Shown here: in pieces, positions 1 to 64,000 of the stretch
How the letters are laid out: every line of letters begins with the position of its first letter
How positions within the stretch are numbered: position 1 is the first letter of the stretch
Source of the DNA: Eledone cirrhosa
Lineage: Eukaryota
Direction of reading: 5' to 3'
Assembly (NCBI GenBank): GCA_964016885.1
Contig: OZ024740.1
Coordinates: forward strand, 108,872,001 to 108,936,000
Length of the DNA: 64,000 nt
Position numbers and translations under genes: made by a program
Notes under the pieces: generated by a model
The model's input: only the letters and a program-made list of their open reading frames with translations
The model's database searches: none
What the model was told of the DNA's origin: nothing

Positions 1-3000
1 TGACATAGGCAGTGTCTTTCATTAGAAATATAGTAATGAAAGGGTTGATGACATAGGCAGTGTCATCATTAGAAATATAGTAATGAAAGGGTTGATGACA
101 TAGGCAGTGTCATCATTAGAAATATAGTAATGAAAGGGTTGATGACATAGGCAGTGTCTTTCATTAGAAATATAGTAATGAAAGGGTTGATGACATAGGC
201 AGTGTCATCATTAGAAATATTGTACTGAATGGATTAATGACATAGGCAGTGTCTTTCATTAGAAATATTGTAATGAAAGGGTTGATGACACAGGCAGTGT
301 CTTTCATTAGAAATATTGTACTGAAAGGGTTGATGACATAGGCAGTGTGATCATTAGAAATATAGTAATGAAAGGGTTGATGACATAGGCTGTGTCTTTC
401 ATTAGAAATATTGTACTGAAAGGGTTGATGGCATAGGCAGTGTCATCATTAGAAATATAGTAATGAAAGGGTTGATGACATAGGCAGTGTCTTTCATTAG
501 AAATATAGTAATGAAAGGGTTGATGACACAGGCTGTGTCTTTCATTAGAAACATTGTACTGAATGGATTAATGACATAGGCAGTATCATCATTAGAAATA
601 TAGTAATGAAAGGGTTGATGACATAGGCAGTGTCATCATTAGAAATATAGTAAAGAAAGGGTTGATGACATAGGCAGTGTCTTTCATTAGAAATATTGTA
701 ATGAAAGGGTTGATGACATAGGCAGTGTCTTTCATTAGAAATATTGTAATGAAAGGGTTGATGACATAGGCAGTGTCATCATTAGAAATATAGTAATGAA
801 AGGGTTGATGACATAGGCAGTGTCTTTCATTAGAAATATAGTACTGAAAGGGTTGATGACATAGGCAGTGTCTTTCGTTAGAAATATAGTAATGAAAGGG
901 TTGATGACATAGGCAGTGTCTTTCATTAGAAATATAGTAATGAAAGGGTTGATGACATAGGCAGTGTCTTTCATTAGAAATATAGTAATGAAAGGGTTGA
1001 TGACATAGGCAGTGTCTTTCATTAGAAATATTGTAATGAAAGGGTTGATGACATAGGCAGTGTCTTTCATTAGAAATATTGTAATGAAAGGGTTGATGAC
1101 ATAGGCAGTGTCTTTCATTAGAAATATTGTACTGAATGGATTAATGACATAGGCAGTATCATCATTAGAAATATAGTAATGAAAGGGTTGATGACATAGG
1201 CAGTGTCATCATTAGAAATATAGTAATGAAAGGGTTGATGACATAGGCAGTGTCTTTCATTAGAAATATTGTAATGAAAGGGTTGATGACATAGGCAGTG
1301 TCTTTCATTAGAAATATTGTAATGAAAGGGTTGATGACATAGGCAGTGTCTTTCATTAGAAATATTGTACTGAATGGATTAATGACATAGGCAGTATCAT
1401 CATTAGAAATATAGTAATGAAAGGGTTGATGACATAGGCAGTGTCATCATTAGAAATATAGTAATGAAAGGGTTGATGACATAGGCAGTGTCTTTCATTA
1501 GAAATATTGTAATGAAAGGGTTGATGAAATAGGCAGTGTCTTTCATTAGAAATATTGTAATGAAAGGGTTGATGACATAGGCAGTGTCATCATTAGAAAT
1601 ATAGTAATGAAAGGGTTGATGACATAGGCAGTGTCTTTCATTAGAAATATAGTACTGAAAGGGTTGATGACATAGGCAGTGTCTTTCATTAGAAATATAG
1701 TAATGAAAGGGTTGATGACATAGGCAGTGTCTTTCATTAGAAATATAGTAATGAAAGGGTTGATGACATAGGCAGTGTCTTTCATTAGAAATATAGTAAT
1801 GAAAGGGTTGATGACATAGGCAGTGTCTTTCATTAGAAATATAGTAATGAAAGGGTTGATGACATAGGCAGTGTCTTTCATTAGAAATATTGTAATGAAA
1901 GGGTTGATGACATAGGCAGTGTCTTTCATTAGAAATATTGTAATGAAAGGGTTGATGACATAGGCAGTGTCTTTCATTAGAAATATAGTAATGAAAGGGT
2001 TGATGACATAGGCAGTGTCTGTCATTAGAAATATTGTAATGAAAGGGTTGATGACATAGGCAGTGTCTTTCATTAGAAATATTGTAATGAAAGGGTTGAT
2101 GACATAGGCAGTGTCTTTCATTAGAAATATAGTAATGAAAGGGTTGATGACATAGGCAGTGTCATCATTAGAAATATAGTAATGAAAGGGTTGATGACAT
2201 AGGCAGTGTCATCATTAGAAATATAGTAATGAAAGGGTTGATGACATAGGCAGTGTCTTTCATTAGAAATATAGTAATGAAAGGGTTGATGACATAGGCA
2301 GTGTCATCATTAGAAATATTGTACTGAATGGATTAATGACATAGGCAGTGTCTTTCATTAGAAATATTGTAATGAAAGGGTTGATGACACAGGCAGTGTC
2401 TTTCATTAGAAATATTGTACTGAAAGGGTTGATGACATAGGCAGTGTGATCATTAGAAATATAGTAATGAAAGGGTTGATGACATAGGCTGTGTCTTTCA
2501 TTAGACATATTGTACTGAATGGATTAATGACATAGGCAGTGTCTTTCCTTAGAAATATAGTAATGAAAGGGTTGATGACATAGGCAGTGTCTTTTATTAG
2601 AAATATTGTAATGAAAGGGTTGATGACATAGGCAGTGTCATCATTAGAAATATAGTAATGAAAGGGTTGATGACATAGGCAGTGTCTTTCATTAGAAATA
2701 TTGTACTGAAAGGGTTGATGGCATAGGCAGTGTCATCATTAGAAATATAGTAATGAAAGGGTTGATGACATAGGCAGTGTCTTTCATTAGAAATATAGTA
2801 ATGAAAGGGTTGATGACACAGGCTGTGTCTTTCATTAGAAATATTGTACTGAATGGATTAATGACATAGGCAGTATCATCATTAGAAATATAGTAATGAA
2901 AGGGTTGATGACATAGGCAGTGTCATCATTAGAAATATAGTAATGAAAGGGTTGATGACATAGGCAGTGTCATCATTAGAAATATAGTAATGAAAGGGTT

Positions 3001-6000
3001 GATGACATAGGCAGTGTCTTTCATTAGAAATATAGTACTGAAAGGGTTGATGACATAGGCAGTGTCTTTCGTTAGAAATATAGTAATGAAAGGGTTGATG
3101 ACATAGGCAGTGTCTTTCATTAGAAATATAGTAATGAAAGGGTTGATGACATAGGCAGTGTCTTTCATTAGAAATATAGTAATGAAAGGGTTGATGACAT
3201 AGGCAGTGTCTTTCATTAGAAATATTGTAATGAAAGGGTTGATGACATAGGCAGTGTCTTTCATTAGAAATATTGTAATGAAAGGGTTGATGACATAGGC
3301 AGTGTCTTTCATTAGAAATATTGTACTGAATGGATTAATGACATAGGCAGTATCATCATTAGAAATATAGTAATGAAAGGGTTGATGACATAGGCAGTGT
3401 CATCATTAGAAATATAGTAATGAAAGGGTTGATGACATAGGCAGTGTCTTTCATTAGAAATATTGTAATGAAAGGGTTGATGACATAGGCAGTGTCTTTC
3501 ATTAGAAATATTGTAATGAAAGGGTTGATGACATAGGCAGTGTCTTTCATTAGAAATATTGTACTGAATGGATTAATGACATAGGCAGTATCATCATTAG
3601 AAATATAGTAATGAAAGGGTTGATGACATAGGCAGTGTCATCATTAGAAATATAGTAATGAAAGGGTTGATGACATAGGCAGTGTCTTTCATTAGAAATA
3701 TTGTAATGAAAGGGTTGATGACATAGGCAGTGTCTTTCATTAGAAATATTGTAATGAAAGGGTTGATGACATAGGCAGTGTCATCATTAGAAATATAGTA
3801 ATGAAAGGGTTGATGACATAGGCAGTGTCTTTCATTAGAAATATAGTACTGAAAGGGTTGATGACATAGGCAGTGTCTTTCATTAGAAATATAGTAATGA
3901 AAGGGTTGATGACATAGGCAGTGTCTTTCATTAGAAATATAGTAATGAAAGGGTTGATGACATAGGCAGTGTCTTTCATTAGAAATATAGTAATGAAAGG
4001 GTTGATGACATAGGCAGTGTCTTTCATTAGAAATATTGTAATGAAAGGGTTGATGACATAGGCAGTGTCTTTCATTAGAAATATTGTAATGAAAGGGTTG
4101 ATGACATAGGCAGTGTCTTTCATTAGAAATATAGTAATGAAAGGGTTGATGACATAGGCAGTGTCTTTCATTAGAAATATTGTAATGAAAGGGTTGATGA
4201 CATAGGCAGTGTCTTTCATTAGAAATATTGTAATGAAAGGGTTGATGACATAGGCAGTGTCTTTCATTAGAAATATAGTAATGAAAGGGTTGATGACATA
4301 GGCAGTGTCATCATTAGAAATATAGTAATGAAAGGGTTGATGACATAGGCAGTGTCATCATTAGAAATATAGTAATGAAAGGGTTGATGACATAGGCAGT
4401 GTCTTTCATTAGAAATATAGTAATGAAAGGGTTGATGACATAGGCAGTGTCATCATTAGAAATATTGTACTGAATGGATTAATGACATAGGCAGTGTCTT
4501 TCATTAGAAATATTGTAATGAAAGGGTTGATGACACAGGCAGTGTCTTTCATTAGAAATATTGTACTGAAAGGGTTGATGACATAGGCAGTGTGATCATT
4601 AGAAATATAGTAATGAAAGGGTTGATGACATAGGCTGTGTCTTTCATTAGAAATATTGTACTGAATGGATTAATGACATAGGCAGTGTCTTTCCTTAGAA
4701 ATATAGTAATGAAAGGGTTGATGACATAGGCAGTGTCTTTCATTAGAAATATTGTAATGAAAGGGTTGATGACATAGGCAGTGTCATCATTAGAAATATA
4801 GTAATGAAAGGGTTGATGACATAGGCAGTGTCATTCATTAGAAATATAGTAATGAAAGGGTTGATGACATAGGCTGTGTCTTTCATTAGAAATATTGTAC
4901 TGAATGGATTAATGACATAGGCAGTATCATCATTAGAAATATAGTAATGAAAGGGTTGATGACATAGGCAGTGTCATCATTAGAAATATAGTAATGAAAG
5001 GGTTGATGACATAGGCAGTGTCTTTCATTAGAAATATTGTAATGAAAGGGTTGATGACATAGGCAGTGCCTTTCATTAGAAATATTGTAATGAAAGGGTT
5101 GATGACATAGGCAGTGTCATCATTAGAAATATAGTAATGAAAGGGTTGATGACATAGGCAGTGTCTTTCATTAGAAATATAGTACTGAAAGGGTTGATGA
5201 CATAGGCAGTGTCTTTCATTAGAAATATAGTAATGAAAGGGTTGATGACATAGGCAGTGTCTTTCATTAGAAATATAGTAATGAAAGGGTTGATGACATA
5301 GGCAGTGTCTTTCATTAGAAATATAGTAATGAAAGGGTTGATGACATAGGCAGTGTCTTTCATTAGAAATATTGTAATGAAAGGGTTGATGACATAGGCA
5401 GTGTCTTTCATTAGAAATATTGTAATGAAAGGGTTGATGACATAGGCAGTGTCTTTCATTAGAAATATAGTAATGAAAGGGTTGATGACATAGGCAGTGT
5501 CTTTCATTAGAAATATTGTAATGAAAGGGTTGATGACATAGGCAGTGTCTTTCATTAGAAATATTGTAATGAAAGGGTTGATGACATAGGCAGTGTCTTT
5601 CATTAGAAATATAGTAATGAAAGGGTTGATGACATAGGCAGTGTCTTTCATTAGAAATATTGTAATGAAAGGGTTGATGACATAGGCAGTGTCTTTCATT
5701 AGAAATATTGTAATGAAAGGGTTGATGACATAGGCAGTGTCTTTCATTAGAAATATAGTAATGAAAGGGTTGATGACATAGGCAGTGTCATCATTAGAAA
5801 TATAGTAATGAAAGGGTTGATGACATAGGCAGTGTCATCATTAGAAATATAGTAATGAAAGGGTTGATGACATAGGCAGTGTCTTTCATTAGAAATATAG
5901 TAATGAAAGGGTTGATGACATAGGCAGTGTCATCATTAGAAATATTGTACTGAATGGATTAATGACATAGGCAGTGTCTTTCATTAGAAATATTGTAATG

Positions 6001-9000
6001 AAAGGGTTGATGACACAGGCAGTGTCTTTCATTAGAAATATTGTACTGAAATGGTTGATGACATAGGCAGTGTGATCATTAGAAATATAGTAATGAAAGG
6101 GTTGATGACATAGGCTGTGTCTTTCATTAGAAATATTGTACTGAATGGATTAATGACATAGGCAGTGTCTTTCCTTAGAAATATAGTAATGAAAGGGTTG
6201 ATGACATAGGCAGTGTCTTTTATTAGAAATATTGTAATGAAAGGGTTGATGACATAGGCAGTGTCATCATTAGAAATATAGTAATGAAAGGGTTGATGAC
6301 ATAGGCAGTGTCTTTCATTAGAAATATTGTACTGAAAGGGTTGATGGCATAGGCAGTGTCATCATTAGAAATATAGTAATGAAAGGGTTGATGACATAGG
6401 CAGTGTCTTTCATTAGAAATATAGTAATGAAAGGGTTGATGACACAGGCTGTGTCTTTCATTAGAAATATTGTACTGAATGGATTAATGACATAGGCAGT
6501 ATCATCATTAGAAATATAGTAATGAAAGGGTTGATGACATAGGCAGTGTCATCATTAGAAATATAGTAATGAAAGGGTTGATGACATAGGCAGTGTCTTT
6601 CATTAGAAATATTGTAATGAAAGGGTTGATGACATAGGCAGTGTCTTTCATTAGAAATATTGTAATGAAAGGGTTGATGACATAGGCAGTGTCATCATTA
6701 GAAATATAGTAATGAAAGGGTTGATGACATAGGCAGTGTCTTTCATTAGAAATATAGTACTGAAAGGGTTGATGACATAGGCAGTGTCTTTCGTTAGAAA
6801 TATAGTAATGAAAGGGTTGATGACATAGGCAGTGTCTTTCATTAGAAATATAGTAATGAAAGGGTTGATGACATAGGCAGTGTCTTTCATTAGAAATATA
6901 GTAATGAAAGGGTTGATGACATAGGCAGTGTCTTTCATTAGAAATATTGTAATGAAAGGGTTGATGACATAGGCAGTGTCTTTCATTAGAAATATTGTAA
7001 TGAAAGGGTTGATGACATAGGCAGTGTCTTTCATTAGAAATATTGTACTGAATGGATTAATGACATAGGCAGTATCATCATTAGAAATATAGTAATGAAA
7101 GGGTTGATGACATAGGCAGTGTCATCATTAGAAATATAGTAATGAAAGGGTTGATGACATAGGCAGTGTCTTTCATTAGAAATATTGTAATGAAAGGGTT
7201 GATGACATAGGCAGTGTCTTTCATTAGAAATATTGTAATGAAAGGGTTGATGACATAGGCAGTGTCTTTCATTAGAAATATTGTACTGAATGGATTAATG
7301 ACATAGGCAGTATCATCATTAGAAATATAGTAATGAAAGGGTTGATGACATAGGCAGTGTCATCATTAGAAATATAGTAATGAAAGGGTTGATGACATAG
7401 GCAGTGTCTTTCATTAGAAATATTGTAATGAAAGGGTTGATGACATAGGCAGTGTCTTTCATTAGAAATATTGTAATGAAAGGGTTGATGACATAGGCAG
7501 TGTCATCATTAGAAATATAGTAATGAAAGGGTTGATGACATAGGCAGTGTCTTTCATTAGAAATATAGTACTGAAAGGGTTGATGACATAGGCAGTGTCT
7601 TTCATTAGAAATATAGTAATGAAAGGGTTGATGACATAGGCAGTGTCTTTCATTAGAAATATAGTAATGAAAGGGTTGATGACATAGGCAGTGTCTTTCA
7701 TTAGAAATATAGTAATGAAAGGGTTGATGACATAGGCAGTGTCTTTCATTAGAAATATTGTAATGAAAGGGTTGATGACATAGGCAGTGTCTTTCATTAG
7801 AAATATTGTAATGAAAGGGTTGATGACATAGGCAGTGTCTTTCATTAGAAATATAGTAATGAAAGGGTTGATGACATAGGCAGTGTCTTTCATTAGAAAT
7901 ATTGTAATGAAAGGGTTGATGACATAGGCAGTGTCTTTCATTAGAAATATTGTAATGAAAGGGTTGATGACATAGGCAGTGTCTTTCATTAGAAATATAG
8001 TAATGAAAGGGTTGATGACATAGGCAGTGTCATCATTAGAAATATAGTAATGAAAGGGTTGATGACATAGGCAGTGTCATCATTAGAAATATAGTAATGA
8101 AAGGGTTGATGACATTAGGCAGTGTCTTTCATTAGAAATATAGTAATGAAAGGGTTGATGACATAGGCAGTGTCATCATTAGAAATATTGTACTGAATGG
8201 ATTAATGACATAGGCAGTGTCTTTCATTAGAAATATTGTAATGAAAGGGTTGATGACATAGGCAGTGTCTTTCATTAGAAATATTGTACTGAAAGGGTTG
8301 ATGACATAGGCAGTGTGATCATTAGAAATATAGTAATGAAAGGGTTGATGACATAGGCTGTGTCTTTCATTAGAAATATTGTACTGAATGGATTAATGAC
8401 ATAGGCAGTGTCTTTCCTTAGAAATATAGTAATGAAAGGGTTGATGACATAGGCAGTGTCTTTCATTAGAAATATTGTAATGAAAGGGTTGATGACATAG
8501 GCAGTGTCATCATTAGAAATATAGTAATGAAAGGGTTGATGACATAGGCAGTGTCTTTCATTAGAAATATTGTACTGAAAGGGTTGATGGCATAGGCAGT
8601 GTCATCATTAGAAATATAGTAATGAAAGGGTTGATGACATAGGCAGTGTCTTTCATTAGAAATATAGTAATGAAAGGGTTGATGACATAGGCTGTGTCTT
8701 TCATTAGAAATATTGTACTGAATGGATTAATGACATAGGCAGTATCATCATTAGAAATATAGTAATGAAAGGGTTGATGACATAGGCAGTGTCATCATTA
8801 GAAATATAGTAATGAAAGGGTTGATGACATAGGCAGTGTCTTTCATTAGAAATATTGTAATGAAAGGGTTGATGACATAGGCAGTGTCTTTCATTAGAAA
8901 TATTGTAATGAAAGGGTTGATGACATAGGCAGTGTCATCATTAGAAATATAGTAATGAAAGGGTTGATGACATAGGCAGTGTCTTTCATTAGAAATATAG

Positions 9001-9828
9001 TACTGAAAGGGTTGATGACATAGGCAGTGTCTTTCATTAGAAATATAGTAATGAAAGGGTTGATGACATAGGCAGTGTCTTTCATTAGAAATATAGTAAT
9101 GAAAGGGTTGATGACATAGGCAGTGTCTTTCATTAGAAATATAGTAATGAAAGGGTTGATGACATAGGCAGTGTCTTTCATTAGAAATATTGTAATGAAA
9201 GGGTTGATGACATAGGCAGTGTCTTTCATTAGAAATATTGTAATGAAAGGGTTGATGACATAGGCAGTGTCTTTCATTAGAAATATAGTAATGAAAGGGT
9301 TGATGACATAGGCAGTGTCTTTCATTAGAAATATTGTAATGAAAGGGTTGATGACATAGGCAGTGTCTTTCATTAGAAATATTGTAATGAAAGGGTTGAT
9401 GACATAGGCAGTGTCTTTCATTAGAAATATAGTAATGAAAGGGTTGATGACATAGGCAGTGTCTTTCATTAGAAATATTGTAATGAAAGGGTTGATGACA
9501 TAGGCAGTGTCTTTCATTAGAAATATTGTAATGAAAGGGTTGATGACATAGGCAGTGTCTTTCATTAGAAATATTGTACTGAATGGATTAATGACATAGG
9601 CAGTGTCATCATTAGAAATATTGTAATGAAAGGGTTGATGACATAGGCAGTGTCATCATTAGAAATATAGTAATGAAAGGGTTGATGACATAGGCTGTGT
9701 CTTTCATTAGAAATATAGTAATGAAAGGATTAATGACATAGGCAGTGTCATCATTAGAAATATAGTACTGAAAGGGTTGATGACATAGGCAGTGTCTTTC
9801 ATTAGAAATGAGGTAAGTAAAGGGTTAA
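1..9828. repeat. 47/48-bp tandem minisatellite (~200 units, continues off the left edge)
   Basis: Consensus TGACATAGGCAGTGTCTTTCATTAGAAATATAGTAATGAAAGGGTTGA (48 bp); 47-bp variant with GTCATCATT. The last unit, 9781-9828, ends ...GTAAAGGGTTAA. The MKDTAYVINPFITIFL ORFs are translations of the monomer. Confidence 0.98.
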
Positions 9829-10288
9829 TATAATTTCTAATATCATATCTAATTATTTTCTGTATTCACAAATGAGATTATAACATTAAAAAATATTAAT
9901 TTTTTAACTATATCTTAACTATAATAAAGAAAGGAGTGTGGGACTGCATCCAGAATATAATTTTTTATCTCGTTTGTATTACTTTGAATAAATAATGAAT
10001 GAATATTAAATAATTTATCTGCTAAATTTCGTAGCTTTTGATTAAATATATTTTATTGCTTATTTAAAGATTCACTTCTTTAAAACTTTCAAATGTCAAC
10101 ACTTCCGGTTAGTGATTGCTTAAATAAACATTCATATATTTCCGTCACTTATTTTTTCCTAATGCAGTTTATATATAGTATCGTCTTTTTTAATGTATCA
10201 TGGATTACGTTACTGATTACATAAGACAGTGTAACGCAGTCTTCGTTCAATTTCTGTGTATATTGTCAATTACGATTTTATTTGATGT

Positions 10289-12866
10289 ATCATCATCATC
10301 ATTTTACGTCCGCTTTTCCCTGCTTGCAAGGATGGGATGGGTCCTATTCAGCACAGCATCTCTCCATTTATCACGGTCCTTCTTATCTCCACTGTGAGCT
10401 TCAGCAATCTGAGATCTGTTCTCACCACCTCCGCCCATGTTTTTCGTGATCTACCTCTACCACGTCTTCCTTCAACTCGCATTTCCTGGCACTTCTTCAC
10501 CCATCGGTCATCCTCTATGCGCATCACATGTCCATACCATCGCAGTCTCCTCTCTTCCACACTACAATCTATCCCTCTCAGACACAGTTTCTCTGTCAAC
10601 ACATCCATGCTCGGTCGTTCACGCACATTGACTTTGCACATCCAACGGAGCATGTTTACCTCATTTCTCTCCAGCCATCGCATATCCTCTGCAGTTACTG
10701 CCCATATCTCACTACTATGCAGCATCGCACTCCTCACACAGGCATCATATAACTGGCCTTTCATACGCAGGGAGAAACCCTTCTTCGTCAGCAGAGGAAG
10801 CAGCTCTCTAAACTTCTTCCAACCCATCCTTATTCTAGATACTATGGCCTCGGAACATCCCCCTCCCATGCTAATCTGATCTCCTAGGTACCGGAAGCTG
10901 TCAACCATTTCTATAGCACCCACCTGCATTTGAAAAATGTGTCTATCAATGCGACTTCTACTGTCTAATTTCCCTGTACATCTACTGCATACGGATTTTC
11001 CCCTACCTGTTAGTTTGCCTGCTATCCCACTACATCTCTTGTGTACCCAAGATCTGCATCGTGTGCATTTTATAGAATTTATGCCAGTTCCTTTTCTGCA
11101 TATCGAACATGGCCATTACCCTGACGGAATCAGAGTTTTGTCCTCTTTTCTACTCATCAACACTTTTGTCTTAGTTAGGTTCACTCTCAGTCCTCTTGAT
11201 TCCAACTGCTGTTTCCATAGCCAGAATTTATTCTCTAGCTCCTCTACTGATTCTGCTATAAGAACCAGATTGTCAGCATAGAGAAGGTCCCATGGACAGC
11301 CAGTCTTAAACTCCCCTGTTATGGCTTGGAGGACTATAATGAACAAGAGCGTGCTGAGGACCGAACCCTGATGTACTCCTACTTGTATCTGGAATTCCTC
11401 ACTAAACTCGATTCCTACCCTCACTTTACTGACAGCACCTCTGTACAAAGTTTGCATTGTCCACACAAGCCATTCTTCAACACCTAGTTTCCTTAGGGAC
11501 CACAAGATGACAGATCAGGGTACCCTATCAAAGGCCTTTTCTAGGTCAACAAAAGCTAAGTATAGTGGCTTATTCTTATCTAAGAACCTCTCTTGTAATT
11601 GTCTCACTAAGAAGAGGGCATCTTGTACTTTTCCCAGGCACAAAACCAAACTGCATCTCATCTAGTTTGACCCTTTCTCTAATTAGTTGTGCTAATATCC
11701 TTTCTGCCACTTTCATAACCTGATCCATCAGTTTTATACCCCTATAATAGTCTTTTGTCTCTAATGGCCCTATCTACCGTGCTGTTCTACCACCAGGTCA
11801 CTCTCTGTCTGGTTGGAGCTCTGCTCCAGCAACAAGTTTCATCAGTAGCCTGCAGTAAGTTGTCACGTAAGAAATTCCAGTTATCATCTATGTCATACGA
11901 CTCTAAATCGTCTTCTTTTTCATCATACACATCTTGAAGGGCTTTCCTAAATTTGTATTTTAGTGAAAGGTCTTTTAGCTTCCAGACCTTTCTTCCCCAC
12001 ACCTTCCTGTATGTCTCATTCCGTCTCTTGTTTACTGAAATACCACTAACGACTAACCTATGCTGTGGGGGTACATTCTTCCCCAGGGTATGCCTTGGTA
12101 TTTGACACCATCTGCCTGTCCCACTGCCTAATTAGTAAGAAGTCAATCTGGCTTATGTGCTCGCCTGATTTGTGGGTTATTAGGTGGTTGGGTTATTTGT
12201 GGGTTATTAGGTGGTTTGTGGGTTATTAGGTGATTGTGGGTTATTAGGTGGTTGTGGGTTATTAGGTGCATCACAAAATTCAAGAAGTCTCACTCCTTCA
12301 TTTCTTGAGTTGTAACTGTGTCCACCATGTACCCCAGTGTAACCATCCTGGAGCTGTATAACGATGTCTCCGTCCTCTGTCATTGCGGCTGTTTGTAAAA
12401 GTTGCTCGTAAAAGCAGTCTTTCTCTTCTTTACCTAGGCATGCTTGGGGAGCATAGGGAGAGATGATTGTCAGTAGTCTTCTGCCTACAACTAATCTAAG
12501 CTTAATTATTATATTATTAACTTGAACTACCTCTATTGTCTTATTGATCCATCTCTCAGCCAGGAAAATGCCTACTCCCCCTACCCAGAAAAGCCTATAA
12601 CTAAGATGTTTGCCTACGATTAGTCTCGCAGAGGCACCTCTCCATCTCACCTCTTGCACGCAGCACACATCCACATGCCTTCTCTCCAGCATCTCAGCTA
12701 ATTCACCAGATCTACCTGCGAGAGTGCCAACATTAAGTGTTGCAACTCTGAGATGCGACTTCTTCATATTTTTGTTCCTTTTCCTGTAGTGCGATTGCTT
12801 GAAGACGGTTGGGGGGGGGGGGGGGGGGGTTCTTGCACATGGCCGCACCAGCCACTCCACTACCGT
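10289..12866 (-). mobile_element. RTE-clade LINE (family 1), near full-length, degenerate, internally deleted
   Basis: APE start LRVATLNVGTL..CVQEVRW (12207-12881); RT GVHQGSVLS..YADN (11116-11505); C-terminal RRLRWYGHVMR..RGRGR (10348-10929); (ATG)n tail at 10289-10302; frameshifts; ~580 bp missing at ~11750 relative to the 38641-41132 copy. Confidence 0.93.
12170..12268. repeat. 18-bp tandem repeat (TTGTGGGTTATTAGGTGG) inside the RTE endonuclease region
   Basis: About 5 imperfect units seen directly; absent from the paralogous copy at ~40440. Confidence 0.85.
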
Positions 12867-13294
12867 GCACAGCCCTAACATGGTTAGTGTTATTGCTGTT
12901 TACGCAGTTATTGCGAAATATATTTGTTGCTGTGCTCATAATTGTTTTGGCATTAATACACTGGTTGGATGCCCTTCCTAACACCAATGCCACTTTACAG
13001 CATGGACTGGGTGCTTTTATTCGTGCCACCAACACTAGAGAGGATGTCTTACTGGACTCATGGGCCCTCTCTACCCCTCCATTTTACAGCATAATATAAA
13101 TATATACACAACACAGGTTAGCAGAAAAACACCCGAAGGGTGGTTTTTCTGCTAGTATTAATAATGGATTGTGACTGATTTTTTTGCAAAAACGTGTCAA
13201 GAATAAAAAGATTTAATTTCATCTTTGCTGTTTGTTGTATTACTATTTTTGTGCTCGGTGTCACCACATTTCTACAGCTTATCAAATATATTTA

Positions 13295-13485
13295 CAGATT
13301 ATAACTATGAACCTGCTGGCAGAGTCCTTTTCTGGAAACCTGATGTGTGCAGATGAGTTGGGAGGCCAACCACAACGCTGAAGGATGTTCTTGAAGATAA
13401 TATTGGGGAGAGGCAGGGAAAATTCAATGCTAGACAGGGTGAGCTGGAGGAGGAACTTTGCCATGGCATCGGTGATGGATGTATA
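13295..13485 (+). mobile_element. Old RTE/RTE-X-like LINE C-terminal fragment
   Basis: Plus strand reads YEPAGRVLFWKPDVCR*VGRPTTTLKDVLEDNIG..MLDRVSWRR, matching the LxWxP..GRP..MxDR..W C-terminus of RTE-type ORFs. Confidence 0.6.
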
Positions 13486-14300
13486 GAAGCGATAACTATA
13501 AGAAGATTTGTATTATTTACTGAATGCTGATACACATTGCACTCAAAATATTATAGATACAATTCTTTATTTACCTTGAGTATTTACTTTCATAATATAT
13601 ATATACTACTAAAACTCTGTGATTGTGTCTTGTCTGGAATTTAATACAGCCAAAACGGCGCATAATGAGAAAATACTTTGAAAGGAAGTCGCCCCTGAAA
13701 TGGGAATATAAATGGAATAAAACAAGTTTCGCATAAATCACTGCACGGGTTCCCAAGATATGGAGTTTTTCTGGGTAACTTCATAAATAGAGAGAGAAAG
13801 ATTGCGAGAAAAAGATAGTATTTGTGAGAGAATAGATTGACAGAGAGACATGTTTGTGTATATCTTAATTATTTAAAAATTATTTTTAAGTGAACATGAT
13901 TTTAAAAAAATGTTTAAGTGAACGTGAGCCAATGAGTCATGGGTGGTCTAGTACATATATATACGATGACGATGATCATTATCATCCCCGTTTGACGTCT
14001 ATTTTTCCACACTTGCACAGGTGAGACAGGTTGTTACTTTATTGGACAATTCAGATCAGGTGACCATGTCTTGTTCATACGGATCTGTATTTGGGCTAGG
14101 TTTCTACAGCTGGATGCCCTTCCTAATGCCAACCACGTTACAGTGTGGACTGGGTACTTTTTCATCGTGTCATAAGCATGACTACCTAACAGAGTGAACT
14201 GGGTGTTCTTTGGAGTCACCAACACAACTGTCTTCCTGGCATGATGTCTGGGATATATTCTCTCTCTCTCTCTTTCTCTCTCTCTCTATATATATATATA

Positions 14301-14487
14301 TAATTTCTAATTTAGGCACAGTAAAGTTGATTAAATCGATCCTAGTGCTTGAATGATAATTTATTTTATTGACACTGGGAGGATGCAAGACAAAGTTGAC
14401 CTTGGTGAGATTTGAACATAAGGGCCACCACTAAATTCTACAAAGCATTTTCTCCAACTCCCTACTGATTTTGCCAATACACTGCCT
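14301..14487 (-). mobile_element. SINE family A (tRNA-like head, ATT tail), degenerate
   Basis: Shares the AGGCACA.., TTTTATT GAC, AAAGTTGACCTTGG..ATTTGAAC blocks with other copies. Confidence 0.7.
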
Positions 14488-14809
14488 TATATATATTGTA
14501 GTACAAGCTGGGTATAAATATCCAAGGGCTTAGAGCACTCTATCCATAGGATGAATTAAGTATAATTAGTTACAACAGTAACATGTACTTAAGTTTCATT
14601 GGGTTGCTTATCCCAACTCATTCAGCATATTTGAGAGATACAGAGTTCAATTCACTGTAGTCACTGCTTGACCACTTATTTCACTCTATAGGAGTATTTC
14701 ACCAGGTTCTTTATAGCAATCAACTGTGTTCACAGTTATTTCTTGTGTTTGAGGTTTTCTACATTTTCTAAACATTTTAACTTACTTTGATATTTATTTA
14801 CAAATGTAA

Positions 14810-15145
14810 CATTACTCGATAAAGTGTGTAGTTCAGAGATCAGAGAGTTGCTCCAGGTAGAGCCATTACTTTTCCAAATTGAGAGACCATAGTTCCGATA
14901 TTATGGACATGTGGTTAGAATGTCTCAGGAAAGAATCACTGAACAGATTTTACAGGAAAAAACCAACTGGAGACCCAGGGGTAGACTGAGCAAGATGGTT
15001 GGATAACATCCATGAGTTTGGTAGGTCTCGCTTGGGGATCCAGCCAGATCAGTTTGAGATGGTTGTTCCTGACAGGACCCACTGAAAGGAGTGATTGAGG
15101 ACTCTGTTACCACAACTCTCCCAGGAATAAGTGGACAAAGAAGTT
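14810..15145 (+). mobile_element. RTE-clade LINE 3' fragment (family 3, Rex3/Expander-like)
   Basis: Degenerate LQVEPLL..IER..RYYGHVVRMSQERI..RPRGR C-terminus; a homologous copy lies in opposite orientation at ~42325-42900. Confidence 0.7.
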
Positions 15146-15173
15146 CTCTCGATTCTGCCAATCTTCCACCCTG

Positions 15174-15600
15174 ATGGTTTCTAATTTAAAGCACAAGGCC
15201 AGCAATTGTTGGGTGAAGGGAAAATTAATTATATTGATTCAAGTACGTGACTGGTACTTTATTTTATTGAGCCTGAGAGGATGAAAGACAATATTGACCA
15301 GGGCAGGATCTGAACTCAACATTTAAAGAGCTGGAACAAATACTTCAAAGCATTTTATTCAATGCTCTAACTATTCCATTGCCCTAAAAAAAATAATAAT
15401 AATTGTTTCTGATTTAGGCACAAGGCCAACAATTTGAAGGGTGGGGAAAAGTTGATTAAATTGAACCCAGTACTTTATTTTATCAACCCCGTAAAGATAA
15501 AAAGTATAGCTAACTATGGTGGGATTTGAACTCAGAATGTAAAAAGCTGTAACTATATGCCGCAAAGCATATTGTCTGATGCTCAACTGATACAGCCAAC
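15174..15600 (-). mobile_element. Two tandem SINE family A copies
   Basis: 15174-15383 and 15392-15600; each has GCACAAGGCC..GTACTTTATTTTAT(C/T)..GGAT(C/T)TGAACTCA, the second with an AAT tail. Confidence 0.8.
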
Positions 15601-15691
15601 AACAACAACCAATCACTTAAATATAGACATAAGTAGTGTCTTTCATTAGTTTGGTAGAATCATTATAATTGAGTATGAAATAAAAACTTAC

Positions 15692-16547
15692 TTGTTCACA
15701 AATTTAAATACTTTGTAAAATCTTGTCACATAATTCTTCAAATTATCCATGTGTTGTTTAATTATTTCAAAATAATATTTTATTAAATCACTGTTGTTGC
15801 ATTTTATGTCTACCAAGATGTCTGCTATGTTGCTTAGCAACAAGACATCAGCATCGGCGAGATCTTTATACAAGGCAGACTCCACTTTATAACGGTCGAT
15901 ATGCATCAATGATTTGTTGAATGCATAACACAAATTGACAAGTTCACTGATCTTGAGTGTGTTTGAATGAAGAATCTCAAGAGCCTGTTTTTGAAACTTT
16001 CTGCTATATGACTCATCATAAATTCCCATCATCTTCATCACATGGCAAACATCAGCAAAATTGTAGCAGGTAAATGTTGGCAGCTTCGGTATCAATAAGT
16101 CAGTTATATGAGTAGCGCTATCTCTGATAGCTTCCCTATTTTTAGGAGACACGTGAAATATGAGATGTCTGAACATCCTCAGACAAGAACCAAGCTGGTT
16201 GATATTAAGGTTTGTGCCATTGTTGATGATTATTTGGTTTGCAAAGTCAAAAGCAGTGTCCAGTTTTCCAGGTGTTGCTATGTGTCGGACATTGGTCATA
16301 ACTCGACTGAGATCGAACACATCCTGATGATAAGAGAATTCATTCTCTTTAAATATGACATCAAGCCACTGCAAGACACGAGCCCAGAGTTTGAAGTCAC
16401 CCCGAGGAAATATTCGAAGGGATTCACAAATAATAGCAACAGTATTTAGATTAAAATTTTCTTTTGTATTTTGCAGACGAAACAAAAGTTTATGAATGAT
16501 GGGTAAAGTGTAATCAGTTCCGAGGAAAAGAAAACTGTGAAAATAAT
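15692..16547 (-). CDS. FASTKD-like (FASTKD1-like) mitochondrial RNA-binding protein, internal coding exon
   Basis: 856-nt open exon; acceptor T10-CAG at 16548-16560, donor GTAAGT at 15691-15686. Phase 1 start joins the upstream exon to give ..DIP-D-YFHSFLFLGTDYTLPIIHKLLFRL..; helical-repeat pattern resembles FASTKD1. Further exons were not found in the window. Confidence 0.8.
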
Positions 16548-16867
16548 CTGAAAAAAAAAAAGGGTATAAAACAAAATATATTTTAGTTAATTTTAGGGTT
16601 GTTAAAATATAAATTTATAAATAACAACAAACATTTAATGATGAAAGGACTCAATACTTGTAGTAGAGCCCCTGTTTCTATGATACAAAACTGTTCGTTT
16701 TAAGATATTTATATTTATCTAAAACTGTTCCTCAATAATTTTGTGTAAAGAACCTTTGTTAAGTTATATTCCAAAAACCAGCTTAATGGTTTCTTACAAA
16801 GGCACAATGTCAGAATTTTGTGGGGAGAGAGGTAAGTCAGTTATTATTAGCATGTTAATATAACATA

Positions 16868-17072
16868 ATAGTTTCAAATTTAGACACAATGTCAGTAATT
16901 TTTGGGAAGAACAAGTTGATTAAATTGATCTTAGTACTTGACTTGCACTTTATTTTAACAACCCTAGAAGGATGAAAGGCAAAATTGACCGTGGCAGGTT
17001 TAGTGCACGAGGCCATAATGAAATACTGCAATGCATTTCATCTGATGCACTAATGATCCTGCAAATCCACTG
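16868..17072 (-). mobile_element. SINE family A inserted in a degenerate TTAA-MITE
   Basis: SINE motifs GGATGAAAGGCAAAATTGACC; the flanks 16670-16790 and 17085-17170 match the MITE body at 48380-48550 and 19600-19735. Confidence 0.6.
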
Positions 17073-17457
17073 CCCCGAAAAAAACACCAACGTAATATGG
17101 AGAAAGCTACTTATATTACTAAATCCCTCAAAATTCTTGATTATTTTCAAGATGATTCATAAATTCAAGTGTCTGATTAGAAATATACCTATTTAGGTCC
17201 TCTATATAGTATAAATGTGATCTGCACTAGAGTTCTGCTCACATATTTCAGACCAAACAGCTGTTTTAAGTTTGAACAATTGATACAGGTATGTAAGGGA
17301 GCTCAAAGTTAGTTTTGCTGATATTTCCCTAGATTGATCTGTTAAAGGTCCAACTGAGAACCTCATATCTCTAACTTCATCTTGTTAAAGACAAACATTG
17401 GACTACAAGCTCATAGATCTAAAGTTGAAACACTTTGTAGGTATTTCATTGATGTAT

Positions 17458-17821
17458 TTAACCTTTTTAATACCAAACCATTTGAAACCGGCCTAGATTT
17501 ATATGAAATTTTTATCATCATCATCATTAATGTCTATTTTTCATACTTGCATAAATTTGATAGGATGTTGCATGCTGATGCAAGGCCAGTAAGATGACCA
17601 CATCCTGAAATATGTTCTGTTTTGGCTTGGTTTCTATTATTATATTAAACCAATTCATTATAATTATATTTAAAAAATTTTTTTTTAATAATATTCATAA
17701 TACCAGTCAACTAATGATAAACCTAGTTGTTATATTAATTTTATACAAATGTTTATTTTCAAAATGAATTGAAACACATCAGCAGTTTATATAATTAGAA
17801 ATACGATGATGAAAGGGTTAA
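17458..17821. mobile_element. Non-autonomous TTAA-flanked MITE (piggyBac-like), interrupted by an RTE-tail fragment
   Basis: TTAA|CCTTTTTAATACCA ... GATGAAAGGG|TTAA termini; body similar to 48349-48593. Confidence 0.6.
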
Positions 17822-17861
17822 ACAGTACACTTAATTTACATCTCTTAATAATGTGATAGAT

Positions 17862-18737
17862 AAAGTGTTGATAAGTAGAAGAGAGGACAATATTCCGATT
17901 CCATCAGGGAAATGGCCATATTGAATATGTAGGAAAGGAACTGGCATAAATTCCATAAAATGTATGCAATGCAGACCTTGGGTACACAAGAGATGTAGTG
18001 GGATAGCAGGCAAACAAACAGGTAGGGAAAACTACGTATGCAGTAGATGTACAGGGAAAGTTGGCAGTATTAATCACAGTGATAGACACATTTTTCCAAT
18101 GCAGGTGGGTTCTATAGAAGTGGTTGATAGCTTCCGGTACCTAGGAAATCAGATTAGCATGGGTGGGGGATGTTCCGAGGCAATAGTATCTAGAATAAGG
18201 ACGGGTTGGAAGAAGTTTAGGGAGCTGCTTCCTTTGTTAACAAAGAAGGGTTTCTCCCTGCATACGAAAAGACGGTTAGATGATGCCTGTGTGAGATGCG
18301 CGATGCTGCATGGTAGTGAGACATGGGCGGCAACTGCAGAGGATATGCGATGGCTGGAGAGAAATGAAGCAAGTATACTCCGTTGGATGTGCAATGTCAA
18401 TGTGTGTGAAACACCAAGCATGGAGGAGTTGAGAAAGAAACTGGGTATAAGAGGGATAAGTTGTGGTGTGCAGGAGAGAAGGCTGAGATGGTATGGGCAT
18501 GTGATGCGCATGGAGGATGACTGCTGGGTAAAGAAGTGCCAAAAAATCCCAGTAGAAGGAAGACGCAGAAGAGGCAGACCACGTAAAACATGGGCGGAGG
18601 TGGTGAGAGCAGACCTCAGATCGCTGAAACTCACTGAGGAGATGACGAAGGACCGTGACAAGTGGAGAGATGCTGAATAGGACCCATCCAACCCTTGCAA
18701 GCAGGGAAAAGCAGACGTAAAATGATGATGATGATGA
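17862..18737 (+). mobile_element. RTE-clade LINE (family 1), 5'-truncated 3' fragment
   Basis: ORF 17964-18680 (CxxC-containing region, FRYLG, RRLRWYGHVMR, RGRPRKTW); short 3'UTR ACCCTTGCAAGCAGGGAAAAGCAGACGTAAA plus (ATG)n. Confidence 0.93.
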
Positions 18738-18738
18738 T

Positions 18739-18858
18739 TGGACATCTTAACCAGGGAACATTTATCTCTATGTTGTGATAAACTGAACATCTTAACCAGG
18801 GGAACATTTATCTCTTAATGTTGTGACAGACTGCACATCTTAAAAAGGGGAACATTTA
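18739..18858. repeat. 45-48-bp tandem repeat, ~2.6 copies
   Basis: TGGACATCTTAACCAGGGAACATTTATCTCTATGTTGTGATAAAC units between two RTE tails. Confidence 0.85.
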
Positions 18859-19585
18859 TCATCATCGTTTAACGTCTATCTTCCACGCTAGCATGGGTTA
18901 GATGGGAGTTGTCCCAATTTGATGCAAGGTTGGTCAGGTGACCGTGTCTCGCTCGTATAGGACTATCTAGCAGGTTTTCTACAGCTGGATGCCCTTCCTA
19001 ACACCAAACACATTTACAGTGTGGACTGGGAACTTTTTACCGTGTTACCTACACGGCCACATTACAGCGTGGACTGTGTGTCTTTTTAGTCGTGACACCT
19101 ACACGATCTCGATCTCATTATCTCATTAATTTGGACTGGATGTTGTGGTACCAACTTTACAGAGAAAGGGTGGTGTTGGTGGGAGTGGGAGAATGGAGTA
19201 GGGGTAGTAGATTGGGGTGTATATTTGGTTAAGAGGTGCCTACTGACTGTAGGTTTCGATTTGTACTTAGGCAAGGCGGATCTTCTGTATTACTGCGTGG
19301 CGCCAAAGATCTCGGTCCAGTGGCATTGTCTTAGAGAGGTGCAAGTGTGTAAGGTTGGAATTTATCAAATCATCCCATGTTTTTCTGGGTCTACCTACTC
19401 CGTAACTTCCATCAATTTTGATCGCCCTGCACTTTTTTATACAGCTGTCGTCTTTCATGCGCATCACGTGACCATACCAACGTAGTCTTCTCTCAAGTAA
19501 ACAGCATCTGATCCCTCTTATTCCTAATTTCTCACTTAGTTCATTTATGTTTTGCCGTTCGCGTATATTATTATTACACATCCAT
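18858..19585 (-). mobile_element. RTE-clade LINE (family 2) 3' fragment with long 3'UTR
   Basis: ERRLRWYGHVMRMKDD..GRPRKTW; UTR contains GGAAGGGCATCCAGCTGTAGAAAA; GAT tail; near-identical to 36661-37370. Confidence 0.9.
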
Positions 19586-19599
19586 AATTTTAGTAAATT

Positions 19600-19735
19600 A
19601 CATTCCACACATCAGCTTAATAATGAGAAAGTTAGTTATGTTACTAATTACCTCAAAATTCTTGATTATTTTAAAGACCATTTGAAAATCATAAGTAATG
19701 TCTTTTAATAAAAATATGGTAATAAAAAGGTTAAA
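19600..19735. mobile_element. TTAA-MITE right-end fragment
   Basis: Ends AAATATGGTAATAAAAAGG|TTAA; similar to the other MITE ends and to the satellite monomer. Confidence 0.55.
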
Positions 19736-20103
19736 AAAACACAAAAAAATCTTGTTACACAATTTGTGGATGTTATTAACTTGGAGATGAGAAGAAAACC
19801 TTGTTTTTTTTGTAGTTTTCATTTTTTTTTGTTTACTGTTTATTCAGAAGGATGGGTAGTGCCCAACACCTTTTTAGAGCCCCCATGGCTGGTAGGGTAG
19901 TGGGAAGAAGGGAAGACATCTTCAAACCCAAGACCTGGTTTGAATATTTGCAGCAAAATGGATTTTGTTAAAGGTGCCTAATAAACAGGTGGTGGTGTTA
20001 AACCAGGTGACAGATTAAGTCCACCATCCAAGAAAGGCAGGCAGCAGATTATATCACCATCTGTGAGTGAGGGCAAGACTAGACAACAAATAGCACTCCT
20101 TAC

Positions 20104-20599
20104 CTGGAATATCTTTATCTGGTATATGTTCAAGGTTTTGTTCAACAAAGCTAAGAATGCTTTCAAAGGCCGGATTTTTCCTAACAGGGTCCAAATAAAT
20201 GTCAGATTTATTATTGAGAAGGAGTTGCATGATAGCAATTGGCAGATTATGATGGTGGAGCCAGGGAACTGTGTGTAACTCAGAGTAGACCTGTTTTAAC
20301 AGCACCATAAGGCTTTCATGTAAAACATTGACATCTATATTATTGTCCTGAATAAGAGAGCCAGTTTCTTCCAGTATCTGTAATGAAGTTGGCCTTGCAT
20401 CACCTGGCATTGCTTCCTGCTGGAATTGTCCATTATAACGGACACTGGTTTGGAATTGGGGTGAAATTGAAAGAGGTAACTTTTCTGCTCTAGTTCTGTT
20501 GTATACATGATAAAGTCGTTTGCAAGATGTCCATTTTTGAAAGGATTTTAACTGGCGCAGACATAGAATCTGATGACTGAGAGTTAGTTTAGGAATCAT
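20104..20599 (-). CDS. FASTKD-like (FASTKD1-like) protein, first coding exon with mitochondrial targeting peptide
   Basis: ATG at 20599; N-terminus Arg/Lys/Ser/Leu-rich with no acidic residue for ~38 aa; acceptor TTGTTGCAG at 20656 (exon starts 20655, 5'UTR); donor CCAG|GTAAGG after 20104 (phase 1) matches the next exon; NPAFESILSFVEQNLEHI..DYFHSFLFLG resembles the FASTKD1 helical region. Confidence 0.78.
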
Positions 20600-20707
20600 A
20601 TTTGGAGTGAAGAATATAAATATATTTCAGGCCAACACATTTCCTTCTTTAAGAACTGCAACAACAAAGAAATAACAGAATCAATAATGGTAATAAAAAA
20701 TATACAT

Positions 20708-20901
20708 AATAATAATTGTTTCTACGTTAGGCACAAGGCCAGAAATTACCCAGTGCATTACTGGTACTTTATTTTATCGACCCCGTAAGGATGAAAGGCA
20801 AAGTTAACCTTGGCGGGATTTGAACTCAGAATGGCAAGGGCCGTAACTCTATACGTCAAAGCATGGCGTCCGACCCTCTACCAATACTGCCAATCCACCG
20901 C
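20708..20901 (-). mobile_element. SINE family A
   Basis: AAT tail plus TTTCTACGTTAGGCACAAGGCC..CTGGTACTTTATTTTATCGACCCCGTAAGGATGAAAGGCAAAGTTAACCT..ATTTGAACTCAGA..CTGCCAATCCACCGC. Confidence 0.85.
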
Positions 20902-21167
20902 AATAATGCAAAATTAATTCATATCTTTTATACTGCTTAATACTTCTTTTTATCTCCTCCTACTTTTTTTATATTTTCTTACTCATTTTTGAAACTTATT
21001 TACCTATCAACTTTTGTGATGTGACTTGTTAAGTGAATGTGAGGATGGAACAATGACAACAACAACAAAAAATGCTATCTAGCTACTCTAAAACCCAACA
21101 TGCTTACCCTCAGTATCTGGTTAATACTTGGTAGTGATAGCATATAAGCGGAATTGAAGGAAAATAC

Positions 21168-21352
21168 AATAATAATTATTTCTACTTTTGGCACAAGGCC
21201 ATCAATTACCCAGTACATTACTGGTACTTTATTTTATCGACCCCGTAAGGATGAAAGGCAAAGTTAACCTCGGCGGGATTTGAACTCAGACCGCAAAGGG
21301 ACGTAACTATGCTGGAATGCATGGCGTCCGACCCTTTACCGATACTGCCAAT
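21168..21352 (-). mobile_element. SINE family A
   Basis: Nearly identical to 20708-20901. Confidence 0.85.
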
Positions 21353-21366
21353 CATATGGGGCCAGC

Positions 21367-21525
21367 ATCAGGGTGGGGCTCTTATAGAAAACAACACTCA
21401 TTGAAATTGCCAGGATATTCAGAAAAATGCTTGACAATTCAAAGTGTTACTTCAGTCCACGGGTTGACACCAGAATTACATCGCCAGCAACAGATGCTGT
21501 GCGACAAGCGGATAACAATAATAAT
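21367..21525 (+). mobile_element. Old R4/Dong-like element 3' end
   Basis: Reads IRVGLL*KTTLIEIARIFRKMLD (compare IQKIVLMGTAHILRKILS of the Dong element), followed by a short UTR and an ATAACAATAATAAT tail. Confidence 0.55.
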
Positions 21526-23074
21526 CATGGTTTCTTTATTAGCCACAAAAGGGCTTACATTAAGAGGCCAATAAATACGGTATAGTGTTTTTTGGCCTCT
21601 TAATGTAAACCCTTTAAAAAAAAAAAAATTCTTTCTTTATTTATCTATAAACATTTCAAAACATCGAAACATGAGAGTCTGAATTGAACTTTTATGGTTA
21701 CAGTGATATATTGGCATCAAGGTATTGTGCCGTGGTGTGTTGTGACTTATATATACTGTTAATTTATCTCGTTTTTGCTAATTCAACAACAGAAATTACG
21801 TAAACATCGTAAATTTACAAAATAAATTAATATGTGTTGAGAATTCAACAATTTTAACTTTCATTGCATTTCCAGTAACACACACTAAAATAACGAGAAA
21901 TTATTCTGCCGAGATAGAAACATGACTTTTAAAAATAATTTATCTTTAAAAACTTTAAATTCTTCGACACATGTTTGACCTTCCCACAGTAATAACAACA
22001 CGAGGAATTGGGAAGATATATTTATGTATAGATTCCCCGCCTTCTTATGCTGCATTTACCAATATGTTTAGTTGGCAACTTAGAACATTTGAGAAGAGAA
22101 CACAGAAATGATTTTTGTATTAATTCTACAAGGAATGTTATAATATATTTACCTAGCAAGAAATAATCGTCGACATTTCCGTAGTCTGCCATGACACTAA
22201 TACAGGGATTATTTCCCTTGATGTGATTGGAGTTATTTCCCTTGAACTCAGCCAGACATGTTGATTGTCCTGTTCTCATGAAGACGTGTGACCTTCTTAT
22301 GAGGGTGTTAGACGAACGATCATAAGATCATGGGTTCGATTCCTAGACAGGATGACGCGTTGGTCTTTGAGCAAGACACTTTATTTCGGGTTACTGCAAT
22401 TCACCCGACTGAAAATGAGTACCACCGACTCAGAACTGATGGGATATTGATGTGGCTAAGGCTTGTTTTATGATTAGGTTCAACTTGGTGTTGTGAGCAA
22501 AGTGACCTGTATTTAGATAACATGATGTTACAAACATGATTGAAGACTACGTTATCATTTGGGGTTGATTAATAGTTTTAGGACTGCTCCTCTTACATGT
22601 TTATAACCTAGATCTTTCAAAAGCATTTCATTGTGTCATTTACAACTGTCAACTAGGTATTTAGTGCCCTAGGCTAGAAATAAAATACGACCCCACTCTC
22701 CCAGTCATGTGTCACATTCTTCCAAATAAAATAATTTCAATATAAGTTTGGAAAGCTGCAAAATCTAGTTTTTGACATTTCTGGCTCTGATCACAAAGAA
22801 AATGATTAAGCCTGTTTTCCACTATGCCGTCCACACTCACTTATGCTAAATCATGTGACAAATCGTAACATCATATGACATACTCAACTATTTTGGATAT
22901 CTCCACAACACTGCTACGCTGCAGAGGTGTTCAGTGGTTTGTTTATTGATTGCAAGAAATTATTATATTTAAGTTTACTTCATAAATTTGTATAAAACTT
23001 TGATTCTTTAAGGTTCAGTAATGTGACTCCCTTGGTGGTTGCCTAGTTGGTCTTAATGATAGCACCAGCCCTGG

Positions 23075-23270
23075 TGCTATCCACACCATCTTATTGGAGA
23101 AGCTCTAATCAACATTTTGGTATTGCTGACAGAGTATTGGCAATTCTCACAACTTTTCTCAAAGTAAGCAATGTGCTAAGATAGGAAATATATTTTCTAA
23201 TGTGTCATCTGTGACTGCTAGAGTTCACCAGGGCATTGTGGTTGAACAGTTACTTTTTATTTTATATATC
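23075..23270 (+). mobile_element. Ancient CR1/L2-like RT fragment
   Basis: HTILLEKL..FGI..KIGNIFSNVSSVTARVHQGIVVEQLLFILYI resembles the GVPQGSVLGPLLFILYI RT motif. Confidence 0.55.
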
Positions 23271-24111
23271 TTATATATCATATATTCAGTTCCTCATACT
23301 TAGCAAAACATATAATATCGAATGAATAGAAGTAAACATACACACACACATACACCAGGTCTGAACACAGAGGCGCCAAACTCCCACTATCATCACCTAC
23401 GTCTCTCTTGCCCTCCCCATCTCTCATTGTACCAGTAATACACTGTGATAATTGCTGGCCTTGTGCCTAAAGTAGAAACAATTATATATAAATAACATTG
23501 ATAAAGGCATAAAACATTTACATTTAAATATTTATGTCGATGATATTAAATATACAAATGAATTGTAGAAATATTTCAGATGGCACCCTAGGCTAGCTTT
23601 ATAATTGCACCCTCTTCTCTCAAACAAAATAATTTCATTTTACTGTTTGGGAAGCTGACGAACCTAGTTTTTGATACTTCTTGCTCTGACTGCACTAAGA
23701 AAAGTATTAAGCTTGCATACTCTACGACACAGTCAACACTCACTCACACCAAATCATGTGACAGGTCATAACATGATGCAGCCCTCTCCACCACTTTGAA
23801 TATTTCCACAATACTGATACATGGCAAAGATGATAAACAATTGATTTATTGATCACAGGAAATTATTATATATTTAATTTAATTATACAAATATATATAT
23901 GAATGCACATAACTTAGTGGCTATGTTGATGGGCTTGCAATTATAAGTTCAATTCATGGAATAGATGGTGAATTGTGTCATTAAGAAAGACACTATTTTA
24001 TGTTGTTCTAAACCACTCATCTGGAAAAAATGAGTTGCAGCACCACTGGTGCCAAACTGTATTAGTCTTTACCTTATCCTTGGACAACATTGGTGGCATG
24101 GAGAAGGGGAG

Positions 24112-24458
24112 ACTTTTGGTTCTGTTTGGAGTTCTGGATCTTAGGGAGGGTGTCTCGTTTCCCCATGTCAGATTCTTTCATTTTCATCCATTCGATCATA
24201 ATTTCATCCTTCAAGTTGGCAAGTTCATTCTCATTCATTTCTTTATCATTTACGATCTCATTATTTTCATTTGGAGTTTCATCCTGAGCATGCACTCCCT
24301 CCACTTTTTCGATCCTTTCTTTAATTTGTTCTGTTGCCAGTGATTCCGCCCCAACCCTGGGATTCGAAGTGTTACAGTTTACCTCGTTTTCACTGACACA
24401 TGTTTCATTTTCCCTTCGCTGACTTTGTGCTAATAGCTTGATCTGATCAATTTCTATA

Positions 24459-24492
<34 letters not shown>

Positions 24493-24812
24493 GCCTGCTA
24501 ATTGTTGAAATGGACCTCCAACAGTTTTGGTGATGAATGTTCCAGTTATTGGATGAACAAAACCGTCAACTCATGAAATTAATGTGCATGTATCTGTACA
24601 TTCAATAGACACATGTACTCTTATTGTAGTTCTCAGGGAGATTTAGTGTGAAACAGTGTGAGATGGCTCTTCTAATTACAGCTATAGTTCATTCAGCAGA
24701 TACATGTACAGATACATGCACATTAATTTCATGAGTTGACGGTTTTGTTCATCCAATAACTGGAACATTCATCACCAAAACTGTTGGAGGTCCATTTCAA
24801 CAATTAGCAGGC

Positions 24813-24843
<31 letters not shown>

Positions 24844-25154
24844 TATAGAAATTGATCAGATCAAGCTATTAGCACAAAGTCAGCGAAGGGAAAATGAAAC
24901 ATGTGTCAGTGAAAACGAGGTAAACTGTAACACTTCGAATCCCAGGGTTGGGGCGGAATCACTGTGGAGGGATTGCATGCTCAGGATGAAACTCCAAATG
25001 AAAATAATGAGATCGTAAATGATAAAGAAATGAATGAGAATGAACTTGCCAACTTGAAGGATGAAATTATGATCGAATGGATGAAAATGAAAGAATCTGA
25101 CATGGGGAAACGAGACACCCTCCCTAAGATCCAGAACTCCAAACAGAACCAAAA
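24112..25154. repeat. ~1-kb inverted repeat (arms 24112-24601 and 24704-25154, 102-bp spacer)
   Basis: Arms are reverse complements except for one substitution, one ATT unit and a 34-bp block present only in the left arm. Confidence 0.95.
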
Positions 25155-28100
25155 GATAATACACAAGACTAACATAATTCTCAAAAACATTATCATCACA
25201 AACAAACTAAACATTACTGATTTAAATCATCTCTATTATGCATCGGCTAAAGTCACCACTCACATATGTGGAGTGAAGATGAAAAAACAAAGGAATTCCC
25301 ACAAGAAATCTACTTGGCAAGAGAACATCAATCGCCAAATAAACCTTCTCCGATCTGACATAGAAATTTTAACAAACTATAAAGTAGGTGAATATGTTAA
25401 ACAAACTAAACTTAGAAAATTGAAAAAAAAGTACAGTATAAAATCAACATGTGACATAGACATGCTGATAGAAATAATCAAGCAAAAAGTGTCGGCCAAA
25501 GCTGCTCGTATAAGGCGCTTTGAAAAACGATCTAGATTCTATAAGGACAATAATATGTTCAAAAACAACCAAAGAAACTTCTTCAGAAAAATTGGTAAGT
25601 CAACAATAACTGCTAAATCAATACCACCCAAGGAGGAAGTGCAAGAATTCTGGGAAAAGATCTGGGCCGAAGAAAAAGTTCATAACATGGATAGACAGAC
25701 AAATGAAAGATACAGCTCACCCTGAGGAACAAACATGGGAAAATATAACAGTTGAACAGTTGCGCTTGGCTCTAATAAAAACCAGCAAATGGAAATCCCC
25801 AGGAAAAGACAAAATACAAAACTTTTGGATAAATGCCTTCACAGAGTCTCATGAGCTGTTAGCCCAACTTTACAATGAAATAGTTAAGGAGCCAGAAAAG
25901 ATACCATCATGGCTAGTTAACGGCATTACATTCCTGCTTCCGAAGAATGATGAGACAAACAATCCCCAAAATTACAGACCGATAACTTGCTTGACCACAA
26001 TGTATAAAATTTTAACATCAGTCCTAGCTGAATAGACATATGACCACCTGATAACAAATGACCTATTTCCCATTGAGCAGAAAGAGTGTAAACGAGGCTC
26101 ATATGGCTGTAAGGATCAGCTTCTGGTTAACAAAATGATACTGGAATATTGTCATAATAGACACAAAAATCTATCGATTGCTTGGATAGATTATAAAAAA
26201 GCATTCGATAGTTTGCCACACAGTTAGATTGAAAAATGTTTAGAGATTTTCAAAATATCCCCCGTTGTCAGGAGGTTTTTGTCATTCAGTATGAAGACAT
26301 GGAAAACGACACTCCTTTTGAATAGTGAAACAAAATCACTGGAAGCTGGAGAAGTTAATATTAATTGTGGAATTTTTCAGGGTGACTCTTTATCACCGCT
26401 TTTATTCTGCATCGCACTTATACCATTAAGTAAAATGCTCAATGAAACAAAACATGGATATAAAGTCTATGACAAAACCATTAATCACCTGTTCTACATG
26501 GATGACCTGAAACTATTTGCAAAAAATGATGAACAATTGCAAGGGCTATTATCCACTGTGAAGCAGTTCAGTGATGACATTAAAATGGAGTTTGGACTAG
26601 ATAAATGCGCCAAAGCAACGTTCACCAGAGGAAAGCTGCTGAAGAGTTCAGACATTAATCTTGATCGGGGGGAACGTGATAAGAGAACTTGATCAAGAAA
26701 AAACTTACAAATATCTAGGTATTTGTGAAGGAGACGGAATCAAGCACTCGACAATGAGGGAAAGGATAAGGAAGGAATGTTACCGCAGAGTAAGAGCAAT
26801 CTTAAGAACGGAATTGAATGCAAGGAATAGGATCGATGCCATAAACACGCTTGCCATACCAGTAGTAACCTACAGTTACAATGTCATCAACTGGTCAAGC
26901 ACAGAGATCCGTAGGCTCGATACAAAAATTCGAAAATTCTTAACCATGCACAGAATGCATCACCCTAAGGCAGATATAGATAGAATATATCTCCCTAGGA
27001 AAGAAGGAGGACGTGGGTTAATCCAGTTAGACATTACGTTGAAAACTGCAACAATTGGATTATCTACATATCTAAGGGAATCACATGATTGGATGATCAA
27101 ACTCGTTTTGAAACACGAAAGCATCAAAAGATCATATTCCATTACAAAAGATGCACAAAGATACAGTAATGGACTACAAATTTCAGAAGTCCCATTTACT
27201 GCTGAAATGGAAAACACAGAAAAAGCAAAGCAGGTAAAAGTAACTGCAAAGAAAGAACTGCTACAGAAACTGGCTAAGAAATGGCAAGAAAAGCCTCTGT
27301 ATGGAAAATACCCAGAGCGAGCTAACAATCCTGATGTTGACAAAACTTTAACCCATCAGTGGTTGGCATCCTCTGGACTGAAATCGGAGACTGAAGGACT
27401 GATTATATCAGCACAAGATCAGTGTCTGCCAACAAAAAATTACCAAGCCAACATAATAAAAAATGGGTGCAGCCCATTATGCCGCGTATGCAAAAAACAA
27501 CCAGAGACCATTGACCATATAATTTCAATGTGCAGTCCTATAGCTCCAACCGAATACCTAAACAGGCATGACAGAGCTGCACAATACATACATTTGACCT
27601 GCCCCATCAAAAGAATTGGTGGGAGCATCAACCACCTCCCATACTTGAAAAAGATCACATCTCAATCTTGTGGAACTTTAGCATCCAAACAGACCGAAAA
27701 ATAGATGCAAATAGACCTGATATAATATTGAAGGACTTTCAAAAGAGGGTATGCCTGCTAATTGATATGTCTGTTCCAATAGACAAGAATGTATCTATAA
27801 AAACATTTGAAAAATTGAGCAAGTATAAGGACCTGGAGATAGAAATTGGAAAAATGTGGAAATTGAGAACTAAAACAATACCAGTGGTTGTAGGCGCTCT
27901 GGAAATGATACCTAAGGGGTCTAATGATTACTTATCGCAAATCCCAGGAAACCCGCGTATAGGAGAAATACAAAAGATAGTACTAATGGGAACTGCCCAT
28001 ATACTAAGGAAGATTCTGTCAATATAAGTACATCACAAGTCTAAACACTAAAGATGCATGTGTGAATATGTATGTTCTTTCTTGAACATGGCGGACCTTG

Positions 28101-28170
28101 TTGTCTCTTGAGGTCACTGGTTGTGACTTGGTGATAACTCGTATGAACATAAAGCAAGATAAATGCAACT

Positions 28171-28171
<1 letters not shown>
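24842..28171 (+). mobile_element. R4/Dong-clade (RLE) non-LTR retrotransposon, 5'-truncated, inactivated
   Basis: WKSPGKDKIQNFW, NYRPITCL, GIFQGDSLSPLLF, FYMDDLK (RT); CRVC..ETIDHIISMC CCHC finger; RHD and RPDI..IDMSVP..EKLSKYKDL restriction-like endonuclease; stops (26033, ~26225) and frameshifts; flanked by (TAA)n on both sides. Confidence 0.92.

Positions 28172-28232
<61 letters not shown>
28172..28232. repeat. (TAA)~20 microsatellite shared by the Dong tail and the Tx1 tail/target
   Basis: Seen directly between the two 3' ends. Confidence 0.97.
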
Positions 28233-28234
<2 letters not shown>

Positions 28235-28494
28235 TTTCTTTATTAACCACAAGGGTTTACATAAAGTAGACATTAAGGACAGTGCAGGACAATGCAGGAC
28301 GGTACAAATGGGCATTTCTGCGTGTAAAAAAACAAAAACAGAGGATGTAACAAAAATAACAATGAAAATAACAATGAAAAATTCCCCAATAGGGGGGAGA
28401 CTTCGGAGGGACATTTGTGGAGAAAGTCCAGTAAAAAGCCACAATGACCCTGACCACCAAGGCAAGTGCCCTCTCCCAGTTTTCCACCTTTAAT

Positions 28495-31400
28495 TTACAG
28501 ATATATACTCAGAGTAGGCCCATTCACTCGGGCCATTCTTGCTTCTCTCACCCATCTTTCAACAAAATGCTGGGAAGAGAGCACTCCCCTCTCTACTCTG
28601 ATTTTCCTTTTCAAATGAAATTTGAAAAAGTCAATCAGAGCATCACCGAAGAGGTAAGTGCTCGTCTTCACCCCTTTCAAACTTGTCCACCATACTATCT
28701 CTTTCGCCATGGCCACCAGACAGATAAAAACTGCCTGCCCTTCCCGGCTAAAGGTGGAGGGCGGGGCAATCCTAACGATGGACTCAGATGATAGCCGGAT
28801 CCGTCCTAAACACGACAGCAGGTGTTCGACATAAACCCACAAGTCAGCAATTTTCGGACACTGGACGAGTGTGTGCAGGACGGTTTCGTCGCCCTGCGCG
28901 CATCTCGGACATGCCCGGCTGACGGCACCTCCATGCCTGTAGAGTTTATCCCGAACTGGCAAGGCTCCTCGGTAGCACTGCCAGGCCAGAGATTTCTGGA
29001 AGTTGTCCATAGGCCCTGGCCCGAAAGTTCTTCCGAAGAGATTGGCTAGTTGATTTTCGTCGACGCCTAGAGTTTCCCCAAGTACGTCGTCGCTCTTCCC
29101 CTCCACTAATCCTCTATAGAACGCCGAGGTGGAGTTTCCACCGATCACATTGCCCGATTGGTCGAGGGCTGTGAGCGCCTGAAGACATTCCAGTCTCCAG
29201 GCGCTCCCTCTCGGTCTTCGCTTGACCCAGGACTGCAGCTCCGTCAAGGAAACGAGCTGGGGAAATACGTGTCTAGAAAACGGCGACCACACCTGATCAC
29301 CGTCGAGGAAGAGGTGGAGATGTCGTAGCCTGAGCGCGTGCCTGCGCATCATCAGCCACGGCATGCCCAGCCCTCCACGTAGCGGGTGTTGACAACAGAT
29401 GGACCGCCTGACCATCGAAGCGCGTCCCTTCCACAAAAAGCGAAAGAACAAACGCTCCAGCGCAGTCAGGCGAAGCTTAGGACAAGGTACGACGGTCAGG
29501 CGGTAGCAGATGACAGACGCGATGTACGCGTTAGCCACCTCCGCTCGACCTTTCAGGGATAGCTTCCTCTCCGCCCATTTCTGGGTGAGAGAAGCCACAC
29601 TGCTCGTCACCTCGTCCCAGTTTTTGTCCGTCTGGAGGTCCGGACCGAACCAGACCCCTAGCAATTTAACCGGTCCGTCCGTCCAGCGTCTGACGACGCT
29701 GTTGGATGGCATGGACTTGCCTCTCCAGGTGCCGAGCTGCAGGCCCACTGACTTTTCCTGGTTGATCATTGCTCCTGTCACCGTTTCGTATTCTCTTAGT
29801 GTAGTGCCGATCGCCTCGATGTGTTTGGCGTTCGACACCACTACGGTGACATCGTCCGCATATGCTGACACGGATCTTCCGCATCCTAGTTCGCGCAGGA
29901 CGCCCCTCAACGTCTCCAGTTTGTGCAGTAATGGCTCGAGAGTCAATACGTACAAGAGGGACGAGAGGGGACATCCTTGGCGGACCGAGCGCATGATGTT
30001 GAACGGTTCCGACAGGTGACCGTTCACTCTCACCACAGAGCAGATGTCGCTCTGCATGGCAGCGATCCAGCCTCTGAAGACGGGCCCAAAGCCAGCCGCT
30101 CTCAGGACTGCCGCTAGGTAACGATGGTCGACCCTATCGAAAGCTTTCGACTGATCTAAATTGATCAAGGACCCACCCGTGCCAGGTTCCTTAGCTACCC
30201 TCTCTACGATGTATCGCATGAGGTGGAGGTTGTCGTGGATGGATCTGTCGGGAATGGCGCACGTCTGCGCCTCTCCCACCATACCACCAACGACAAGTGC
30301 CAACCTCTTTGCTAGCACCTTGGCCAAAATCTTGAACTCTGTGTTTAGCAGAGTTATGGGCCGGAAATTATCTATGTTATCCCTCTTGTTCGGATCCTTT
30401 CTCAGCAGTGCCACCGCTCCTCGGCTCACAGAACTGGGAATTCTCCCGTTCTGTTGCCAGTTGCAGTAGACGTCCGCCAAGAGGCCTCCGAACAAGTCTG
30501 GCATCTGTACGTAAAGTTCATAGGGCAGACCATCCAAACCAGGCGATTTACCCCTTGTGCAGCCAGTCATTGCCTCCCTTACTTCAGCGGTTGTTATCGG
30601 CTTTTCGCAACACTTCGCCTCAGTGGCCGAGAGCCGCGGCAGTCCGTCGAGGTAGACACTAAAGTCCATCCCTCGACCCGGCCCACCGCTGCCCCCGAAC
30701 AGCTGAGCGAAGTGTCGCTGAAAAGCTTCACACATTTGCCCGGGATCGAGTAGCATGCGCCCGTCGTGGTCCACCAAAGACCGGATCGTGGCTTTGTTGC
30801 CACGACGCGCCTCCGCCACTCGGGCCCATTGAACGGCTTTCGTCCCCTCGTGTCTGAGAGCACGCATCCTAGCTCTGACAACGCAGCCTTCGTGCTTTGC
30901 ATTGAAGAATTGGTCAAGGGCCAATTTCGCCGCAAGCACGTCGGTCGCAATGCCTTTGCTAAGCGCCTCGTCTAATTTTCTAACTAGTTCTCCCTCTGCT
31001 CTATTTTTCTCTATTGCTAAAGCCTTACTAAACCTAATGGATTCTATTCTAATCGCTCTTTTCAGAGCAAACCACCACTTGTTGTTGACGATGGCCCCCG
31101 TCAACGCCCGCTTAACTAGTTTGCTAATCCGGTCTCTGTAGGCCTTGCGCGCTGGTAAGGACGCGTTTAGCTTCCAGTAGCCGGGTCCTCGTCTATGAAG
31201 CCTATCTAAGTCAAGCACACAGATCACGAATTTGTGGTCCGTGTAGCAGCTGACTATCTTGAATTGTGGACAGCCTATGCTAGACCTATCTATTTCCCTA
31301 CAAAATACTCTATCTAGATATGATCTGGATGACCCTATGCGATTTGTCCAAGTCCACATTTGCGCATTCGGGAAATCCAATCGGTACCTGTCAGACAGTT

Positions 31401-31917
31401 CAAAACTCCTGAGCAGGTTGGTGAGGCTCTTGCACCCTCCACCCCTATCCGCTAATCCCACACAGTCCCAGCGTGCATCTAAGATCCCGTTCCAGTCGCC
31501 CACTAACACTAAAGAGCGGGACGTTCCAAGAAAGGTCTCCAGACGCCGGAAGAAATCAGGCCGCCCTGCTCCTGTCGGGGCATAGACGGCCACTAGACAG
31601 AAAGCTTGCCCGTCTCCGCTGGTCACGTCCAGCACCACCAGCTTACCCTCTGGGTCCAGGAAGATGGCCCGTATGGCGAGATCCAAACCTCTCCGAAAAA
31701 GCACAGCAACTCCTCCCCCCGATCCAGGACGGCTGGGAGATGCATACACATCGTAGCCGCCGAAGATCGGTGCGAAGGCCCGTGCTTCGGAGATTCTGGT
31801 CTCGCTGATGGCCACTACATCTATGTTTAGTGACCTGAGGTCGTTGAGCAGGTGACCCTGCTTCCATGACGACCCCAAGCCACGCGCATTTATGCTGCCT
31901 ATTCTGAGTGAGTTCAT
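28495..31917 (-). CDS. Tx1-type ORF2: APE endonuclease, reverse transcriptase, CCHC zinc finger (intact, 1140 aa)
   Basis: SINARGL, ISETR, VYAP, GDWN, SYLDRV, YTDH (APE); GPGYWKLN; KSPGLDGLP, NFRPITLLN, DQSKAFDRV, RQGCPLS, YADD (RT); CPRC..ETVLHTLVQC. Confidence 0.95.
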   Translation of the reverse strand: MNSLRIGSINARGLGSSWKQGHLLNDLRSLNIDVVAISETRISEARAFAPIFGGYDVYASPSRPGSGGGVAVLFRRGLDLAIRAIFLDPEGKLVVLDVTSGDGQAFCLVAVYAPTGAGRPDFFRRLETFLGTSRSLVLVGDWNGILDARWDCVGLADRGGGCKSLTNLLRSFELSDRYRLDFPNAQMWTWTNRIGSSRSYLDRVFCREIDRSSIGCPQFKIVSCYTDHKFVICVLDLDRLHRRGPGYWKLNASLPARKAYRDRISKLVKRALTGAIVNNKWWFALKRAIRIESIRFSKALAIEKNRAEGELVRKLDEALSKGIATDVLAAKLALDQFFNAKHEGCVVRARMRALRHEGTKAVQWARVAEARRGNKATIRSLVDHDGRMLLDPGQMCEAFQRHFAQLFGGSGGPGRGMDFSVYLDGLPRLSATEAKCCEKPITTAEVREAMTGCTRGKSPGLDGLPYELYVQMPDLFGGLLADVYCNWQQNGRIPSSVSRGAVALLRKDPNKRDNIDNFRPITLLNTEFKILAKVLAKRLALVVGGMVGEAQTCAIPDRSIHDNLHLMRYIVERVAKEPGTGGSLINLDQSKAFDRVDHRYLAAVLRAAGFGPVFRGWIAAMQSDICSVVRVNGHLSEPFNIMRSVRQGCPLSSLLYVLTLEPLLHKLETLRGVLRELGCGRSVSAYADDVTVVVSNAKHIEAIGTTLREYETVTGAMINQEKSVGLQLGTWRGKSMPSNSVVRRWTDGPVKLLGVWFGPDLQTDKNWDEVTSSVASLTQKWAERKLSLKGRAEVANAYIASVICYRLTVVPCPKLRLTALERLFFRFLWKGRASMVRRSICCQHPLRGGLGMPWLMMRRHALRLRHLHLFLDGDQVWSPFSRHVFPQLVSLTELQSWVKRRPRGSAWRLECLQALTALDQSGNVIGGNSTSAFYRGLVEGKSDDVLGETLGVDENQLANLFGRTFGPGPMDNFQKSLAWQCYRGALPVRDKLYRHGGAVSRACPRCAQGDETVLHTLVQCPKIADLWVYVEHLLSCLGRIRLSSESIVRIAPPSTFSREGQAVFICLVAMAKEIVWWTSLKGVKTSTYLFGDALIDFFKFHLKRKIRVERGVLSSQHFVERWVREARMARVNGPTLSIYL

Positions 31918-32081
31918 GTTTAAAATAGAGTGGAAAAGATGGGAAAGACCACTTACCGTACTTTTCGTAGAGGAGGGATGGTTTTTACATCCCTTTTCAC
32001 TTGATCGTCTGGTGAAGGGACCGTTGAATCATCCCTTCGGCTGGTCGTCGGCTCTTCTATGAGAATGTCTGAATATACTCT

Positions 32082-34069
32082 TCAATTGATAGTTCCTCCT
32101 AGGTCCCTGAAATCACCAACTGCGTTGGGGAATTTCGTTTTAATGTTTGTGTATTGTTTCTGTGCTATTTTTAGCAGTCTTATGTTAGTTGGCGTTTTGA
32201 TTGGTGCTGGTATTATGTAGTCGTGTTGTGAAATGTCTGTGTGTTCAATTATGTAAGTCATTAGTTTCTTGTTGTGTGTATTTATTGCCGTGCATTTGTT
32301 TTTCTGGGGGTGGGGTGTGGTTCTGCTATTTTCTTGTCGTTGTTGGTGGGTGTGTGTGTTTTGTTGTTGTGTTTGCGATGTTGGTGCTTGTGGTGGTGGT
32401 GTTGAAGGTGTTGTTGGTGGTGGGGTTGTCGCCGGTGGTGATGGTGGTGCTAGTGTGGGTGGTGATGGTGTTGGTGGTGTTGCTGCTGTGGGTCTCTTTG
32501 CAGTAGACTTTACCCTTTTCTCATTTCTTTCCTCCCTTTTCAAAGGCGACGATGCGCTGCTTCTGCGTTTGTGCCTTCTTACGACCTTTTGCCATCCCTC
32601 TCCCACCTCACACTCCATGTCTGATTCTGTGAGGTCGGGGAGGGGTACCAGCTCCACTCTTTCACTTGTTGTTGTTGGTGATGTTTGCACTGGAGTCTCT
32701 GTTGCAGCTGCATTTGGTATTGCTGTTGTTGTTGTTAATATTTCCACTGCTGCTGCTGTTTTTGATTTCCGTGGCGTGGGTATGGGTGCCACGGACCTAT
32801 CGTTCCTGGTTGCCGCTTGTCCTGTTGCTGGTAGCCGTGGAGCCGGTTTCGGAAGGAGGGGGGTTTTCTCCTTTCTCAGGGTCTTCTCGTTGCAGAAGGC
32901 CCTGAGGTGAGTCTTCGATCCACAGCGAAAGCATTTCGGGCGTTTTCCCTCAACACTTATGGGCAGTTGAGTGCCGTTATCGAAGTCTATCACATCCGGG
33001 ATAGCTTCGATGCACTCCTGGTTGGTTTGGATTAGCATCTCAATGGAGGTGCCGACCCAATCTTCTCTTACTTTTTTCTGTACTTGCAGTACAGTTGTTT
33101 TGTCCTCGATTCCGACGAGGACAGACGCGGCCAGCCAAGAAGGGGCCATCCCGGGGGGGGGGGGGGGACGGACGACGTGGGTCAGTTTGACCCTCACAAT
33201 TTTTTCCCGCAGTAGGAGGGCACCAACACCATTTCCTCGCTCCTTAGGGTCACTACGGATTGGGCCTTTGCCTCCTGGGGTGTGGCAAAAAGTACGTCTA
33301 CGGTGGCATATTTTTTGCCTCGGGTGATGTGCGTTTTCCGCTGCCACACAGACTCCAAGGCTTTTTGTATTTGCGCCTCTGTGGCTCTTTCCACCCTACG
33401 GGATTTTGTACTTACTGTACGGTACGTGACCGTACAGTGCTGTTGGGTTTCGAAAAACTTTTCCGCTGCCTTGCAGATTGCTCGGTGTCCATTCTTTGTC
33501 ACCATCTTCTTCGCTTCCTCTAATTCCTCATTTGTTATGAGGATTGTTTCCAAGTTTTTCGTAATACCTACAAATGAGATTGGTTTTTCTTTGCTGCTGT
33601 TGTTGTTGTTGTCGTCAGAGCTGCTGTTACTTTTGTTGTTGCTGCAGGTACTACGGCTACTGCCTCCGCCGCTGTTGCTGTGGTTGTTGTTGGTGTTGCT
33701 GCTGCTAATGCTGTTGTTGTTTATGCTGCTGGTGATGATGTTGCGGCTGCTACTGTTGTTTTCATTGTCACTGTTGCTGTTGTTATTACGGCTGCTACTG
33801 CTATTATTCCTGACGTCAGACGAATGAACTGGGTTTTCGTATTTCCCGCACACCTGTTTCGTCGCTGTCGTCGTCGTCGTGGAGAAACCTTGCACGCTTT
33901 GCACGAGACTTTTCTTTTCTTTCGTCGCTTGCGAAAGAGAAGGGAGGGAGAGAGACACATTTAAAGAAGAAAGGGAGAGAGACAATCTTCTCTCTGCTGT
34001 AGTGATGATTGAGGAAGAAGAAGACGGAATGAGTGGGAGTGACCTATGAAATTTCTTTTTCGTAGCCAT
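32082..34069 (-). CDS. Tx1-type ORF1 (gag-like, zinc knuckle), split by a 1-nt frameshift at ~33200
   Basis: ATG at 34069 (MATKKKF); Asn/Ser low-complexity region; one extra A in the A6 run joins YCGKK to IVRVKLTHV; CFRCGSKTHLRAFC (CX2CX4HX4C); WQKVVRRHKRR; Pro/Thr-rich tail. Confidence 0.85.
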
Positions 34070-34766
34070 GTTGTTTTTTTTTTTGTTTAAAATAAATATT
34101 GGGTACAAAACCCCAATAAGCAGTTATTTAACCCCGAAGGGCCAAATAACGGGCAGAAAGACCCCTCTCACGAGGAGGAGGGTGTTTTTGTCTACAAGTT
34201 CGTTAAAGTTTTAAACAATTTACAATTGTTATAGTGTTCAAAATTTACAATACCTTACAGAGCCGAGCCTCCGTCAACCATAGCATTCAATAATAATAAT
34301 AATAATAATAATAATAAGAACCCAACTATATTTTACACCTTTTTATACTCATATAGTGGGGTGTTCCTATTATTGTCAGCCCTTTAATATCTACACAAGA
34401 GGGAGGGGGTGGCTGCTCCTATTTTCAACCCTTTTGCTACATTCCAGAACACAACTAAATTTCATAACTTATTGTAATGTTAAACATCGTTTAACATTTT
34501 ATTAACTTGTACAATTTGCACATGTTATTATGTCAAGGTCAATTTTCATCCTTTTGGGGTCGATAAATAAAAATTTGGTGGAATTGTTACAGTGTTAAAT
34601 TGCTTTGCAGTATCTGATCCAGCTCTGTGAGTTTTGAGTTAAAATTCTGCCAGGAGTTGTGACCAGCAGATAATTCCAACAACGGAAAGACCAGCTGAAA
34701 TATTGTTTCCTTGATCTGATCTGATAATCCATTCTTTACCTTTCTCTTTCCTCCCTCCCCTCTTTC

Positions 34767-35637
34767 TCATCATCGTTTAACGTCTATAGCATGAGTAGGA
34801 TGGTCTGTCCCTTTGTGAGAGATCAAGTCAGAGGACCATGTTTCACTCACACTGAACTAATTTTGGATTGGTTTTTTACAGCTGGATGCCCTTCCTAATG
34901 CCAACCACATTTACAGTGTGGACTGGGCGCTTTTTGCCATGGCACCTACATGACCCCTTTACAGTGTGGACTGGGCACTTTTGTCGTGACACCTACACTT
35001 TTGTCATGGCTCCTGGGGGAACCACTTTATGGAGTGGGTTGGGAACTTGAGTGGGATGAGGAAGATCTTAGGGGTGTAGGTAAAAGGGTGGGATGATTAC
35101 AGCAAAGCAGGTGTATGGGAGGGGAGATGTAATGGGAAGGTGTTGCCTACTAGATATATGCCTCAGCTCCTGCATATGGGAGGGCAGGTCTCCTGTAATA
35201 CTTCATAGTGTCAGAGATCACGTTCCTATGTCATTGCCTTAGTGAGCGTAATTGTGCAGAGTCAGCTTTTATTACCTCATCCCAAGTCTTCCTAGGTCTG
35301 CCCACTCCATAGCTACTGTCAACTTTGAGTGCTCTGCACCTTTTTATACAGCTGTCATCCTTCATGCGCATCACATGTCCATACCAACGCAATCTCCTCT
35401 CCTGCACACAACATCTGATCCCTCTTATGCCTAATTTCTCATGCTGTTTGTTTATGCTTTGCCATTTGCATATATTGGTATGTCACATCCATCGAAGCAC
35501 GGAGGCTTCATTTTTTTCCAAGCTTTACAGGTCCTCTGCACACAGTGCCCAGGTCTCGCTTCATTGCAACAATGTTCTTCGTATACATGCATCATACTGT
35601 CTACCTTTCATTTTGAGGGAAATACCTCCAACCGTTA
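34767..35637 (-). mobile_element. Older RTE family-2-like 3' fragment
   Basis: Reverse strand encodes RRLRWYGHVMRMKDD..GRPRKTW; the UTR has the CAGCTGGATGCCCTTCCTAATGCCAACC block. Confidence 0.8.
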
Positions 35638-35829
35638 AGGTTGTCTTTTTTCAGGGTATGTCAATATTTATTTATAAAACTAATCTGTATTGTATTTTAT
35701 CTGATGAAAGCGCACCATAATTTGCATTGGTGGCCCTGGAAATATGTATAATAAAATAAATATGTTTTTATAAATATAGTTTCCATTTGTTAATATATTG
35801 TATTAAATATATATATATATATATATATA

Positions 35830-36360
35830 GTGCCCACATTCCATTGCACAGATGGTTCTATAGAAATAGTGGACACCTTCCGTTACCTGGGTGACAAAAT
35901 CAGCAGTGGTGGAGGGTGCTCTGAAAGTACAGTAGCTAGAGTCAGAACGGGATGGAAAAAGTTCAGAGAGCTTATACCACTATTAGCCGCTAAAGGGTTC
36001 TCCCTAAAAGTGAAAGGCAGGTTATATGATGCCCCCCACTCCATCCACACCACCCCTTCCAATGTAAAGTTATGTTGGTACCACAACATCCAGTCCGAAA
36101 CAAATGTGGTCGTGTAGGTGTCACGACAAAAAAACACACAGTCCACGCTGTAATGTGGCCGTGTAGGTAACATGGTAAAAACCTTCCAGTCCACACTGTA
36201 AACGTGGTTGGTGTTAGGAAGGGCATCCAGCTGTAGAAAATCTGCCAGACAGTCCTATACGAGCAAGACAACCAATCTTGCCTCAAGTGGGAAAATTCCC
36301 GTCCAAACCCATGCTAGCGTGGAAGATGGACGTTAAACGATGATAATAATGATGATGATG
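35830..36360 (+). mobile_element. RTE family 2 fragment with internal deletion
   Basis: DGSIEIVDTFRYLGDKIS..KGRLYDA joined directly to the 3'UTR at ~36033; GAT tail; 5' end abuts (TA)n. Confidence 0.88.
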
Positions 36361-36623
36361 ATATACATATTGATTCATTGACTTGTCTCTCTTTTCCTCT
36401 CTTTGCGTTGCATTACTACCATGTTTGTTTCCTTTCCTCTGTTTTCCTCTGTCCTGATAACTTAATTTAGTTATGGCTCGCACTGATTTTAGGTATCTAG
36501 TCTTTAATGCAAAGAAATACCAATGATAATCAGCAGGCTACTGATGACGGACATTCTTGTTTCTCGGTCTATTTTTATTCATATGTTCATATTCACAACA
36601 ACGCAGCACGCCATTTTTCATTC

Positions 36624-36660
<37 letters not shown>

Positions 36661-36665
<5 letters not shown>

Positions 36666-38150
36666 TCATCATCATCGTTTAACGTCCATCTTCCACGCTT
36701 GCATGGGTTTGGACGGGAGGTTTCCCACTTGAGGCAAGATTTGTTTTCCTGCTCGTATAGGACTGTCTGGCGGGTTTTCTACAACTGGATGCCCTTCCTA
36801 ACACCAACCACGTTTACAGTGTGGACTGGGAGATTTTTTCCGTGTTACCTACATGGCCACATTACAGCGTGGACTGTATGTTTTTTTGTTGTGACACCTA
36901 CACAACCACATTTGTTTCGGGCTGGATGTTGTGGTACCAACATAACTTTACATTTAAGGGGGTGGTGTGGATGGGGTGGGGCTAGTGGGACGGGAGGATG
37001 GGGGGGGGGTTATATTGTTAGAGGTGCCTACTGACTGTAGGTTTCGCTTTGTACTTAGGCAAGGCGGGTCTTCTGTATGACTGTGTAGCGCCAAAGATCT
37101 CAGTCCAGTGACATTGTCTTGGAGAGGTGTAAGTGTGTGAGGTCGGAATTTATCAAGTCGTCCCAGGTTTTTCTGGGTCTGCCTACTCCGTGGCTACCGT
37201 CTATTTTTATCGCCCTGCACTTTTTTATACAGCTGTCGTCTTTCATGCGCATCACGTGACCGTACCAATGTAGTCTTCTCTCGAGTAAACAACATCTGAT
37301 CCCTCTTATTCCTAATTTCTCCCTTAGTTCGTTTATGCTTTGCCGTTCACGTATATTACTATTACACATCCAGCGGAGCATGCAAGCTTCGTTTCTCTCC
37401 AGTCTGCATATATCCTCTGCACACAATGCCCAGGTCTCACTGCTATGTAACATTGCTGTTCGTATGCAGGCATCATACAGCCTGCCTTTCATTTTTAGAG
37501 AGAACCCTTTAGCGGCCAATAGTGGTATAAGCTCTCTGAACTTTTTCCATCCCGTTCTGACTCTAGCTACTCTACTTTCAGAGCACCCTCCCCCACTGCT
37601 GATTTTGTCACCCAGGTAACGGAAGGTGTCTACTATTTCTATAGAACCATCTGTGCAATTGTATTCTGTGGGCACTTGCTGCTACTTATTGCACCAGAGC
37701 ACCAGCCACATATAAAATCTATATTCTTAGTTAGCTTACCTGTGATCCCACTACATCTTTTATGCACCCATACTTTGCATTTGGGACATAAAATGGAGTT
37801 TCTGCCTACTCCTTTCCTACACACTGAGTATGGCCATTTCCCAGATGGGACCGGTGCCCTATTTTCCTTCCTACAAACTAGAACTTTAGTCTTAGACAAG
37901 TTAACTTTAAGGCCTTTTGATTCTAGGCCATGCTTCCATGTTTGGAATTTCTTCTCTAGTTCAGCCATTGATTCAGCTATGAGCGTTAGATCATCTGCAT
38001 ATAGGAGTTCCCATGGGCAGCCGGTCTTGAACTCCTCTGTTATAGCCCGAAGGGCAATAATAAATAGTAGGGGGCTAAGAACGGAGCCCTGATGAACACC
38101 AACTTTTACACTAAACTCTTCACTATATTCGTTGTTAATTCTAACCTTGC
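36661..38150 (-). mobile_element. RTE family 2, 5'-truncated (RT to 3' end)
   Basis: GVHQGSVLSPLLF..YADDL; C-terminal domain; 3'UTR; (TA)n at both ends. Confidence 0.92.
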
Positions 38151-38165
38151 TATATATATATATAT

Positions 38166-38253
<88 letters not shown>

Positions 38254-38315
38254 GTACTTGTCCCACTTTTGATGCCCTAGTGGCAAATAAAAGAAATATA
38301 TCTATCTATCTATCT

Positions 38316-38640
38316 ATCTATATATATAATATAAAGCTGACGGCCGTATGTATGTAACAAACTTTTCGCCAAACGACTCAACCAAACATCACCAAATTTG
38401 CACCATAGATGTAACTTTTTCCAAGTAAAAAAGTAAGATCAGATTTTCTAGAAAAAAAATTGTTACTTGCCTTCAGCAACTGAGGTCCTGTGCAGAAGGC
38501 AGGAGAGCAGCACAGACAGAACAAGCCAGATTGGAGCAGGTGAGTTCACAAGGTGATTGCATCCACATTGCATTACAGCATCAGTGTGCCATACAGGTCC
38601 GATTTTTAACTATTCAAACCCAACATCAGAGCACGTTAAC
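38316..38640 (+). mobile_element. Helitron-like 5' end, truncated by the adjacent RTE
   Basis: A|TCTATATATATAATATAAAGCTGA.., TATG microsatellite and CAACCAAACATCACCAAATTTG core resemble non-autonomous Helitron (Lep1/DINE-type) 5' ends. Confidence 0.5.
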
Positions 38641-41132
38641 CCCCCTCCCCCTGCTGACCCCTAGGTACCGGAAGCTGTCAACCACTTCTATAGCACCCAC
38701 CTGCATTTGAAAAATGTGTCTATCAATGCGACTTTTACTGTCAAATTTCCCAGTACATCTACTGCATACATATTTCTCCCTACCTGTTAGTTTGCCTGCT
38801 ATCCCACTACATCTCTTGTGTACCCAAGATCTGCATTATGTACATTTTATAGAATTTATCCCCATTCCGAACATGGCCATTTCCCTGACGGAATCAAAGT
38901 TTTGTCCTCTTTTCTACTCATCAACACTTTTGTCTTAGCTAGGTTCACTCTCAGTCCTCTTGATTTCAACTGCTGTTTCCATAGCCAGAATTTATTCTCT
39001 AGCTCTTCTACTGATTCCTCTAAAAGAACCAGATTGTCAGCCTAGAGAAGTTCCCATGGACAGCCAGTCTTAAACTCTTCTGTTATGGCTTGGAGGACTA
39101 TAATGAACAAGAGCGGGCTGAGGACTGAACCTTGATGTACTCCTACTTGTATCTGGAATTCTTCACTAAACTCGATTCCTACCCTCACTTTACTGACAGC
39201 ACCTCTGTACAAAGCTTGCACTGTCCTCACAAGCCATTCATCAACACCTAGTTTACTTAGGGACCACCAGATGACAGATTGGGGTACCCTATCAAAGGCC
39301 TTCTCTAGGTCAACAAAAGCTAAGTATAGTGGCTTATTCTTCTCTAAGAACCTCTCTTTTAATTGTCTCACTAAGAAGAGAGCATCTGTTGTACTTTTCC
39401 CAGGCACAGAACCAAACTGCATCTCATCTAGTTTGACCCTTTCTCTAATTAGTTGTGCTAATATCCTTTCTGCCACTTTCATGACCTGATCCTTCAGTTT
39501 TATGCCCTTATAATTGCTCCTCTCCAGAGCATCCCCTTTACCTTTGTAGCAATTTATGAGAATACTGATGCACCAGTCTTTAGGTATGACACCGCCATAT
39601 ATAGCCTGATTGGTGATGCGTGCAACCAGTTTAATGACTATGTCCCCTGATGCTTTCAGCATCTCAGCAAGTATCCCCAAAGGTCCAGCAGCTTTACCAT
39701 TTTTCATTTCCTTAATCGCCTCTTGGACCCTATATTCGTCTATCTCAATAGCTGGTCCCTCTGTCGGATCTACTGTGGATAATTTCTCTCTCTCCCATTC
39801 GTTCTCCACATTCATCAGTCTTTCATAATGATATTTCCAGGCCTCCTTTTTCTGATCATTCGTGACACTAAGTACACCGGCATCATTCCGGACATATTTA
39901 TCTCCAACAACATCCTGATTTGCACTGACACACTGCCTTGCAATGCGGAACACTGCACATCTCTGATCTTCCCATCGCAGAACATTGGCAAACCTACTGC
40001 TCTCAGCCTCCCTGCGTGCTAAGTACACCTGATGTATAGCTTCTCTCTTAGTGGCTGTATATCCTTCTCTACTCCCACCATTTTTCCAAGCTAGTCCTTT
40101 GTCTCTAATGGCCCTATCTACCGTGCTGTTCCACCACCAGGTTACTCTCTGTTTGGTTGGAGCTCTGCTCCAGCCACAAATTTCTTCAGTAGCCTGCAGT
40201 AAGTTGTCACGTAAGAAATTCCAGTTATCTATGTCATACGACTCTAAATCATCTTCTTTTTCTCCGTACCTTCCTCTATGTCTCATTCCATCTCTTGCTT
40301 ACTGAGATATCACTAACGACTAACCAATGCTGTGGGGTATATTCTTCCCCGGGGTATGCCTTGGTATTTGACACCATCTGCCTATACCGCTGCCTTACTA
40401 GCAAGAAGTCAATCTGGGTTATGTGCTCGGTTGATTTGTAGGTTATTAGGTGGTTGGCAGGTTTCTGGAAGTTAGTGTTGCAAATGGTTAGTGCACTTGC
40501 ATCACAAAATTCAAGAAGTTTCACTCCTTCATTTCTTGAGCCTTAACCATGCCCACCATGTACCCCAGTGTAACCATCCTGGAGCTGTCCAACCAGACCA
40601 TTGAAGTCCCCTGCTAGCATAATGATGTCTCCATCCTCTGTCATTGCGGCTGTTTGTAAAAGTTGCTCATAAAAGCAGTCTTTCTCATCTTTGCCTAGGC
40701 CTGCTTGGGGAGCATAGGCAGAGATGATTGTCAGTAGTCTCCTGCCTACAACTAATCTAAGCTTAATTATTCTATTTCTAATTCAAACTACCTCTATTGT
40801 CTTATCGGTCCATCTCTCAGCCAGGAAAATGCCTACTTCCCCTAACCTATCATCATTACCCACCCAGAAAAGCTTATAACTAAGAGGTTTGCCTGCGATT
40901 AGTCTCGCAGAGGCACCTCTCCATCTCACCTCTTGCACGCAGTACGCATCCACATGCCTTCTCTCCAGCGTCTCCACTATTTCACCAGATCTATCTGTGA
41001 GAGTGCCAACATTAAGTGTTGCAACTCTGAAATGCGACGTCTTCATATTCTTGTTACTTTTTCTGTAGTGCGATTGCTTGATGACGGTCGGGGGCTTCTC
41101 ACACATGGCCTCACCAGCCACCCCACTACCGT
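38641..41132 (-). mobile_element. RTE family 1, 5'-complete and 3'-truncated, degenerate
   Basis: FRVATLNVGTL (APE), QIDFLL, KAAGP, DLEKAFDRV, GVHQGSVLSPLLF; same 5' end (ACGGTAGTGG) as the 10289-12866 copy; (TA)n upstream. Confidence 0.92.
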
Positions 41133-41165
41133 ATATATATATATTGTAATGTTAAATTCACCTAT

Positions 41166-41380
41166 TGGCAGAATTGGTAGAGTGTCGGGCACCATGCTTC
41201 GCGACATAGAGTTACATCCCTTTACGTTCTGAGTTCAAATTCTGCTGCCGAGGTTAGCTTTACCTTTCATCCTTACGGTGGTCGATAAAATAAAGCACCA
41301 GTACTGCACTGGGGTTGATTTAATCGACTTTCCCCTCCCCTTCGAATTTCTGGCCTTGTGCCTATAGTAGAAAGAATTAT
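41166..41380 (+). mobile_element. SINE family A (sense-orientation reference copy)
   Basis: A-box-like TGGCAGAATTGG, B-box-like GAGTTCAAATTC, central CCTTTCATCCTT..GGTCGATAAAATAAAG, 3' end GGCCTTGTGCCTATAGTAGAAAGAATTAT. Confidence 0.85.
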
Positions 41381-41523
41381 AAACCATTCAGGTTTGTTTG
41401 ATACCATTCAGAGGGAATTTTTGTTTAAAATTTTTATTGTCTTTCTCATATAACATATCTAGTTTTAAAAATACCATAAAGTAATAATAATAATAGTAAT
41501 AATAACAACAACAAAAACAATAG

Positions 41524-41680
41524 TAATTGTTTCTGCTTTTTGGCACAAGGCCAGCAATTATCCCAGTGCATTACTGGTACTTTATTTTATCGACCCCGTA
41601 AGGATGAAAGGCAAAGTTAAACTCGATGGGATTTGAACTTAGACTGTAAAAGGACGTAACTCTATGCTCTACCGATACCA
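41524..41680 (-). mobile_element. SINE family A
   Basis: Same motifs, AAT-rich tail. Confidence 0.8.
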
Positions 41681-42324
41681 ATAATAACATATCATGATGA
41701 TCATCATCATCGCCATCATCTACATAGACTCATTCTGTTATTTTATCCCAATTGGCTCAGCTCCACGCAATAAAACAACAACACTTGCAGTTAAAAATAA
41801 AGTACAAAGGTTTACAGTTTTACCTTATTTATTTCAATATGCAGTTTTGGTGATGAAACAGAGATACTATAAGGTTTGAAAGGACATTTACATATGGATG
41901 AGCATGTAATGACCTCTTTAATGCCAGTACCATGATAAAATGCACACACTAAAACCTGTAGTGTGTCAGTGTTGGAGCCATGAGAAAACACACTCAGTAC
42001 ACCCTGTAAGATGGTTAGCATCAAGAAACAATCATAGAAACAATGCCAAATATGGAATGTATGAGCAAGAAAGGTTGCTCTAACTCATCTGCTCTTGGAT
42101 CATGAAAACCTGTCCAACCCATGCCAGCATGAAAAGTAGATGTGAAGTGATGATTTCGCCCATATAAAGCCTTAAAGTGATATGTAGAATGGTAGGGAGT
42201 TTTTATGTCTGTAATATTGAAATAATGTAAAACTGTAAACACCTGTTCTCACTTCTTTACTGATAGATGCAGTTCTAAATCATTTAATTCTATCTAACAA
42301 TACTTCAAATAAATTCTTTCTTCT

Positions 42325-42900
42325 TCCTTGCTCACTTATTCCTGAGAGGGTTGTTGGGGCAGAGTCCTCAAACATTCCTTCCAGCGGGTACTGTTAGAAG
42401 CAGCCATTTCCAACTGATCCGGCTGGATCCACAAGTGAGACCAGCCAAGCTCATGGATGTTATCTAACCAACTTGCTCAGGGTCTTACCCTTGGTCTCCT
42501 GCCGGTTGGTTTTTGCCTGTAAAATCTGTCCAGCGATTCTTTCCTGAGACATTCTAACCACATGCCCAAAATATCAGAGCCGTATCTCTCAATTTGGAGA
42601 AGTAGTGGCTTTACCTGGAATGATTCTTTGATCTCTTACACACTCTACCAAGTAACATTACTCCAAAGAGCCTCTGGAGGAACCCCATTTCAGCTGCTTC
42701 TATTCACAATCATATTCTTTTGGTCATTATCCAAGATTCATGATCATAGATAAGAGTTAATTAAAGATAGCAAGTTTGTGTTTTACACCTACCTCCTTTC
42801 TTCTGATTACTGAATGCTGAAGCTGGTGCAATTCTTGCACTTAATTCAGCCTCCTGCCTGCCATCACTTGTGAACAAGACCCCAGGATACTTGAACTTCT
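42325..42900 (-). mobile_element. RTE family 3 3' fragment
   Basis: Reverse complement of 14810-15145; includes AGAAGTTCAAGTATCCTGGGGTC (KFKY-LG-like). Confidence 0.7.
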
Positions 42901-43149
42901 CTACTAATAAAATATATCACAGGTGCAGGCCTGGCTGCATGGTTAAAGTGTTTGCTACATAACCACAGAATTTCAGGTTTGGTCAGCTTAACCAAAGTCT
43001 TGTCAGTGAAATTAGACAGATGAAAACTGAAGAAACCTGTCATATATATATACTAATTGCCATCAACAGATATAAATATACTACTTTGATGCTAAATGCT
43101 GCCAGCTGCTGACTGCATATCAACATGAGATATTTTTCTTCACAAAGTT

Positions 43150-43830
43150 TGGTCACCAACAGCAGAGTTTAAAGAGCAAAGATTAAGTCCAGTCCATATG
43201 TTGACATTATCAAGCCATCGTTTTGGCTGCCAGCCTCTATTTCTCTTACCAGCCAACCTTCCTTCCAGGCATAACATACTCACACCACGAGTTGATCCTT
43301 TTTTATGACCGTATAGTTTGAGTAATCTTGACTTGATAATTGATGTAATTGGTCTAAGTCAGGTAATGTTGAGCAGCACACTGATACAGATACAGTTGCT
43401 GAGCCGCTTGTCAGTCATAAGTCTCATGATGTGGTTCTGGAATGTAGAGAGCTTCTGAAGTGACCTTGTCATCCAACTAACACAGTCAAGACCATATAAC
43501 ACAACTGATAGGATGTAAGTATCAACGATCTTAGCCTTCAAATGATAGGAAACTTGTTTTGATGTTAGCACTTCCTTGTTATTGTTGAAAGCTGCCCAAC
43601 CTAGAGTGTGTGATACTGCACAGCAACCATTCCATTTTGTTGTTTGATGATAGTTTGTGACTGAGATATACAAACTCCGTAACTTGAGCAATTTGCTAGT
43701 TGTAGATTGTGAGTTGGAGATTGGCATTGTTTTTATCAGTTGTCATACATTTTGTTTTGGAGATGTTGATGCGCAAGCCAGCCTGCAGCGAATGTTTGGC
43801 CAGTACATTCAGAAAGGCTTGCAGATCAGT
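43150..43830 (-). mobile_element. Degenerate RTE-like LINE fragment
   Basis: GLRINISKTKCM, GWAAF, YILSVVLYG motifs in ORFs 43696-43878 and 43359-43727. Confidence 0.7.
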
Positions 43831-44010
43831 TCTGGAGTAACTCATATATATATATCTCATTATCATCATCATCACCATTTAATGTCCATTTTTCCATGCT
43901 AGCATGGGTTAGACATGTTGTCTCATTGTAAGATAAGCCAGGTCAGATGACCAAGGCTTGCTTTCTACAGCTGGACTCTTTTTGTTGTGTTGCCATATAT
44001 ATATATATGA

Positions 44011-44331
44011 TGGAGGCACATGGCTTAGGGGTTAGAGCATTGGCCTTGCAATCGAAAGGTTGTGAGTTCAATTCTCAGACCGGGTGATGTGTTGTTTCCT
44101 TGAGCAAGACACTTTATTTTCACATTGCTCCAGTTTACTCAGCTGTAGAAATGAGATGATAGGACTGGGTTTCCTATCATTCTATTGCAAAGTGGACGTG
44201 TAGGCACTACAGAAAAAAGCACCCAGCACTCACTGTAAATGAGGTTGGTTTTAGGAAGGGCATCCAGCTGTAGAAATCATGCCAGAATCAGTCCCCGTCC
44301 CACCCTTGCAAGCAGGGAAAAGCGGACGTAA

Positions 44332-44369
<38 letters not shown>
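44011..44369 (+). mobile_element. SINE family B (tRNA head, CORE-like centre, RTE-derived tail)
   Basis: A box TGGCTTAGGGG, B box GAGTTCAATTC, CCTTGAGCAAGACACTT, then GGAAGGGCATCCAGCTGTAGAAA and ACCCTTGCAAGCAGGGAAAAGCGGACGTAAA(TGA)n. Confidence 0.9.
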
Positions 44370-44370
<1 letters not shown>

Positions 44371-44879
44371 TGTGTGTGTGTGTGTGTGTGCATGTACATG
44401 TGTATTTATATCCTGTAATTCAGTGGTTTGAAAAATAGAGTTGGGTAAAACAAGTACCAGATTTGAAAAAGTAAAAAAATGAATATTAGGATTGATATGA
44501 AGAACTAAATTTGTTGAAGGTGGTTCCCCAATATGGCTGCAGTTTAATGATTGAAACCAGTAAAAGAATGAAAGATATATTAACTGATAATTGCTCTTCA
44601 TTACTCGATTTTAATATAATTTTCAGAGTGGTCTCTGCTTGAAAATGAAATCTTCTAACTCTTTATCATTTCCTTCAATTGTAGCTGGAGAGTATTTATA
44701 TTAATCAGTTTGTAAATCAGAGATTATTAAAGAGGAAGTAACTTATCACTGTAATATATTTCTAGTCTGGAACTTTCTTATTTTATTGTCTCTTAACCAG
44801 AAAACTACCCTCTTCCATGTCACCATGGGGTCACTGCTACTGTACGACTCCACTTTAGTGACACTCTGGAGGCAAATCC

Positions 44880-45135
44880 TGATGGTGTTAACCCTTACTT
44901 GGAATATCTCCTGGAAAGCACATCTGACCAAACAAAGACTGTATTATGGCAATCACTGATGTCATGAGAGAGAGGGGGTGAGATAGGAAAGAAGTCACTT
45001 AGTGATATACTTCTATGGACATACACGGATCATCCATTCAGCAAAAAACCCTCATTGACCAGCTCAGTACAGGCACTGTGAGTTTCCTTACCGACTTCCT
45101 ATACACTATGTATGATGAAGATGGTGGCATGATTG
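44880..45135 (+). mobile_element. Old RTE/RTE-X-like C-terminal fragment
   Basis: NISWKAHLTKQRLY..ILLW..KTLIDQL..MYD motifs. Confidence 0.5.
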
Positions 45136-45164
45136 AATCAAAGATCAAGCTTGACCAGACAGCT

Positions 45165-45313
45165 TTTTACATGTAACACCACAGCACATATCTTACCTCA
45201 ATTCAGTAGGATTAGTAACACAAACTTTTACGTGTAACACCACAACACATATCTTACCTCAATTCAGTAGGATTAGTAACACAAACTTTTACGTGTAACA
45301 CCACAACACATAT
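45165..45313. repeat. 61-bp tandem duplication, ~2.4 copies
   Basis: TTTTACGTGTAACACCACAACACATATCTTACCTCAATTCAGTAGGATTAGTAACACAAAC repeated. Confidence 0.9.
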
Positions 45314-46000
45314 ATATACTATTACTATAAGGCTTTTTTGCCATTTTGAAGCAGTTTAGGTTTAGCCATCAAGCAAAAAAAATCCTTTTAATGATATTCA
45401 TACTCTATTTTCTTTAACTATATAATACTAAGTTGGTTTTAACTAATAACATCTAATCCATATATGTATATATAGCATCATCATCACTGTTTAACATCTA
45501 TTTTTCCATGCTAGCATAGGTTAGACAGGTTGTCCCATTTGAGACAAGTCAGGTCAGGTGACTGTGTCTTGCTCATACAGAAGTTTCTGGCGTGGTTTCT
45601 ACAGTTGGATGCCCTTCCTAATGCCAATGTCATTTACAAACACGTGTGTGTATCTAGTTTGGTACACTGTATTCCTGCAAGTTGTAAGAAGTAAAAAAGG
45701 TTGGTGTCAGGAAGGCATCAAACTATACAACATCGCCTCAAGAAGACCTATCCAACCCATGCCAATGTAAAAATGATTATATATATATACTTTCCCCTTT
45801 TGGTATTCATCATTGTTGTTGTTATATACACCTGGTCTATATTATTCATGGTGTTTCCCTCGAATATCTTAATATATTCACTCTGATGGAGGAAATTATT
45901 CATTTCTCACATTTGAATGCTTAGGGACTACCTCAACAAATTCAATGGGTGTTGCTCTATTGCAGCTTCAGCTTCAATGTGATACTAAAATATATATATA

Positions 46001-46295
46001 GTTCAATTCTCAGACCGGCTGATGTGTTGTTTCCTTGAGCAAGACACTTTATTTCACATTGCTCCAGTTTACTCAGCTGTAGAAATGAGATGATAGGGAC
46101 TGGGCTCACTATCATTCCACTGCAAAAAAGCACCCAGCCCACACTGTAAAGTGGACGTGTAGGCGCCACAGAAAAAAAAGCACCCAGCACTCACTGTAAA
46201 TGAGGCTGATGTTAGGAAGGGCATCCAGCTGTAGAAATCAAGCCAGAATCAGTTCCCGTCCCACCCTTGCAAGCAGGGAAAAGCAGATGTAAAAT
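46001..46295 (+). mobile_element. SINE family B, 5'-truncated
   Basis: Matches 44065-44335; preceded by (TA)n. Confidence 0.88.
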
Positions 46296-46419
46296 GAAAT
46301 GAAAATGAAATGATATCAAGTTTTTATATCATATTTTAGAAACGGATACAAGTTTATGTGATTGTATCGCTGTCAAGTGAATACAGTGGGAATTAGTAAT
46401 AACATATTAAATGAAAGAT

Positions 46420-46480
46420 GAAAGAAGAAATAGAAAGTAGAGAAGACAAAAGGTGTGTTTTCATCAAATGTTGTTTTATT
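46420..46480 (-). terminator. Candidate polyadenylation site (AATAAA plus downstream U-rich element)
   Basis: Minus strand: AATAAA at 46480-46475, CA dinucleotides ~20 nt downstream, then TTTTGTCTTCTCTACTTTCTATTTCTTCTTT. Confidence 0.35.
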
Positions 46481-47199
46481 GTAGATGAAAAGGAATGTTG
46501 ACTTTGGATCTATTGATATATCCAGCATAAGACCATCAGTTTGTAACAAATCAATATAAGAATTACCAAGTCACTTCTCTCTTGTGCTAACTTAAGTGAT
46601 TGTGTTCAACGAACAAGACAGTAGTGGAAAAAAAAATAGTGTTTATAAAGAATAATGTTTGTCAAAAAAGTGTATTTAGGTGGGTAGAAAGTGAAAAAAA
46701 TAATATAAGAAGCAAAATTCAAATATAAAAAAAAAGAACTGATAATTTTTTTTTTTTTTAAGAATAAGAAAAATATATAAACTTTTTGGTTCTTTGTTAC
46801 ACTGAAATTTGAAGCAATCATATACAGAAAGTTAAGTAGATGGCTATTGAGGTTTATTTATCATTATTATTATTTTTTTTTTATAGAGGAACTGAGAAGT
46901 CTTTACAGCCTCTGAATAGGCTTTGGTGTTGTTGCTGGTGTTTTTTTTTTAATGTTTTAATTTTTTTTTTAAATAATTTCAAAATCTGTAACCACTTTTA
47001 TTAGGGCTGAATGGAAAGAAAAGTTTAATATTGACTTATTATGAAATGAGAGCGAGAAGGCCACAGAATGTCGGGGTTTAAGCAGCGGTATTGAAATAAT
47101 AAATCAACGGGATGCCAATGTACAAGAGAGCACACTTAATGCGACAAACACACCAATTACTACTATTATATATACAAGAGAGCACACAACAAATACACA

Positions 47200-47240
<41 letters not shown>

Positions 47241-47739
47241 CAAATGTCTTCTATGAGATTTCATTTCCTCCCTTATTCTGAGCATCCTTTTACATGTATG
47301 CTGCTACACAAACAAGCAAAAAAAAAAGACTTAGGATCTTAAAGTAAGAAGACCCATACTCCAACATTTAGGGCCATTGGCAGATGGAGAAAGTGGAAAA
47401 AACATAAATGCATTTTTTTTAAAATTTATTTATTCAAACTTTTATTTTATTTTTGACTTAACACTTATCTCCAAATGCTAAGAACAGTGAGATCACTTTA
47501 CCACCAGTCAATATATATATACATATACATATACATATACATAATAGAGGTGTTATGAAAAAATATTTTTATTCGGCAGCGAGGCTAACCATATGTTTAT
47601 TGTATATAAACGTATTATATATGTTTTCATATACACCTCTATTATACTTAAATGCTGACTTAGTGCTACTGCCAATTATATATATACATATATATACTAT
47701 AAGTGTCAGTGATTAACCAACACATACTCAAATTAATAA

Positions 47740-47792
<53 letters not shown>

Positions 47793-48348
47793 TACATACA
47801 TACACACACCCACCCATCTGCTTTCTACTACAGCATTATACAAGCAGACACACACAGGCATATTGTCATGTTGCATTCCTGCATAGAGGGCCTGAAAACT
47901 GCAAACAAAGATACATATATATATATAAATGCATACATAAACTTCAAACTCTTATATGTTGACGCTATCATTCCTAACAATATAAGAGGAGGATAACAAA
48001 AATATCAAAAAAGGCCTCTAAATTCAACGATCCCACAAAAAGCAATGAAACAAAGGTATATGGAGAGCCACTGTTTAAAATTTTTCTTGGACACAATAGA
48101 TGAAGCTAGAAGCTGTGAGAGATACATAACATTCTTTGTACAAGGAATGACAGCAAATCTATCTTGACTTGAAAGCTTATGATAGCAGTGACACTGAACT
48201 ATGAAACATTTCAATTTATTTTTTCTTAAACGTAGGTTTCCTAATAATTTTGTTAAACAACATTAAATTAGCCACCACAGTAGGTATATATATATATATA
48301 TACTATTGCTTGATAATTCTTATTTTGATAAGAGATTTATTCTAGAGT

Positions 48349-48593
48349 TTAACTCATTTGATATCAACCCACCTGAAACCAGTCCTGGTTTTTATGATAC
48401 AAAAGTGTTCATATCTAAATTAAAAACTGTCCAATGTGATGTTATGCAAAAACCTTTTATTAAGCGATGTTTCAAATACCAGTTTAATAATGAAAAAGTT
48501 AAGTTATGCACGTTATTAAATTTGTTCAAATTCTTCAATATTTTGAAACAAGGCCTATGAATTTTGTAAGAAATATAGTAACAAAAGGGTTAA
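48349..48593. mobile_element. TTAA-flanked MITE (piggyBac-like), complete degenerate copy
   Basis: TTAA|CTCATTTGATATCA ... AGAAATATAGTAACAAAAGGG|TTAA. Confidence 0.65.
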
Positions 48594-48923
48594 AGAAATT
48601 TGAAATTTCCTGAGAGAATAACAGATTGTTGTTCTGACTAGGGGAATACATTACATTTTAGAGAAATTATTGGTATCTCGCAACGAACAAATTATATATT
48701 CTCTAAACCACAATATATTTTTTGAAATCTCATAACTGAAGTTTGAAATAACAAATAATTTGCATAAAATATATTCAAAAGGCCCAAAAGCATAACACTT
48801 ATTGCTATAAGTTTTAGTGTTATGTAACATAGTATTTTGTAGTTAAAATAGCATTAGCAAGAGGAGGTTAAAATAGTGAGGCCTTATCTCCAACTATAGC
48901 GCAGAACAAAGCAAAAGAAACAA

Positions 48924-48972
<49 letters not shown>

Positions 48973-50166
48973 CATGTATGCATATATGTATATATATATA
49001 CACAAATATATATACTACATTTATATATTATATACAAACATACATACAGGGTAATCTTTAGTGATTTCTGAGAGATTATTATCAACAAATTAACTGATAA
49101 TTTTAATAAGTATAAAAAAACGTTTAGCTAATAAATTAAGGGGCTGTTTTAACAATAAACTACAGCTTGAACAAAACATACAAATATATATATATATATA
49201 GAGAGAGAAACTTATATATATATATATATAAATGACGATTTTATTGAGCTTAGTTTCAACAACTAAACAAACCATAACTGAAGTTTTTCTGAACCAAAAA
49301 GAGTGAAAAAAAATGTTCAGAAAAAAAGGGGGAGGGGGGAAGCATTAGATTTCAACAGTCTATGTTATGCTAAGCACCAATATATATATACACATACATG
49401 TACCATAATAATCAACGAGTGGTAAGAGAGCTCTATATTAGTAGAAGAGCTATAAATTTACATAATAACGACATTGTACAACATTACATCGAGATATATC
49501 ATCTCACTTGAATCAATTTTTTCAAGTATGGAACCAGATAATGGCCAATTTTATGTTGTGTAATATCATTATTATATATATATATGATAAATCATATATA
49601 TATGATATATATATATATATATATGATATATATATATATATATATGATATATATATATATATATATATGATATATATATATATATATATATATAAAAAGT
49701 GTAATACTAATAAGAAAAACTTGATTATATAACATTTGCTAAAAAGAACATATTTCTTTAGCAGAAAAAAAAAATTAATTTAAAAGAGAAAAAAAAATGA
49801 AAATATTTAAATATCAAACTCATATATATATATATATTATAGCAGACAAATATGTATGTTGTTGCTACCATTTGATATAAAGTAACCAGTAAAAGGAAAA
49901 GTTTTATTTCTCTTTACAAATAAACCAAGAAACCAGGTAGTTTAATAAATATTTATGTTAGAACACAGAGAAACTTTGAATATTTTAAGGTAAACTTAAA
50001 GAAGATATAACAACCATTTTTGAATTAGAAGCCTATAGAGGAATAGTTGAAAGTGTTTACACTTACAACATCATTCTTTTCACAGCAAAGCCTTCTAATT
50101 AAAAAATGGCAGGTATAGCTTCCAGAAGTCTACCTTAAAATCTTTAAGGGCATATATGTAATAGCA

Positions 50167-50391
50167 ATAATAATAATAATTATTATTATTTCTAACAAAG
50201 GCACAAGGCCACACATTTGGAGTGAGGAGGCAGGTAAGTCGATTATATCAATCCCTGGTACTTTATTTTATCATCCCCAGAAGGATGAAAGGTAAAGCTG
50301 ATCTCGGTGAATTTGAACTCCTCAGAAGGTACAAACAATATACCACAAGGTATTTTGTTTGAAGCTCTAATGATTCTGCCATCCACTGCCT
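50167..50391 (-). mobile_element. SINE family A in an (AAT)n tract
   Basis: Family motifs with AAT repeats on both sides. Confidence 0.85.
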
Positions 50392-50422
<31 letters not shown>

Positions 50423-51690
50423 AATAAATAAAAATATCACTGCTGTCATTTGGAGAGAAATATATGCAATAAAAATATAACTGAATTGGCAAGATTATTA
50501 TTATTATTAGAGTTTTTTTATTCGTTAAGCCAGTAAAAACAAAATAATGCCATATATTCACACTGGATGAATAAATTGTATACTGTTTGGGACATACAGA
50601 GCTTAAACGTTCAATTCTAGCCCCCCCCCCACACCTTTTTTTCATTAACTGGTTTGCAACAGCTAATGCTTGCCAAGAAGAGAGTAAGCTGAGATATAAC
50701 AAGGGAGAGGGGGTGTTTAGAAATAATGAGGGAGCTATGTCCTCAGAAATCAACAAGAAAACATCCAGAAGTGTGTGTGGTAGTATGTCATATATAACTA
50801 ATACAACTGACAAGAGGAGTCCAGGAGAATATGACAGTAATTTTATCAAATTAACTTTGTCTAACGACATGTATTTATGTAGTAGCATATTAACGGTCTA
50901 CAACTTGGGTTCATAGAAACCCAAAGGATTCCTTAAGATATTTTGGGGGTTCATCATAAAAGGAGCTTCCTACAGTGTTTGTCAGTTCTTCATGACATTT
51001 TGAAGCTTCTACTTTAAATACATTATTCTTTTCTAAAATGGTATTAAAAAAATGTTTACATATATATTCTTTCTATTAAATGATTGTTTTGTGGGTTTGT
51101 GTGAGGAACACACTAAACATGATCTGTAGTATAGAATCAATATAATGATTGTTATTAATGGTGATTGCTTAACTCAAAGTTTTGCCAAGCCAACAACATT
51201 GGCAAAATTTCAAAGTAAACTGTCACCATTAATAACAATTATTTCTATTATCAAATTTAAGGGTTCTTTATAAGTCTCCCAGTTATATTTTAGGTTCATA
51301 TAATGAAGCATTCAAGTTTAAAGGTTCTTTTTATGTCTAGTCTTTCTGTAATATTTGTGGGTCTGTAGCATGAAATATCAAGTTTCCATTATGTGTGAAG
51401 TCTGTCAGTAATATTTTGGGTTTGTATCATGGAAAGAAGGGTTGGAGGCCAGTGTCGTATACGACTAGCAGAACTGACAAGAAGTGTCCAGGAGAATATT
51501 GCCATGCCATATTTACATTTGACTAATGCTAACACAAGGAAATAAATAATCAGTCAACAGTTTGTTTCAATGACTAGAATTCTTCAAGGAATATTTTTCA
51601 CTAGATTTGTTTCAAAATAAATTTAGCAATAAGCTATTGCTTAGAAAATAAAATTCCAAATTGATTAAAAAAAAATCCTTCCTATAGAAG

Positions 51691-51910
51691 TAATAATGGT
51701 TCCTTTAGGCACAAAGCCAACAATTTTAAGGGAGGGATAAGTAGATTTCATCATCCCCCAGTACTTGACTGGTACTTTATTTTATCGACCCCTTAAGGAT
51801 GACAGGCAAAGTAGACCTCAGCGAGATTTTAACTCAGAAAGTAAAGTGCAGGAACAAATACTGTAAAGCATTTTGCTTGACACTATAACAATTCTGCCAA
51901 TCTACTACCT
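51691..51910 (-). mobile_element. SINE family A
   Basis: Family motifs; flanked by a direct repeat TATAGAAGTAATAAT (possible target-site duplication). Confidence 0.85.
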
Positions 51911-52494
51911 TTCTTATAGAAGTAATAATACCAGGTTTAAACCATGGCAACAAGAGTAAAAGAACAAAACAAAACAAAAACAAAGCAAAAAGAATTAAGA
52001 CATTTAAATGTTCCCTTTGTAATTTTTATTGTTATTATAATTTTTTTGTATGTTTAAATTAAAATATGAATGTAAACTTTATTTTTCTGCTGATTTTGTA
52101 AACAAAGACAAAATTTTTTTGTTTAAATGAAAAATTCAAAGTTAAAAAAAAAAATGAGACTTAAGAAAAAAAAAACAAAACAACAGAACAAAACATAAAA
52201 AAAAGAGGGGCAAAATGGTTTTAATAATTAAGTCTGACTAGAACATTTTGATTGCACAGTTTTGAGAAGTTCTATATATTATGAGGCAGAATATACATAT
52301 ATATATATATATATATATACATATATATATAAAGCAATGATAATGATGATATTGATGATGATGATGACCACTTTTTAAATATTATTTTCTTTCTGAAAAC
52401 ACACTCAAAGCCTGATTATGATATAAGATTATTATTTTTTTTCCAGTAAACAATTATTTTGTGTGTATTTGGTGTCCATTTGTAGTAAAGTGTG

Positions 52495-52526
<32 letters not shown>

Positions 52527-53506
52527 AACTTTAAAAACCCATTAGTTGAAGAATGGACTAATACAATATTATTACTGAGTCGATCTAATTTTAATAGTGA
52601 TGCATTATTAAAGCTTGCATGGAAGGAAATTATTAATATAGCAACAATGTTGTATATATATAGTATAACAACATGTAGTAGGATGTTTAAGGTGAACAAG
52701 CTTCAACATAAGATTATACAAATAATAATAATAATAATAATATGCATCATTGATGTTAACAGACAGCATATGTACAGCCTGATTGCACATAAATATGCAA
52801 TCACACACTTATAATCAGACTGTATTAACATACACACAGTCTGATTGTATGTGTGTATATATAATCAGACTGTAATATTACACTCATAGTGTAGAAAAAA
52901 TGATCAAGTTATTTATGTATAGGTTTACATTCCACTTGATGTATATCTACAAACTCCCACACACAATCATACACACACCCCATTATCACACAGCCACATA
53001 CAATCTCACACAATAATACACACACACACATACAGCCATATTCAATCACAAACAGCTGAAATGTTAAAGAAACAATATTATGAAAATGTAGTCAGCCACA
53101 GAAAGAAAAGCTTTAAATTGACTTGGTTTGTCACAGTTGGCCACAAGTGAAAAAAAACTAAATTTTAGTGATGTAAAAATAGTTCAGTTTACTTACAAAC
53201 TATCACACTGAATGTAGAAGGTACAACAACACCAGCAGTGATGATCTATGTGTTGTGGTGGTGGTTGTCGTTAGAGCAAGAAGAAGCTTTCATCTAATGT
53301 TTTTGTTTTTTTTCTTCATTATAATAAAAAGCTGTATGAAATATATTTCACAGAGAGGAACAATTTAGCAATGTAAAAGTTGGCTCAAAGCAGAATCCAC
53401 ACCATTGATATAATTGTGTAGATAGATTTAGAAGAATAAAGCTTGAATAATAATAAAAACTGTCAGTTTTCACTGAGCAATCGTTTATACATCACACCAT
53501 TGCCAA

Positions 53507-53557
<51 letters not shown>

Positions 53558-53988
53558 GAGTGATTCTTTGATGAATAAATAAATGTTCAAAGGTGTGTGT
53601 TAAGAAAGCACTAAGCATTTGTAACACATTTAAGTGGAAAATATAGGAAAGGGGATATAAAGGGGAGATAATAATTAAAGTAAAATGACTTTTTCTTTCG
53701 TGGTTAAAGCTTAACATAAATGATAAGTTAGCAGAAAGGAGTTGATAAATCCAGAATACTATGAAGTTAAGATCTGTAATATCATAGGATACCACTGACA
53801 GTATTATTATTTATTACTATCTATGATATCATACAATATTATACTTTAACATCAACAAACAGTTAAACAAAAATAACACAAGGAAAATCCTCAAATATTT
53901 CCAACTAGGAATGAAACCAAAGGTAATGGGTCAATTCAAAGAGCTTCTTATATCACAGAACCAGTGTTCTAACCTAGAGTATGTATGC

Positions 53989-54360
<372 letters not shown>

Positions 54361-54417
54361 CATCCTTCAAAATAGCAAAGTAAAGAGCTTAGATTATGTC
54401 AAAACAGTTGATGAAAG

Positions 54418-54640
54418 TAATAATAATTGTTTCTACTTTTGGTACAAGGCCAGCAATTTTAAGGAAAGACAGAAAGTCGATTAAATCAACCCCAGTATGT
54501 TACTGGTACTTTATTTTATTGACTTTATAAAGAGGAAAGGCAAAGTTGACCTCAGCAGGATTTGGACTCAGGATGTAAAAAGCAGGAACAAATGCCACAA
54601 AGCATTTTATCCGATGCTCTAACGATTCTGTTAATCCACA
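54418..54640 (-). mobile_element. SINE family A in an (AAT)n tract
   Basis: Family motifs, AAT on both sides. Confidence 0.85.
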
Positions 54641-55139
54641 ATAATTATGATAATAATAATAATAATGTGTGTTTATGTGTAGTAGTAGTAGTGGTAGTAG
54701 AAGTAAGACAGTATGAATAATTTGAAAGACATAGATGAGAAAATGAGTGATTGAAAATTGAAATAAGAAATGAAAAACTTATTCACATCCGATCACTTAA
54801 GGCAGAGAAACAGAAATATAGACTGTGGTGGGCATTTAAAAAATGCTTTTTGTGTGTTTTGTTTTTTTAATGATTTAGAAACAATTATATAGAAAACAAA
54901 GTAAAGAGAAACCAAGTAAATGTTGAGAGAAGTTATTTGAATAACAACTAAATTCTATTGGTCAAAATATGGGGAGTAGAAACAAAAGGTCAATAGGAAG
55001 ATGCTATGAAAGAAAACAGAGGAAGGGTGAGTGGGGGCAACTGACAAAGCAAAACGAGGTTATGGCAGTGGTATTGAAGCAACACAGATATGGCAACACA
55101 ACATAACACACACACACACACACATATATATATAAAAGT

Positions 55140-55419
55140 CTAATGTCTGTCTCAAGCCCAGAGGATTACCAGGCTGGTACTTATACTTGTTTCTGTGGTG
55201 TTAAGCAACTGACAGTACAAGCCACCCCCTAGACAGGATGCCAGTCCATCGCAGGGTTAAACCCCCAGCTATTGCTGGTACTCGTTTTCAGCTGAGTATA
55301 CTGGAGCAACATGAAATGAAGTGTTTTGCTCAAGAACACAACACATAACCCAGTACAGGAATTGAACCCATGTCATTATGATCGTAAGTCCAACACCCTT
55401 ACCACTAGGTCATGCACCT

Positions 55420-55421
<2 letters not shown>
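55140..55421 (-). mobile_element. SINE family C (same head and core as B, different tail)
   Basis: Head TGACCTAGTGG..GGTTCAATTCC, core TTCTTGAGCAAAACACTT..GCTCCAGTATACTCAGCTG, tail with CCCTGCGATGGACTGGCATCCTGTC; (TA)n on both sides. Confidence 0.8.
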
Positions 55422-55454
<33 letters not shown>

Positions 55455-55520
55455 GTTTGTGTGTGTATATATATATAAATATATATACACATATATATAA
55501 ATATATATACACATACATAT

Positions 55521-55593
<73 letters not shown>

Positions 55594-56322
55594 TATATAT
55601 TCATATATATAAATATAATTACATATACACATATGAAGAAACAATTTTTAATGAAGTGAGAAAACTTAAATAGATGAAGAGGAATGTTGCTGAGAAATGG
55701 ATAATCCTCCATGGGTCGGTGGTAGAAATATTTTTATACACACACGCATACATGTATGTGTGTGTGTAGATATATAATTACACAAAGAAAACAAAACTCT
55801 GTGAAAAAAACAACAAAAGATAGAAACGACATGTTATAAAGTAAAGGAGATTCTTCAAGAAGTAGCAGAGGGTGGGTGGAAAGAGGAGTAGAGTTGAGAG
55901 GGAAGTTGGACATTTGTGGTTGCTAAGGCAATATTAGCAAAGATGGCGGCAATAAGCTGCAACAGCACTGAATGCAATGGCATATTTATGTGTGTGCATA
56001 TATATATGTGTGTATATATACATATATATGTGTATATATACATATATATATTATATCATATTCCTACATTAGCTACTATAAAGTGCAGGACAATTTCATG
56101 TGTCAAGCAGTGAAAATACTTTCCAGATATATATATATATTTTTTAAAAACAATAAATAGAAAGAGGAATAGGCTTCCATGTTATTGTTCTTTTAAAACT
56201 TTTTACTTGTTTTTATTTTTTGTTTGTTTCCTAATATATATATATTCTTTTTTATTGTCACTATTATACTTTCAAAGGAAGGATAGACTTTAAAAAATAT
56301 TAAAAATAATGGGAAATGAATC

Positions 56323-56356
<34 letters not shown>

Positions 56357-57028
56357 TCACACACACATATATACAGGTATTTATTTGTATATGCATATAT
56401 ACAGACATATTTATATACATACATATGTGTGTGTGTATGTGTGTAAAGGTGAACAAAATACCTTATGTTACAACATAGGTGTGCTTTCAATATAATGGAC
56501 AATGGAGATTTAGAATTCAGCATCAATCAAATATTCCACAGCAACAAGTGATACACATAGTAGTGTGTATGTGTGCAGGAGAAATTGAGAAATATGTAAT
56601 GACAGTGATGAATAAGTCATAATTAAGCCAGTCATGTAGAAAGCAAGCAGCACTCTTTACATGAATGGAGATCACAGAAAGGTTAACAGTTAACAGCTGA
56701 AATTATTATATTTTAGAAAACAAAAGCCAATAAATAAATAATGAATAATACCAATAAAAAATAACAGATTGGTGAATAAAGGAGTTGGTTGATGAATGAT
56801 TAGGAATATTATACTGCCTGTATGTGTATGTATCTATACATCTATGGATATAAATACACACACAGTTGATTATGGCAGATCTAGTTGCTCTCTGTGCTAC
56901 AGGTTTCTCAACTGCCCGAGGAACCCATATTACCCTGAACAACAGGCTGCTGGATCTCCCTTAATTACTCATTAGAGATTAATGTTTTATTGAGTACTCA
57001 TTCTCGCATTTGTCAAAATTAATAGATA

Positions 57029-57096
<68 letters not shown>

Positions 57097-57291
57097 TGTG
57101 TATATATATATAAATATATACATGATGCACAGATATACGTGTTTGCACACTCATAGACACTAACAGTTGTAAATGTAAGAGAGACTTATTGAAATACAAA
57201 AACAAAACAGCAACTGGAATAAAAGAGTTGAGAGTTTTCTTTTTTCTTTCCTTAAATTAAAGGTGAAGACAACATTGATGATAATGATGGT

Positions 57292-57520
57292 GATAATAAT
57301 GGTTTCTGATTTAGGTACAAGGCCAAGAATTTAGAGGAGAGGGGAAAGTCGATTAAATCAACTCCAGTGCATTACTGGTACTTTATTTTATCGACCCCCG
57401 TAAGGATGAAAGGCAAAGCTTTACCTTGGCGGGATTTGAACTCAGACCATAAAGGGCCATAACTCTATGCTGCAAAGCATGGTGTCCAACCCTCTACTGA
57501 TACTGCCAATCCACCACCCT
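57292..57520 (-). mobile_element. SINE family A
   Basis: Family motifs; flanked by a direct repeat ATGATGGTGATAATAAT (possible target-site duplication). Confidence 0.85.
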
Positions 57521-59037
57521 CATGATGGTGATAATAATAATAATTTGTTACAATAGCAGACAAGCACAAATACACAGAAAGTGAAGTAGAGTTGCTTTGT
57601 ATCAACTCCCACAAACAAAATGTGACATTTTCTTTGTCTGGCACACTATCAATTCTGTTGCTGCCAAAAATAATAATAATAATAATGATGATGAGGAGGA
57701 TGAAGGTGATATTAATACTAATAAAGAGATGCTTTTGCCCAATAAGAACAATATTAGACAGAAATTTGATAAAGAACAATAATACTCTTTTACTCTTTTA
57801 TTGGCTTTAGCCATTAGAGTGTGGCCATGATGGGGCAACATATTTTTTTCTTTCTTCTATTTTCTCAGTTGATATGCTGTCTGGTCACAGTGCATTATCC
57901 ATAGAAGTTGATATACAAACTGTAGACAGCAAATATACATTTACATCTACATAAACTTAATACACATGTATATAAAAACAACAACCCCACCCCGCTGCCA
58001 AAAACAGAAAAAAACATTGCAGTATATGGTGTTGCATTCAATATGATTTGGTGCAGTGGGAGAGATTGAAAAATTATTAATAACAATAATAATAATAGAG
58101 AAATAAATATGAAAAAGGAGTTGTAACTAAATCTGAATAACTGACTAATGTCTGTGCATGTATGTGTATATGTAATACACATACACACACACACACATAT
58201 ATATATATACACACACATTGAAATATTCTTGTTAGTCTAATGAAAAGGTCGTAAATTAATTAAATGCTTTAAAATCCTTGTTAATCTTTATTCTATATAT
58301 ATATATATATAGACATATATATAACAATGATATAGACATACATATAACAATGACTAAATAAAGTAGATATAATGTAGAGAAGTATACCTTGCAATGAAGA
58401 AAGGTGGCAAAAGAACTAAACAATAAATATCATTAGTTTATCAAATATACATATTTATACACAACTGAAACACACACACACACATACATATATACGCACT
58501 AGTACACACACATACTTGCCAAAAGATATAACATAGCTGCCCCACCTACACCAATATTTATTTCTATTTTTGTCACAAAATTAGATTCCTCCCACAAAAG
58601 AAAGAAAGAGAAAGTTATGATTAAATAAATAGAAATATTAGTTATGGATGATGATGATGATGACAATGATGGTGATAATTACTGTTGTTGTTGTGGGGTA
58701 TTTAAAAAAAAATTATTGATGTGAATTCTAGTTTTGGTTTGAAGCAAATTTTTTGTTCACCTTTATTTTTTTATGTTTTTGAGGGGTAGGAGGTGGGAGT
58801 GGGGGATTTTTAAAGTATTTCTTTTTTATTTAAATAATAATTCTTGTTGTTATCGTTATTTTAACGGCACTGAAGCATCTGTTAACAATAGTTTATCACT
58901 GTTGTTTGCAATAGTATTCAGCAGCTGGCAGGGTGGTGGTGGTGGTGAGGGGATCAAGCTAAGTCCCCCACCCATCCATGTTTTGATGAACCAGTGCAGC
59001 TCAGAAATACATACAAAAAAAAGAGGAGTTATTTAAG

Positions 59038-59081
<44 letters not shown>

Positions 59082-59258
59082 AAAGAGATGATAATAATTC
59101 TCTAATTATCTATCAACTCCCAGAGTTTCATTGGTGTTCTCATCAAATTTTTTCTTCCTCACACCTTTTGAAAATAGGAGAGAAGGAAAAAAAAACAACT
59201 AAAAACCCCCCAGAAAACAACCTCAATTTTTGTTGTTGTTATTGTTGCTGTTGCTGAG

Positions 59259-59466
59259 TTACACAAATGTAGACATGGCTGAAGGAGCAGCAGTCTCCGG
59301 TGGTTCCTTCTTGTCCTGGGTACCATACTGTCCAATGAAAGAGCCGTCTTCATTGAATTTACTGGGATCAACGTCTCCATAGTCTCCTAAGCTATCAGAA
59401 TCACTTATTCCACTGGTTTTGTCTCCATTGACCAGAGCTCCTGGCTTACTAATTCCATTTTCATCA
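59259..59466 (-). CDS. Nrg: Neuroglian / L1CAM-family cell adhesion molecule, last coding exon (cytoplasmic tail)
   Basis: Acceptor TTTGATGTTTCAG| at 59467; translation DENGISKPGALVNGDKTSGISDSDSLGDYGDVDPSKFNEDGSFIGQYGTQDKKEPPETAAPSAMSTFV*, containing the ankyrin-binding DSLxxY..FNEDGSFIGQY motif and a class I PDZ ligand STFV. Upstream exons lie beyond the right edge. Confidence 0.95.
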
Positions 59467-59768
59467 CTGAAACATCAAAGTTATATAAGTAAATATACAG
59501 TGCAACCCATATCATCATGGAAAAACAGATGTTAAATGATAATGACGACAGTTAGATCAATGACATAAACAACAGCAATGGTGCAGCAAGGAATCTCAGC
59601 ATCTAAGTGTGGGGAGGCAAAGATGTTCAATTAACAGGCATGATAAACTATAGTGGGAGACAATTGATATTGATCTCTTCCTTGAACTTCCCTTGCTACA
59701 CCTCTTATGTAAAGACAATGTAATATATACAGATTTAGGTCAAGTAACAAATTGGCACTATATATATA

Positions 59769-60048
59769 TGGAGGCACATGGCTTAGTGGTTAGAGCATTG
59801 GTCTTGCAATCGAAAGGTTGTGAGTTCACTTTATTTCACATTGCTCCAGTTTACTCAGCTGTAGAAATGAGATGATAGGGACTGGGGTCCATATTATTCC
59901 ACTGCAAAGTGGTTGTGGAGGTGTCACAGCAAAAAAGCACCCAGCATTCACTGTAAATGAGGTTGGTGTTAGGAAGGGGCATCCAGCTGTAGAAATCAAG
60001 CCAGAATCAGTTCCCAGGAAAAGTGTACGTAAAATGATGATGATAATG
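59769..60048 (+). mobile_element. SINE family B (intronic, internally deleted)
   Basis: Same head and tail as 44011-44369; TA repeats at both ends. Confidence 0.85.
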
Positions 60049-60561
60049 ATATATATATATATATATGGAGAGAGAGAGAGAGAGACCGCTGAGACTGGGT
60101 AGAACACAAATCAGGGAAGTACTCTATGCATGGGATGAAGCGGTTTTGGCTTGTGAAGCTGAAACTGGTTGGCATCATGGCTGGGTTTAAACCCCCACCT
60201 CTCTCTCTATATATATATCATTATATCCTAAAAAGCATTTTAATTCTTCCATGGTAAGTATACTGCCAAAAGAAATGTGTGTTTTCTGCATCATGAGACA
60301 GACTCAAGAGTCATAGTTTAAATAAAAATAAGTATACATCAGTAGCATGTCATATAAAAAAACTACTATGGCAAGTAAATGAAATGCTGACTATTTGATG
60401 GACAATCGCCTCACACAGTGATACTATCTCTGTCAAAACAGAATCTAACAGATTTATAAAGAATTTATAACATGATTTATTTATAATTGAAAATACAGAA
60501 TGCTATATACAATTGATTGAGATAAGATGTCAACTAAATAAAGATATTTCAATAGAAACAA

Positions 60562-60623
<62 letters not shown>

Positions 60624-61787
60624 AAGTAACAATATAAGAAAAGAGTAGAAAGGAAAAAAAACACAAAAAACAAACAAACAAAACAAGGAGATCATAATGC
60701 TTCCTTGGAAATATCTAATAATTCCTTAAACGTCCATTCCATTGTATATACACTGGACTAAACATTCAATTCCTCTCTCGGATTCATATTGAGCACTATT
60801 CCATAGTCAAGGAACATTCAAATATTTCCAAGGTAACATTTTCATCTTATCGATTTTTCTTCTATTTTCTGGTATTGCTACTTTGATATTTAGAGCTTCA
60901 TTTACACATCATACTTTAATTTGGAAAGGAAGAATTTTCATACAGTAGTAATACTTATCTTGTTTCTTAGGGATACATACTACTGGTATATATAGATGGA
61001 GAAAGGAATTAGTTAAACTACACACATGCAATAGATAATGAGATAATGTTACAACATTATTTTAGTAAATAAGAAATACAAACTGAAATTTTAAAATGTT
61101 AACCTAGGAAATGCTACCTTAAATGTAAAAGTATATCAATAAGTAAAAAGAATGGACAAAGTTTATTAAAACAACAATGAAAACTTAACACTATACTTTA
61201 TTATTATTATTATTGAAAATAATCCTCATTTTTATTAATAAATAAATTTTAAATCAACAAATATATTTGTAATCAAATGGTAACAGAAAGAAAACCATTG
61301 ATTTTATTTTTATGTGTATATATTAATGCAGTGTTCCAGCATGGCATCAGTCTAATGACTGAAATCAGTAGAAGAATATAGACATGTATGTGATTGATTT
61401 AGATGTCAAGAATGATGTATGAGTGTCCAGTTTTTCAATCAACTAAATCTACATATTTAATTAGCATATAAGTGGCTGAGTAGTCCATTGATAAGTGTAC
61501 ATGTACCCTTAATGTAGTTTTCAAGTAAAATCAGTATACCACAGTATGACAAGGCTTGACATTTGTGTTTAGCTACAATTGACTCAATGAGTTTCCACAG
61601 AATTTTTCACCCACAAGGCTTATGATGACCTTAAGCTATGATAAAAAGAGACACTTGCAATGGAATGAAACCCAGGGTTTTAGATTTATGAAGCAAATTT
61701 CTTAAGCACTCACCTATTCTATATATATATATACATGCTTCCACATCTACCGAATTCATACTTACAAGGCACTATATATATATATAA

Positions 61788-61957
61788 ACACTGTAAATGT
61801 GGTTGGTGTTAGGAAGGGCATCCAACTGTAGAAAACCTGCCAGACAGTCCTATGCGAGCAAGACAATCACTCTTGCCTCAAGTGGGACTACCCCCGTCCA
61901 AACCCATGCAAGCGTGGAACACGGACGTTAAACGTTGATGATGATGATGATGATGAT
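61788..61957 (+). mobile_element. RTE family 2 3'UTR-only insertion
   Basis: Matches 36193-36360; (GAT)n tail; preceded by (TA)n. Confidence 0.8.
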
Positions 61958-62848
61958 ATAGTACGTTATTCCGGGTTGAATCAGAGGTAACCACAATGAA
62001 TTCCCTTTTCTATCAACCAATGACCTACACCCATCCCACTCCCCACCCCCTCCTACCACTTGTAGAGACCTATAAATACCATGTTTATTTTTTGATACCC
62101 AGATTCATGATGATTTCTAAAGAATGAAACAGTTCTAGTCCTGTAGAATCTCATCTATATTAAAACTATATATATATATATATAAAATATTAAACAAATA
62201 ATGAATAAACAATTCCTTATATTAAACAAAAAAAGTTCATTATTTAACGATCGTTTCTAGGATATATATGTGTTAGAATTGGCATGCATATTCAACAGAT
62301 CTATGTACAAAATTATACAAAATTATACAAACTATCAAGATTAAATATACATACCAACACATATATACGCCGTCTTCAGAAATAATGAAGTATATTTATT
62401 GATAATAACAACAATTCAAAATTTCAGGTCCGTTTGGGAACAAAAATTGACCAATGAAAACACAAAGGGTTAAATGCAGTTCGGTGTGTGTATATACATG
62501 TAAAACCCTTACACATATTTTACAAAAATGTATGTATAATTTGTATACGCATACTAAAAGGATGGATGCAAATACAAAATTTCAAGGTTAATGTCTCTGT
62601 AAGTTTATAATGCACAGATAAGATGCGTATTGACACAAGTATGAAATTAAGTATATAAATATATTTTTTCATACTCACACATATCCGTACAATCACACAT
62701 ACACGCGCGTATATGCATAAATATACACATAACCACGAACATACAAACACACACACACCCCCACTCACATTTATATATGTGGATATAAAATCATAAGCAC
62801 ATGGATACTACGGATTGGACACTACCGTAAATTCTTGGTAGATTTATC

Positions 62849-62939
<91 letters not shown>

Positions 62940-63160
62940 ATTTATATTAAAATGCAAGTGTCATGTCACAACCTCTTTGTGCTAGATTTGTTTGGGAAAT
63001 GCTAATATATTTTCCTCCCTATCCCTCTCTTTCTCACACAGTATTAACAAGCAGGTTAGTAGAAAAGCAGCTGCTACCTGTAGGCATCTATCTTCAGATA
63101 ATAAAAACATTTATCTATCTAACTGTCTATCTACCTACCTATCTACACACACACACACAC

Positions 63161-63500
63161 CATCATCATCATCATCATCATCATTTTACATCCGCTTTTC
63201 CTTGCTTGCAAGGGTGGGATGGGAACTGATTCTGGCTTGATTTCTACAGCTGGATGCCCTTCCTAACACCAACCCCATTTACAGTGAGTGCTGGGTGCTT
63301 TTTGCCATGGCACCTCCACGACCACTTTGCAGTGGAATGATAGGGACTGGAGTCCCTATCATCTCATTTCTACAGCTGAGTAAACTGGAGCAATGTGAAA
63401 TAAAGTGTCTTGCTCAAGGAAACAACACATCACCCGGTCTGAGAATTGAACTCACAACCATTCGATTGAAAGCCCAATACCACTAAGCCATGTGCCTCCA
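63161..63500 (-). mobile_element. SINE family B, full-length
   Basis: Reverse complement of 44011-44369. Confidence 0.9.
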
Positions 63501-64000
63501 TATATAAAGTTAGTTCCACAACAAATCAACAAACTATCCTGGAGGATGCGTGTTTCCCTCAAAGAGATTTTCAACATTTTCAACTCAAGTGAGGTTGTGC
63601 TGAAAAACTGAACTTGTTCTATGGACTGAGTGCCTACTTACTATGGATATAACTTCCCGGTGTTCTACCACTATATATAAATATATATATACACCACTTT
63701 ATCTATCTTCTACCTACCTATCTGTCTGTTTGCCTGCTGTCAACCCATAGTTATCTCTCTATCTCTATTTACTAATGCATCTAATTTTGGACAACAACAA
63801 CAAAGCACAAATCCCAATAGCAGTCCGAAGATAGATAGATGGATAAAAAGAGAAGTAGAACAATGTCATCATAATTTAGTGCCTTAAAGAGAATATGGAA
63901 GAAAATTAATGTAAATGATATGACTGTATGTAAAATGAAATATGATGATGGCTAGAGTGATAAGAAGAAGAAGGTCTATGTTGAAATCTAAGAATTATTA

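Follow-up and report, generated by a model that had tools for sequence, protein, structure and literature searches.

A 48-bp satellite of Eledone cirrhosa whose unit is the right end of a piggyBac-type MITE together with its TTAA target site

Satellites derived from MITEs are already known as a kind, and the case described here is a very clean one rather than an unprecedented one. In Xenopus, the Xstir satellite is described as a repeat that stems from the Xmix MITE (Hikosaka and Kawahara 2004), the transposon region concerned being given as the terminal inverted repeat (PMC9659126), and in Xenopus tropicalis the Tc1/mariner MITE miDNA4 is described as carrying a satellite (Scalvenzi and Pollet 2014). 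A terminal region of the foldback transposon Tetris is reported as the building block of a satellite in Drosophila virilis (PMC4079207). Bivalves (Donax, Crassostrea) are described as having both tandem-repeat-containing MITEs and Helentron-borne satellites. The Tetris-derived satellite of Drosophila virilis we take to be TIR-220. A word and motif search of the open-access literature found no piggyBac-derived satellite, which is not proof of absence, and the reviews on TE-derived satellites that we examined nowhere mention piggyBac.

As far as these published accounts go, the Eledone cirrhosa satellite shares features with each of them. It resembles Xstir and Xmix, a likeness that rests on descriptions and not on sequences, in that a MITE, a tandem array and a MITE-plus-array composite occur in one genome; unlike Xstir, it belongs to the piggyBac superfamily, as judged by ends common to PF13843-encoding elements, its unit joins the 44 bp of a single end to the TTAA target site, and its first step is proposed to be a duplication bracketed by microhomology, where stem-loop excision is proposed for Xstir. 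With miDNA4 it shares a variable number of units within a MITE, short direct repeats (microhomology) around the unit and the rise of long arrays from which the terminal repeats are lost; the 230-kb array described here nevertheless keeps both termini, and, while the miDNA4 repeat is internal and thought to be captured, the Eledone cirrhosa unit is the right terminus of the transposon itself, target site included. As in Tetris, a satellite has been built from the terminal part of a DNA transposon; Tetris, however, has long internal tandem repeats in both arms, while here the end of a piggyBac element with a 14-bp terminal inverted repeat has been tandemised on one side only. The bivalve cases likewise present short satellite arrays scattered in the genome and attached to non-autonomous mobile elements, but their repeats are the internal cargo of other superfamilies and not, as here, the recognition end itself.

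The window, by which we mean the whole 64,000-nucleotide stretch of DNA analysed, opens inside a tandem array (Table 1). Tandem Repeats Finder gives it a period of 48, 205.6 copies and 94% matches over 1-9809, equivalent to ~206 monomers of 47-48 bp up to position 9828, and an anchor-based parse of 1-9828 yields 205 units, of which 144 measure 48 bp and 60 measure 47 bp, the remaining one being a 96-bp double. In the genome these repeats belong to a satellite array of roughly 230,000 bases; the window catches only its right tail, 4% of the whole. The sequence-only reading, which preceded this analysis, was right that a tandem array is present, but the array overruns the left edge and extends over 229,935 bp (G000:C1:108651894-108881828, window coordinates -220106 to 9828; hereafter the C1 array) rather than 9.8 kb. 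Likewise, the ~200 putative transposase-binding termini which that reading had proposed give way to 4,491 anchor-defined units, and GGG-TTAA is kept in only 27 of the 4,453 units parsed. Its statement that internal monomers end GGGTTGA describes 181 of the 204 internal units in the window and fails for the rest (tails over all 205 units: 181 GGGTTGA, 22 GGATTAA, one TGGTTGA and one GGGTTAA); the final monomer does, as it had said, measure exactly 48 bp and end GGGTTAA, the sole such tail among the window units. The final-monomer variant, but with a TTGA end, occurs 83+28 times inside the C1 array.

From position 9829 on, the flank is unrelated to the array, and among the 10 longest frames of the window no host gene is recognisable to the right of the array, where LINE and other repeat frames lie. 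An assembly artefact is unlikely given the internal structure of the array, the LINE with a target duplication that it contains and the abundance of its units in independent contigs. Read depth in run X1 reaches 10^5-10^6 over satellite bins as against about 11 in the unique flank, figures that are not a copy number. No RNA run is among those listed for window 9700-11200, and runs of other organisms (coded B, C and D) contain the unit as well.

Table 1. Satellite and MITE features of the window (coordinates are window positions).
Position	Strand	Feature	Details
1..9828	+	Right-hand 9.8 kb of the C1 satellite array	Window parse and full-extent mapping
9781..9828	+	Final monomer, exactly 48 bp, with end AAAGGG-TTAA; right terminus of the composite plus its TTAA	
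9825..9828	.	Right-boundary TTAA	Partner TTAA at window -220106, directly before CCCTTTACCAAACC
15625..15650	+	Solitary monomer-like fragment	31/48 to monomer
16670..17153	+	Two MITE fragments	Consensus 34-149 at 16670-16785; consensus 137-208 at 17082-17153
17458..17821	+	MITE copy with both ends (TTAA...GGGTTAA)	Consensus 1-45 at 17458-17502 and 79-264 at 17640-17821, the two parts separated by about 137 bp of other sequence
19586..19734	+	5'-truncated MITE copy of the 'AATCATAGG' subfamily, end AGGTTAA	Consensus 115-264
48349..48593	+	Full-length diverged MITE copy, TTAA at both ends	Consensus 1-264, 70% identity

What repeats in this satellite array is a 48-bp unit made up of the final 44 bp of a piggyBac-type MITE and the TTAA target site that follows them. 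Against a 264-bp, TTAA-flanked MITE consensus derived from 29 genomic copies, the monomer agrees without gaps at 44/48 of the last 48 positions (44 bp plus TTAA), whereas 10,000 shuffles reached 14.2 on average (sd 3.0) and 25 at most; this comparison had been set beforehand as the refuting test of a MITE origin, and it rules out chance similarity between monomer and MITE end. Single matches to the monomer in the window are only just beyond chance: anchored at the right, they score 35/48 at 17774-17821, 35/48 at 19687-19734 and 33/48 at 48546-48593, where the best match of 200 shuffled monomers over the same 54 kb was 27.4 on average and 32 at most. The 34/44 identity first reported with 17776-17819 is reproduced as positions 3-46 of the first of these, and the similar MITE ends seen near 19710-19733 and 48570-48592 are the other two. 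Taken in the literal register, with monomer 1-44 laid on 17776-17819, the agreement is 10/44, and it is the right-anchored register that is correct. The proposal that the unit had been born from a terminal inverted repeat thus keeps its MITE end and loses its limits, since the unit takes in the whole terminal 44 bp and TTAA, for which the inverted repeat alone is too little. Within the unit the terminal repeat of the element is accompanied by a subterminal copy in inverted orientation, and in single-stranded DNA the two are computed to fold into a hairpin with a 9-bp stem (-5.5 kcal/mol; z -3.3 for the + strand and -4.1 for the - strand).

The other refuting condition set beforehand, lack of a MITE body and a TTAA-CCCTTT left terminus ahead of the array, does not hold either: both are present where the array begins, 220 kb left of the window. 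Compared with the MITE consensus, this left end scores 111 (shuffles 37.0 +/- 7.1, maximum 62), and its body alone scores 88 (shuffles 30.5 +/- 6.1). Read from left to right, the C1 array consists of TTAA-CCCTTT, a 143-bp MITE body, about 4,490 units with one LINE insertion, now in three copies, among them, and AAAGGG-TTAA, and as a whole it is still framed as one giant non-autonomous element. The kinship of the C1 body to the MITE family is clear only with the 29-copy consensus; a BLAST search with the same body, covering the window plus eight array loci of 3 kb each, returned one weak match only.

In the 29-copy alignment, conservation collapses just outside both TTAAs, and these consensus boundaries, rather than an empty site (none was found), suggest that the TTAA of the MITE is a target-site duplication. 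The termini are CCC...GGG in a short terminal inverted repeat, the consensus end CCCTTTTGATAC and the reverse complement of the right end CCCTTTCATTAC being identical at 9/12 positions by a count made by eye. The members of the family are small, non-coding and dispersed in many copies, with at least 905 and at least 2,506 first-look candidates in the genome for two queries, the first of these being the copy at 17458-17821. PF13843 (DDE_Tnp_1_7) has 125 matches in the genome, and 7 of the 30 loci that were fetched (L104, L107, L109, L111, L114, L116 and L120) have MITE-like ends on both sides; each is a 2.5-2.6-kb TTAA-flanked element with a perfect 14-bp terminal inverted repeat, its ends matching positions 1-22/25 and 205-264 or 238-264 of the MITE consensus. 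At L109 the transposase match lies between both ends, which correspond to consensus 1-25 at 92% and 205-264 (~61 bp) at 87%. The label piggyBac-like, applied earlier from the termini, is therefore upheld by ends that the MITE has in common with 2.6-kb TTAA-flanked elements encoding a PF13843 transposase. The other TTAA-targeting DNA transposons are those of the Kolobok superfamily, and assignment to it is unnecessary because both MITE ends match PF13843-encoding elements. At none of the seven loci was an intact cognate transposase seen: the two copies listed with reading frames have frames of only 441 aa and 408 aa, and the other five have stop codons inside the transposase match.

Beyond the C1 array, at least 35 loci spread over many contigs have the same satellite, with 126 matches on 15 other contigs, and as regards dispersal the earlier suggestion of a mobile satellite stands. 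Exact 35-mers across the monomer junction occur 9,548 times in the genome, as against 0 for a reversed control, and genome-wide it is the TTAA form of the junction that dominates, unlike in the C1 array. As a rule the satellite adjoins the right end of a MITE copy at these other loci and keeps its phase, and the MITE terminus is where it usually stops. Left boundaries were captured in 26 cases, 18 of them with a MITE body scoring above all 17 controls and eight without a body (L131 provides one more with a body); among 20 true right boundaries, by our own reading, 11 are in phase and within one mismatch of GGGTTAA, and four more are nearly so. Solo MITEs, MITE-plus-array copies and arrays without a body coexist in the genome, the solo form at 28 of 29 loci of one set and at the 29 loci of another. 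Junctions of the 26 local consensus monomers read TGA in 21, AGA in four and ACA in one, and at L091, the oldest-looking array, the junction (TTAA followed by ACACATAG) is exactly what the MITE itself reads 48 bp before its end.

We consider it very probable that the array is a MITE-end satellite, likely begun by one tandem duplication and grown to 230 kb via unequal crossing-over. The unit boundaries are exact and include the TTAA target site, so the first event was likely a duplication of the right end after insertion. At the start, the right end of a MITE would have been tandemly duplicated once, perhaps by way of microhomology, TTGAA / TTAA(A), on either side of the unit; the junction may later have changed from ACA to AGA to TGA, and a change of TTAA to TTGA that arose locally may have been homogenised throughout the C1 array. 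The C1 array has long, complex higher-order repeat patterns and three array domains, and contains a LINE (endonuclease and reverse transcriptase) bounded by a 19-bp target duplication, three copies of which share the same left junction at 99.84% and 99.16% identity. Because higher-order repeats occur together with one LINE insertion that is present three times, we attribute the growth of this array to segmental amplification.

How the satellite came to so many sites is a separate matter. One account, which accepts the same origin, has it spread by ordinary piggyBac transposition of composites followed by local expansion or collapse of the arrays, and this we regard as a serious contender, although on the whole we lean against it. 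Seven composites (L002, L085, L127, L128, L131, L074 and L079), which lie at unlinked sites with unrelated flanks, run from a 5' terminus through a full body and 6-19 units to a closing GGG-TTAA; for L128, L131 and L085, with TTAA at both ends and unrelated flanks, co-transposition fits equally well. The one derived junction, TGA, that is common to 21/26 local consensus monomers argues for a single source lineage, and if arrays often shrank back to one unit, array-bearing copies would likewise be dispersed over a tree of MITE bodies. Each composite would consist of a left end, a body and several right-end units, and any of these units could serve the transposase as partner for the left end.

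Against transposition of composites stands the age of the parts, the arrays looking younger than the MITE copies they adjoin. The first 40 bp of 11 composite loci are decayed to 78.5% identity with the consensus, as are those of solo MITE copies (78.8%, n=23), a 40-bp 5' probe being short and part of this divergence possibly reflecting subfamily differences, whereas the array units in the same 11 loci show 92.3% identity with the modal unit of the genome as a whole, which the local consensus matches at 46-48/48 positions in 10 of the 11. In most composites, by our own reading, the CCC of the terminus is altered. The array-attached bodies are 63.7% identical pairwise (62-88% to their own consensus), and among the 29 nearest relatives of such a body only 1 carries an array, the other 28 being solo copies. 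Nor do array-bearing bodies cluster on a tree of 76 bodies, where the array state needs 17 changes and shuffled labels need 17.0 on average (range 13-19), the signal of this tree being weak, with rows of ~200 bp at 60-80% identity and solo copies picked by similarity to two queries. The array at L091, moreover, sits on a body of the other subfamily. Because the arrays are younger than the adjoining MITE bodies and not co-inherited with them, we favour spread by homology-directed copying of units onto the right ends of resident MITEs, through ectopic repair or circle integration.

A bolder form of homology-directed copying, which we offer tentatively and think doubtful as a whole, is that the right end of piggyBac now spreads by itself as a satellite. 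Its arrays would not mainly travel by transposition; homology-directed repair, or the integration of circular multimers, would copy them onto the right ends of old resident MITEs, thousands of which would serve as landing pads, possibly after one-ended cleavage by transposase; its intact GGG-TTAA ends could titrate transposase. Such a satellite would explain why the arrays are in phase with the MITE terminus, near-identical between loci and younger than the bodies.

Binding of piggyBac transposase to the units is expected, as a prediction from the unit sequence, but we think it unlikely that the units are kept as putative binding sites (a sink) or for a role in the chromosome, for instance as a centromere or a source of piRNAs. 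Retention of this kind would suit a unit made of terminal repeat and inverted subterminal copy, the unusual uniformity of the unit sequence between loci, the thousands of intact GGG-TTAA junctions and the presence in the genome of a piggyBac subfamily with 561-aa open frames. Yet the TTAA has been lost in 99% of the units of the largest array, the loci are scattered along contigs, several per contig, rather than one per chromosome, and the cognate transposase copies that were seen are truncated or interrupted. No cellular function of the array is required.

For the first dimer, a double-insertion model, reportedly that of McGurk and Barbash, would have a second MITE insert at the right TTAA of a resident one and then lose its own left 216 bp; we judge this quite improbable here. 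PiggyBac elements insert only at TTAA, and a TTAA does stand at the end of every copy. Multiple TE insertion, with the work of McGurk and Barbash, is also cited among the routes to satellites in a review. However, the 27 local consensus monomers show no trace of a 5' terminus (CCCTTT...) between the TTAA and the next unit, and the ancestral junction, TTAA followed by ACACATAG, is colinear with the MITE's own sequence; because it is colinear, one 48-bp duplication suffices, whereas double insertion needs an insertion and a precise deletion. The reverse direction, in which the 48-bp satellite unit came first and the MITE acquired it as its right end, much as a review gives capture of tandem repeats by MITEs as a proposal for miDNA4, is scarcely credible, in that the homologous 61 bp are also the right end of the autonomous piggyBac, 14-bp terminal inverted repeat included, solo MITE copies with a single unit run to hundreds or thousands (the at least 905 and at least 2,506 first-look candidates), and the TTAA target site, no part of a transposon, belongs to the unit.

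For annotation, the lesson is to treat the MITE and the 48-bp satellite as a single family when masking. The birth of satellites from transposons and their spread to many chromosomes have so far mostly been inferred from end states. Here every stage is found in one genome: the autonomous piggyBac, the MITE, MITE copies with 6 to >200 right-end units, body-less arrays and a 230-kb array that has kept both transposon termini. The age gap between arrays and the MITE copies that host them yields a checkable prediction, one that separates transposition from homology-directed copying.

The satellite unit on contig C1, 48 bp long, is closely similar to the right end of a small, TTAA-flanked, piggyBac-type element (MITE). 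A search with one copy from the window, in which 40 of 905 first-look candidates were scored, gave 41 matches; alignment of 29 loci produced a consensus of 264 bp, both TTAAs included, in which column conservation goes up at the left TTAA and collapses past the right one. Against its last 48 positions (the terminal 44 bp of the element followed by TTAA) the unit matches at 44/48 without gaps, compared with a mean of 14.2 (sd 3.0, maximum 25) for 10,000 shuffled units, so that the monomer is far more MITE-like than shuffled sequence, in line with the sequence-only reading. The 34/44 identity that this reading counted at 17776-17819 is reproduced inside a longer match of 35/48; the similar ends it noted near 19710-19733 and 48570-48592 are present too, at 35/48 and 33/48, but each barely surpasses the best that shuffled units attain across the same 54 kb (27.4 on average, maximum 32). 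Single window matches (33–35/48) barely exceed chance in this sense, and it is the consensus comparison that carries the claim.

The left end of the array tells the same story. Immediately left of the first C1 unit lies a 191-bp element, ordered TTAA-CCCTTTACCAAACC, body, TTTCATTAGAAATATTGTACTGAAAGGG-TTAA, which scores 111 against the consensus (500 shuffles, 37.0 ± 7.1, maximum 62), and 88 when its last 48 bp are removed (30.5 ± 6.1, maximum 50). By alignment it is a MITE family member with internal deletions, supplying the MITE body and TTAA-CCCTTT left terminus expected before an array of this origin. Within the window, one MITE is split by a piece resembling a repeat with a weak PHD-finger match that begins with an ATC-rich stretch; this repeat has very high contig depth in sequencing run X1 and occurs in runs of other organisms.

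The description of the MITE as piggyBac-like also proved sound. With 116 of 1,116 candidates scored, a genome search for the piggyBac transposase domain PF13843 gave 125 matches, and at seven of the 30 loci fetched (L104, L107, L109, L111, L114, L116, L120) there is a TTAA-bounded 2.5–2.6-kb element that matches the MITE consensus over 22–25 bp on the left and 27–61 bp on the right, with the transposase match situated between these ends; in L109, consensus positions 1–25 match at 92% and 205–264 at 87%, and L118 has a MITE-like right end only. These cognate elements start TTAA-CCCTTTCGTTACCA and finish TGGTAACGAAAGGG-TTAA, their ends forming a perfect inverted repeat of 14 bp. The direction runs from transposon to satellite, since the 61 bp shared on the right serve as the functional end of an autonomous element. 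Two cognate copies have listed frames, of 441 and 408 aa only, and the remaining five contain stop codons inside the transposase match. A second piggyBac subfamily (~2,570 bp, TTAA-CCCTTTAGC ends) differs from the MITE in subterminal sequence, the common end sequence extending no further than CCCTTT; it looks recently active, because 561-aa frames without stop codons are found at at least seven loci.

Tandem Repeats Finder assigns the array in the window a period of 48 bp, with 205.6 copies at 94% matches over 1-9809, and anchor-based parsing of 1-9828 yields 205 units, which are 48 bp (144) or 47 bp (60) long apart from a single double unit. That internal monomers end GGGTTGA is true of 181 units and not of a further 22 ending GGATTAA and one ending TGGTTGA, while the final monomer does end GGGTTAA—the sole such unit of the window, followed by unrelated sequence. 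A 9-bp inverted repeat (CTTTCATTA ... TAATGAAAG) lies within the unit, which folds as single-stranded DNA at -5.5 kcal/mol (z -3.3 for the + strand, -4.1 for the - strand). Two further short tandem repeats in the window (48-bp period, 2.5 copies; 61-bp period, 2.4 copies) are unrelated to the satellite by Tandem Repeats Finder consensus.

The roughly 200 units first described are only a right tail. Traced leftward in 10-kb steps with additional probes (genome of 3.0 Gb, 1,796 contigs), the structure measures 229,935 bp from left TTAA to right TTAA and holds 4,491 anchor-defined units, spaced at 48 bp (3,436), 47 bp (1,012) or 35 bp (29); tails among 4,453 parsed units are 3,592 GGGTTGA, 491 GGATTAA, 183 GAGTTGA and just 27 GGGTTAA. 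Higher-order repeat patterns are long, and three domains differ in their sets of units when variants are coded as letters. Three interruptions, of 4.9–5.8 kb each, are all copies of one LINE that inserted into a satellite unit and encodes endonuclease, reverse transcriptase and zf-RVT domains (open frame of 1,153 aa in L013). A 19-bp target duplication composed of unit sequence flanks two copies, two are spaced 13,985 bp apart, and identity between copies is 99.84% (4,895 bp compared) and 99.16% (4,889 bp compared), with a common left junction. Such near-identity and shared junction indicate a single insertion copied together with array blocks. The LINE copies thus show directly that, once the LINE was in place, the array expanded by segmental amplification of the unequal-exchange type, and they date its large block duplications as very recent. 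Another LINE, in the window, encodes a 1,177-aa open frame with the same three domains and has 74% DNA identity to the array LINE over 2.7 kb.

Coordinates of the satellite array and of other features discussed (window coordinates count from C1:108872001, the window ending at C1:108936000; G000 is the Eledone cirrhosa genome)
Feature	Coordinates	Remark
First unit of C1 array	C1:108652086	
LINE copies in array	G000:C1:108723232-108728126, 108737217-108742111, 108821959-108827676	loci L013, L014, L040-L042, left of window
Array tail	window 1-9828	
Last unit	window 9781-9828	
PHD-finger-like repeat	window 10286-11115, 17925-18680	
MITE search query	window 17454-17825	
Piece splitting a MITE	window 17503-17639	
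MITE ends compared	window 17774-17821, 19687-19734, 48546-48593	first is right-anchored
Short tandem repeats	window 18742-18860, 45165-45313	48-bp, 61-bp period
Other LINE	window 28495-32028 (-)	
Composite MITE L128	G000:C1:312634100-312635700	
Second piggyBac subfamily	G000:C1:430503680-430504732	example; loci L095-L103
Several arrays in last 12 Mb of C1	G000:C1:431089147-435924084	

Beyond this array, a unit-dimer search found 126 matches on 15 contigs besides C1, from 40 scored of 250 candidates, and an exact search for the 35-nt junction of the common unit form gives 9,548 occurrences in the genome (3,553 forward, 5,995 reverse), against none for its reversed control. We inspected 35 distinct other satellite loci and obtained a local consensus unit for 26, of which 25 end GGGTTAA and one GGATTAA; a TTGA consensus tail was seen for the C1 array only, and at window 9684, the G of TTGA, run X1 contigs carry A in 1,005,775 of 1,048,032 depth units, a depth that is not a copy number. 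The C1 array is, on these two grounds, a locally homogenised variant, and the terminus with its TTAA is intact in most units genome-wide. Contigs of three other organisms (runs X5-X7) span the unit with a likeness of at least 85% in window 9640-9844, one bearing the unit-to-unit junction GGGTTAA|TGACA, so that other genomes share the satellite as well as the MITE. The first 100 listed junction places fall mostly in several arrays in the last 12 Mb of C1 (442.9 Mb), and other arrays lie close to contig ends (C17 at 0.11 Mb, C6 at 0.75 Mb, C28 at 135.6/136.5 Mb); from these listed positions, a subtelomeric bias is possible.

At 18 of 26 captured left boundaries the MITE body lies directly upstream (scores 67–266; maximum 51 in 17 controls), the alignment in 10 of them beginning at most 8 nt from the first base of the element; no body was found at the other eight, and L131 has one additional full body at its left boundary. 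Among 23 captured right boundaries, three run on as diverged units (strings read by eye), 11 are within one mismatch of GGGTTAA in phase, four show two changes or a 1-nt shift and five end elsewhere, the chance of an in-phase end by random phase being ~1 in 48. Some loci are composites—TTAA, left terminus, full body, 6–19 units and terminal GGG-TTAA (L002, L085, L127, L128, L131 and others)—at unlinked sites with unrelated flanks, as would fit the main rival account, in which arrays spread by co-transposition of composite elements. Four results fit it poorly. The first 40 bp are as decayed in 11 composites (78.5% identity to consensus) as in 23 solo copies without arrays (78.8%), and the terminal CCC is altered in most composites (strings read by eye), whereas units in the composites' arrays are on average 92.3% identical to the genome-wide modal unit, the local consensus agreeing with it at 46–48 of 48 positions in 10 of 11 composite loci. 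Array-attached bodies are just 63.7% identical pairwise (range 41–80%), and the 29 nearest genomic relatives of one such body comprise 28 solo copies and one with an array. In a maximum-likelihood tree built from 76 bodies (19 of them array-bearing), whose rows are short and diverged and whose solo copies were picked by similarity to two queries, array state changes 17 times, no more clustered than shuffled labels (mean 17.0, range 13–19), with the proviso that array collapse to one unit would escape detection. At modest odds, we therefore prefer an account in which units are copied in a homology-directed manner onto the right ends of resident MITEs, perhaps by ectopic repair or by single-crossover integration of circular multimers, which would also account for the exact phase at both array edges.

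How the first repeat formed is suggested by its junctions. After TTAA, the 26 local consensus units continue TGA (21), AGA (4) or ACA (one, L091). ACACATAG is identical to the MITE consensus starting 48 bp before the end of the right TTAA, and the TTGAA preceding it in the MITE matches TTAA(A) at the unit's end in four of five positions. One tandem duplication encompassing the last 44 bp and the TTAA, with this microhomology on either side, would yield the L091 junction directly, with ACA, AGA and TGA then forming a simple mutational series; we infer that the first repeat arose in this way and, since TTAA is target DNA, in an inserted copy. The alternative that another MITE inserted at the flanking TTAA is argued against by the absence of any trace of a 5' terminus after TTAA in all local consensus units inspected. 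The small composite L128, whose six units form a two-unit higher-order repeat with a GGATTGGTTAAAGAGATAG junction in one unit type, shows that higher-order structure can arise even in very short arrays.

Nothing in the data requires a function. A transposase sink would be compatible with the unit's content (a terminal repeat with a subterminal copy in inverted orientation) and with the thousands of ends still intact, but TTAA has been lost from 99% of units in the largest array. Satellites from MITEs and transposon terminal repeats are established, with examples in Xenopus (Xstir/Xmix, miDNA4), Drosophila virilis (Tetris) and bivalves (MITE- or Helentron-borne repeats); as here, MITE, composite and array coexist for Xstir, and microhomology flanks the miDNA4 unit. 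The open-access literature searched yielded no piggyBac-derived satellite, which is not proof of absence in print, and the word piggyBac is absent from the reviews on TE-derived satellites that were consulted. Distinct from known MITE satellites here are the piggyBac superfamily, a unit that combines a single recognition end with its target site, an array of 230 kb keeping both termini, and the age gap between arrays and their host copies. The observation is confirmed and the reading of the array as an amplified MITE end is supported, with its scale corrected; the genome offers a natural transposon-to-satellite series that is very complete.
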